From the IMG/VR virus record IMGVR_UViG_3300028581_000059, positions 1 through 50,657 of that record: a stretch of 50,657 nt of DNA. One strand, 5' to 3'. Below the pieces are notes generated by a model that worked only from the letters and a program-made list of their open reading frames with translations, searched no databases and was not told the origin of the DNA. The translations under genes and the position numbers were made by a program. The stretch comes from a virus (Duplodnaviria > Caudoviricetes). Below, one piece after another: positions 1-50,657 of this stretch; positions within the stretch are counted from its first letter, which is position 1, and the number at the start of each line of letters is the position of its first letter.

Positions 1-343
1 CGTTCCCGATAACCTGTATGACACCGCGTGCGAAGCCGTGGGGACAAACTTTGCCGGCGCGACCAGCATGATGGACCCCGACAGCGCAAACGGCAAGATC
101 AATACCCAATACAAGAGATGGACCGTTATCGCGTATCCGCGTCTCGACGACTACGATACGAATAACTGGTTCATGGTGGATTCCAAGAAGATGAAGGAAT
201 ACCTGCTGTGGGTTGATCGTATTGCGCCGGACATCGAGACCACGAAAGACTTCGAGACCAAGATGTTCAAAGAATCGGTTTATAGTCGGTTTGGGTATGG
301 ATTTACTGAATGGAGATGGCTGTATGGAATGTCGGTTTCTTAA
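1..343 (+). CDS. Major capsid protein, C-terminal part (5' part at 50195-50657)
   Basis: Frame is open from base 2 (VPDNLYDTACEAVG...); WFMVDSKKMK and RFGYGFTEWRWLYG resemble the C-terminus of Mu gpT-like HK97-fold capsid proteins. Confidence 0.8.
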   Translation, partial: VPDNLYDTACEAVGTNFAGATSMMDPDSANGKINTQYKRWTVIAYPRLDDYDTNNWFMVDSKKMKEYLLWVDRIAPDIETTKDFETKMFKESVYSRFGYGFTEWRWLYGMSVS

Positions 344-420
344 TAAATTCCGGCATATAGTTCTTTGACAATTTAATGATTTAGACCTTGACAAGAACAA
401 ACCCCTCACGGGGTTAAGGG

Positions 421-530
421 TTTAGGGTTTCCTGAAGGTCCGGCCGGGCTGACGGGAACGCAAGAACAGAAGAACGGAAAGCTGGTTAGAGCTAACCCTC
501 TACCACTTTCCGTTTTTTTGTTGCCCTGAA
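421..530 (+). ncRNA. Structured cis-element, copy 1 (multi-stem, ends in hairpin plus U-tract)
   Basis: tttagggt 421-428 pairs with gccctgaa 523-530; GGGAACGCAAGAA at 454-466; long hairpin then tttttt; same architecture as 17926-18032. Confidence 0.6.
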
Positions 531-612
531 ATGAATGTAGTTTAACCGGGTAAGCGGGTCTAAGTGGCCCGGGCAGCCCTTCGGGGGTGTTCCGTACATG
601 GAGGATTAACAA

Positions 613-1602
613 ATGGGATTAACAAAATTTCCGAATGGAATTCTTGCGACTCCGAATATAGGGGGTTGTGATCGGTCAGAGATGTTTGAAAGTGGGAATA
701 TCTGGTTTGTCGATGGAGATAATGGATCTGCCAGTAATGCTGGCACTTCTCCGGATGTTTCGTTTGCACTTCCGACAACTGCGGTGACTGCGGCTTCAAT
801 GAGGGGGATCGTTTATGTCAGGCCGAGGGATACTGTGGCTGCGGCGCAGACGTATTATGTGGACAACATCACAATTCCGTTGACCAAGTCTCATCTGCAA
901 ATCTTGGGGTGCGCCCCGGATAGTTCGATGCCGTACTTTGGACCTATGATTAAAGCGTCCACTGTCACATCCCCGGTTTTGATAATCAAAAGCGCAGGGT
1001 GCTTGATCGAAGGTCTGGAACTGACCGGAACCGGACAGACGGCTGATGTCACGAGCATCGTGGAAACGCAAAACAACGGGACCACGACCAGGGCCTACGG
1101 AGTAACTATTCGTGGCAATACGTTCAGGAACGCCAAGGGTCATACGATTGGTTTGGGTGCCGCTCTCCACATGGATACGGCCATCTACATGAAGATTCAG
1201 GGGAATCTGTTCCGGGATAATCCGGTCAGTATCGTCTTCCAAACGACCTATGCGGCAGTCAATAGCCTTATCATCCAGAAGAATGTCTTCAGCGGACCAG
1301 TTGCCACCAGGGATGTGGATATTTGGTGTGACGGGTCGGCTGGAACGGGGCTTTTGATTCACGACAATCAATTCCCCGATGCCTTGCCTGCCCTGACAGA
1401 CGGGGCGATCAAGAAGTACATTTCGCTGAATGCCGGTTTATACGGAATGGTCAGCGAGAATAAGTTCGGCTATGCGGCGGGGACGGCGGACGCCTTGTTT
1501 GCCGCAACCGGCACGATTGCCAACATTCCGACGACCGTGATGATGGTAAACAACCAAGTTCAGATGGACGGCGAAGGTGAGACAGGCGTACTCACCGTCT
1601 AA
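613..1602 (+). CDS. Right-handed beta-helix (pectin lyase-like) virion protein
   Basis: GGAGG RBS; WFVDGDNGSASNAGTSPD followed by repeated IxxNxF beta-helix turns. Confidence 0.65.
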   Translation: MGLTKFPNGILATPNIGGCDRSEMFESGNIWFVDGDNGSASNAGTSPDVSFALPTTAVTAASMRGIVYVRPRDTVAAAQTYYVDNITIPLTKSHLQILGCAPDSSMPYFGPMIKASTVTSPVLIIKSAGCLIEGLELTGTGQTADVTSIVETQNNGTTTRAYGVTIRGNTFRNAKGHTIGLGAALHMDTAIYMKIQGNLFRDNPVSIVFQTTYAAVNSLIIQKNVFSGPVATRDVDIWCDGSAGTGLLIHDNQFPDALPALTDGAIKKYISLNAGLYGMVSENKFGYAAGTADALFAATGTIANIPTTVMMVNNQVQMDGEGETGVLTV

Positions 1603-1656
1603 ACCCTTAAAAGCGATGCGGGGCGCTATATCCCCGCACTTTAATAGGATAATACG

Positions 1657-2046
1657 ATGTCCACTTATACATTTAGGAAAAGGTGCGGAACGTGTAAAGG
1701 AACCGGAAAAATTATTCGACCGCCATTTGAGTGGATAGACGAAGAAGGAAACTCCCACGCGTCCACTGAAATAGATTGCCCTAATTGCCAAGGGAACGGA
1801 AGTTACGAATGGGGAACATTTGATAGCACACTCAAGTGTCCAACTTCGCTTGTTCTGGAAAATACCGACTATGATGAGTACACAGCCCTGACCGCCGCCA
1901 AGAAGACGTTTTATGCGCTTTTCATCTCTGCCGGAACTTTAGATATGACCGAGGGATCGAAAGCAAACGCCATGTTTCTGACAACGATCTTTCCACCGGG
2001 TACGGCCAGCAATACGGCAATAACAAGTGCCTTGGCAGGATTATAG
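1657..2046 (+). CDS. Protein with DnaJ-type CxxCxGxG zinc finger
   Basis: CGTCKGTG and CPNCQGNG motifs. Confidence 0.6.
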   Translation: MSTYTFRKRCGTCKGTGKIIRPPFEWIDEEGNSHASTEIDCPNCQGNGSYEWGTFDSTLKCPTSLVLENTDYDEYTALTAAKKTFYALFISAGTLDMTEGSKANAMFLTTIFPPGTASNTAITSALAGL

Positions 2047-2055
2047 GGAGGGGTA

Positions 2056-2238
2056 ATGCTCATTATCATCAAGGGGCGACAACGGCTTGGAAAGACCCGT
2101 TCCGAACTGGAAAAGAATCTTCGCAAGGAATGGGGATCGGCAGCCCTCTCCCCGGAGCAGGTTGATAAGTGCCGGTATCTTGAACGGAAAACGGAAAGAG
2201 CGTGGCAGGACTCGGAAGTGATTGACAGCGTAAAATGA
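2056..2238 (+). CDS. Hypothetical protein
   Basis: GGGAGG RBS; ATGA overlap with the next gene. Confidence 0.5.
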   Translation: MLIIIKGRQRLGKTRSELEKNLRKEWGSAALSPEQVDKCRYLERKTERAWQDSEVIDSVK

Positions 2239-2558
2239 GAACCGACCAGATGAAGTTTTCTGCCTCCTGTGAACTTTTGGAAAAGACCGTGGAGATTGAC
2301 GGGGTGATGCGGGACGTTTACGGAATCGCCTGCATGAGAGCCGAACCAAAGTGGCAGGGGTTGGGCCGCATGATACTCAGGTGGTCTGAGGAAAAGGCAA
2401 GGCGGGATGGGAAATATTGTTGTGTCGGGTTTGCCCTTCCCCATACTTATGAACGGTTCGACAAGAAGGCGGGCTGGTCGCACTGCGGAATGTATCAGAA
2501 CTGGGTAATTACAGCATCCATCCCGGTCGGAAAGATCGTTGTAAATGAACACTGGTAA
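2235..2558 (+). CDS. GNAT-like acetyltransferase (short)
   Basis: VYGIACMRAEPKWQGLGRMIL resembles GNAT motif A; later FDKKAGW resembles motif B. Confidence 0.5.
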   Translation: MRTDQMKFSASCELLEKTVEIDGVMRDVYGIACMRAEPKWQGLGRMILRWSEEKARRDGKYCCVGFALPHTYERFDKKAGWSHCGMYQNWVITASIPVGKIVVNEHW

Positions 2559-3075
2559 GGTATGTATTGTCGGCAAGGGCAAAGGATGGGACGAGGCTCC
2601 TCTGGATTCACTGACATGGGGGATCACACAAATTATCCTGAGACGCCCCGTGGATCGTGTAATCGACATGAACGACTACACCCTGTGGGGGCCGGAAGAG
2701 GCAGAAGAGGCAGTACGGGCGAAAGCCCTGGCGGAAGTGCAGGGGGTCGAATACATCGACCGAAGCAACTATCCCTTAGAGGACGTGATTGACTTCTTCG
2801 GGACGGATTACTTCAGCAATACGGTGGATTATGCAATAGCTCTGGCGCTGTTTGAAATGTTCGATGAGATCCACCTTTACGGCGTGACGATGATGATGGG
2901 ATCAGATTATTATTTTGAGAAGCCCGGCGTCGATTTCTGGTGCGGAATGGCTCTCGGGAGAAGGGCAAAGGTGATCGTGCATGGTCAGTATTCAACCATA
3001 ATGAGGACACAAAACGGTTGCTTATATGGCTATGGTTTGCCGCAAAACTTGGATGAACGATTAAAGAAAGGATGA
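2545..3075 (+). CDS. Rossmann-like transferase (GT29/Maf/MptE-like)
   Basis: VCIVGKGKG start and NTVDYAIALALFEMFDEIHLYGV motif. Confidence 0.5.
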   Translation: MNTGKVCIVGKGKGWDEAPLDSLTWGITQIILRRPVDRVIDMNDYTLWGPEEAEEAVRAKALAEVQGVEYIDRSNYPLEDVIDFFGTDYFSNTVDYAIALALFEMFDEIHLYGVTMMMGSDYYFEKPGVDFWCGMALGRRAKVIVHGQYSTIMRTQNGCLYGYGLPQNLDERLKKG

Positions 3076-3078
3076 TTT

Positions 3079-3621
3079 ATGAGTGAAGCACAATTTTTTT
3101 CGGAAGTGGACATGACCACAAAGGACGGTATCAAGCAGGTCGCCTCAGAGTATCCCGCTTGGTACTACACGACCATGATGGATGATTTGAAAGAGGATAT
3201 TCGGCGGGAAGATTTTGCCCTTGAAAGTGGCGTTGTCCCGGCAGAGCGCAGGCCGCAGATGGTGGACAAGATCAAGAGACTGAAAAAGAAACTTGAGGAC
3301 ATCGAAAAGAGTGTCCCGAAATTGTCCGAGGCGGATGAAAGCAAACTCCTGAAAGTACGGAAGGAACTCGGGAAAGAGATTTCTTCCCTGATGTTCACCC
3401 GTTCGCAGATGCAGAAAGGCCTTGCAGACAGTCATACAGAGGCGCGACGGATGGTTGACCCTTGCATTTCCATCGAAAATGAAGCCGCTGAGGTCGCCCG
3501 AAAGTGCAATATCACTCCCCGAAATGGCAAAATATCTCGTACAGAGGCCGAAAAGATATGGAAGATAACCGGTCGGTACTTTGGGGAAATTAGCAATTCG
3601 GAATCTCTCAGAAAAGACTGA
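3079..3621 (+). CDS. Hypothetical phage protein
   Basis: AAGGA RBS; 180-aa helical ORF in the operon. Confidence 0.6.
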   Translation: MSEAQFFSEVDMTTKDGIKQVASEYPAWYYTTMMDDLKEDIRREDFALESGVVPAERRPQMVDKIKRLKKKLEDIEKSVPKLSEADESKLLKVRKELGKEISSLMFTRSQMQKGLADSHTEARRMVDPCISIENEAAEVARKCNITPRNGKISRTEAEKIWKITGRYFGEISNSESLRKD

Positions 3622-3642
3622 GGGATGTAATGGGTTTAGGTA

Positions 3643-4173
3643 ATGTCAAAAAAAGGATTTAAGCATTCCGAGGAAACAAAAAGGAAGATTTCGGAATCAA
3701 AAAAAGGACAGCCTTCTTCTCTGAAAGGCAGTCATATGTCTGAAGAGATAAAACAGAAACATCGTATTGCTATTACGGGAAAGAAACACTCCGAAGAAGC
3801 AAAGAGAAGGATGTCGATATCAAAAAAGGGCATGCTGAGTGGTGATAAAAACCCAAATTGGAAAGGTGGTGTGTCTAAGGTAGAAGGATACGAAAGTCTT
3901 TGGAAACAAAGGTACAGTTTTCGGAAGAAGAACATTGTTGGGTCATATACACATGGGGAATGGGAACTCTTGAAGGAACAATATGACTATTCCTGTCCAA
4001 GTTGCGGCAGAATGGAACCGGAAATTATATTGGCGGCAGATCATGTTATTCCAATAACCAAAGGTGGTTGTAACAACATTAGCAACATCCAACCGTTGTG
4101 TGGATCATGTAACAGTAGGAAGCATACGAAAATTTTCAGGATTACACCAGAGGGAGAGTTGATGTTGTTTTAA
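3643..4173 (+). CDS. NUMOD3-repeat HNH homing endonuclease
   Basis: HSEETKRKISES repeats; CPSC...DHVIP...GGCNNISNIQPLCGSCN. Confidence 0.9.
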   Translation: MSKKGFKHSEETKRKISESKKGQPSSLKGSHMSEEIKQKHRIAITGKKHSEEAKRRMSISKKGMLSGDKNPNWKGGVSKVEGYESLWKQRYSFRKKNIVGSYTHGEWELLKEQYDYSCPSCGRMEPEIILAADHVIPITKGGCNNISNIQPLCGSCNSRKHTKIFRITPEGELMLF

Positions 4174-4182
4174 GGAGGCACT

Positions 4183-5094
4183 ATGCTCGGCATTGATTTA
4201 TTGAATAAATTGGCACAGTTATGCAACGACGCTCACCCGTCCGGATTTTGGCTTGATCGTAAGACCTCCTTCGATTACCTTTACGAAGCTGCGAAGAACT
4301 TTGCTTCTGACACTCGATCCCTTCATTCCACGCAGACCATAACGACTGTGGCGACACAGGCGAAGTATGCCCTCAATCCTAACTTCCTACGGGTGCTTAC
4401 GGAGGACAGCGATGGGAAAGAGACAATCCCGTATTACAACGGAACATCTACTTCCTGGCTCAGTTTGGAACAGTACCCTACCGTTGTGTATGACGATCTG
4501 GCCGATTCCACTCCTTACAGGTTTTCAATCACAGACAGGCCAAAGGCAACACAGATAACCGGCACGGCGACATCGGCGGGAACAAACGCCGGGGGGGAAT
4601 CTACCCTTACGGATACCGCCGCCGCATTCACCAGCATTGCGGCAGGAGATTCAATCTATGACACCACGGCAAGCCATATCGGTTATGCGTTGTCAGTAAC
4701 TTCCGCCACGGCATTAAAGACGGCCATGTTCGATCTATCCGCCGTGCAGAGTGCTTACGGGGACTGGGCCGATGACGATGCTTATATCATCCAACCCTCC
4801 GCTCGATATGACCTCGTTCTCGACCCACCCCCTGATACATCAGGACATACAATCGCCCTTGAATATGTCTGTTCTCCTACTCCGGTTTATACGGACTATG
4901 GCTCCTACGGATTCGCGTCCGGGTATGAGGAGGCCCTGTTGAAGTACGCCGCATGGCTCTACAAATACAGAGACCTCCAACCCAAATTCGGGGATGCGCT
5001 CTATGGGGCCTATGACATGCAGATGCGGAAGGCAAGAAGCAATAACAGATCGGTCAAGGGAATGAAACGAGTAAGGGCAAACTTTACGAGGTAA
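4183..5094 (+). CDS. Head-tail adaptor / tail tubular A-like protein with inserted beta domain
   Basis: Position; LDPPPD...YEEALLKYAAW C-terminus typical of adaptor proteins. Confidence 0.6.
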   Translation: MLGIDLLNKLAQLCNDAHPSGFWLDRKTSFDYLYEAAKNFASDTRSLHSTQTITTVATQAKYALNPNFLRVLTEDSDGKETIPYYNGTSTSWLSLEQYPTVVYDDLADSTPYRFSITDRPKATQITGTATSAGTNAGGESTLTDTAAAFTSIAAGDSIYDTTASHIGYALSVTSATALKTAMFDLSAVQSAYGDWADDDAYIIQPSARYDLVLDPPPDTSGHTIALEYVCSPTPVYTDYGSYGFASGYEEALLKYAAWLYKYRDLQPKFGDALYGAYDMQMRKARSNNRSVKGMKRVRANFTR

Positions 5095-5097
5095 AAA

Positions 5098-7371
5098 GTG
5101 GCGCGAAAGAAGTTCACGACGCAAAGAACCATTGCCGATATGGAGCCGATTCCTTTCCGGGGCGGTTGCAATACCTATCTCCCGGCGATCACGTTACCTT
5201 CCGGCAAGTTCTCCATGATCCAGAATATGAGGGCGACCCATCCGGGATTCAAGGCGCGGACGGGTATGCTGAAACTGCACTCCACGGCGCACACTGCCAC
5301 AAAGGTTCTTTCCGCTTTTCACTTCAGCAAAGGCAAGCGATCCGAGAAACACTTTCTCGCGCAGTTTTCGGATGGGGATTTATACGAAGCCACGACACAG
5401 CCGCCCGGCGTCACCGCCGGAGCATTCGGAACCCTGAAATACTCCGGGGATAGCTCGGCTATCCCTGCCGCGTATTCAGTTATGGATGACAGCCTGCTTT
5501 ATTCAGACGGGGTAGATCAGCACCAGCTCTTCCCCGGCGATGCGAACCCGGTGACCAGTTTCCATGTGTATTCAAGCGCCGTGGCCCTTCCGTTGATTCC
5601 GGCTTTAGGAAACGACTACACGATGGAGGTATTGGATACCGCAACCTCGACCTATGCGGTTATTTCGGCCCTGGGGACAAATGCGGCGGATACCATTCTG
5701 ATATGCTGCCCCACCGTGCCGTCAAAACTCAATATCGTGATGAGTACGAGTGTCAATGCGGTTGTCTCTGCCTTGACCATTAAGTACATGAAAAGCGGAT
5801 CGCCCGATGCCTTTACTACGGTAGGGGCATCCCTCTCGGATGGTACGGCGACGGGCGGCGCCACGTTTGCTAAAAGCGGCACGATTTCATGGGACGCCTT
5901 GACCGATATGGTTCCCTCGTTCATGTTCGGGATAAGCGGATTCTGGCTTGCCCTTACCGTGTCTGTGGCTCTCAGCGCAACGGTGAGGATCAATCAAGTG
6001 ACTTACGGGGGCGCGTTCCAACCCCTTCAGAATGTATGGGATGGGGATTCAATCCCGGCATTGGAGGCGCGGTTTTATATCCATGCTTCCGTGGCGTATT
6101 TCACCTATTACGGTGCGTCGATTGATGTATCATCTATGGTTGCCACCAACGATGCAATTTATTTCAACACCATTGATAACATTAGAGCCATTTACATTGA
6201 CGCGACATCCACCCCGTCAACAACGGCATCCGTGACCCCGCACCTTTATTACTGGAATGGATCGGTATTCACAACGGAAGTGTCCAATCTGGTGGATAAC
6301 ACCGTCGGAATGACAAAACCCGGATGGATGACCTTCGATAAGGTTTCAGCGGAAAAGACGATGTTCCAGACATCGTATTATTCCTACTGGTGGAAACTAA
6401 CGATTACGGGTGGGAATTTCCCGGCAGATACCCGAATCGGAATCTATGTCATGCCGTATTATGACATCAATGATATTGCGACTACGGGAAGATGTAATTG
6501 CGCGTGGAAGAACCGGGCCGTCTATGGGACCGATAGGGATCAGTATCTTTTGGTTTCCGCCCTGCATCAACCGATGGTCCTGAATGGAAGCGACTTCGGA
6601 ACCCTCGATCCCGGAGATGGTAGGGCAAACCTACCCGTCTGTATGCGACAGTTCAAGAACGAATTGATGGTATGGCAGGAGGAAAAGGGAACGGATGGCG
6701 GGTGCTTTACCCTGTTTGAAGGCTATAACCCCGACACATACGGCAAACTGGTTCTATCCACAAAACTCGGAGCACTAAACGCAAAGAGCGCGGTAGTTGT
6801 TGAGGGGGTAGAGGTTTCAACCGAGACGGGGATTGAGGTTAGAACCGTTGTCTATGTCCTCAGTCATTACGGGGTTTATATGTCGGACGGTAGATTCTGC
6901 ACCATGATTTCCGACGACATCCGGGACAGGTTCGACACCACGAATGCGAATTGTATCCGAAGAGGATACGAATCAGATATGTGGATTGCCTATGATTCCG
7001 TATTCAATGTTCTTAGGCTTGGCCTCGTGTGCGGGACCGGGGAAGTTCCGAACGTGTTTCCCGTGTATGACATAACGGACAGCGCGTGGATGTTCGACAC
7101 GGGACTTGGACTTTCATCCATGTGCGAGGTTGAATCCGGCAGCGGAACCGCCCCGGTAGTTTTGTGCGGCGGGGGATCGGCGGACGGACTTGTGCATCTT
7201 CTGAATAGCGGGACGACAGATAATGGCGTGGCGATTGATTCTTATGCAACGGTGGAACTCGACGGGGCCGGACTGGTTATCAATCTAAGAGAATTGATTC
7301 TTGCAAAGGATGGGGATGTCACTCTTACCCCGTATCAGGACGGGACTGTTCAGACGGCAAAGGTCATATAA
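5098..7371 (+). CDS. Tail tubular B / P22 gp10-like nozzle protein
   Basis: 757 aa, beta-rich; PFRGGCNT...NMR N-terminus; follows the adaptor gene. Confidence 0.65.
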   Translation: MARKKFTTQRTIADMEPIPFRGGCNTYLPAITLPSGKFSMIQNMRATHPGFKARTGMLKLHSTAHTATKVLSAFHFSKGKRSEKHFLAQFSDGDLYEATTQPPGVTAGAFGTLKYSGDSSAIPAAYSVMDDSLLYSDGVDQHQLFPGDANPVTSFHVYSSAVALPLIPALGNDYTMEVLDTATSTYAVISALGTNAADTILICCPTVPSKLNIVMSTSVNAVVSALTIKYMKSGSPDAFTTVGASLSDGTATGGATFAKSGTISWDALTDMVPSFMFGISGFWLALTVSVALSATVRINQVTYGGAFQPLQNVWDGDSIPALEARFYIHASVAYFTYYGASIDVSSMVATNDAIYFNTIDNIRAIYIDATSTPSTTASVTPHLYYWNGSVFTTEVSNLVDNTVGMTKPGWMTFDKVSAEKTMFQTSYYSYWWKLTITGGNFPADTRIGIYVMPYYDINDIATTGRCNCAWKNRAVYGTDRDQYLLVSALHQPMVLNGSDFGTLDPGDGRANLPVCMRQFKNELMVWQEEKGTDGGCFTLFEGYNPDTYGKLVLSTKLGALNAKSAVVVEGVEVSTETGIEVRTVVYVLSHYGVYMSDGRFCTMISDDIRDRFDTTNANCIRRGYESDMWIAYDSVFNVLRLGLVCGTGEVPNVFPVYDITDSAWMFDTGLGLSSMCEVESGSGTAPVVLCGGGSADGLVHLLNSGTTDNGVAIDSYATVELDGAGLVINLRELILAKDGDVTLTPYQDGTVQTAKVI

Positions 7372-7589
7372 TGGATCGAGTGCGACTCAGTTTGAACGTA
7401 ACGGGGAAACATGGATCTCTGAAGTTTGCCGGAACGGATATTAGGGAAATGAGAGTGCTCATAAACAACATCGTGGAGAAGAGTCCCTATGTTCCCATGA
7501 ATCAGATCGGCGAGCATATCAGCGTGAAACTGGCCGGGGCAAGATTGGATTATGTTTGTTTCAATATCGAAACAATGGAAGCGCGATAA
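7371..7589 (+). CDS. Small protein translationally coupled to the nozzle gene
   Basis: TAATG overlap; internal repeat LNVTGKHGSLKF / MNQIGEHISVKL. Confidence 0.55.
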   Translation: MDRVRLSLNVTGKHGSLKFAGTDIREMRVLINNIVEKSPYVPMNQIGEHISVKLAGARLDYVCFNIETMEAR

Positions 7590-7595
7590 GAGACG

Positions 7596-8828
7596 ATGAA
7601 AGATTATTTCCGTAAACCGAATATAGCGAAAAGTTATTCAGACATGTTTGAAAGAACATCTGAAGCGCAGTTACAGTACGAACACGTCTATAAACATTCG
7701 GAATTCAAAAAACCATACGAGTCTGGTAGTTATGACGATATGGAACTTATGTCAACACCTTCTTTTAATTTTCCCCGCAATTCACCACAGGGATGGGATT
7801 ATCCCGGTGATATAGTTACCACGACTCCATGGACAGTACAAGGGACAGTACCGGGAACAGTAGGGAAACATACGTCTTTCGGACCGGAGATACCTTTTCC
7901 CGAAGAGCCGCATCCGCCGGTTCCGGTAGAAGATCCCTTTCCCGAAAATCCTCATCCGCCGAATCCGCCGAATCCGCCGAAGCCAAAGGTGCAGGTCTTT
8001 TATTGTTGGACAAACGACTGTTTCATGCCCGGCAAATGCACCAATGTTCCGTTTCATTGCACTTTCACGATTACGGATATTGAAAAAGGATTCTTTACAT
8101 TAAGCGCAGAGGCCCGTGGAACCAGAACATTTCCAGTCCAGGGGAACATTCGTATCTGTTCTACGAAAGATGAAACCGGACCTCTTGACTTCACTATTTG
8201 GGGAACAAAAGACCCCGATTTGTATAATCTCGGAGGGTTGAATCCGTACCATGAAGGCAAACAGGATACGGACCTACATATTCCCGGTTGTGATTACACT
8301 AATTGTTTAGGTGATGATGGCGATCCAGTCTTGATGCACTATACCACCAAACAAATGGCAGTAAACGATACACAGACACTTTATGTTGAAAATGCCAATA
8401 GTGCGGGAGATTACATGTGGGAGTGCAATATAGGCACTATTGGTCCTACCGGGTCAACAACAACATATACCGCCCCCGCGACCAATCCCGGTTGTACAAC
8501 CGCTGTAATTACACTAAAAGATAAGGGTGATGGCGGCGGGGGAAGTACCTGTTCCACGCTTAATATTGCTGTAAGTGCGAATGTTTCTGGAAGTGCTATA
8601 CAGCGTTGTTGTGATGTTGGCGGAGTTAATCATTGTAATATCTTTGGAACCTGTCTGGGTGTTTGGGGATCAACAAATGCTTACTGTTTAACAAATTGCG
8701 GTGCAGATTCCGGTACTGGTTCAGCAAACCCTTGCGGTGCTTTCGGCAACCCTCCAAACGGTGTAATAACAGACATACGAGATGCCGCAATGATAGCAGC
8801 GGGTTGTTGTCCTTATCAGTTATTGTAG
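7596..8828 (+). CDS. Pro-rich, Cys-rich putative virion protein
   Basis: PPN linker; 19 Cys in the C-terminal two-thirds. Confidence 0.6.
   Translation: MKDYFRKPNIAKSYSDMFERTSEAQLQYEHVYKHSEFKKPYESGSYDDMELMSTPSFNFPRNSPQGWDYPGDIVTTTPWTVQGTVPGTVGKHTSFGPEIPFPEEPHPPVPVEDPFPENPHPPNPPNPPKPKVQVFYCWTNDCFMPGKCTNVPFHCTFTITDIEKGFFTLSAEARGTRTFPVQGNIRICSTKDETGPLDFTIWGTKDPDLYNLGGLNPYHEGKQDTDLHIPGCDYTNCLGDDGDPVLMHYTTKQMAVNDTQTLYVENANSAGDYMWECNIGTIGPTGSTTTYTAPATNPGCTTAVITLKDKGDGGGGSTCSTLNIAVSANVSGSAIQRCCDVGGVNHCNIFGTCLGVWGSTNAYCLTNCGADSGTGSANPCGAFGNPPNGVITDIRDAAMIAAGCCPYQLL
7954..7980 (+). repeat. 9-bp tandem repeat (atccgccga)x3
   Basis: Read directly; encodes the PPNPPNPPK linker. Confidence 0.85.
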
Positions 8829-8835
8829 GGTATTT

Positions 8836-9300
8836 ATGAAAGAACTGACTGAAGAAGAGTTTAGCGACCGGATGATGGCAATGCAGCGGTCCAGGGCAAT
8901 CTTTGTCGAAACCGGACTGACGAAGAATATTACCCATGCCTTTGCCGCATATCAGACGATCTTCGCAGAACGGGAACGAGAGATATTTCTGGCAAATGTA
9001 TCCGGGAGTAAGCCGAGAACAATCATGGATAAATACTACCGTCCCAAATGTGTTGAGTGCGGTGCAGATATGGCGTTTCGGCAGCTCCCCGAAAACGACG
9101 AGGGAACAAAAATTCAGCTCGTCTGCATGAATGATAATTGCGACACGGTACTCAACAGCACGAACGACCTTAAATGGTGGATGGATAACTTGCGGATAAA
9201 AGGAAACGAGGCGGCTAATGGATTTAGTGGAACATTTAAGGGGGTTGACGAAATCAAGCAAGAAAGACGAGATCCCCGGCGCAGTAGAGGCGTATCTTGA
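8836..9300 (+). CDS. Hypothetical zinc-ribbon protein
   Basis: CVECG...CMNDNC. Confidence 0.55.
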   Translation: MKELTEEEFSDRMMAMQRSRAIFVETGLTKNITHAFAAYQTIFAEREREIFLANVSGSKPRTIMDKYYRPKCVECGADMAFRQLPENDEGTKIQLVCMNDNCDTVLNSTNDLKWWMDNLRIKGNEAANGFSGTFKGVDEIKQERRDPRRSRGVS

Positions 9301-9427
9301 TGAACTGTGTCCTGCGTGCGGAAAGAAGATGAAACTCTACCGCCCATGTTGCGGTTCATCGGAAGGGTATAAAGGATGCCCGTGTGGTTATAAGGTGGTA
9401 GTCGAGGGAGACAAAAGGAGAAAATAA
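9218..9427 (+). CDS. Small Cys-rich protein
   Basis: GAGG RBS; CPACG, CCG, CPCG; coupled to the next ORF. Confidence 0.5.
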   Translation: MDLVEHLRGLTKSSKKDEIPGAVEAYLDELCPACGKKMKLYRPCCGSSEGYKGCPCGYKVVVEGDKRRK

Positions 9428-10020
9428 TGCGTCTTTGCACGGTAGAGGGATGTGGAAGAAAACATTCTGCAAAAGGTCAATGCCGGATGCACTATAAACG
9501 AATAAAGAGACCACGGAAAACGTGGTATCACCCAAACCGGATTTTTGTGCGTGACGGATATGCAGAGATCGAATTGCTTCATAAAGATTCAACGATATCG
9601 TTTGCGCAAATAGATATAGAGGACGTTGAAAAGGTAAGTGCGTACCGATGGGTAATGGCACACGGGTACGTCAAAAAGAATCGCCCCAGTGAGTATCTAC
9701 ACCAATTCCTCATTGGGAAGCAGACCGGTTATGTAAATGACCATATTAACAGAGACCCGTTGGATAATAGAAAATCTAATCTGAGATTTCTGAAACACAG
9801 TGAAAACTTGTGCAATAGGGGGTTACCGCAAAACAATACTTCTGGTTATAAGGGAGTATCGTTTTCAAATAAACGGGGGAAGTGGTGTTCATTTATTCAT
9901 TTGAAAAATATTGCGGAACGGTACGTTGGAACATTCAATAATCCCGTAGATGCGGCAGTTGCATATAACAATGCGATGAAAAAATATGTGGGAGATGTGG
10001 CGTGGTTGAACCAAGCGTAA
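9427..10020 (+). CDS. HNH homing endonuclease with AP2 domain
   Basis: DHINRDPLDNRKSNLR; NNTSGYKGV...AAVAYN. Confidence 0.9.
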   Translation: MRLCTVEGCGRKHSAKGQCRMHYKRIKRPRKTWYHPNRIFVRDGYAEIELLHKDSTISFAQIDIEDVEKVSAYRWVMAHGYVKKNRPSEYLHQFLIGKQTGYVNDHINRDPLDNRKSNLRFLKHSENLCNRGLPQNNTSGYKGVSFSNKRGKWCSFIHLKNIAERYVGTFNNPVDAAVAYNNAMKKYVGDVAWLNQA

Positions 10021-10349
10021 TCAACATTATTCTATTGGCGATAGCGGTTGAAGCCGTTGTCGAATTGATAAAAACTGCCGCGCCGATTCAGGGGTCAAAA
10101 GAATGGATAATCAGACACACTCCGTTTCTGTACTCGGAAAGACAACAGACCCACCTGCTGTCATGCCCCACGTGTACCAGTTTTTGGGTTTCGATTTTGG
10201 CGGTGATCGGATATTTGTTTATGGATACAACGGTGGCGGTCTGTATTCTGGTTGGACTTGTGGCGCATCGATCGTCGAACTATTTTCATATAATGTACAG
10301 CATTCTTGCGGATAAACAGAGAGATTTGCGGATTTCAAGGAGGAAGTGA
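10002..10349 (+). CDS. Membrane protein (DUF1360-like)
   Basis: Hydrophobic segments; LLSCPTCTSFW. Confidence 0.55.
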   Translation: MVEPSVINIILLAIAVEAVVELIKTAAPIQGSKEWIIRHTPFLYSERQQTHLLSCPTCTSFWVSILAVIGYLFMDTTVAVCILVGLVAHRSSNYFHIMYSILADKQRDLRISRRK

Positions 10350-11398
10350 TGGGCGGATATAACAGATATGGAGAATGGGATGAGTATTTGGGGAATGATC
10401 CCGGTTATGATCCCGAAGGTTCTTCCGGTCACGAACCGACAAATACCTCTTATGATCCCGGTGACTGGTGGAAGTATTCCCCCGCCGATCCGAATTCGGC
10501 ACCTGCTTCTTTTGGCTCTCCCGCACTTGATAGCGGACTTTATGGGGCTTGGGTTACTCCCGAACCCCCTCCTGCGGTAAAACCTCAAGGGCAGAGGCTG
10601 GCTGGCGGCACGGGAAGCAGGTCCAGCACTTCTGTTCCTTCCGTTCCTGCTGTTGCCCCTACGGGGAAATCCGCCGGAGCAGGACAGGCCCTGAATGAAC
10701 CTGTCTATACTTATAATTCTACCGAACCGACCACCACGACGACTACAAGAGATCCAACAACCACGACATCCGTGACCAGTCCCACCACTTCCACCACGAG
10801 TGGTTCGACGACAAATATTTCCCAACGGATACCCACAATGGCCCTTCCACAATACGAGGAGGCGGCAGCTCTGAGTCTTCCCGCGCGTGACGCTTTACGG
10901 GAACGATATCTCGCACAAGAGGAACAGGCACTTGGAGTAGGGGAATGGAGGCAGAGTCTTCGGAAGGGTCTCAATAAACTCATGTCTGAGGGTAACTTCG
11001 CGACTCGCGGGGCGCAGATGAGGGAACTGTTCGCCGGGGCCGGTCAGGGCCTCGGGAGAATACTTCAAGCCGCGAGTAGTGCTGCAAGGGCAATCTACAA
11101 CGCAGAATACGGGATACTTGTCACTCAGGCGGTTGAGAATTACAGGGGTCAGTTATCGGAACACTTGGCTAAATTCAACTCCGAAGTCGGCATGTATCTC
11201 GGGACAATGGATACTTCCACAACGGGAACGAGTACCCAAAATACATATACATCCGGGAGTAACACTACGCAGGTTACGAGCGGGGGAACAACCAAACAGG
11301 TTACGAGCGGCGGCTCTACCTCTGGATATCGGGGGAATCAACCATACGACCCCGCACTTAATAGACCGGGCGGTTACGGGAGTTATGGGGTTTTATAG
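10346..11398 (+). CDS. Putative internal virion/ejection protein
   Basis: Thr/Gly-rich low complexity plus helical core; position. Confidence 0.5.
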   Translation: MMGGYNRYGEWDEYLGNDPGYDPEGSSGHEPTNTSYDPGDWWKYSPADPNSAPASFGSPALDSGLYGAWVTPEPPPAVKPQGQRLAGGTGSRSSTSVPSVPAVAPTGKSAGAGQALNEPVYTYNSTEPTTTTTTRDPTTTTSVTSPTTSTTSGSTTNISQRIPTMALPQYEEAAALSLPARDALRERYLAQEEQALGVGEWRQSLRKGLNKLMSEGNFATRGAQMRELFAGAGQGLGRILQAASSAARAIYNAEYGILVTQAVENYRGQLSEHLAKFNSEVGMYLGTMDTSTTGTSTQNTYTSGSNTTQVTSGGTTKQVTSGGSTSGYRGNQPYDPALNRPGGYGSYGVL

Positions 11399-11404
11399 GA
11401 GGTT

Positions 11405-12643
11405 ATGATGGGCGTACTTCGCGCACAAGCAGATTACGAATCAATGTATCCGACGGACCAGGCGGTTGCAGAGGATAGTCAGAGCCTAATCCAACCCGAT
11501 AGACCTCCCGCCCTGATTACGAATATTCCCGGTCGCAGACAGGAGGCAATCGACACGGGCGGGGGATATATCGACCCCGATACTCAGGAGCCGATAAGTT
11601 ATATGGGTGGGGATACTGCGGGACACGAACCCCCCGCGCTCGGGAGACCCGAAGATCAACCGCAATCAGCCATTGATAAATTGACAGATACAAGGGGGAC
11701 TGCCGACACAGACGCCCTTAATCTTATCAACTTTGGGAAAAAGAGTCCAGCGGATTTGGATAGGGAACGACAGCAAAACATAGACAAGATGCTCAAAAAA
11801 GGCATGAAACTTACTCCCGAAGAACTTACTAAGGTTTCTGAGGGAATATACAGGGTTTCTCTTACGATTCCGGCAAAGGAACAAGCGCAAGCAATGATGG
11901 ACAAGGATGCCGTCGGGAACTTTCGGCAAATGTTTAACTACAATATCAAAGACGCCACGGATGCAGATTTGGCGAGATTCCGGGAAGCACAGAAAAAGAA
12001 CCTGAAAACATTTGAAGATAATTTCACACAGAGACAAAAACTGGCACTTGCTTATTACAAGGAGCATACGCCCGATGCACTGAAAGCCCTTCAAATGGAA
12101 AATGTACAACTTGGTATTTTGAAAAAGAAGGTGGATTTGGCGAAACCAGAGAAACCGGAAAAGGTCACTCCCCGAAACGCAAACTATATGACACCGGCGG
12201 GTAAAATAGTAATCGTGAATATGAACGATCCCAATGCACAATCCATTATTGATACCAATGGATTGAAGCCATATAAAGAACCGGCCAAACCGGAGAAGCC
12301 GGAATACAAACCCGGACAGGCCATGAAAAGGATGTCCGCTATCAGTTCTGCTATTTCAAGACTGAAAAGCGGTAGCCCTATTGATGCACTTCTTGTGGCG
12401 CAAATCCCCGAATATGCTGGCCTGATGGCGTCAAATGATCCTGCGGCAAAACAGCAGGCAATCGATCAGCTTACAACGGAACTTGAATATGTGAAGGGGT
12501 TTGCTCCTGCAACTACCAAGGAAACGCCTCCGGCCGCTCCGGTTGATACTGAAAGGCAAAACGCAGATGCAGCAATAAAGGCGGGTGTGAATCCGGCTAA
12601 GGTTAAAGAGATGTATAAAAAGAGGACGGGCAAGGATTATTAA
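11405..12643 (+). CDS. Putative internal virion/ejection protein
   Basis: GGAGG RBS; helical; C-terminal AIKAGVNPAKVK; position. Confidence 0.5.
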   Translation: MMGVLRAQADYESMYPTDQAVAEDSQSLIQPDRPPALITNIPGRRQEAIDTGGGYIDPDTQEPISYMGGDTAGHEPPALGRPEDQPQSAIDKLTDTRGTADTDALNLINFGKKSPADLDRERQQNIDKMLKKGMKLTPEELTKVSEGIYRVSLTIPAKEQAQAMMDKDAVGNFRQMFNYNIKDATDADLARFREAQKKNLKTFEDNFTQRQKLALAYYKEHTPDALKALQMENVQLGILKKKVDLAKPEKPEKVTPRNANYMTPAGKIVIVNMNDPNAQSIIDTNGLKPYKEPAKPEKPEYKPGQAMKRMSAISSAISRLKSGSPIDALLVAQIPEYAGLMASNDPAAKQQAIDQLTTELEYVKGFAPATTKETPPAAPVDTERQNADAAIKAGVNPAKVKEMYKKRTGKDY

Positions 12644-15600
12644 TGGAAGCAAATCCTTACATGGACATTGCCGATACGGAAACCACTAATCCGTATATGC
12701 AGACCGAGGAAGCAAATCCCTACATGGATGTTGGGATAACCCCGGAGTCCTATGCTGCGATGGCCGCGCCGGTTCATTCTATACGGAAAAAGGAAACTGT
12801 CACGCCAGAGGTTACGGCGAAACCCGGCGAAGCAACGACAGCGGAGAAAGTAGCGGATTTCTTCACAGGGCATTTCCCGGCGAATAAAGACATTCCCGAA
12901 GTGCAGAACAACATTATTCGGGATATGTTGACTGGCAAAGACATTCCCGCGTACATGAAACGGCCATCCGTGCAAATCAATGTTCCCGAATCCGGGGAGA
13001 TTTCGTTTCTTCAAGACCCGGTTACGGCAGCATCGTTTGGGGCCGTGGCAGGAGTGTTGAAAGCCGCACCTCTTGTTGGGAAACTGGCAACAGCGGCAAG
13101 AGAAGCGGCGGCATGGATGACCGGGGGAGCAACAGACATTCCTAAACTTGCAAAAGCAGGTGCGGAGGGTGTGTCAAAGATTATATCCATCCCCGCCGAA
13201 GCCGAAAGAATGGCGATCTTGAGGGCAAAGGGAATACCCTACACAAAACCAGTAGGCGCAGTCATCCCGACAACGGGACCAGTTTCCGCGTCAATTACGT
13301 CTCCTGCGCTCAGGGTGATTGAGAATAAACGGTTGGCAGAACTACCAGGGGGAGAAGAGATCGTTAAACCTGGGGCAACGTCGCAAGGAAAACTGACGGC
13401 CCCGGAGGAAACCAAACTTCTTAAAGGTCCGCCCGAAGTAAAGGAAACCCCAAACGTCGGCCCGTCAGAATCATCGGCGGCTTTTGTCGATAAGGGCCAA
13501 TTCCCCGTCCAGAGAATCAAGGTTGAGGATATAAAGGTTGATCCTGACAAGTTTCAGTTCAAGAAGAATGTCGATAAACGTGGGGTACAGAAAGACCTCG
13601 AAGGCGAATGGAATGAATTGGCCGCTGGTGTCACGGTTGGATGGCAAGACAAAAAAGGTGAAATCTTTATCGCTAACGGACATCATCGATTAGCGGCTGC
13701 GAAAAAGCAGGGAATCGAATCCCTGAATATGCAGATTCTAAAAGAGACGGATGGGTTTACCGTTAAAGACGCCCGCAAGATGGCTGCTGAATCCAATATT
13801 CTTGAAGGGAAAGGAACTATCTTCGACCATGCCGCTTTCTTCCGTGAAGGCGGGTACTCCCCGGAAATAGCTACTCAACGGGGGATAAAGGGTCGTGGTT
13901 TTAACATCGGCACCAAGGCTACCGATAACGCATACGCTCAATTTACAAGCGGAAATATCTCCCCGGAAAACGTCGAAGCCATTGTTAATATTGCGCCGAA
14001 GAACGAGAACCTTCAGATTGTCGGTATTAAATATGCCTTAGATAAACCCAATGCAAAACCCGATGAAGTGGCAAACTTTATGAAGGCCATGTCGGTAAAC
14101 CGTCCCGCAAGTACGGCAAGTCAGCAGGGGGATATGTTTTCCGATGGATTAGATGATGCTATCCGGGATGCAGAGGAAATGGGAAAACTTGCCAGTGGGC
14201 ATATCAAATCCCTTGATAATGATCTGTCGGCATTGCGATCCCTGAAATGGTCTGACGTTCTTGAAAAGAAATTCGGAATCAAACGTGGAGACGCAACCGG
14301 AGCCGAGAAGATCATCCAAGACCTGAAGGTGGAAAAAGAACTATGGGAAAGTTGGCATACTAACCCGGATCTGGTTAAACAATTACGCCAGGAACAGGCA
14401 CAGGGACAGCAAGGTTTCAAGTGGCAAGGACAAGCGGCGGACACCGGCGGGTATGCAGACCGGGGCGGATATTCGCCAGCGCACGCGAATGTCGTTGAAC
14501 TCCCGGAACTCGTTGACATAGCAAAAGAACTCGGCGGAGGGCAATATCCCCGTATCCTTGAAAAACTGAGAGCAGGAGGGATACAACGTGACGAGATATT
14601 AGGGATATTCAAACCCGTTGGCAAGGGTTCTATTGATCTAAAGGCCGACATCTTCAAAGACCCCATAGGTGCATCAAAGACCCTATCCCATGAAATAGGT
14701 CACTGGATTGACTATCTCCCGGATAAGACCATGAAACGGGGAAACATCCTCGGACGTATCGGATCACTCAAGAAGTATTTCGATAGTTTCCTTGAGGAAT
14801 ACCCCAATGCTCCCCTCAAAGTCCTAACGGACCCGGAAAAAGAACTGATCCGGCAAGAGGCGAAACGACAGGCGGCAATGGGGAAGGCGGGAACCGCACC
14901 TGCCGTAACCCCGGCTGATATTCTTGCCGTTTGGAATAATGTTGTGATCGTGAATCCTAAGTTATCTGAATTTGTCGCCAAGATGTCTGACAAGGAAAAG
15001 GTACAGTTGGCGCGGGATGCCATGAAGGGAAGTATCCCCGAATGGTTCAAATTTAATCCGTCTGCGGCTCCCGGCAATGTTCGGAAGATATTTGAAGAAC
15101 TACTGGCGGCAGAGGTCGAACGGCGTCACCTGTGGAAAAAAGAAGATATTATGGGTGAGTTGAAAACGCTTACCCAACAATGGAAACCTTTCGATGTAAA
15201 CGAGAGTGCAAAGTTCACGTCTTACCGTCATTCGTCTGAGGAACTTTACGCCGATGCTTTCAGCGTTCTGTTGAATGAACCGACCCTGTTGGAACAAACG
15301 GCTCCGAAGTTTAGGCAAGCGTTCTTCAATTTCCTTGAACGGAAACCGCAAGTCAAACAGTTATACGAGGATACCCAGTCTCTTATATCCAGCGGCGGTG
15401 TGTTTGAAAAGCGGATGGGTGCCATTGACGAGGCGTTCACAAAGGGCGAAGAAATCCGCAAGGGTATGTCGGAAACCAAGCAACCCCTTGATATATTCAA
15501 ATGGTTGAAACATGAATTGGTCGATGTCAATACCGGACTGATTCAGAAAAAGAAGTTGGCCGAAAAAGCCGGACGAAAGTTTCTCCCGGAAGAAAACCCC

Positions 15601-17922
15601 GTCTATTGGGTCGAGGAATTGCCCTATGTCTCAGGGGAAGTGTTTCAATATCTTCGGGATGTTGACAGTATTGTTAAGAACCCTGCCACGAAAGCCGGGT
15701 TAAGCGAATCCGACATCGGGAAATATATGTTCCTCAATAGGGCGTCCACGGAATTGAAAGAGAAAGCGGTTCCCTGGGGAGAGGTCGGAGACATAGCAAA
15801 AAAGGATATGGACAATCTGCGGAACCAGTGGGGAGTGGAAAAATATAACAGAGTGAAGCAGATTGTTGACGGTTATCAGGACTTGCGTTCTAAATCCATA
15901 ATTCCCCTACTGGAAAAGGCGGGGATGTATGACGAAAAACTGATGAGTAAAATTAGGGACAACCGGGAATACGCACGTTTCAATGTCCTGCACTACATGG
16001 AAGAACAATACGGAAGCCAGATGGCCGGAGAGGTTTACCGGCAGATTGATCCGGCATATATCCATAAACTCGTAGGCACCTTGGCCCCTATTGAAAATCC
16101 TCTCACAGCCACCATTATGAAGGATGCGGCCTTGATTCGTGCGGCAAACATCAAAATGGCAAAGGCTTCGGCTGTTGACATGATGCTACGCGACTTTCCC
16201 TCTGATATTAAAACGGTCAATATGATCCCGCAAAAATCAAAACAGGGTGGGAGGGTGTACGTTCCCGACACAAGGCAACCGGCAAACTTCGGGGCGATAA
16301 CGTATCTGGAAGGCGGGAAGGTAAAGACCTTTTATGTGCCAAGAGAAATAGCCGAGAGTTTCAACAAAGACCCTTACGAGGCGAGTGTCCTTGCTAAAAT
16401 AGCCCGATATGTCTCCGCGCCAATCAAGGCGATTCTTGTCAGTCACAATCCGGCATGGGCTTTATGGAATGTTCAAAGGGATGTCCGGTCATTTGCCATG
16501 AATATCCCCGGAGCGAATCTATCCAAGGCGGCAGTGGCGATGGTGAAGGCGGTCCCGGAAACAGTAAAAGAAATGCGGGGGATCGCAACACCTGCCACGA
16601 AGGCCATGTATCAAGGGAAGATGCTCCCTATCGACAGACTCTACGATGCAAGTGGATTCACCCCCGAAACACAACTTGATAGATTGCTGATGGCCTATGG
16701 TCAAAGTGGAGCAAAGTATGAAAGCAATGTTCTAAAACCTTTCCGTAAGGCGTGGGATGCCTTGGGGATGGTGGGAAAGTTCTCTGAAAAGTGGACCAAG
16801 ATCGCGGGTTATAAATATCTAAAGGAGCAAGGTAAGTACAGCGATAAAGAGATAGCTCATATCGTCAGATCGCGGGTAGGAACCCCCGACATTATGAGGG
16901 CTGGATCAGCGAAACAACTTTATAACAATATCTTCCTGTTCTCCAACGTAGGGAAAGAAGGTATCCGATCCGCCATTGAATCGGCTAAAGAGTCGCCAAG
17001 TGCCTATCTCTGGAAATTGGCAAAGTACGATATTGCGCCCAAGATTGCTATGTTTTCGGCAGGAGCGGGACTACTTGGGGCAAAATACAAACAGATGATG
17101 GACAATATTCCAGAACGAGAAAAGGCAAACTACATGACCGTCCCCATCGGTACAACCAAAAATGGCAGTACGGTTTACTTTGTTCTTCCCCATGACTTCC
17201 AGGGTCAAGTGATCTCTGGCGCACTATGGAAACTATGGAATCTCAACAAGACCAAAACGGCAACGGACCTTGCAGACTACATGGCCGGGGGACTTCCCTA
17301 TTCGGGACTGAACCCGGTTCTTGGTATTAGCTCGGACTGGATGAGTTATGCGAGAGGAAAGAACCCCTACGATGAATTCACCGGACGCCCGGTTATCCCC
17401 GAACAAGCATTTACGGCTGGCGGGAAGTATGCCTTTAGCTCTATGGCAAAATCCACCGCCAACAAGACCTTCGGAACATCTGTTTATACGTTCAAAGGCG
17501 ATGACGTGGGTAGCGTTAAAAGTGAATTGGAAACGGCATTAGGTATCCCGGTAGTCGGGAAGATACTCGGACGTTTTCTGAGGGTGTCGAATCGAGGACA
17601 GGCCGAAGAACTGAGGGGCGTTGTGGATAAGGTTAAACAGGCAAGGGCGGCTGAATCCATTGAACAGTCGAAGGCTATCGCGGAAGATTTGCGATCAAAA
17701 ACGCCCAAGGGACCGGATAAACTTTTCGTGGATCTTGTCAAAACAGGAGTTATTCAACACAAATTGATAGGAGACCCATACGGTTCATTCAAAAACAGAT
17801 ATAAAGACTTACTGATTTTGAAGGCAAATCAACCACTATTCACGGCATATATGAATGCTGCATCGACTGAGGAAAAGGCGGCAATCATAGGGAAGGCATT
17901 ACAACAGAAACAGGTTCGCTAA
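12643..17922 (+). CDS. Large polyvalent/ejection protein (ParB-like domain, zincin HExxH, LPD38-like C-terminus)
   Basis: N-terminal NPYM repeats; IANGHHRL (ParB-like); LSHEIGHWID with downstream EELYADAF. Confidence 0.7.
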   Translation: MEANPYMDIADTETTNPYMQTEEANPYMDVGITPESYAAMAAPVHSIRKKETVTPEVTAKPGEATTAEKVADFFTGHFPANKDIPEVQNNIIRDMLTGKDIPAYMKRPSVQINVPESGEISFLQDPVTAASFGAVAGVLKAAPLVGKLATAAREAAAWMTGGATDIPKLAKAGAEGVSKIISIPAEAERMAILRAKGIPYTKPVGAVIPTTGPVSASITSPALRVIENKRLAELPGGEEIVKPGATSQGKLTAPEETKLLKGPPEVKETPNVGPSESSAAFVDKGQFPVQRIKVEDIKVDPDKFQFKKNVDKRGVQKDLEGEWNELAAGVTVGWQDKKGEIFIANGHHRLAAAKKQGIESLNMQILKETDGFTVKDARKMAAESNILEGKGTIFDHAAFFREGGYSPEIATQRGIKGRGFNIGTKATDNAYAQFTSGNISPENVEAIVNIAPKNENLQIVGIKYALDKPNAKPDEVANFMKAMSVNRPASTASQQGDMFSDGLDDAIRDAEEMGKLASGHIKSLDNDLSALRSLKWSDVLEKKFGIKRGDATGAEKIIQDLKVEKELWESWHTNPDLVKQLRQEQAQGQQGFKWQGQAADTGGYADRGGYSPAHANVVELPELVDIAKELGGGQYPRILEKLRAGGIQRDEILGIFKPVGKGSIDLKADIFKDPIGASKTLSHEIGHWIDYLPDKTMKRGNILGRIGSLKKYFDSFLEEYPNAPLKVLTDPEKELIRQEAKRQAAMGKAGTAPAVTPADILAVWNNVVIVNPKLSEFVAKMSDKEKVQLARDAMKGSIPEWFKFNPSAAPGNVRKIFEELLAAEVERRHLWKKEDIMGELKTLTQQWKPFDVNESAKFTSYRHSSEELYADAFSVLLNEPTLLEQTAPKFRQAFFNFLERKPQVKQLYEDTQSLISSGGVFEKRMGAIDEAFTKGEEIRKGMSETKQPLDIFKWLKHELVDVNTGLIQKKKLAEKAGRKFLPEENPVYWVEELPYVSGEVFQYLRDVDSIVKNPATKAGLSESDIGKYMFLNRASTELKEKAVPWGEVGDIAKKDMDNLRNQWGVEKYNRVKQIVDGYQDLRSKSIIPLLEKAGMYDEKLMSKIRDNREYARFNVLHYMEEQYGSQMAGEVYRQIDPAYIHKLVGTLAPIENPLTATIMKDAALIRAANIKMAKASAVDMMLRDFPSDIKTVNMIPQKSKQGGRVYVPDTRQPANFGAITYLEGGKVKTFYVPREIAESFNKDPYEASVLAKIARYVSAPIKAILVSHNPAWALWNVQRDVRSFAMNIPGANLSKAAVAMVKAVPETVKEMRGIATPATKAMYQGKMLPIDRLYDASGFTPETQLDRLLMAYGQSGAKYESNVLKPFRKAWDALGMVGKFSEKWTKIAGYKYLKEQGKYSDKEIAHIVRSRVGTPDIMRAGSAKQLYNNIFLFSNVGKEGIRSAIESAKESPSAYLWKLAKYDIAPKIAMFSAGAGLLGAKYKQMMDNIPEREKANYMTVPIGTTKNGSTVYFVLPHDFQGQVISGALWKLWNLNKTKTATDLADYMAGGLPYSGLNPVLGISSDWMSYARGKNPYDEFTGRPVIPEQAFTAGGKYAFSSMAKSTANKTFGTSVYTFKGDDVGSVKSELETALGIPVVGKILGRFLRVSNRGQAEELRGVVDKVKQARAAESIEQSKAIAEDLRSKTPKGPDKLFVDLVKTGVIQHKLIGDPYGSFKNRYKDLLILKANQPLFTAYMNAASTEEKAAIIGKALQQKQVR

Positions 17923-17925
17923 CAA

Positions 17926-18032
17926 TCAGGGCTTCCCGGCGGACTGATCATCCAAGGGGGACGCAAGAAAGATTAAGGGCGGTCGTGTGGGACCACACTC
18001 TCACAGGATGACGCCCTTTTTCTTTGCCCTGA
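17926..18032 (+). ncRNA. Structured cis-element, copy 2
   Basis: tcagggc pairs with gccctga; GGGGACGCAAGAA at 17957-17969; aagggcg...cgccctt hairpin then ttttctt. Confidence 0.6.
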
Positions 18033-18068
18033 CAGACAGAGGGGCCATACCCCCACAGGAGGCACAAA

Positions 18069-18779
18069 ATGGGATCAGCGAAAAGTTACGAGAAATTAAC
18101 GACGATCACAACGGCAACTGCACTGAGCGCGACGGTTTATGACCCGCCTGCGGTTTACCCGGAATCATTAACCAACGGCACCTTGGATTCCGGCACTTCA
18201 TGGACTGAGACGGGCGACTTTGCTCTCGCTGCCAACACAGCCGTTTACACTGATTCGACCAATGCTGGAACTCTCGATCAGGCAGTTACGGCTCTTGCGA
18301 GAACGGGTAGAAGCGGGGCAACGTATGAATTCACCTATACTACATCAACCGCATCGTTGGTAGGGACCGCAACGATAACCACAGCTTTTGCTGCTTCCGC
18401 AGTTTCGCTTAGTGGTCTTGGCACTGCCGGGACGTATAAGGTCCGGTTCGTGGCAGCCAACATCCCCGGAGCCTTCTCCATCTCGGTAGCCAGTTCTTCG
18501 GGTGCCGTAACCTTTGATGCACTTTCGTTGGTCGAACTGGTTGAACCCCAGGATGTCATGCAGGTCAAAAGGGCAGTCATTACCGTTGAAACGGCGGCAA
18601 TCAACTTCTGCGTTGACGGCACGACCCCCACGATCACGTCCGGGACGTATGGGGGCCACATGCTTAACGTGGGTGACGTTCTAACCCTGAATGACATTTC
18701 GGAGATCAGGAAATTCCGGTGCATCAATGCCGTCGCTTCGAGTGGTGCTGTTGTTAAAGTCACCTACTCGTTCGCATAG
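18069..18779 (+). CDS. Putative tail/virion protein with carbohydrate-binding-like insert
   Basis: AGGAGG RBS; SLTNGTLD...FDALSL jelly-roll-like segment; VDGTTPT motif. Confidence 0.55.
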   Translation: MGSAKSYEKLTTITTATALSATVYDPPAVYPESLTNGTLDSGTSWTETGDFALAANTAVYTDSTNAGTLDQAVTALARTGRSGATYEFTYTTSTASLVGTATITTAFAASAVSLSGLGTAGTYKVRFVAANIPGAFSISVASSSGAVTFDALSLVELVEPQDVMQVKRAVITVETAAINFCVDGTTPTITSGTYGGHMLNVGDVLTLNDISEIRKFRCINAVASSGAVVKVTYSFA

Positions 18780-18788
18780 GAGGAAGCC

Positions 18789-19097
18789 ATGAATATCAAA
18801 AGAGCAGGTGCTTCATATCTTACGGCAATCGCCAAGTCCTCAGCCTACACCATCCTCGACACTGACGGCTTTCAGAGCCTATACGTTTCAGGCAACACTG
18901 TAATCAAACTCCCTGTAGCCTCCAAGAAACGACTTATCAGGTTCAAGAAAACTGACTCCAATGCCACTACGGTTCAGATCAAAATATCCGACACCGGAGC
19001 GGATACGATAGAAGGAAACGAGACATTTATTCTTAGAGAGATTTACGACAGCGCGGTTTTGGAGTCTGACGGTACGGCTACATGGTACTCATTCTAA
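18789..19097 (+). CDS. Small tail-fibre-associated protein
   Basis: AYTILDTD...KKTD...DTIEG...LESDGTATW resembles phage tail-fibre domains. Confidence 0.55.
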   Translation: MNIKRAGASYLTAIAKSSAYTILDTDGFQSLYVSGNTVIKLPVASKKRLIRFKKTDSNATTVQIKISDTGADTIEGNETFILREIYDSAVLESDGTATWYSF

Positions 19098-19110
19098 AAG
19101 GAGGAGAAAG

Positions 19111-27658: not shown

Positions 27659-27883
27659 CTATTCTCCCGCTGCTGGATAAAGTCCCGCGTCCTTTAATGC
27701 CTGCACATTCTCCGCACTTGCTGTCCACACCTTCCGCTTTCCGGGATTCCGGTGGATGTGCTTTTTCCCCGCCAGTATCTCCTCGATGTCGTTATAACTG
27801 AGACACCGGGCGAGCTTTTCAGCTTTCAGAAATGCCGGATGGTCTGCCGCTTTCATAATGATAATTGGTCCGATTCTTGTCAT
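27659..27883 (-). CDS. Hypothetical protein
   Basis: GAGGAGG RBS before MTRIG. Confidence 0.5.
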   Translation of the reverse strand: MTRIGPIIIMKAADHPAFLKAEKLARCLSYNDIEEILAGKKHIHRNPGKRKVWTASAENVQALKDAGLYPAAGE

Positions 27884-28065
27884 GTTTTCCTCCTCTTCCA
27901 AAGCCAGCACTCGTCATGCGGCTTCGCGTGTCTCCCGTTTTCCTTCCATTCCGGGCAACGTGCCGTCCGGTACATCCGGCAGGTGGAACATTCCCGAACC
28001 ACCAACGCCATCACCATATCCACGACCTTCTGCTGGTATTTGATTGCCTCGATTTCGGTGTTCAT
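27880..28065 (-). CDS. Small Cys-rich protein
   Basis: Strong RBS; overlaps neighbouring genes. Confidence 0.45.
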   Translation of the reverse strand: MNTEIEAIKYQQKVVDMVMALVVRECSTCRMYRTARCPEWKENGRHAKPHDECWLWKRRKT

Positions 28066-28425
28066 CCCCTCCCCCTCCCTACTTCCCTATCGTACCGTTG
28101 ATGCAATCTGAAATCGTCCTCAGCTTCCCTCTCGGCCTCCCGCTCCCGGATCTCATCCGCATCAAACTCCGGCGGCGGATCATAGCGATGGGGATCTTCA
28201 AGATGGCGGTATCTTTCGGTCATAACACCCTCGTCAAAACGCAAAGCCGCCGCTTCCCTGTGCGGAGATCCCGCAGCCGCATGACGATGAGGCCGATGCC
28301 GTGGAAAATCAGAACACCAAGGCCGAATAGCGAAAATATGCAGGCACAGACAAAAAGCATCTCTCGATATTCATCCATACCCCCTCCTATTCATGCGGGT
28401 CGGCAAACTGGCCCTGCATGTGCAA

Positions 28426-28779
28426 CTAAGTGAACGCTGCGAGACATGCCCTTGCCGCTTCCATCATTTCCCGGATTTGGGACAATCTCTTCATAATGTT
28501 TTCTGATACGTCGATGGGGTCGGTTTGCTTTTCCGCACCCGCTACCGTCTGCGAGGGAACTGATTTGATCTTCGTTGCCAGTTCAAACACGGAATAGGCG
28601 ATTGCGTTAAGCTGCGTTAGCTGGCAAATAATAATATCCATATCTGTCTGTGTCGTTGGTGGCGCTGGTATCGGCCCGAGTCTTTTTGCTTCCTGTGAAC
28701 ACGCTCCTTGTAACTGCATACCCCCTCCTATAAGATCCCCTTGAAAGTTTTGTATGCGATTCCCTTTTTCATCAGCCAC
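28426..28779 (-). CDS. Hypothetical protein
   Basis: ORF in the leftward operon; start uncertain. Confidence 0.45.
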   Translation of the reverse strand: MADEKGNRIQNFQGDLIGGGMQLQGACSQEAKRLGPIPAPPTTQTDMDIIICQLTQLNAIAYSVFELATKIKSVPSQTVAGAEKQTDPIDVSENIMKRLSQIREMMEAARACLAAFT

Positions 28780-28913
28780 TTTGATGCCTGGCGGCGGGTT
28801 GGTTCTTTACCACGCATGGAAGGGATATCGTCACATGCCTTGCGAAAATTTGCGTCGCCGTCCTTCAAAAACTTCACCACCTTATTTTCATTGATTGGCC
28901 GCATACCCCCTCC

Positions 28914-29306
28914 TCATTCGTGCGGATTTGCAAAATTTTTGTCCGTCATCCGCAAGACCTCCAAGACCTCATGCCCGAGCGTTTCAATGTTATCTACCCG
29001 GACCCCCTTTTCATCCCGATATCCCGTCAGCCATATCTCAGGGGGATTGCCGTATCTGGCATAGCCCCCGATGTTCCGGGCTGCGGGGCCTGAATTGAAA
29101 TTACGGGCTTCGGGTAAATCGTACATGGACCGATCCCCGACGATGTGGATCTGAAACGTGACCGTGGCGACATGATGACCCGTCCGGTCGATGGTGGCGC
29201 AACCGTACATGCAATAAAGAAACACGCAGAATAGTACAAATAGGCACCATCCCATTGCCCTTCTGCACATCATGTCTCTCTGCTCGTATGTAAGTTTGCG
29301 ATCCAT
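28914..29306 (-). CDS. Putative lipoprotein with HExxE motif
   Basis: Hydrophobic N-terminus ending YGC; TLGHEVLE. Confidence 0.5.
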   Translation of the reverse strand: MDRKLTYEQRDMMCRRAMGWCLFVLFCVFLYCMYGCATIDRTGHHVATVTFQIHIVGDRSMYDLPEARNFNSGPAARNIGGYARYGNPPEIWLTGYRDEKGVRVDNIETLGHEVLEVLRMTDKNFANPHE

Positions 29307-29332
29307 AACTTTCCTTTGGTTGTGGCCCCGAC

Positions 29333-29602
29333 TCAGCAGGGCTGATTCAAGGGCGGCAAAAGCCCTCTTTCTGCCCCGGTATCCGTCAACCCCGCCATCG
29401 GCGCTATCGTCCCTGTCGGCGGTATCGTCACTCTTGGCTTATTCTTTGCGTTAGCCCGATATTCCATCTCCACAAATTCGGGGTCGGCGATGTACCGCCC
29501 GATCTCGCTGAGCATCGTCGTCTTGTCTTCACAAACGAGCCTTGTGCATCCCACCGTAACAATCCAACCGTTGTTCACTCCCTCGATATTAATGTTGTGC
29601 AT
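29333..29602 (-). CDS. Hypothetical phage protein
   Basis: AGGAGG RBS; VNNGWIVTVGC. Confidence 0.6.
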   Translation of the reverse strand: MHNINIEGVNNGWIVTVGCTRLVCEDKTTMLSEIGRYIADPEFVEMEYRANAKNKPRVTIPPTGTIAPMAGLTDTGAERGLLPPLNQPC

Positions 29603-29763
29603 GTCTCCCTCCTTTAATTGGAGCCGGGGCTACTATTCCCCGGCCCCGTTCACAGATACCTTCCGCGTGGACCTATGATGTCGGGTTCCTCCTTTCGCAA
29701 GATTCCTTTCTAATTTATCTGTTTATTCCCGGTTGCCTGATACGCTTCCGCTCCCCACCCTTT

Positions 29764-30360
29764 TCAGGGTCCGCACGATTCGCCGGTGATCAGAGGGGAA
29801 GGCGGTTGCTTTAAGTTTGGCCGCCTGTGTTCCCTGCTGTCTGCCGCACGATCAAGCGCGGGGTACTGCGTCCCTCGACCGTCGGTGTCATCGCCCTTAA
29901 GGCTCGCCGGGGCGGAGGGGGTATTAATGAGCATTTTTACTGCAATCATCGAGATCAACATTTGCTTTTTTTGCCTATTTATCCTTGCGTGTTCCGCACC
30001 GTGGCATTTGCGACAAAGTAAGACCACGCGATTTGGATCAGAGTAATCAGGATGGTGTTTTATCTTGTATGGATCATTGCAGGGGCATTCGGATATAATC
30101 TCTACCAAATAAGGATTACTACGCACATATTCTTTAATGTTTCGGTGTTCGATGAGTTTATCATAACTGCCATTTGGAAGAATAAAGGAAGTCCCGGTTT
30201 CAATATCCTGCTCATTTAAGCCGTACATATCATCGCATTGTTCCGGTGATAGGGAAGGAATGAAAGAACGCGCAGCTTTCGCCGAATGCCTTTCGTTGAA
30301 ATCGTGCATGTTGAGATAAAAACGATTATTTATTTTCATAAAATTATCCACGGTCAACAT
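29764..30360 (-). CDS. HNH-like protein
   Basis: HHPDYSDPNRVVLLCRKCHGAEH. Confidence 0.6.
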   Translation of the reverse strand: MLTVDNFMKINNRFYLNMHDFNERHSAKAARSFIPSLSPEQCDDMYGLNEQDIETGTSFILPNGSYDKLIEHRNIKEYVRSNPYLVEIISECPCNDPYKIKHHPDYSDPNRVVLLCRKCHGAEHARINRQKKQMLISMIAVKMLINTPSAPASLKGDDTDGRGTQYPALDRAADSREHRRPNLKQPPSPLITGESCGP

Positions 30361-30413
30361 TTCTTTTATCCAGCCTCACTTTCCGCAACGTGTAACTTAT
30401 TTACGGCTGCATT

Positions 30414-30467
30414 TTACATCTGGTGTAACTAAAAAGCAATGTAAATATTGTTATACAATGTATAACA
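30414..30467. promoter_or_regulatory. Left operators, TTACA-N5-TGTAA type
   Basis: ttacatctggtgtaa at 30414-30428; tgttatacaatgtataaca at 30449-30467. Confidence 0.6.
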
Positions 30468-30476
30468 TAAAGTCAT

Positions 30477-30504
30477 TTGACATTTCCGTGGATTCTGTTA
30501 CACT
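30477..30504 (+). promoter_or_regulatory. Sigma70 promoter for the putative repressor (leaderless)
   Basis: TTGACA-N16-TACACT; ATG 7 nt after the -10 box with no RBS. Confidence 0.55.
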
Positions 30505-30511
30505 GCTGACC

Positions 30512-30904
30512 ATGCAAACGGAAAAGAATTTTTACAGACAGGTCCAGAAAGAAGTTCTTGTTCCCATCCTCGATAAACTATACTCTAAACGCGGCGCGCT
30601 TGCCGATCTCGCAAGGCATTTTGAATCAAACCATTTAATGAAACACGCGAAGAATAGACTTGCGGAACTTCGTTCTGGTAACCGATTATTGTCTTTTTTC
30701 TTTCTAAACATACTAATCAAGGGAGGGGTTATGAGTATAGATCAAATCTTGCGGGGGCGAAATCTTGATGAATTAAATCCCACCGAAAAAGAAATCATTC
30801 TCCGACTGCTTCCAGATCCCGAAATTCTCCAACTCTTATATGATGCAAAAAAAGAAGGAATTGACGCCAAACAGCTTTTGAAGATCAGCTTGAAAAGGTC
30901 GTAA
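30512..30904 (+). CDS. Putative immunity repressor/regulator
   Basis: AT-rich gene at the divergence point flanked by operators; GALADLAR...RLAELRSG HTH-like. Confidence 0.5.
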   Translation: MQTEKNFYRQVQKEVLVPILDKLYSKRGALADLARHFESNHLMKHAKNRLAELRSGNRLLSFFFLNILIKGGVMSIDQILRGRNLDELNPTEKEIILRLLPDPEILQLLYDAKKEGIDAKQLLKISLKRS

Positions 30905-30924
30905 CTTTTTTGTTTCTCTAAATG

Positions 30925-30982
30925 TGACACAATATGTAATAAGCTGTTTTTTTTTGAACATATTAGTTACATATCGTGTAAT
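30925..30982 (+). promoter_or_regulatory. Right operators and rightward promoter
   Basis: tgacacaatatgtaa at 30925-30939; ttacatatcgtgtaa at 30967-30981 overlapping TTGAAC-N17-TGTAAT. Confidence 0.6.
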
Positions 30983-30995
30983 CAAGAGGCCGCCC

Positions 30996-31277
30996 ATGAA
31001 CCACCACGCCACACCGACCATCGCCCGAATCAGGATTAGGATCGCAATCGTAACCATCCTGCTCCTTATCGGGTACATATTCTGTTTGTGGCTGCTTACC
31101 TGCACCGTGCCGCCGGTTATTACTGTTAGCAGATTTACGGGTACAGAGTACACGCCTGCTTACCACGGCGCTGACCTGCTGGAGATCAGCCCGGACGGCA
31201 GCATGACGGCGTTTAAGTGGGACAAAAAGAAGTGGACCTATAAAGTCATGTGGAAGCGGAAAGGTGGAAGGGTATGA
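30996..31277 (+). CDS. Membrane protein
   Basis: GAGG RBS; one long transmembrane segment. Confidence 0.5.
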   Translation: MNHHATPTIARIRIRIAIVTILLLIGYIFCLWLLTCTVPPVITVSRFTGTEYTPAYHGADLLEISPDGSMTAFKWDKKKWTYKVMWKRKGGRV

Positions 31278-31339
31278 TTCTGACCGGCGACTGCCTTGAA
31301 ATCATGCCGACGCTGGACGGTGAATCGAGGTTAGTGTGA
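31274..31339 (+). pseudogene. N-terminal remnant of an N6A/N4C DNA methyltransferase
   Basis: MILTGDCLEIMPTLDGES then stop, before the expected DPPY motif. Confidence 0.6.
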
Positions 31340-32496
31340 ATGAACTATCCCTCTTTTCAGGTGCGGGTGGCGGCCTCCTCGGAACAATGCTCCTTGGCTT
31401 CACCCCCATCGGATATGTTGAATGGGATGACTACTGCCAACGAGTCATTGCCGCAAGAATCCGTGACGGAATCCTGCCCGACGCCCCAATTTTCGGTGAT
31501 ATCAAAACATTCATCTGTGAAGGGTACGCCGCAAGCTATCAGGGAATGGTTGATGTCATCACGGCGGGCTTCCCCTGCCAACCCTTTTCTGTCGCCGGAA
31601 AGCAGAAACAGGCCGGCGACGAAAGAAACCAATGGCCGGCGACAAGCGACGTTATTTCCATTGTCCGGCCAGGATTCGTTCTGCTTGAAAATGTGCCGGG
31701 AATCCGCCGCTACCTGCCCGTGGTCATCCGAGACTTGCGCCGACTTGGGTATGACGTTCGACGACCCCTCCAGCTTGGGGCTGACGATTGCGGAGCCCCG
31801 CACAGACGGAAACGGGTATGGATTATGGCCGACCTGTGTGTCGAACGAAGGCAGGAACAGACGTCTTCCAGATGGGAAGCGCGGGTGGGGCTTGGAATCG
31901 GCCGTCAGAATTTGGCCGACGCCACAAGCGGAGAATTTCAGAAGCCGAGGCGGAAGACGGAAGGGAGAAATGGGCCTGGACAGAGCCGTGAAGTTATGGC
32001 CCACGCCGAAAGCCCAACGCCCCGATCAGGACACGACCTACGCAAGAGGAAATCCAACGCTTGCGAGAGCGGTGAATCGATCAATATGGCCCACGCCGAA
32101 AGGAACACCGTCCGGCCCGGACTTTGCCCGGATGAATCGGAAAGGATCAGGCGGGGACGATTTGGCGACGGCGGTTGCGAAATGGCCGACACCCGCTGCA
32201 ACGGACGGGCAGAGAGGCGGCAGGATGACTTTGAATATGACGGGGCAAAGCCTGACGCAGATGGTGAACAGTTTCCCGACACCAAAGAGTCGGGATTGGA
32301 AAGGCAAGTCACAAAGGGGGACACATGCACCGATGGATGCCTTGTGCAACAAGCTGGATGTGACTGGTGGACAACTGAACCCGACGTGGGTCGAGTGGCT
32401 AATGGGGTGGCCTCTCGGGTGGACCGACTTAAAGCCCTTGGCAATGGACAAGTTCCAAGAGTGGTTGCGACAGCATGGAAAATTTTGACGGGATGA
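31336..32496 (+). CDS. C5-cytosine DNA methyltransferase, catalytic chain
   Basis: LFSGAGG (I), GFPCQPFS (IV), LENVPG (VI), HRRKRVW (VIII), LKALGNGQV (X); no motif IX in this frame. Confidence 0.92.
   Translation: MNELSLFSGAGGGLLGTMLLGFTPIGYVEWDDYCQRVIAARIRDGILPDAPIFGDIKTFICEGYAASYQGMVDVITAGFPCQPFSVAGKQKQAGDERNQWPATSDVISIVRPGFVLLENVPGIRRYLPVVIRDLRRLGYDVRRPLQLGADDCGAPHRRKRVWIMADLCVERRQEQTSSRWEARVGLGIGRQNLADATSGEFQKPRRKTEGRNGPGQSREVMAHAESPTPRSGHDLRKRKSNACESGESINMAHAERNTVRPGLCPDESERIRRGRFGDGGCEMADTRCNGRAERRQDDFEYDGAKPDADGEQFPDTKESGLERQVTKGDTCTDGCLVQQAGCDWWTTEPDVGRVANGVASRVDRLKALGNGQVPRVVATAWKILTG
31340..32488 (+). CDS. Alternative-frame methyltransferase chain: six WPTP modules plus motif IX
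   Basis: 382 codons open in the +1 frame; LNPTWVEWLMGWPLGWT is motif IX-like; true start uncertain. Confidence 0.75.
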   Translation: MNYPSFQVRVAASSEQCSLASPPSDMLNGMTTANESLPQESVTESCPTPQFSVISKHSSVKGTPQAIREWLMSSRRASPANPFLSPESRNRPATKETNGRRQATLFPLSGQDSFCLKMCRESAATCPWSSETCADLGMTFDDPSSLGLTIAEPRTDGNGYGLWPTCVSNEGRNRRLPDGKRGWGLESAVRIWPTPQAENFRSRGGRRKGEMGLDRAVKLWPTPKAQRPDQDTTYARGNPTLARAVNRSIWPTPKGTPSGPDFARMNRKGSGGDDLATAVAKWPTPAATDGQRGGRMTLNMTGQSLTQMVNSFPTPKSRDWKGKSQRGTHAPMDALCNKLDVTGGQLNPTWVEWLMGWPLGWTDLKPLAMDKFQEWLRQHGKF

Positions 32497-32552
32497 AGCG
32501 CATTGACGCGGCCCGGTTGCCGCTGCTGGAGACGGTGGAATAAGGAAAAACC

Positions 32553-32858
32553 ATGAAATGCTCCTGCGGAAATGAAGTCACCCGACCTCATGGGCGCCTG
32601 TGCGAGACGTGCCGAAAAGAGCACCAGGGTCACGGCAAGGGCAGGACCGGCGGTCGGCCCCTTGGCGTGAGGGACAAAAGGCAAAGAAAGCCCCTGGCGG
32701 TTGTGACTGGGGTTTCGATCCCATGCCTGTGTTGCGGAAGGGTTTTTTTAAGCACCCACAAGGGAAACCGGATGTGTTCCCGCTGCGCGAACGCCCAAGA
32801 GAACATAATCGATCAGGGCAGGGAATCCCGGCAGGGAGCGCATGGAGGGGGAGAATGA
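32553..32858 (+). CDS. Cys-rich hypothetical protein
   Basis: AAGGA RBS; several CxxC pairs. Confidence 0.55.
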   Translation: MKCSCGNEVTRPHGRLCETCRKEHQGHGKGRTGGRPLGVRDKRQRKPLAVVTGVSIPCLCCGRVFLSTHKGNRMCSRCANAQENIIDQGRESRQGAHGGGE

Positions 32859-33313
32859 AACATGAAATGACGGTCAGGATTCCCGGAAATCCTATTGCTA
32901 AAAAGCGGCCACGATTTGTCAGGCGGGGAAAGTTTGTCGGCACATATAACTGTCAAGACACAGAGGAGGGGAAATTCAAGTGGGAACTGCTGGCGCAAAA
33001 AAAGGACATGCCTATTATAGAATCGGCTATCCATTTGACGTGCCGTTTTTTCATGCCTATTCCCGCCAGTATATCAAAAAAGAAACGTGCGCTATACGTT
33101 GGCTGTGCTGTTCCTCATATAAAAAAGCCCGACCTCGATAACCTTATCAAATTCGTTAAAGATTGCGCGAATGGGGTCTTGTGGCGGGACGATTCGCAAG
33201 TTAACTCATTGACCGCATCAAAGGCATATCACCCTCAACCAGGAACGGAAATTAGATTGGAGTGGGATCAGCGCGAAACGGACGACATCATCATCGAGGA
33301 GTGTGGCCTATGA
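32855..33313 (+). CDS. rusA: RusA-family Holliday junction resolvase
   Basis: PIAKKRPR, KPDLDNLIKFVKD, WRDDSQV. Confidence 0.9.
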   Translation: MKHEMTVRIPGNPIAKKRPRFVRRGKFVGTYNCQDTEEGKFKWELLAQKKDMPIIESAIHLTCRFFMPIPASISKKKRALYVGCAVPHIKKPDLDNLIKFVKDCANGVLWRDDSQVNSLTASKAYHPQPGTEIRLEWDQRETDDIIIEECGL

Positions 33314-33334
33314 CCAGACAGGAGGAAAAGGGTA

Positions 33335-33676
33335 ATGGCTAAAACACCGGCAAAAAAAGCGGCAAAAAAGTATCGGCCTGATGAGGTATTTCGGCGGACG
33401 CCAAGCGGAAAATACCATCCCATCAAATACCAAGGGAGCGGCTTTTTGATGGATGGAATATGGCTGGTGCAAAACGGGAAATGCAATATGTCCTGTTTAA
33501 TCAGCCTTAAAGAGAAGGTGCCGATATTTGCGTTGAATTATCGGCAGCACGAGCTTGCACTTTGCCAACACATTCAGGCGAAATTCAAGGAGGGCCGACT
33601 GTCGCTCATGGATGAGGCGCGGTTGGCCTGTGACTTTTTTGCAGAAATCGCGGCGAAACAAGCGGAGGAAATATGA
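33335..33676 (+). CDS. Hypothetical protein
   Basis: RBS; coupled to the next gene. Confidence 0.55.
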   Translation: MAKTPAKKAAKKYRPDEVFRRTPSGKYHPIKYQGSGFLMDGIWLVQNGKCNMSCLISLKEKVPIFALNYRQHELALCQHIQAKFKEGRLSLMDEARLACDFFAEIAAKQAEEI

Positions 33677-33960
33677 AAGAAATTTACGATAATCCATACG
33701 AGTATGCAGGAATCCTGGCGCAGGTCGCCGCCGATGCAGTGTCAGAAAAACTAAACAAGATTGCTGACAAAACGGGAGAGGATGCGGCATTTTATGGATT
33801 CAGGATCATTTTTGATTTCAGTCTGTTAAGCAACGGATTCGATAAAATTGAGCAGACGATCAGGGTGACGGAAACCCATAATTGGAACTATCCCGAAGGA
33901 ATCATTGTAAAAAAACTTATGGAGGCGGAGGGGGGTGAAGATGAAAACCTACGAGCTTAA
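33673..33960 (+). CDS. Hypothetical protein
   Basis: GGAGG RBS; ATGA overlap. Confidence 0.55.
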   Translation: MKEIYDNPYEYAGILAQVAADAVSEKLNKIADKTGEDAAFYGFRIIFDFSLLSNGFDKIEQTIRVTETHNWNYPEGIIVKKLMEAEGGEDENLRA

Positions 33961-34222
33961 TGGTGCATCGGCACAATCGGCAATGCTCTGGTTTCTGCGG
34001 CACGAAAGATTGCGCCATTATCAGGACATTGAAACAATTGAACGGGACATTGAAGGACTGCTGGCGTTAAAAATCAAAATGCCGGACCATCCGCCGCTTG
34101 ATACCTTCATCGCGGTGCCGGACCTTATTGCTGACGCCAAGGAAATGGTCAGTGACCATATCGAGGATACCGACGAAATGGTCTATCCGCCGATTGTGAA
34201 TTATCCGAAAGCGGGTGAATGA
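33935..34222 (+). CDS. Hypothetical protein
   Basis: RBS; operon position. Confidence 0.5.
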   Translation: MKMKTYELNGASAQSAMLWFLRHERLRHYQDIETIERDIEGLLALKIKMPDHPPLDTFIAVPDLIADAKEMVSDHIEDTDEMVYPPIVNYPKAGE

Positions 34223-34539
34223 TGAGGATACCGGAGAATGTACGAATAATGGGCCGTACGGTGCGGGTAATATATCCACATGTCTTTCAGGAACGGGATG
34301 ATTGTAACGGGTTAGCCAGTCCCGACACGGATCAAATCCTCTTGGCCGCGCAATGTAACGGTGCGCCTCTTTCGGAGGGGGCTATTGCTGAAAACTTTTT
34401 GCATGAGATAGGCCACCATGTTTCCCATATTGTAACAGGGAATGTCCGACTGGACGATGACGAGACTAAACACTCGATGATATTCCGGTTATTGTTCGCA
34501 ATTATCCGGGATAATGACCTCGATTTCAGAAAGGAATGA
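34219..34539 (+). CDS. Small zincin-like (HExxH) protein
   Basis: NFLHEIGHH. Confidence 0.6.
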   Translation: MMRIPENVRIMGRTVRVIYPHVFQERDDCNGLASPDTDQILLAAQCNGAPLSEGAIAENFLHEIGHHVSHIVTGNVRLDDDETKHSMIFRLLFAIIRDNDLDFRKE

Positions 34540-34541
34540 TA

Positions 34542-34715
34542 ATGGATAAGAAACCGAAATGCCCCATTTGCGGAGGGACGGGATTTGTAAACGGTGAAAT
34601 CTGTTTCTGTATTACCGGCAAAAAGCCCGATAATTTGCCGGATTTACCGGACGTATTGAAGGACATTTTTGGGGATCTTTTCCACCACAAGGGGGACGAA
34701 ACGGGGGTGAAGTAG
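34542..34715 (+). CDS. Small zinc-finger protein
   Basis: MDKKPKCPICGGTG...CFC, 57 aa. Confidence 0.5.
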   Translation: MDKKPKCPICGGTGFVNGEICFCITGKKPDNLPDLPDVLKDIFGDLFHHKGDETGVK

Positions 34716-35044
34716 TGGAAAAAAAAATCAAGGATGGTCAAGAAGTGTCGGCAAATTCTACCAAACGCCGACATTATGTGCCGGTGGGCCTGATCGAACA
34801 ATTCATTTTGAACTATGGCGCTGTCCCGCCGGAGTTTGGGGTAGCGGGTAATGAATGGAGAAACTACCGGATTGAATACGGCGGTCACGCTCAATCGTGT
34901 TTTATGGAGAAGGTGATTTATCTCCCACGTTATAGTGATCCCTATGTAATCGAATTGCTTTTTGATCTTTGGCAGGCGAAAACAAAACACGCACGGCGCA
35001 AAATCCTGCATAAAATCATACAGGAGGTGGAGAGGAGCCTATAA
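34715..35044 (+). CDS. Hypothetical protein
   Basis: Coupled ORF in the operon. Confidence 0.5.
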   Translation: MEKKIKDGQEVSANSTKRRHYVPVGLIEQFILNYGAVPPEFGVAGNEWRNYRIEYGGHAQSCFMEKVIYLPRYSDPYVIELLFDLWQAKTKHARRKILHKIIQEVERSL

Positions 35045-35268
35045 TGAAAATACCCTGGACAGACGAGGAACGGGACATTTTAAGGCAAATGGCCGGTGCC
35101 GGGAAGCGGGCGAGAGAGATCGGTTTGGTTTTGAAAAGCCGGACAGAGGCGGCGGTTGTGACACAGGCGCAATCACTCGGGTTAAGTTTAGGCGGGGAAA
35201 AGCCGGAAGTAGATTTTGAGGCTTTCAAACGAATTATGCAAAATGTGAGGAAAACAGAATGCCTATAA
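35044..35268 (+). CDS. Myb/GcrA-like HTH protein
   Basis: WTDEERDIL...REIGLVLKSRTEAAV. Confidence 0.6.
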   Translation: MKIPWTDEERDILRQMAGAGKRAREIGLVLKSRTEAAVVTQAQSLGLSLGGEKPEVDFEAFKRIMQNVRKTECL

Positions 35269-36038
35269 TTGCTGTTATATCAGACATTCACGTTGGACAC
35301 CCGGCGGCGGTATGGCCAAAGTCGTTCAAGACAGCCCATGATAATATTATACTGCCGAGCAAGGCGCAACTGGTGATGCTTGAATATTGGAATGATTTTT
35401 TCTCCCTTCCTGACGCCAAAGCAGCAGACTACATCTTGAACTTGGACGAATCAATCGAGGGTTATAACAAAAAAGAGCATGGCCGCGACATTATGACTAC
35501 AAATCTTAATGAACAAATTAACGCCTTCAATCAACTACTTTTGCCCCATATCTCCGGCAAAAAATACGTCTGTGTTGATGGTAGCGGCTATCACGGCTCA
35601 GAGGATACATCGGTTGCGGAGGCAATCTGCAAAGGATTTAAGGGGGAATATTTTGGTCAGATGGTGAATTGGGAAGTCAAGGGGACAAATAGGATTATCC
35701 ATGCCACCCATAAGGCATCCGGCGCTATGCTTTATAAGGCAACGGCCCTTGATCGTAGATCGCTCTATATGAGCGCGGCAAAGTCAAAGATCGGCATAGA
35801 CCCCGATATTATGATTTCAGGCCATATCCATCAATATTTTAGAGTGGATACTATGACCAGGATCAATATCTCCTGTCCCTGTTGGAAGTTTTGGGCACCA
35901 ATAAAAACAGCAGAATCCTATCCATTTAGCCAGCCGTCGGTTGGCGGCGTCATCCTGAAAGTATCTAAAAAGTTTGTTGAAGCTGATAGGTGCCTGTATC
36001 CATTAGAACACATCTATGATGCACTGGTGAAAATGTGA
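35259..36038 (+). CDS. Calcineurin-like metallophosphoesterase
   Basis: SDIHVGH, GSGYH, SGHIH. Confidence 0.8.
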   Translation: MPIIAVISDIHVGHPAAVWPKSFKTAHDNIILPSKAQLVMLEYWNDFFSLPDAKAADYILNLDESIEGYNKKEHGRDIMTTNLNEQINAFNQLLLPHISGKKYVCVDGSGYHGSEDTSVAEAICKGFKGEYFGQMVNWEVKGTNRIIHATHKASGAMLYKATALDRRSLYMSAAKSKIGIDPDIMISGHIHQYFRVDTMTRINISCPCWKFWAPIKTAESYPFSQPSVGGVILKVSKKFVEADRCLYPLEHIYDALVKM

Positions 36039-36634
36039 TGACAAACGCTGAATATCAAAGAGAATATTACCTAAAAAACAGGGAAAGAAAATTAGCAGAG
36101 GCCAAAGAACGCCATCGCAGAAAGCGGGAAGAAATTTTAATCTATTCAAAGAAATGGAGGGCGAAACACCCGGAATATGCAATAGAAAAAAAGAATCAAT
36201 GGAGGAAAGAGAATCCTGAAAAACAGAAGGCTCTTGCTAAAAAAACAAGGGATAAAAAAAGATCAGACCCTAAAAACAGAATATGTGAATCAGTTTCACA
36301 GGGACTTAGGTATTATTTGAAGCACAAAAAGGAAGGCAAGGGTTGGTCTTTGCTATTAAATTTTACCAGTAATGAATTAGTGAGACACCTTGAAAAACAT
36401 TTCAGACCCGGCATGTCATGGGAAAATTACGGCAAATGGCATATTGATCATAAAGTTCCCGTGTCGGTATTTAATTTCAAAAGTGCAGAAGATATTGATT
36501 TCAAACGATGTTGGGACTTAAAGAATTTGCAACCAATGTGGGCTGCCGAAAATATAAGCAAGGGCAATAGACTGTCAAAACCCTTTCAGCCGTCGTTGCC
36601 CATTAACCTTTACAGCGCATTGTGCGAGGTATAA
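36035..36634 (+). CDS. HNH endonuclease
   Basis: GMSWENYGKWHIDHKVP...NLQPMWAAENISK. Confidence 0.85.
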   Translation: MMTNAEYQREYYLKNRERKLAEAKERHRRKREEILIYSKKWRAKHPEYAIEKKNQWRKENPEKQKALAKKTRDKKRSDPKNRICESVSQGLRYYLKHKKEGKGWSLLLNFTSNELVRHLEKHFRPGMSWENYGKWHIDHKVPVSVFNFKSAEDIDFKRCWDLKNLQPMWAAENISKGNRLSKPFQPSLPINLYSALCEV

Positions 36635-36717
36635 TCGCGCCATTTCTCGCGCCTGAGGATTAAAATGAAATGGATTAAGGTTCTTAATAAACACATCCCC
36701 TGGGTGGTGGTGCAATA

Positions 36718-37545
36718 ATGGGAAAGAATCCCGCTTTTCAGTTTTATCCTTCTGATTGGACCCGTGACCTGGATGATCAAGACATTGAGGTTGAGGGCGC
36801 ATGGATCAGGATTATTTGCCGCCTTTGGTGGTCGGAAAAGAGGGGAGAATCGACAAAACCGCTTAGGGAATGGGCGCGGATTCTGAGAAAAACTGAACAA
36901 AAAACGAGCAAAATTTTTCAGATTTTGTTTGAAAAAGGCATCGCGTCCGGTGATGTTTTGGATAACCAAAATGTAACCATAATTTCAAGGCGTATGGTTC
37001 GAGATTATGAAATATCTCAAATAAGAAAAGCTGTTGGAAAGTTGGGCGGTAATCCAGGATTAAAGAAAATACAAGAAAATTTGGATAACCAAAATCTTAG
37101 CAAAACTGCCAGTCTTCTTCTTCAGTCTTCTACTTCAAAGAAAAACAATCATATATTAAAGATAATTTTTGAGGATGGAAAATTCAAAACCATTCCCGAT
37201 GCGCTCATGGAAAAATGGCGTGAGGTAGCTCCAGGGATAAACATACCCGCCGAATTGAAAAAAGCAGAACTTTGGTTGCTCGCTAATCCGGAAAAGCGAA
37301 GGTCAAGGTGGGGTTCATTCCTGTCAACGTGGATGGTTAGGGCGCAAGATAACTTTATAAAATATGGAGGAAATCATGGCGGAATTCGCACCACTCGCTC
37401 AGATCCACGGGATAAAAACCTACAATCGCGGGAGGACGCCGAGGTCGCCGCAATTACAGCCAGATGGGAGGCTGCTAAAAAGGCCGCCGGTGATAAAACC
37501 GGAGGAGTTTCCGGGAACGACGACACGCCGAATTTTTCGGGATGA
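36718..37545 (+). CDS. Replication initiator (DUF1376/YdaU-like)
   Basis: PAFQFYPSDW...EGAWIRII; C-terminal WLLANP...FLSTW. Confidence 0.7.
   Translation: MGKNPAFQFYPSDWTRDLDDQDIEVEGAWIRIICRLWWSEKRGESTKPLREWARILRKTEQKTSKIFQILFEKGIASGDVLDNQNVTIISRRMVRDYEISQIRKAVGKLGGNPGLKKIQENLDNQNLSKTASLLLQSSTSKKNNHILKIIFEDGKFKTIPDALMEKWREVAPGINIPAELKKAELWLLANPEKRRSRWGSFLSTWMVRAQDNFIKYGGNHGGIRTTRSDPRDKNLQSREDAEVAAITARWEAAKKAAGDKTGGVSGNDDTPNFSG
36956..37095. repeat. Two 16-bp palindromic repeats inside the initiator gene (candidate iterons)
   Basis: tttggataaccaaaat at 36957-36972 and 37080-37095. Confidence 0.55.
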
Positions 37546-37888
37546 TTCTGATATGCAAAGCATCATTGGCTATTTAACCACCTATCAGCGCCAGGGAGAT
37601 AACCGCCGATGGGATGAATTTAGAAACAAAATCCCTTCACCGCTGTTGAAACTCTGGGGAGATCTCTTGATTGAATGTAGACGGAATGGGTTTGTTGGTC
37701 CAAAAATAATTGATGGGAAAATTGTATGGTACCAGGTGATTGGCGACCACCGAGAGCAAAACGGCGACCTCTGCACCATGTGCGAACGGGATTGTATGCG
37801 CCGGGAGAGGATCGATTCCGGAGAAATGAAATATATCCGGTTGATAAATAAGGACATTCATGAACAAAAACCATGCTGGGCGGCTTAA
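37364..37888 (+). CDS. Hypothetical protein (true start probably near 37552)
   Basis: ORF after the initiator; 5' part overlaps it. Confidence 0.45.
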   Translation: MEEIMAEFAPLAQIHGIKTYNRGRTPRSPQLQPDGRLLKRPPVIKPEEFPGTTTRRIFRDDSDMQSIIGYLTTYQRQGDNRRWDEFRNKIPSPLLKLWGDLLIECRRNGFVGPKIIDGKIVWYQVIGDHREQNGDLCTMCERDCMRRERIDSGEMKYIRLINKDIHEQKPCWAA

Positions 37889-38235
37889 TGGATTGCTCTA
37901 ACTGCGCAAACTGGAACAACGGACGGGGAAAGCGAGAATGTCTGAAATGCAAGAAATATTTAGACATTCAGCGGAAAAGTATCCGGCGCGAGTCAATAAA
38001 GGCTGACCACATCCCGGACGCGATTTTAGAAAACATAGCAGATCCCCGGACGCGGACCCTACTGGATATCATACAACAATTACCGATAATATACGCCGTA
38101 CCTCTGATGATGCGCGTCGTTTTACGGATGAGCTACCAGGAGATTGCGGATTATCATCACGAGCAATTTTCGCCCATGTATCGGCGCATGTCACACGCGA
38201 TTGAGATAATTAAAAAATCTCTGGCCGATGGGTAA
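37873..38235 (+). CDS. Sigma70 region 4-like transcriptional regulator with N-terminal Cys cluster
   Basis: MSYQEIAD...MYRRMSHAIEIIK. Confidence 0.6.
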   Translation: MLGGLMDCSNCANWNNGRGKRECLKCKKYLDIQRKSIRRESIKADHIPDAILENIADPRTRTLLDIIQQLPIIYAVPLMMRVVLRMSYQEIADYHHEQFSPMYRRMSHAIEIIKKSLADG

Positions 38236-38236
38236 T

Positions 38237-38270
38237 AAAAAACCCGCCCTTGACAAGCGGCGGGTTATTT
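38237..38270. terminator. Bidirectional terminator
   Basis: aacccgcc...ggcgggtt stem with A/T flanks between convergent operons. Confidence 0.6.
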
Positions 38271-38364
38271 GCTATTTGCGATTTGCGGCGGTTAGACGGC
38301 CAAGATAACGTAGTACGCCAGTATTACAATGCACAAGGCCCAGACCGCCGCGCTTTTTACGATC

Positions 38365-38574
38365 TCATGTGTCATTGGATTCACCCCCTTTCGCTGGATT
38401 TAATAGTTTAACCTCAGTTTTGACGCGGGTAATCTCCCGGTAACGCGGGCCGTGATAACCTAATAAATAATTATTCCCCCGATCCTCCAATATAACCCCG
38501 CCCCGCAGTTTCCCGTCGGCGTGAAATTCACACAAGCATCCGGTATCATAGTTTTTATGCTCTTTCATCTTCAT
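38365..38574 (-). CDS. Hypothetical protein
   Basis: GGGGG RBS. Confidence 0.45.
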   Translation of the reverse strand: MKMKEHKNYDTGCLCEFHADGKLRGGVILEDRGNNYLLGYHGPRYREITRVKTEVKLLNPAKGGESNDT

Positions 38575-38700
38575 TCCCCCTTTTCTCCGGCTTCACCGGG
38601 TTCGGTTTCTCATAACGATAGCTCTTACATTTTGGGCAACACAGCGGTTTGGTTTCAATCCGTGGCGTCCACTCGTGATTGCATTTCAGGCATTTGTATT

Positions 38701-38943
38701 TCATGTCATCCCCCCCCCTTCTGCCTTAGCGATGGCGGCGCGTAGTTTTTCATTCAACGGAAAAACAGCGGGATCGCTCTGGCAATAGATAAGCGCCGCC
38801 TTGCATGCCTCCAGCAGCTCCGGCGCGGCGGCGATCAGCATTCCGAGCGATTTATTTTCACTGTCCATTGTGGCAAGCGTTTGCCCCTCCTCATTATAAA
38901 TCATTCCCTCTTTCCAATATAACGGTGTGTGCTGTGTGTTCAT
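38701..38943 (-). CDS. Phage protein with LIAAAPELL motif
   Basis: MNTQHTP...LIAAAPELLEACK. Confidence 0.65.
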   Translation of the reverse strand: MNTQHTPLYWKEGMIYNEEGQTLATMDSENKSLGMLIAAAPELLEACKAALIYCQSDPAVFPLNEKLRAAIAKAEGGGMT

Positions 38944-38975
38944 AACATCCTCTTTCTCCGCGTGTCCATGCGCGG

Positions 38976-39443
38976 TCACAATACATATTGTTTTATTTGA
39001 TGTAATTCTTCTCTTGCCGCTCCCAACATATCCTGTCTTTCGGTTGAACTTATTGTTTTATCTAAATATTGTTTCACTGCCTCAGACCAAATAGCATAAT
39101 CCCTCGATTTCTTTCCTTGTAATGGGTGGGTATCTAAAACTTTGATAATATGCGGAAGATGTTCATGGGTCCTCCATATACACTCAATGGTTGGTTTAGA
39201 CCAACTTCCATATTTTGACGGTTTTCGTGGTGTGCGTCTATAACAATAACCAGTTGATTCAAAAGCTTTCTGTAATGTTTTTATACTCGCTTCATCGTCG
39301 TCCCTGAGATGTACCGACAATTTTGGAGCATAATAAAAATCGGGTCCGTTTATGCTTTTGTGGTTGTTTTTGCGTTTCTCGATTGTAAACGATCCCTCTC
39401 CATCAATAAAACCGGCCGCCCATGATTTTAAATGATTAACCAT
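38976..39443 (-). CDS. Free-standing LAGLIDADG endonuclease
   Basis: WAAGFIDGEGSF; HPLQGKKSRDYAIW. Confidence 0.88.
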   Translation of the reverse strand: MVNHLKSWAAGFIDGEGSFTIEKRKNNHKSINGPDFYYAPKLSVHLRDDDEASIKTLQKAFESTGYCYRRTPRKPSKYGSWSKPTIECIWRTHEHLPHIIKVLDTHPLQGKKSRDYAIWSEAVKQYLDKTISSTERQDMLGAAREELHQIKQYVL

Positions 39444-39464
39444 TTCAATATCCTCCTTTCTTTT

Positions 39465-39493
39465 ATTGTAACCATTACGGGCCGTAATGTCAA
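39465..39493 (-). promoter_or_regulatory. Sigma70 promoter of the LAGLIDADG gene
   Basis: TTGACA-N17-TACAAT on the minus strand, then AAGGAGG. Confidence 0.75.
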
Positions 39494-39521
39494 GCCCGTA
39501 ATATGCGCGGCCCGGTAAAGG

Positions 39522-40106
39522 TTAGGCGACTTTCTCTTCTGTCTTTTCGGTGTTGTAAATCTCAAGCCGCGCCTTCAAGATTTTATCCTGAACGAAGGGG
39601 AGTATCTCCGCCCAGCCATACCGCCACATTTGCCCGCAATGGCGGCACCTGACAACCGGGAGAACGTCCCCGTTTTCAAGATTCTTGATATGGGCCAGCT
39701 CGTAAAACCACGACCGACCATTAAAGAAAGCCTTGAAATCTTCGGTGCTTTCCGGCAGCTTTTCCCCATGATAGCATTTAACATTGACAAGCAATCCGCC
39801 GGGGTGTGTCATTTGCATGGTTCCCGGATCGTCAATCGTTTCCTTGTCGCTGAAATCATCGGCCCCATATTTTCCATCTTTGTAAAGCCTCAATCCCCGG
39901 CTGTGGTCGTTATATTCTCCGATTTGCACAGCGTCTTCATCCGGGAAAGGAATCCGCCAAAACAGATTCTTTTCCCGCGATGCGTCAAGGCTGTTCGGGA
40001 TTTTCTTGACCTTGTTTCGATCTTCATACCTCAAATAATACATGGACTCACACGTTCCGATTTTAACCTCTACTCCGTCGCTTTTTCTCTTTGCATATTC
40101 TCCCAT
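39522..40106 (-). CDS. Hypothetical phage protein
   Basis: RBS; VKIGTCESMYYLR. Confidence 0.65.
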   Translation of the reverse strand: MGEYAKRKSDGVEVKIGTCESMYYLRYEDRNKVKKIPNSLDASREKNLFWRIPFPDEDAVQIGEYNDHSRGLRLYKDGKYGADDFSDKETIDDPGTMQMTHPGGLLVNVKCYHGEKLPESTEDFKAFFNGRSWFYELAHIKNLENGDVLPVVRCRHCGQMWRYGWAEILPFVQDKILKARLEIYNTEKTEEKVA

Positions 40107-40154
40107 GATTCCCCTCTACTTTCTCCCCGTCGTGCCGATAGGCCAGCGTGTTTT

Positions 40155-40379
40155 TTAGAATTTCCCCAAGTTTATTGCTTCCTGTCTCCCTTCCTCTGAT
40201 AATGGCCTCCATTCTGCTGCCACGTCTTTCAGTGCCGCATAAGTCAGCACCTTTACACTGTAATCACTCTCGGCGTTAAGTGCCCCCGAATTTGCGAGGT
40301 GCAAAATAGCATGTTTCAACATGGTGTTAATGAGTTTACGATTTACCAGCGCCTTTTTTATCATCTGATTTTTAGTCAT
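40155..40379 (-). CDS. Hypothetical protein
   Basis: AGGAGG RBS. Confidence 0.55.
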   Translation of the reverse strand: MTKNQMIKKALVNRKLINTMLKHAILHLANSGALNAESDYSVKVLTYAALKDVAAEWRPLSEEGRQEAINLGKF

Positions 40380-40466
40380 CGCCCTTCCTCCTTGCCTTGC
40401 GGCGGTTTGTGGTTTATGTTTCTAATCCGTTCACCCCGCGCCCCAGGAGGACGCAGAGTCAAGGGA

Positions 40467-40982
40467 CTAAGCTACTGTTTTATTCTGAAGGTCGAATAAC
40501 ATAACCTTTAATTTCGTTACTTCGGCTGTGAGTTTGTTTTTTTCTGAGTCAACTTGCATCCAATCGCGCCGGGATTGTGACAAAGCCTCCCGAACCTCTG
40601 CCATATATGCTTTGTTTTCTCCAATGGTGCGGTCGCGTGTTTCCAGTTCATTCTGATATGCAACGGCCAGCTCTTCCATTCGTTTTGTCTGGAATTCAAG
40701 AGAGGATTGAGATTTGGATATTTCCACTGATAAATTACGGTTTGTCTCTATTTCCGCTTGATACTCCATGAAGAGATCCGTGCTGAAATCATCATGCACC
40801 TTATTATTGAACCATTCCACCACGTTTTCCGTGAACAACATGGACAGATACGTTTGCGTCCCCTTAAACCTATTAGTGATTCGGTTCAAGATTTCAATCT
40901 CTTCGCTTTTCCCGGTCTGTGAATTGATCCCGCTCGGCGCTTCAATCGTTACTTCGATTATGTCTGTTTGGTGCTTTGTCAT
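40467..40982 (-). CDS. Coiled-coil hypothetical protein, first gene of the sigma54 operon
   Basis: GGAGG RBS before MTKHQ. Confidence 0.6.
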   Translation of the reverse strand: MTKHQTDIIEVTIEAPSGINSQTGKSEEIEILNRITNRFKGTQTYLSMLFTENVVEWFNNKVHDDFSTDLFMEYQAEIETNRNLSVEISKSQSSLEFQTKRMEELAVAYQNELETRDRTIGENKAYMAEVREALSQSRRDWMQVDSEKNKLTAEVTKLKVMLFDLQNKTVA

Positions 40983-41025
40983 GGTCTGTGCCTCCTGTTT
41001 ATTTTGTTTCGTTGCCTTTATATAG

Positions 41026-41041
41026 AGCATACATCGTGCCA
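41026..41041 (-). promoter_or_regulatory. Sigma54 (-24/-12) promoter
   Basis: TGGCACGATGTATGCT with exact GG-N10-GC spacing. Confidence 0.75.
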
Positions 41042-41136
41042 TATTATGATAATCCTCAGAATATCTTACAACTGCATAAAATCATAAAGGATATATTTTT
41101 ACAATCAAAACTCATAGGCCCAGGAACATAATATCA

Positions 41137-41239
41137 ATCGGACCCCGAAAGTCCGATAAACGATACATAATGAATATGAATATGATGAATATGATAATAA
41201 ATCATATGGTTACACGATACCGGACCTCGGGAGTCCGAT
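41137..41239. promoter_or_regulatory. Two CGGAC-N7-GTCCG palindromes (candidate upstream activator sites)
   Basis: 41137-41157 and 41219-41239 in an AT-rich intergenic region. Confidence 0.55.
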
Positions 41240-41376
41240 AGGAATCAAGAGTTCTTATTATTATCATAATCACAACCAAACTGAATGAAAAAAAATAAAT
41301 ATTTGCCGGGATATCAAACCATTAGAGCAAAAACATGTAAACGCGAAGCTACAATATAAGTAAGGGGGATAATTTT

Positions 41377-41793
41377 ATGGGGAATTGGAAACGGTCATTT
41401 CGGGCGGTTCCGGTCAAATCGGATGAAGCTGATTTGTGCGTCCTGTATCCGCGCTTTCCAAGCGAGTTTGACATTCAAACAGAGCTTTACGGGGAGCTGT
41501 CTTATTTATGTTATTGCCTGGACAATGGGAGCGAGATCAAAAGCGAAGTAACTGCCTATTACGACAAGATAAAATCAAGATTTGATTTGATGATTTTTAA
41601 GGATCGCATCCCCGTTTGTGCGGTCGAGGTTAAGCGATATCTGGATAGGTCGGAGAATAAAGAACATCATCAATATAAACAAAAGATAAAATACGAAATG
41701 TTTGCAAGGGCTTCTGGCATTCCCGTGTTGTATTGCACGGGAACGAAAGACGTTAAGGATATCGTCAAAAAGGTTACGGATATCATCACTTGA
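41377..41793 (+). CDS. PD-(D/E)XK nuclease-fold protein
   Basis: SE...RFDLMIF...AVEVK. Confidence 0.65.
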   Translation: MGNWKRSFRAVPVKSDEADLCVLYPRFPSEFDIQTELYGELSYLCYCLDNGSEIKSEVTAYYDKIKSRFDLMIFKDRIPVCAVEVKRYLDRSENKEHHQYKQKIKYEMFARASGIPVLYCTGTKDVKDIVKKVTDIIT

Positions 41794-42224
41794 TCAATAG
41801 GCTATGGAAACCATCACCACGAGAGCCCGAGCGTAAGCGTCGCTCTGGCGTGGTATGCCCAAAGGACGGTCACGACCTGGCTGTCTGTGCAAGTTGCGCT
41901 AACAAAGGGCATTGTGAAAACCCATGTAGTCCCTTAAAGTGGATCAATGGCGACAAACCACTAAAAGAAAAAATCCTCGATGAACCAATAGACGATTTTG
42001 AACGCCCTGATTACAACGTCGCCCTGTATGAGCTATCCCAAACCTCCACTTCGTCGGATAGGATCGAGGAAATAATCAAAGTCAAGGATTTTCGCCGCCG
42101 CGCTATCTGTTCGATGATTGCCGTCCAGATCCCCCGCGCAAACATCGCCGCACTTCTCGGCATTACCCGACAGCATCTTCACAGATTGATCGAGCCGATG
42201 TTACGTGGTAAAAACGGCGATTAA
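41790..42224 (+). CDS. HTH regulator with Cys cluster (possible late activator)
   Basis: CASCANKGHCENPC; C-terminal RANIAALLGITRQHLHRL. Confidence 0.6.
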   Translation: MINRLWKPSPREPERKRRSGVVCPKDGHDLAVCASCANKGHCENPCSPLKWINGDKPLKEKILDEPIDDFERPDYNVALYELSQTSTSSDRIEEIIKVKDFRRRAICSMIAVQIPRANIAALLGITRQHLHRLIEPMLRGKNGD

Positions 42225-42934
42225 CCCATAATAACGCACTACTTACAAAGATTTTAGAAGAAAAAATGTTACATTCTTACCATATATAAAGAGTAGAAGA
42301 TAAGTACCGCCCTGCCGGAGGCCGACCTCCAGCTCGTACGCCGTGAGGCGATAGAGCGGCATACCAGGGCCAAACAATACGGGGGCAGTAGCTAAAATGA
42401 TAACAGCGCCGACCGGCATCACGCCCGACGACAAACCAACAACAAGCCACGCCCCCAAAAAACAAGGCAACAAGGCAATACTCTACCAAAACGATAGCCA
42501 AACAAGGGTTGACCAAGTGGATACATTCTATCCAGGTGGATACAAAGTATCCAGGTAAGGAAGTGACCGGACATTAGAGCAGAGATGGCGACAACCGACA
42601 GACCAAAGGGCATGAGAGGACTGGTTACAGCACACACCGCCACCGGGTACGCCCCCGCCTCCAGGGTGCAGGGATCGGGAGGCAGGACCGACCCCTCAGC
42701 CTGTGGATAACTCGATAAATAGTATGATATGTGTATGTCATAATGCGTACAAATAGAGCAATACATAATGATATTGATAGCATAGATGATAAGCGATGGT
42801 TTACATATCGCATGTTATCAGACATTGGATCATTTACAGCCAGAGGGGGGAGGGGGAGCCGGTCGAGGGTGGGGCTGGTCCAGTAACAGATTCCTTTGAC
42901 GCTTCACACGGAAAATGGTGGAAAAAAAAGAACC

Positions 42935-43009
42935 ATGAAGAAATGTTCTAAGTGTGGAATTGAAAGGGTAGATAAACCGTTTCAACCGTCATTATTGATA
43001 GGGTGTTGA
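42935..43009 (+). pseudogene. Internally deleted HNH gene remnant
   Basis: MKKCSKCGIERVDKPFQPSLLIGC*; KPFQPSL also ends the HNH at 36035-36634. Confidence 0.55.
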
Positions 43010-43072
43010 TTGGGTCCCATCTTCGTAGGGACTGTATTTCCCGGAAAAAATAGAAAGGCGTGGGAGTTTAGG

Positions 43073-43585
43073 ATGGGTGTTGCAAAAGAGGAGACGTTGC
43101 GGGCAAAGACATTGCACCAGACCTGCACGAGACGGGACACGGCCATCATGGAAAAGCGACTTGAAGGCAAGCCTCTCCGGAAAATAGCCCAAGAAATCAC
43201 ACAGGAGACTGGGGAGCCGATTACATATCAGGGTGTGTCTAAGGTATTGCACAGGGACGATATAAAACCCATTATGGAGGCGCAGTATCTAAAGATTATC
43301 GGGGTTCTCCCGGAAGTTACAGATCGCATAATTGCCAAATCACGCGCCCTCGACAAGAGGATGGACGACAAAGTAAATCAAACTATCTGTTGGGAGGCTA
43401 ATAAGCTCCTTGCTCAGACCGGGGGGACCATGATCGCCCCGAATCAGACCAATATTCACGCAACATTCATAACTCAGACCAACAATGTCATTCCCCCGAT
43501 GATTGCAGACCTTATGGCGAAGTATTTTGGGGACATAATTGATGTAAAGCCGATTGAAATAACAGAAAGAGAGGCGGGTGCATGA
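43073..43585 (+). CDS. Putative terminase small subunit
   Basis: N-terminal HTH; upstream of TerL. Confidence 0.55.
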   Translation: MGVAKEETLRAKTLHQTCTRRDTAIMEKRLEGKPLRKIAQEITQETGEPITYQGVSKVLHRDDIKPIMEAQYLKIIGVLPEVTDRIIAKSRALDKRMDDKVNQTICWEANKLLAQTGGTMIAPNQTNIHATFITQTNNVIPPMIADLMAKYFGDIIDVKPIEITEREAGA

Positions 43586-43731
43586 GTCCACTAACCAAGA
43601 AGGGGACCAAAATCCTGAATAGTATGCGGAAGTCCTACGGCACTAAGGCCGAAGAGGTATTTTATGCCTCTGTGAACTCCGGGAAGATCAAGGGAGTGCA
43701 TAAAAAGAAAAAAATAAAGAAGTCGAAATAG
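43582..43731 (+). CDS. Small basic phage protein
   Basis: MSPLTKKGTKILNSMRKSYG...VFYASVNSGKIKGVH, 49 aa. Confidence 0.6.
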   Translation: MSPLTKKGTKILNSMRKSYGTKAEEVFYASVNSGKIKGVHKKKKIKKSK

Positions 43732-43740
43732 GAGATTTCT

Positions 43741-44205
43741 ATGGCTCGGTACTGTAAGACTGGAATCGCCCGTGACGGACACGGAAACATCATTTCAAGC
43801 GCTACGGTATCTGTATATCTTGCCGGGACGACGACTGCCGCAAGTGTTTATGCGGCTTCGGCGGGAGGCACGGCCGTCAATTCCGTTACTTCGGGAACAG
43901 ACGGGTCATTTACGATGTTCTTTGATGATACAGACTATTACCAGTCTCAATTATTCAAACTGGTCATGTCCAAGTCCGGATTTACGAGCACCACTTACGA
44001 CAATGTGATCGCGTTTCCCTTGGGGTCACTTACGATCGTAGCAACAGTGCCTTCTAATGCCGTTGGCAGTAACGGAGACTTTGTAATTATTGAAGCCTCT
44101 GGCGTTCATCATCTGGCGTGGAAGGCCGGGGGGATCTGGTACACAACCGTTGGGGGAACGACTGAAGGATCCGCCGGGGCGTACACCTGGGAATCGAGTA
44201 TATGA
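43741..44205 (+). CDS. Virion protein with tailspike head-binding/Ig-like domain
   Basis: DGHGNIISSATVSVYLAGTTTAASVY...DGSF. Confidence 0.55.
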   Translation: MARYCKTGIARDGHGNIISSATVSVYLAGTTTAASVYAASAGGTAVNSVTSGTDGSFTMFFDDTDYYQSQLFKLVMSKSGFTSTTYDNVIAFPLGSLTIVATVPSNAVGSNGDFVIIEASGVHHLAWKAGGIWYTTVGGTTEGSAGAYTWESSI

Positions 44206-45836
44206 GTACTGCAAGGGATGACATCAAAGATATTGGTGATTGGGTCGGCTTATTTAGTTACATACCTACCCAGTTTTTCAAGTGGTTACTGACGAGTCCC
44301 TGTAAGATAACGTGCCTCTTTTTTGGAAATCAGACCGGTAAGACGGAATGTGTGGCGATGGATCAGATATTTTCTATACTGGGTATGCACCCAAATGTAA
44401 ATAAACGGATCAAACCAGAAGATACAATTCGGACTATTCGTTTTGCATCCCAAACACTTCCCGGAGAAAAAGAGGAAGTCGAGGTAAAAAATACTCAGTA
44501 TCCTGCTTTTAAGAGACGATTCCCCCAACACATGATTGAAAAGGAGATTACAAGTCGGAAACCTACCCTTACCGTAAAGACTCCCGAAGGCGGCAACGTG
44601 CAGGTAGAATTCGTAAGTTTTTCTCAGGAAACCCAGTCTGGGGCCGGAGTGCAACGGAAAAGGATCTGGATTGATGAGGAGTCTTCGCGTGATTTCTATG
44701 AAGAACAGATTCCAAGACTACTGGCAGCGGACGGGGATATAATTTTTACCTTCACCCCGGTTCCGGGAGCGATTGGATGGGAATTTGACGAACTGTACGA
44801 AAGGGCGAGGATCATCTATCGCACCCCTGCGGTACGGGCGAGAATCAAAGAACGCCACGGAGAGGACTACCCCGAATGTCAGATAACCGACAGCAAGGAC
44901 GACATCTGCGTTATCATGGCCGCGACGGATGATAACCCGATCTATGAGGAGATTGCCAAAAAGAGGAGTGAGCAGACCGGAAAGGTAATAACCGCCAAGG
45001 AATACATCGACTCCATGTTCGATATGTTTGACGATGAGGACGTGGTTGATGCAAGGCGTTATGGCTTATTTCGGCAATTATCAGGCAAGATATACAAATC
45101 ATTCAGTTCTACACAGGTAATCAAACCCGAGACGTATTTCCCGGACGGTATCCCGCACGATTGGAAACACTATCGGGGCATCGACTACCATCAGTCTAAT
45201 CCTTGGGCCTGTGTATGGCTCTCCCTTTCGCCACAGGACGAGATTTTCGTTTGGGAGGACTATGCCCCGTCTCCGCAGAGAATGATCACCTACGACATCG
45301 CAGAGAACATTGCGTCAAGAAGCCGGGACTTCCGATACGTCTTTAATATGATCGACCCGAACGCGAGCAACCGGCAACCAAATACGAACCTTACGACCAT
45401 TGACGATCTAAACCGATACTTCAAGGAATTTCGGGATAGGGAGATTTGTTCAGGGGGGAGTTGGCAGGGATGGGACACGCACGGGGGCCGGGGCCGGGAG
45501 GAACTTACGAAACGCCTCATTAACTCCGTCAAGGTAGGGAAGCCGTTCAATAACAAAGTGGTGATGGAAGGCCGTGCAGTATTCCTGCCGACAATCTGGA
45601 TATTCCAGAACTGCAAAAACGTGATCGAGAGTATGAAAAACTGGCGGCTTGAACAGTGGGCCTCCAGGGAATCCCTTGCAAAGAACGATCCAAGAGAGAA
45701 ATCGCAAATGCGATGGTCTCATTTTCCGATTTGTATTGAATGTCTATTAAAATCCCCTCTACTCTCTTTGGCTAAGTGGGGGAACCTTTGCGGGACACCG
45801 CTTCGCCCGAAAATGTACGCAACCGGGAGATTATAA
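44202..45836 (+). CDS. terL: Terminase large subunit
   Basis: GNQTGKT, IWIDEE, FTFTP, GIDYH nuclease motif. Confidence 0.92.
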   Translation: MSTARDDIKDIGDWVGLFSYIPTQFFKWLLTSPCKITCLFFGNQTGKTECVAMDQIFSILGMHPNVNKRIKPEDTIRTIRFASQTLPGEKEEVEVKNTQYPAFKRRFPQHMIEKEITSRKPTLTVKTPEGGNVQVEFVSFSQETQSGAGVQRKRIWIDEESSRDFYEEQIPRLLAADGDIIFTFTPVPGAIGWEFDELYERARIIYRTPAVRARIKERHGEDYPECQITDSKDDICVIMAATDDNPIYEEIAKKRSEQTGKVITAKEYIDSMFDMFDDEDVVDARRYGLFRQLSGKIYKSFSSTQVIKPETYFPDGIPHDWKHYRGIDYHQSNPWACVWLSLSPQDEIFVWEDYAPSPQRMITYDIAENIASRSRDFRYVFNMIDPNASNRQPNTNLTTIDDLNRYFKEFRDREICSGGSWQGWDTHGGRGREELTKRLINSVKVGKPFNNKVVMEGRAVFLPTIWIFQNCKNVIESMKNWRLEQWASRESLAKNDPREKSQMRWSHFPICIECLLKSPLLSLAKWGNLCGTPLRPKMYATGRL

Positions 45837-45837
45837 C

Positions 45838-45987
45838 ATGCCCCTTTATGCACGATATTGCAAGACTTGTAAAAAGATGTACGAGGTCATACTTCCGGTG
45901 GCTAACTACGGCAAGAGGGTAAAATGTCCGCACTGCAAGCAGTTACTTGAAAAGGTTTTGACCCCATTGAAGTTTAAGGTGAATTGA
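45838..45987 (+). CDS. FmdB-like zinc-ribbon protein
   Basis: MPLYARYCKTC...CPHC, 49 aa. Confidence 0.65.
   Translation: MPLYARYCKTCKKMYEVILPVANYGKRVKCPHCKQLLEKVLTPLKFKVN

Positions 45988-50657: not shown

Follow-up and report, generated by a model that had tools for sequence, protein, structure and literature searches.

What is the structured element that lies directly upstream of a gene near the start of this phage record and occurs a second time, with little of the same stem sequence, some 17 kb further on? The window, that is, the whole stretch of DNA analyzed here, comprises a complete virus record (50,657 bases), in which the capsid gene spans the end and the start of the record. It encodes a SU10-type portal and an adaptor as well as an integrase (24073-25200), and the phage is temperate and podovirus-like. 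Copy 1 of the element occupies positions 422-529 and copy 2 positions 17926-18032, both on the + strand. A preliminary description had listed stems, palindromes, an invariant linker, 6-2-6 inverted repeats, and U-tracts in the two copies, all of which we found in place, and had proposed a cis-acting module.

Two copies of one structured element in the window

In copy 1, the 5′ strand of the closing helix P1, TTAGGGT (422-428), pairs with the 3′ strand GCCCTGA (523-529) in the minimum-energy fold. Between them lie, in order, the hairpin P2 (429-458), which in the fold has an outer stem, an internal loop, an inner stem, and a loop with the palindrome GGCC (CGGCCG at the tip, 441-446); the junction turn CGCAAG, of the form C-GNAA-G (459-464); and the terminator-like hairpin P3 (465-522), which was recovered both in the folds and by a scan for a hairpin followed by a T-run. 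P3 is made up of an A-rich 5′ foot (465-473), a word W (480-483), a word X (484-489), a spacer (490-491), the loop X′ (492-497), a segment X″ (498-505), and the T-run (513-522), and the 6-2-6 inverted repeat GGTTAG-AG-CTAACC (484-497) runs from X through X′.

Copy 2 has the same layout. Its folds gave the P1 5′ strand TCAGGGC (17926-17932), which is matched by GCCCTGA at 18026-18032, and a P2 hairpin (17933-17961) with the loop CTGATCA, which contains the palindrome GATC (TGATCA, 17945-17950). The turn CGCAAG (17962-17967) is followed by P3 (17968-18025), again found by folding and by the hairpin and T-run scan, with W at 17981-17984 (GGTC), X at 17985-17990, the spacer at 17991-17992, the X′ loop at 17993-17998, X″ at 17999-18005, and the T-run at 18017-18025. 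The 6-2-6 inverted repeat in this copy is GTGTGG-GA-CCACAC (17985-17998).

The two copies align with the conserved blocks YAGGGYTTCC, GGGRACGCAAGAA, and TTTTT..TTGCCCTGA, and the two occurrences of ACGCAAGAA, at 458-466 and 17961-17969, are its sole exact matches in the window. The same branched structure was predicted for both on the + strand, with −54.0 kcal/mol (z, −6.8) for copy 1 and −50.4 kcal/mol (z, −5.3) for copy 2, and none of 200 shuffles equaled either value. The − strands folded more poorly (−36.4 kcal/mol for copy 1 and −43.7 kcal/mol for copy 2). A covariance model, R1, built from 35 distinct relatives, gave the copies 92.5 and 83.8 bits, against 11.2 bits for the best other match in the window, indicating that the window holds exactly two copies and that their resemblance is not due to chance. 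A tRNA or tmRNA was considered and rejected, as ARAGORN found no such gene in the window. A look for RNA sequencing runs containing the phage found none, and DNA contigs from four runs, aligned to positions 1-19000, represented only the same phage at low depth and were uninformative on the element.

A family of cassettes absent from Rfam

The preliminary description had suggested that a covariance model be built from the copies and run against phage and metagenome databases. Our scans of contigs from phages and metagenomes uncovered a family of cassettes, about 105 nt long, of which over 150 distinct members were found. A first two-anchor pattern matched at least 112 loci in viral contigs, with nine true relatives among the matches listed. 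A stricter pattern matched 38 loci in viral contigs, all 38 of them true members; 19 loci in genome contigs, of which the 4 true ones were all on small or phage-like contigs assigned to metagenome-assembled genomes (MAGs), a label that is unreliable for phage contigs; and 100 loci in metagenome contigs, 26 of which were flagged as nonmembers. One of these 26 (L263) is a true member cut by the end of its contig. Combined, the stricter-pattern sets came to 81 distinct elements, in which P2 took 70 and P3 78 distinct forms, and a model-based alignment, A4, was made from 95 matches, 86 of them distinct. In ten further virus records, the R1 model found one or two copies apiece. ACGCAAGAA, the T-run, and GCCCTGA were prescribed by the search patterns, apart from scans in which one of them at a time was relaxed, and the relaxed scans yielded further members. 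Since fixed motifs were used, divergent members such as L177 and L295 (about 60 bits) are under-sampled.

The family is not cataloged in Rfam 15, in line with the preliminary description, which could match the element to no known family. At gathering thresholds, the whole window gave no Rfam match, and positions 340-620, searched at E values up to 10, gave only sub-threshold chance matches, the best being mir-5890 with 21.5 bits against a threshold of 54. Twelve other members, searched at E values up to 0.1, gave no match either. A blastn search of copy 2 against 50,697 GenBank phage records returned nothing at E values up to 1, and we found nothing specific in the literature on conserved intergenic stem-loops ahead of major tail genes. 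A published catalog based on IMG/VR and on RNA viruses lists 10,006 candidate structured RNAs, 1241 of them with predicted terminators, and describes motifs at most 25 nt upstream of genes such as that of the major capsid protein, with no function assigned (PMC10690425). That catalog draws on the same data source as our analysis, and it may already contain the cassette motif.

Covariation of P1, P2, and the junction turn

All members have the same order of parts: the closing helix P1 (GGGY:GCCC with up to three outer pairs) encloses P2, the C-GNAA-G turn, and P3. In a MAFFT alignment of 35 distinct members, which is independent of structure, 86.3% of the cells were paired, compared to 71.7% in shuffles, and the covariation score was 0.470 against 0.205, a value reached by 0 of 500 shuffles, with slid controls at 0.09-0.14. 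The alignment A4 of 86 distinct members gave 92.7% pairing against 70.9% and a score of 0.611 against 0.200, with changes on both sides at 28 of 39 pairs; having been fitted to the model, it is biased towards it. The conserved module that had been proposed from two copies is thus borne out, as a strand-specific structure with true covariation. Its strand specificity is indicated by the many G.U pairs of the P3 stem (e.g., GC in 41 and GU in 40 sequences at columns 97/131 of A4), together with the poorer folds of the − strand.

The GGG:CCC core of P1 was invariant in 86/86 distinct members (GGGY with GCCC). The outer pairs were mostly UCA:UGA, with the variants UUA:UGA and UUA:UAA, and all three were absent in about one-third of 70 distinct members collected with the 3′ strand left free in the search. 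P2 adjoins P1 without a linker and is composed of an outer stem of 4 to 6 bp, an internal loop, an inner stem of 3 to 5 bp, and a loop of 6 to 7 nt, and both sides have changed at 8 of its 9 pairs. The palindrome at its tip, noticed earlier in the two window copies, proved to be a trait of the family: a self-complementary tetranucleotide was present in 95 of 115 distinct P2 hairpins, compared to about 42 expected from shuffled loops, with GGCC (65), GAUC (26), UCGA (2), and UGCA (2) as the cores.

The junction turn is similarly constrained. When its four middle bases were left free in the search, distinct members carried GCAA (31), GUAA (5), GAAA (3), or AAAA (2). In one variant, U-GCAA-A, both closing bases have changed, and one degenerate copy has CGAUAG. 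GNRA loops can dock on tandem C:G pairs, a rule with which the turn and the unvarying GGG:CCC core of P1 would be in keeping.

Three mutually exclusive helices at the tip of P3

P3 was a single long hairpin in 78/78 variants, in which the A-rich 5′ foot is paired to the U-tract and is followed by 7 to 8 G+C-rich pairs and by a tip that had 9 bp and a 6-nt loop in 63 of the 78. This tip encodes three mutually exclusive helices, A, B, and C, all of which covary. Helix B is formed by X and X′: the 6-nt loop X′ was Watson-Crick complementary to the 6- to 7-nt X of the 5′ arm of the same hairpin, two bases off, in all 78 variants, and this held across at least 25 different X words. On A4, helix B was 92.7% paired against 60.6% in shuffles and scored 0.724 against 0.201, with slid controls at 0.083 or less and both-side changes at five of six pairs; the test used loop columns of A4 that the model had not fitted as pairs. 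The 6-2-6 repeat, which the preliminary description had seen to compete with the hairpin tip in the two copies, is therefore itself conserved by covariation, and there is a third helix besides. This helix, C, pairs W, the four bases before X, with the spacer and the first two bases of X′. All four pairs were possible in 58 of 71 variants and, with a 1-nt shift, in 9 more, other shifts accounting for none; on A4, helix C was 82.6% paired against 67.0% in shuffles, with a score of 0.389 against 0.160.

Helices C, B, and A use a common 5′ arm, the apex moving 4 nt 3′-ward from each helix to the next. When L118 and the two window copies were folded stepwise, helix C was the minimum-energy intermediate, and helix A prevailed only after the 3′ arm was present. 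Stepwise folds with 12 nt hidden in the polymerase revealed little, because the 3′ arm of any terminator is hidden in this way until the U-tract. At equilibrium, helix A beat the forced-B fold by a mean of 9.0 kcal/mol (range, 5.0-18.9), and minimum-energy folds of the whole context, taken over a series of lengths, contained helix B at any of them in only 10 of 81 members. Helices B and C leave the 7 to 8 G+C-rich foot pairs of P3 intact. With such an equilibrium advantage for helix A and with the foot left free, any effect of B or C could only be kinetic. The same G residues that are paired almost exclusively to C in helix B have U as their partner about half of the time in helix A.

The preliminary description had considered a switchable terminator/antiterminator. 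A switch of the classical kind does not fit, as the G+C-rich base of the stem stays intact and the full hairpin is more stable by about 9 kcal/mol; a kinetic effect is possible. A riboswitch or attenuator was also tried and rejected, given that helices B and C compete for the tip only and that the forced-B fold retains the foot of the stem and bears the mean cost given above.

The RNA of the hok gene of plasmid R1 is a known case of encoded metastable folding. Like it, the cassette has exclusive helices laid out 5′ to 3′, the earlier ones being expected to form first. Unlike hok mRNA, its cascade ends in a terminator hairpin and involves no antisense partner or toxin gene.

P3 as a putative intrinsic terminator

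P3 has every mark of an intrinsic terminator, a function that is predicted from its sequence. A T-run of at least four directly adjoined the stem, ahead of GCCC, in 37/37 members obtained with a pattern that did not require it, and likewise in 9/9 true members of the first scan among the matches listed. The strongest + strand sites with a hairpin and a T-run in the window were P3 of copy 1 (−17.4 kcal/mol), P3 of copy 2 (−21.5 kcal/mol), and a site at 24077 (−19.5 kcal/mol), which lie inside the structural operon or, for the site at 24077, at an operon end. A stock promoter/terminator scan of positions 1-20000 yielded no more than chance and missed P3, its stem rules being too strict.

In common with intrinsic terminators, P3 has a G+C-rich foot followed by 5 to 8 U, has an A-rich 5′ tract, and is co-oriented with the genes. 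It differs from them in belonging, as an arm, to a conserved junction that is closed only with the help of sequence past the U-tract, in having a tip with two further conserved competing helices, and in standing before, not after, highly expressed genes. One rival explanation we consider unlikely: the cassette could be a plain intrinsic terminator on a conserved recombination linker, with no regulatory part played by P1, P2, or the competing helices and with the perfect X:X′ palindrome as the footprint of quasi-palindrome (template-switch) mutation in DNA instead of a selected RNA helix. The invariance of the terminator marks agrees with this, and DNA-templated correction would also leave X:X′ nearly all Watson-Crick next to a final stem that tolerates G.U. 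However, P2 covaries strongly, the preservation of the C-GNAA-G form despite changes at N and one double change of the closing bases points to selection on an RNA fold beyond the terminator, and the persistence of helices B and C over so many X words is also at odds with such an origin.

Sense orientation upstream of head and tail genes

The cassette is found in sense orientation inside late operons. A ribosome-binding site, a start codon, and an open reading frame (ORF) of at least 50 codons were present within 150 nt downstream in 68/69 contexts, compared to 11/69 in the reverse-orientation control. The distance from P1 to the start codon had a median of 29 nt (quartiles, 25-37; usually 14-40), and that from the upstream stop codon to P1 had a median of 7 nt. 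The 5′ flank is A/T-rich, with AMAA at positions −4 to −1, and the 3′ spacer is rich in A, followed by C. We found no conserved −35 or −10 element in the 40 nt upstream of the cassette. A promoter was considered and rejected, as the conserved 3′ block, in our reading, does not match a pattern of the sigma-70 or sigma-54 type either. The uniform orientation, with no conserved promoter half found, also counts against a plain terminator on a recombination linker.

In the window, copy 1 has the capsid gene upstream and a 329-amino-acid (aa) gene without a family match downstream (613-1602, + strand; GGAGG at 601-605), and its distance from P1 to the downstream gene, 83 nt, is above the family median. 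Copy 2 follows a 1759-aa ORF (12643-17922), whose stop codon lies 4 nt before the start of the copy, and precedes by 36 nt, counted from P1, a 236-aa gene (18069-18779, + strand) with AGGAGG ahead of it, which had no family match and no relatives in viral contigs. The location after the capsid gene, by which the preliminary description had introduced copy 1, does not define the family; its constant is the downstream gene, often a major head or major tail gene. The upstream genes were mixed, encoding a portal, a head protease, a homing endonuclease, a glycosyltransferase-like protein, a tail terminator, and small ORFs. Among 38 downstream genes scanned, 7 belonged to major tail families, 6 to major head families (not counting a match for L126 that was 909 nt off), and 3 to head protease families, with single members of scaffold, tail fiber, minor tail, and adaptor families. 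Another eight were ORFs of 132 to 149 aa, the size of a major tail protein, with no match, and the remainder were unknown. Three two-copy records (G002, G008, and G009) had one copy directly before the major head gene and the other before a 143- to 148-aa ORF, again of major-tail size and with no family match. The other carrier phages include ones with HK97-type head genes.

This placement is relevant to a role in antitermination, which we regard as very unlikely. The 5′ strand of P1, P2, and the turn would bind RNA polymerase in the manner of put RNAs, or a factor that suppresses the terminator of the cassette as well as others, and the late genes would be locked until the polymerase is modified. 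The put RNAs of phage HK022 are two-hairpin RNAs that make the polymerase terminator-resistant, and any likeness to them is putative. In favor of such a role, a genome carries some two copies, a terminator is immediately preceded by a conserved hairpin and a linear motif, and the window phage is temperate; terminators before costly genes would presumably block leaky expression in a lysogen. However, no protein common to all of the six carrier records compared was detected, the sites are deep in structural operons rather than behind early promoters, and P1 needs sequence beyond the terminator.

The cassette is optional and exchanged between phages

The cassette is optional and is passed between phages, as concluded from its unrelated flanking genes, the reassortment of P2 and P3, and the existence of filled and empty sites; the preliminary description had not seen this aspect. 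A tblastn search with the proteins flanking the copies in the window against 43 other element loci gave nothing below an E value of 0.1, only four ORFs of the window had a BLAST relative in five other carrier records, and a blastp comparison among six carrier records revealed no protein common to all. Of 3240 pairs, 15 combined a P2 identity of 90% or more with a P3 identity under 65%, 11 showed the opposite pattern, and only 6 reached 90% in both hairpins. For instance, P2 of copy 2 is 96% identical to P2 of L116, L122, L200, and L213, the P3 hairpins of which differ, and P3 of copy 1 is 89% identical to that of L116. Two loci, L126 and L152, have near-identical flanks and different P3 tips.

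Homologues of the major tail protein of L116 were present at 12 loci, 7 of them with the element. The sites of L467 (protein 91% identical) and L470 are empty, only about 24 nt separating the stop codon from the start codon, and L468 (86% identical) retains only CAGGGC-TAAA-GCCCTC, a 16-nt hairpin, at the site. Empty sites in such close relatives indicate that the downstream gene does not need the cassette. The limits of the insertion, as seen by comparing filled and empty sites, coincide with the ends of P1, and the site is flanked on both sides by A-runs, where a target duplication of 1 to 3 nt is neither visible nor excludable.

The PeSL promoter/terminator cassettes of T4-like phages are small conserved intergenic stem-loop motifs that serve as points of genetic exchange (PMC4122927). 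Our cassette resembles them in being common to otherwise unrelated sequences and in marking a point of exchange; it differs in that no conserved promoter half was found with it, in having an elaborate covarying RNA fold, in its carriers, which are not T4-like, and in its sites, which are in structural modules and not in hyperplastic early regions. Several of the observations above would equally be expected of a plain terminator on a linker of the PeSL type, namely, the sites at module boundaries between nonhomologous genes, the reassortment of the two halves at the conserved linker, the filled and empty sites, and the different P3 tips between near-identical flanks.

Two other kinds of optional sequence are relevant. 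Morons of lambdoid phages are optional insertions between two genes, and bcr1 of the Bacillus cereus group is a MITE-like repeat that is reported to retain its RNA fold via compensatory changes. The cassette, too, is an optional insertion between two genes that is present or absent in close relatives, but it has neither an ORF nor a promoter and occurs in one or two copies per genome, in one orientation, with the copies differing.

A selfish, nonautonomous mobile DNA of the MITE, REP, or PATE kind is accordingly an alternative to be weighed, though a rather improbable one. The terminal inverted repeat TCAGGGY...RCCCTGA and the hairpins would be read, perhaps as single-stranded DNA, by a transposase acting in trans, and the RNA fold would be secondary. 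The 7-nt ends are inverted repeats and the exact limits of insertion into an A-rich target, the cassette is present in unrelated phages, and the remnant in L468 could be a footprint. Yet only 4 nt of the repeat are invariant, and the P2 and P3 hairpin sequences differ even between copies within one genome, which leaves little for a sequence-specific transposase to read. Nor do one or two copies per record, the sense orientation in all but one context, or G.U pairs that tie the fold to one strand suit such an element; no clear target duplication is readable between the A-runs, and no shared protein was found among six carrier records.

A possible trans-acting product of the cassette

In five of five two-copy records, the copies differed in both the X word and the P2 loop core. 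This, together with the loops themselves, could suggest that the terminated product is a trans-acting small RNA that kisses nascent transcripts of the same cassette and thereby blocks closure of the terminator, a product-driven read-through timer with each copy addressed by its X word. The proposal is wholly inferential, and we hold it to be a long shot. It is the boldest of the readings and would account for the palindromic P2 loop, whose core cannot pair within a loop of 6 to 7 nt, as well as for the X and X′ loops: X′ is complementary to X in every P3 variant and covaries with it, and state C presents X as a 6-nt loop. In its full form, which we likewise consider quite doubtful, the cassette would be a self-addressed RNA timer in which strand exchange proceeds as a cascade from helix C to B to A, and in which X′ and the self-complementary P2 loop of the product kiss nascent X, giving read-through. 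Against it, five differing pairs out of five have a chance probability of about 0.08 given two main loop types, divergence of the copies would be expected anyway to avoid deletion by recombination, kissing through 4 bp is weak, and there is no conserved promoter upstream. If the timer were real, accumulation of the product would raise the expression of the major head and tail genes, and the hypervariable X words would prevent cross-talk between copies and between coinfecting phages.

The packaging RNA of phage phi29 (Rfam RF00044) has a three-way junction and loops that could pair between molecules. The cassette is comparable in its three-way junction and in loops able to pair between molecules; in contrast to the packaging RNA, it is intercistronic, occurs in one or two copies, contains a terminator, and is carried by phages unrelated to phi29, and it had no Rfam match.

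A proposed tunable terminator and insulator in late operons

The fold with its covariation, the strand, the placement among genes, and the gain, loss, and exchange of the cassette are shown by the results above; its function is inferred. Our preferred reading, held tentatively and at somewhat less than even confidence, is that the cassette functions as a tunable terminator and insulator in late operons. RNA polymerase would stop at P3 in a fraction of its passes. During synthesis, the G-rich 5′ arm of P3 would pair first with its nearer partners, forming helix C and then helix B, before its final partner is made, and these decoy helices, by holding the arm, may set how often the terminator closes in time. 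The 3′ strand of P1 is just beyond the U-tract, and a read-through RNA would thus be able to close P1 and form a compact junction of about −50 kcal/mol. This junction might insulate the upstream cistron from what follows, an unstructured A/C-rich spacer and the strong ribosome-binding site of the next gene, and it may shield the 5′ side of that gene from nucleases. The cassette is not essential: unrelated phages gain, lose, and recombine it much like a “moron,” though one without a gene.

One aspect of the placement sits uneasily with a tunable terminator: a terminator before the most-needed genes is counterintuitive unless read-through is high or the polymerase is antiterminated.

How late transcripts are controlled to give the unequal amounts of virion proteins is poorly understood outside a few model phages. 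The cassette is a compact, portable RNA module with a well-supported fold that lies before the major head and tail genes of unrelated phages. The presence of three exclusive covarying helices at the tip of a terminator is unusual and offers a model for co-transcriptional folding and tunable termination, and the cassette is a candidate part for synthetic operons. To the units that phages exchange, it adds an RNA example that contains no gene.

Variation of the element among its relatives

Two sets of loci with near-identical flanks were found to differ in the tip of the terminator-like hairpin P3. Between L126/L138 and L152, the covarying hairpin P2 is identical, while the P3 tip is wholly different, the X words ATTGGG and GTATGG distinguishing the two sets. 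X, X', and X'' are altered in concert, and the comparison points to either cassette exchange or very fast concerted change.

The P3 tip also tolerates insertions, as seen in the member L304 (positions 95 to 219), in which an additional small hairpin, CGAGAGAAATCTCG, lies between X' and X'' and X' is kept. Two degenerate copies, L295 (positions 1501 to 1604; the same as L369) and L177 (positions 1501 to 1613), scored about 60 bits against the covariance model. In the former, the 3' arm of P3 is largely missing, but X-spacer-X' and the U-tract are retained; the latter has an altered junction, CGAUAG, and a closing helix P1 of only 4 bp.

We rejected L155, L157, L159, L167, and L170, together with about 15 metagenome loci, L202 and L210 among them, as chance matches to the search pattern, unrelated to the element. 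Their source was a highly conserved intergenic stretch of gut Clostridia (Flavonifractor, Pseudoflavonifractor, and others), which has its own terminator-like hairpin, followed by a ribosome-binding site.

Flanks of copy 1 and other genes of the window

The setting of copy 1 is atypical, with 78 nt (344 to 421) separating the capsid stop codon from P1. This gap holds two TTGACA hexamers (364 to 369 and 389 to 394) and a small hairpin, AACCCCTCACGGGGTT (400 to 415), and a further G+C-rich hairpin region (about 545 to 590) lies within the 83 nt (530 to 612) between copy 1 and the next start codon. These flanks may contain a promoter or a second structure.

Four free-standing homing-endonuclease-like genes were found in the window, namely, HNH with NUMOD3 (3643 to 4173), HNH_3 (9427 to 10020), and HNH_3 with AP2 (21200 to 21958) on the plus strand and LAGLIDADG (38976 to 39443) on the minus strand; the structural operon contains three of them. 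In a separate locus, L122, the element is located directly 3' of an HNH gene.

The 1,759-aa open reading frame at 12643 to 17922 showed only weak PHROG matches (the phrog_21 "portal" region, residues 289 to 448) and no match in a Pfam scan; its product may be an internal or ejection protein of the phage, which is SU10-like. Another gene (37873 to 38235, plus strand) encodes a 120-aa protein whose motif resembles sigma-70 region 4 and which could be a late regulator or a small terminase. Finally, the integrase gene at 24073 to 25200 (minus strand) indicates that the phage is temperate.

Follow-up and report, generated by a model that had tools for sequence, protein, structure and literature searches.

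The stretch 31336-32496 of the window (the window being the whole piece of viral DNA analysed, 50,657 nt) most likely encodes a two-subunit DNA cytosine-5 (C5) methyltransferase of the M.EcoHK31I kind, which carries its recognition region in the second subunit, beta, as modules that are gained, lost and reordered. This reading draws on the layout of the locus, its conservation, the selection acting on two frames, the homology to successive parts of single-chain enzymes, and the polymorphism of the modules. The phage orphan enzyme would consist of two polypeptides made from one mRNA in two frames. Alpha, in frame 0, would lead from the AdoMet-binding and catalytic motifs I-VIII through a sequence-indifferent linker to the motif X helix. 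Beta, in the +1 frame, would initiate at an ATG 4 nt past the alpha start, share one Shine-Dalgarno site with alpha, and begin with a leader of about 120 residues whose sole requirement would be the lack of a stop codon. It would then supply the variable (target-recognition) region, built of six WPTP-anchored modules of about 30 residues, as well as motif IX. Beta is probably translated, and the two chains would bind each other to form a single enzyme with the usual C5 fold, as experimentally shown for M.EcoHK31I, with a module array that would evolve as whole modules are gained, lost and reordered at short WPTP-coding anchors. The modules may take part in sequence recognition, and the enzyme may protect the phage DNA from host restriction.

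In prokaryotes and phages, same-strand overlaps that exceed 1 kb and are clearly functional are, to our knowledge, both rare and disputed. The overlap described here has a plain logic, that of two halves of one enzyme, with strong statistical support. The family is also very large: beta matches 5506 of the 8000 scored candidates and 14597 cluster representatives at E<=1e-3. Of the 120 best beta matches listed, most are nameless and a few are called 'hypothetical protein', and the +1 ORF was unannotated in two of the three phage records inspected. Where annotation drops the second frame, what is labelled a complete methyltransferase is in fact an incomplete enzyme.

Two nested frames and the parts they encode

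About 1.15 kb of lake-water phage DNA carries both overlapping frames. The near-complete overlap of two same-strand ORFs, claimed in an earlier note on this DNA, agrees with the ORF listing, in which beta is nested wholly inside alpha, one base out of register (Table 1).

Table 1. Features of the methyltransferase locus, in window coordinates
Feature	Position	Strand	Remarks
Upstream ORF, 21 codons	31274..31339	+	beta frame; TGA overlaps alpha GTG; context, not shown to belong
Shine-Dalgarno-like GAGG	31327..31330	+	5 nt 5' of alpha GTG, 9 nt 5' of beta ATG
Alpha ORF	31336..32496	+	GTG start, 386 aa; motifs I-VIII, linker, motif X
Alpha catalytic domain	31336..31833	+	FSGAGGG 31354-31374, GFPCQPFS 31567-31590, ENV 31687-31695, GAPHRRKRVWI 31792-31824
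Alpha linker, residues 167-343	31834..32364	+	low complexity, unconserved, length-variable, kept open (alignment)
Alpha C-terminus with motif X (LGNGQVP)	32365..32493	+	G369-N370 at 32440-32445; DNA shared with beta motif IX and tail
Beta ORF	31340..32488	+	ATG start, 382 aa, +1 frame; leader, module array, motif IX
Beta leader, about 120 residues	31340..31699	+	stop-free, unconserved as protein
Beta pre-module segment	31700..31825	+	some conservation of its own
M1 (WPTC)	31826..31912	+	type matched in 6/209 beta proteins
M2 (WPTP)	31913..31996	+	type matched in 5/209; in P0002 and P0003
M3 (WPTP)	31997..32086	+	type matched in 1/209; missing from closest relatives
M4 (WPTP; GPDFARMNRKGSGGDDLATAV)	32087..32182	+	commonest type, 58/209
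M5 (WPTP)	32183..32272	+	type matched in 14/209
M6 (FPTP) and run-up to motif IX	32273..32374	+	type matched in 26/209
Motif IX in beta (LNPTWVEWLMGWPLGWT)	32375..32425	+	IX profile match, +1 frame, E 2e-18
18-nt exact direct repeat, left copy	31995..32012	+	family D1; the pair brackets M3, 90 nt apart
18-nt exact direct repeat, right copy	32085..32102	+	family D1

Residues 2-165 of alpha match PF00145 in the Pfam profile search (E 6.1e-31), and alpha matches phrog_363 over its full length (E 1.4e-53) and 7340 of the 8000 scored candidates at E<=1e-3. The AdoMet-binding motif I, the Pro-Cys motif IV and motifs VI and VIII of C5 methyltransferases lie together in this one alpha domain, where we take them to be FSGAGGG, GFPCQ, ENV and HRRKR, respectively. 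The PF00145 profile reached neither motif IX nor motif X. Both are present, IX in beta and X in alpha, according to our own profiles and the alignment to a single-chain enzyme, and the motif X profile matches in frame 0 with E 9e-24. Within 3 kb, matches to other phages at the DNA level are confined to positions 32368-32476 (87%), and many other contigs pile up over the alpha C-terminal stretch.

Beta matches phrog_1008, labelled 'DNA methyltransferase' (E 2.7e-24), and no Pfam family. All six codon starts that the earlier note had listed for W/F-P-T modules were verified, and the motif IX-like LNPTWVEWLMGWP follows the modules where that note had placed it. From M1 to M6 the modules measure 29, 28, 30, 32, 30 and 29 aa, with ends of the L-x-x-(A/M)-V type. 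In the AF2 model of beta alone (mean pLDDT 50.9), only the motif IX helix and a C-terminal helix are confident.

The earlier note overlooked two properties of the beta frame. It is open from the ATG 4 nt past the alpha start, and its first 120 or so residues lack conservation as protein. The conservation of these residues does not exceed that of the non-coding third frame, an odd feature for a genuine part of a protein. Over codons 121-166, the beta frame scored 0.41 and 1.27 against -0.49 and 0.45 for the third frame.

The twin start, with the beta ATG 4 nt past the alpha start (NTGAATGAR), recurs in 45 of 78 loci. Alpha starts there with ATG (26), GTG (14) or TTG (5) and beta always with ATG, and the second alpha codon of M-N-E starts is AAT in 46 cases and AAC in one. 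Start contexts revealed purine-rich boxes at the equivalent site in related loci. In 27 of the 78 loci, the beta start lies more than 30 nt downstream. The small ORF upstream of alpha gave no Pfam match and has no counterpart in the 92 related loci. Twin starts 4 nt apart, followed by an open, sequence-indifferent leader, offer a model for the synthesis of subunits at a fixed ratio.

Gain, loss and reordering of modules

Close relatives differ from one another by whole modules. After a differing first module, they carry M2-M4-M5-M6, M2-M4-M6 or M4-M6; in P0002 and P0003, M2 is joined straight to M4. The order varies as well, since both M4-M5 and M5-M4 occur among beta proteins. Counting the modules in homologs, as the earlier note had proposed, gave 0 to 7 per protein across 163 beta proteins, with at least six, as in the beta of the window, in just five of them. 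The exact repeat that brackets M3 supports the gain and loss of cassettes. TGGCCSACNCC occurs four times in the window, each time at a module start, against 0.21 occurrences expected. Since every module consists of complete codons, gaining or losing one leaves both frames open. The relatives' module sets, the 18-nt repeat and the stop tests presented below thus support, from the earlier proposal, the gain and loss of modules at the WPTP anchors with neither frame being closed.

The polymorphism raises the question of whether each WPTP module of the two-subunit enzyme could be an independent target-recognising domain, making beta multispecific and quickly re-targetable. Multispecific C5 methyltransferases of Bacillus phages (SPR, phi3T, rho11, SPbeta, H2) carry tandem short units between motifs VIII and IX, and their hallmark is tandem domains that can be removed one by one. 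Whole modules present or absent among close relatives, their differing orders and their variable number would suit such a beta, which we nevertheless regard as improbable. The Bacillus phage enzymes are single polypeptides, unlike the two frames of the window, and the best alignment of beta with the SPbeta enzyme reached only E 0.29 (24% identity over 66 aa); the link to these enzymes drawn in the earlier note is therefore not supported. Moreover, the modules are just 28-32 aa long and predicted to be disordered. The M4 and M6 types are very widespread, actinophage enzymes included, and the window's module types are also found in ordinary single-chain and split actinophage methyltransferases; structural or backbone-binding repeats would fit at least equally well. 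Among the papers listed by our literature searches, none describes the family or its WPTP/LLPTP modules, and we found specificity data for none of its members.

Returning to the two-subunit enzyme with a modular beta, we speculate, with low confidence, that beta could be a cassette-built specificity subunit whose modules dock on alpha. Swaps, additions or losses of modules at the 11-18-nt anchors would then re-target or multiply the methylated sequences, and through the full overlap with its twin start both subunits would be made in equal amounts from a single ribosome-binding site. If true, the cassette subunit would represent a natural, recombination-driven switching of C5 specificity, written in two frames. 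More generally, a modular recognition array may let phages change their methylation specificity.

Conservation and selection in both frames

We took a census of the N domain, motif IX and motif X with our own profiles over 92 related loci and the window. Motif IX in the +1 frame and motif X in frame 0 were found in 73 of the 93 sources. The standard layout was absent from the other 20, comprising five with IX and X both in +1 (L016, L018, L027, L035, L039), five with IX in +1 without X, four with neither, three with IX in frame 0 and X in +2, two with IX in +2 and X in +1, and one with X only. These counts describe a set that is neither unbiased nor independent: L001-L003 were chosen for matches in both frames, L013-L092 are the best 80 of 581 by alpha likeness, and the census rows of L005 and L006, and of L089 and L092, are identical.

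Synonymous-codon shuffles, together with the motif census, demonstrate that the layout is not due to chance. Over the 174-codon module region of the window, the alpha frame contains no stop codon against 6.2 expected from synonymous shuffles of beta (0 of 200 shuffles reached zero), and the third frame contains 8 against 7.7 expected. The alpha frame is stop-free over the module region in 70 of 71 loci, where 3.0 stops were expected, whereas the third frame has 5.08 against 4.55 expected in the same test. Conversely, 53 of 78 loci have no stop in the +1 frame between codon 3 and the catalytic domain's end, where 2.4 +/- 1.5 such loci were expected, and the +2 frame is not depleted of stops (8.68 observed, 7.42 expected). 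Both frames are therefore under selection to stay stop-free.

Conservation as protein shifts from one frame to the other along the gene. Among 72 loci, the similarity of the N domain was 135 bits in alpha, 23.3 in beta and 24.8 in the third frame. Over the module region, the medians were 30.8 (beta), 17.3 (alpha) and 14.8 bits (third frame), and beta scored higher than alpha in 60 of the 72 loci. At the C-terminus, the values were 64, 54 and 39 bits for beta, alpha and the third frame, respectively.

Could the two frames instead yield one polypeptide through programmed ribosomal frameshifting or transcriptional slippage, following alpha to motif VIII, the +1 frame through the modules and motif IX, and returning to alpha for motif X? 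Such a product would have its parts in the same order as single-chain enzymes, and a few database proteins do change frame (P0055, P0165). We consider this very unlikely, as two shifts would be required, and a shifted product would need neither the conserved beta ATG and the openness of the +1 frame from the alpha start, nor the openness of the alpha linker. Furthermore, parts of the stretch are matched by contigs from three additional lake or freshwater runs, none of which has an indel variant, at the level of DNA only. Among the RNA runs searched, none containing 31336-32496 was found.

That frame 2 is an untranslated shadow ORF, with alpha alone being the enzyme or an inactive remnant, would accord with the missing Pfam family, the poor AF2 fold of beta alone and the unconserved leader, but is hardly credible given that the module region is conserved in the beta frame rather than in alpha, that beta holds the sole motif IX and a segment homologous to the single-chain variable region, that stops are depleted far past expectation, and that some phages encode the same protein as a separate, non-nested gene.

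Comparison with known methyltransferases

The single-chain enzyme gp22 of Mycobacteroides prophiT49-1 (P0241/P0244) shares the catalytic domain and carries four LLPTP modules together with motifs IX and X. Its residues 9-185 are aligned by alpha 5-165 (E 1e-17), residues 236-429 by the beta modules and motif IX (E 1e-16; 32% identity to beta over modules and IX), and residues 414-454 by alpha 345-383 (E 0.06). Since this single chain is matched in the order alpha, beta, alpha, a two-subunit enzyme is the best reading of the two frames. M4 aligns to the equivalent module of the prophage enzyme, and the motif IX of beta to its FSEWMQGWPLGW stretch. The AF2 model of P0241 superimposes on M.HhaI up to the C-terminus (residues 2-460 on 10-326, Z 23.4, rmsd 3.4, 251 aligned). 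Its module region (197-351) falls below pLDDT 50, and thus no fold can be assigned to the modules. P0241 differs from the window in having all parts in one frame and an extra well-folded segment before motif IX (pLDDT >77 from residue 370). We also considered P0055 and P0165 as natural single-chain fusions and rejected them; their frame switches fall at different places, after motif IV and inside the array, as random indels would. The accessible text of the GeneTack frameshift paper (PMC3711429) does not mention a DNA C5 methyltransferase cluster.

Mycobacterium phage GaugeLDP encodes the catalytic half and the recognition half as separate polypeptides, gp82 (motifs I-VIII) and gp81 (modules, IX and X). 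Like beta, gp81 contains motif IX and LLPTP modules including the M4 type. The two genes are adjacent with an 8-nt overlap rather than nested, and motif X accompanies IX in the second subunit, as it does in five of the 93 census sources. In M.AquI-type enzymes, the catalytic and recognition halves are likewise separate polypeptides, with IX and X in a second, non-nested subunit; the window differs in having motif X in the alpha frame. The same nested layout as in the window is present in Paenibacillus larvae phages such as Tadhana (TADHANA_54/55, MG727700; about 28% identity), where both nested CDSs are annotated as DNA-cytosine methyltransferase. Beta of Tadhana starts 202 nt inside alpha and has three modules, and the +1 frame upstream of this start contains 5 stops against 7.6 expected. 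The overlap is not discussed in the accessible part of the Tadhana genome paper (PMC6070908). As GaugeLDP gp82/gp81 and the nested CDSs of Tadhana illustrate, separate subunits are natural in this family.

M.EcoHK31I (E. coli HK31, recognizing YGGCCR) is described as an alpha/beta C5 methyltransferase (Lee, Kam and Shaw, 1995, as presented in PMC2836561 and PMC3404938). In these accounts, its beta polypeptide is encoded wholly inside alpha in another frame, activity needs both polypeptides, and the target-recognition domain is placed in alpha. According to PMC2836561, targeted methylation has made use of naturally split C5 enzymes as its platforms. The window resembles M.EcoHK31I in its second polypeptide, wholly nested in the other frame, and in the distribution of motifs, with I-VIII and X in alpha and IX in beta; this split, already claimed in the earlier note, is upheld by the census and by the alignment to the single-chain enzyme. 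The motif split, the likeness to M.EcoHK31I and the gain and loss of modules thus stand from that earlier interpretation, and the Bacillus phage link lacks support. A plasmid search with beta matched 11 records, none of them named EcoHK31I. Compared by published description, the window differs from M.EcoHK31I in that residues 167-343 of its alpha lack conservation, whereas its conserved variable region belongs to beta. Furthermore, its beta extends over the entire gene, beginning 4 nt past the alpha start, and no cognate nuclease was identified for its enzyme, a phage orphan. The nested two-frame layout, proven once with M.EcoHK31I, is common in phages.

Organization of the locus

Two same-strand ORFs that overlap almost completely were recovered as the earlier note had described them, here termed alpha (the catalytic frame) and beta (the +1 frame). 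By sequence comparison, this dual-coding locus is real and strongly selected, and its predicted product is a C5 methyltransferase made of two polypeptides, of the same kind as M.EcoHK31I. The locus is marked by a variable region placed in beta, twinned starts and an unusually long module array. The Pfam match of alpha to PF00145 (DNA cytosine-5 methyltransferase) was confined to residues 2-165, and its match to phrog_363 spanned the whole protein. For beta, the Pfam search returned no family, and the PHROG search returned phrog_1008, 'DNA methyltransferase'. The family is large: matches to beta come from 14597 cluster representatives at E<=1e-3 and from 3957 at 1e-10.

Features of the methyltransferase locus and its neighbourhood
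Feature	Position	Strand	Remark
Integrase	24073-25197	-	neighbour gene
21-codon ORF	31274-31339	+	beta frame; ATG overlaps stop of ORF 30924-31277; TGA overlaps alpha GTG
Shine-Dalgarno-like GAGG	31327-31330	+	5 nt before alpha GTG, 9 nt before beta ATG
Alpha	31336-32496	+	GTG start, 386 aa
Beta	31340-32488	+	ATG start, 382 aa; register shifted one base from alpha
18-nt exact direct repeat around M3	31995-32012 and 32085-32102	+	90 nt apart
Beta motif IX stretch LNPTWVEWLMGWPLGWT	32375-32425	+	directly after module array
16-codon ORF	32493-32543	+	ATG overlaps alpha stop (ATGA); next gene starts 32553
RusA-like resolvase	within 32600-33310		neighbour gene
Endonuclease VII and HNH genes			farther on than resolvase

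The window is a complete virus record of 50657 bases, whose DNA is present in lake-water and freshwater metagenome runs, and the methyltransferase gene sits among the rightward early genes of a temperate phage. A scan of 22 neighbouring ORFs with PHROGs, a library not built for restriction enzymes, recognised no cognate nuclease; the enzyme is a putative orphan that would act in evading host restriction. The 21-codon ORF matched nothing in Pfam and lacked a counterpart in the 92 related loci; its peptide resembles the N-terminal end of N6/N4 DNA methyltransferases, as a remnant left by gene replacement would.

In 45 of 78 loci, beta has its first start at an ATG that follows the alpha start by exactly 4 nt; this first start lies >30 nt downstream in 27 loci and elsewhere in the other six. 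Alpha starts with ATG in 26, GTG in 14 and TTG in 5 of the twin-start loci, so that GTG or TTG is used in 19 of 45, and the beta start is always ATG. This pairing could set the subunit ratio in twin-start loci. Among alphas that open with M-N-E, 46 encode the Asn by AAT and 1 by AAC, a bias that is selection for the +1 ATG.

Motif layout and selection on both frames

For a census of motif layout, nine related viral loci were collected with alpha alone as query, and 80 further ones via the alpha alignment with motifs IV and VIII as search patterns (581 of 586 recovered stretches were relatives, the best 80 being kept, ranked by resemblance to alpha over its full length), and three annotated phage records completed the set. 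We scored the sources with custom profiles for three elements (N domain, motif IX, motif X). The motif split proposed in the earlier note, IX in +1 and X in frame 0, was found in 73 of 93 sources, a sample that is neither unbiased nor independent, as L001-L003 were picked for matches in both frames and the census rows of L005 and L006, and of L089 and L092, are identical. The remaining sources had IX and X both in +1 (5), IX in +1 without X (5), neither motif (4), IX+0/X+2 (3), IX+2/X+1 (2) or X only (1). In all five out-of-phase sources X trails IX by one base, as a single upstream indel would give.

One additional frame change puts the parts out of phase in loci L028, L079, L080, L049 and L084 and in proteins P0055 and P0165, which are either pseudogenes or assembly indels; from such copies gene callers report chimeric 'fused' proteins. 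In the variant loci L016, L018, L027, L035 and L039, the +1 ORF holds modules, IX and X and overlaps all or most of a shortened alpha gene, alpha ending 18-39 codons past motif VIII in the three that were scored.

A frame-by-frame comparison of the window with 72 loci (median similarity) gave 135 bits for alpha against 23.3 for beta and 24.8 for the third frame in the catalytic domain. The values were 17.3, 30.8 and 14.8 bits in the module region, where beta exceeded alpha in 60 of 72 loci, and 54, 64 and 39 bits in the last 43 codons, where both coding frames are conserved. The parts read from alpha are therefore the N domain and the C-terminus, and those read from beta are the middle and the C-terminus. 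The middle of alpha is a linker free in both sequence and length among aligned relatives. Upstream of the first module, the beta frame outscores the third one in no more than the final ~45 codons, and beta opens with a leader of ~120 residues whose sole demand is staying open. The doubly coded motif IX/motif X stretch at 32368-32476 was the sole part of a 3-kb query to match other phages as DNA (87% identical to Salmonella phages S9-5 and ABTNLsp11242), and forms an island of conservation at the DNA level that the two-frame constraint has produced. Many unrelated lake-metagenome contigs, of many other organisms, also pile up there.

In 62 sources whose motifs IV and VIII were found by simple regular expressions, the +1 frame was open for 195-541 codons against 9-135 for the +2 frame. 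Stop expectations were computed by synonymous-codon shuffles. In the module region, no stop interrupted the alpha frame in 70 of 71 loci, where 3.0 stops would be expected (in the window, none against 6.2, matched by 0 of 200 shuffles), and the third frame held 5.08 against 4.55 expected. In the catalytic domain, 53 of 78 loci had a +1 frame without stops from codon 3 on, where 2.4 ± 1.5 such loci would be expected, with no stop depletion in the +2 frame. As synonymous sites should be saturated at 30-60% protein identity, the open frames are presumably not simply inherited.

The module array of beta

All six W/F-P-T anchors have exactly the start positions given in the earlier note, and delimit modules M1-M6 of 29, 28, 30, 32, 30 and 29 residues. 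Each module was searched against 209 beta proteins, in which M4 occurred in 58, M6 in 26, M5 in 14, M1 in 6, M2 in 5 and M3 in 1, and both M4-M5 and M5-M4 orders exist. M3 is missing from the close relatives P0002, P0003 and P0004, which read, after another first module, M2-M4-M5-M6, M2-M4-M6 and M4-M6, respectively; recombination between the 18-nt repeat copies would excise M3 in register for both frames. Anchor number in homologs ranged from 0 to 7 (mode 3), with six or more in only 5 of 163 beta proteins. The window holds four copies of TGGCCSACNCC against 0.21 expected, every one at a module start. The proposed shuffling via TGGCC(G/C)AC anchors, with both frames kept open, thus gains support, since the relatives' module sets, the repeat and the anchor counts point to modules being gained, lost and reordered at the anchors.

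The suggestion that each module is a separate specificity domain found no support. Comparison of beta with the multispecific enzyme of SPbeta revealed no similarity (best E 0.29), the modules are predicted to be disordered both in beta alone and in residues 197-351 of the related prophage protein P0241 (AF2), and the commonest types are common to lake phages and actinophages.

Single-chain, split and nested relatives

P0241, the Mycobacteroides prophage enzyme prophiT49-1 gp22, keeps motifs I-VIII, IX and X and its four LLPTP modules together in a single frame, and both frames of the window match it. Alpha 5-165 matches its residues 9-185 (E 1e-17), the beta modules and IX match 236-429 (E 1e-16), an M4-type GPDxAR..R.GSGGDDL module included, and alpha 345-383 matches 414-454 (E 0.06). 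Its AF2 model, with pLDDT above 90 in the N domain and in 380-450, superposes on M.HhaI (2-460 vs 10-326, Z 23.4, rmsd 3.4, 251 aligned). Therefore, the components of an ordinary C5 enzyme are divided between the two frames of the window. IX and X lie in one frame in 30 of the best 120 beta-like database proteins. Phage GaugeLDP has adjacent genes, one for I-VIII and the other for modules-IX-X, so separate subunits are natural in the family, and in Paenibacillus phage Tadhana the two nested CDSs are both annotated.

Published descriptions of M.EcoHK31I, the precedent for this layout, give its site as YGGCCR (PMC2836561, PMC3404938). Three WPTP anchors of the window (31826, 31913 and 32183; 31826-32190) read TGGCCG and fit this site, which may be coincidence. 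In the same descriptions, beta of M.EcoHK31I lies wholly inside alpha in another frame, activity needs both polypeptides, and the recognition domain is placed in alpha (PMC2836561, PMC3404938). The likeness to M.EcoHK31I thus holds for the nested frames and the motif split but may not extend to the recognition region, which is predicted to lie in beta in the window and, according to those descriptions, lies in alpha in M.EcoHK31I.
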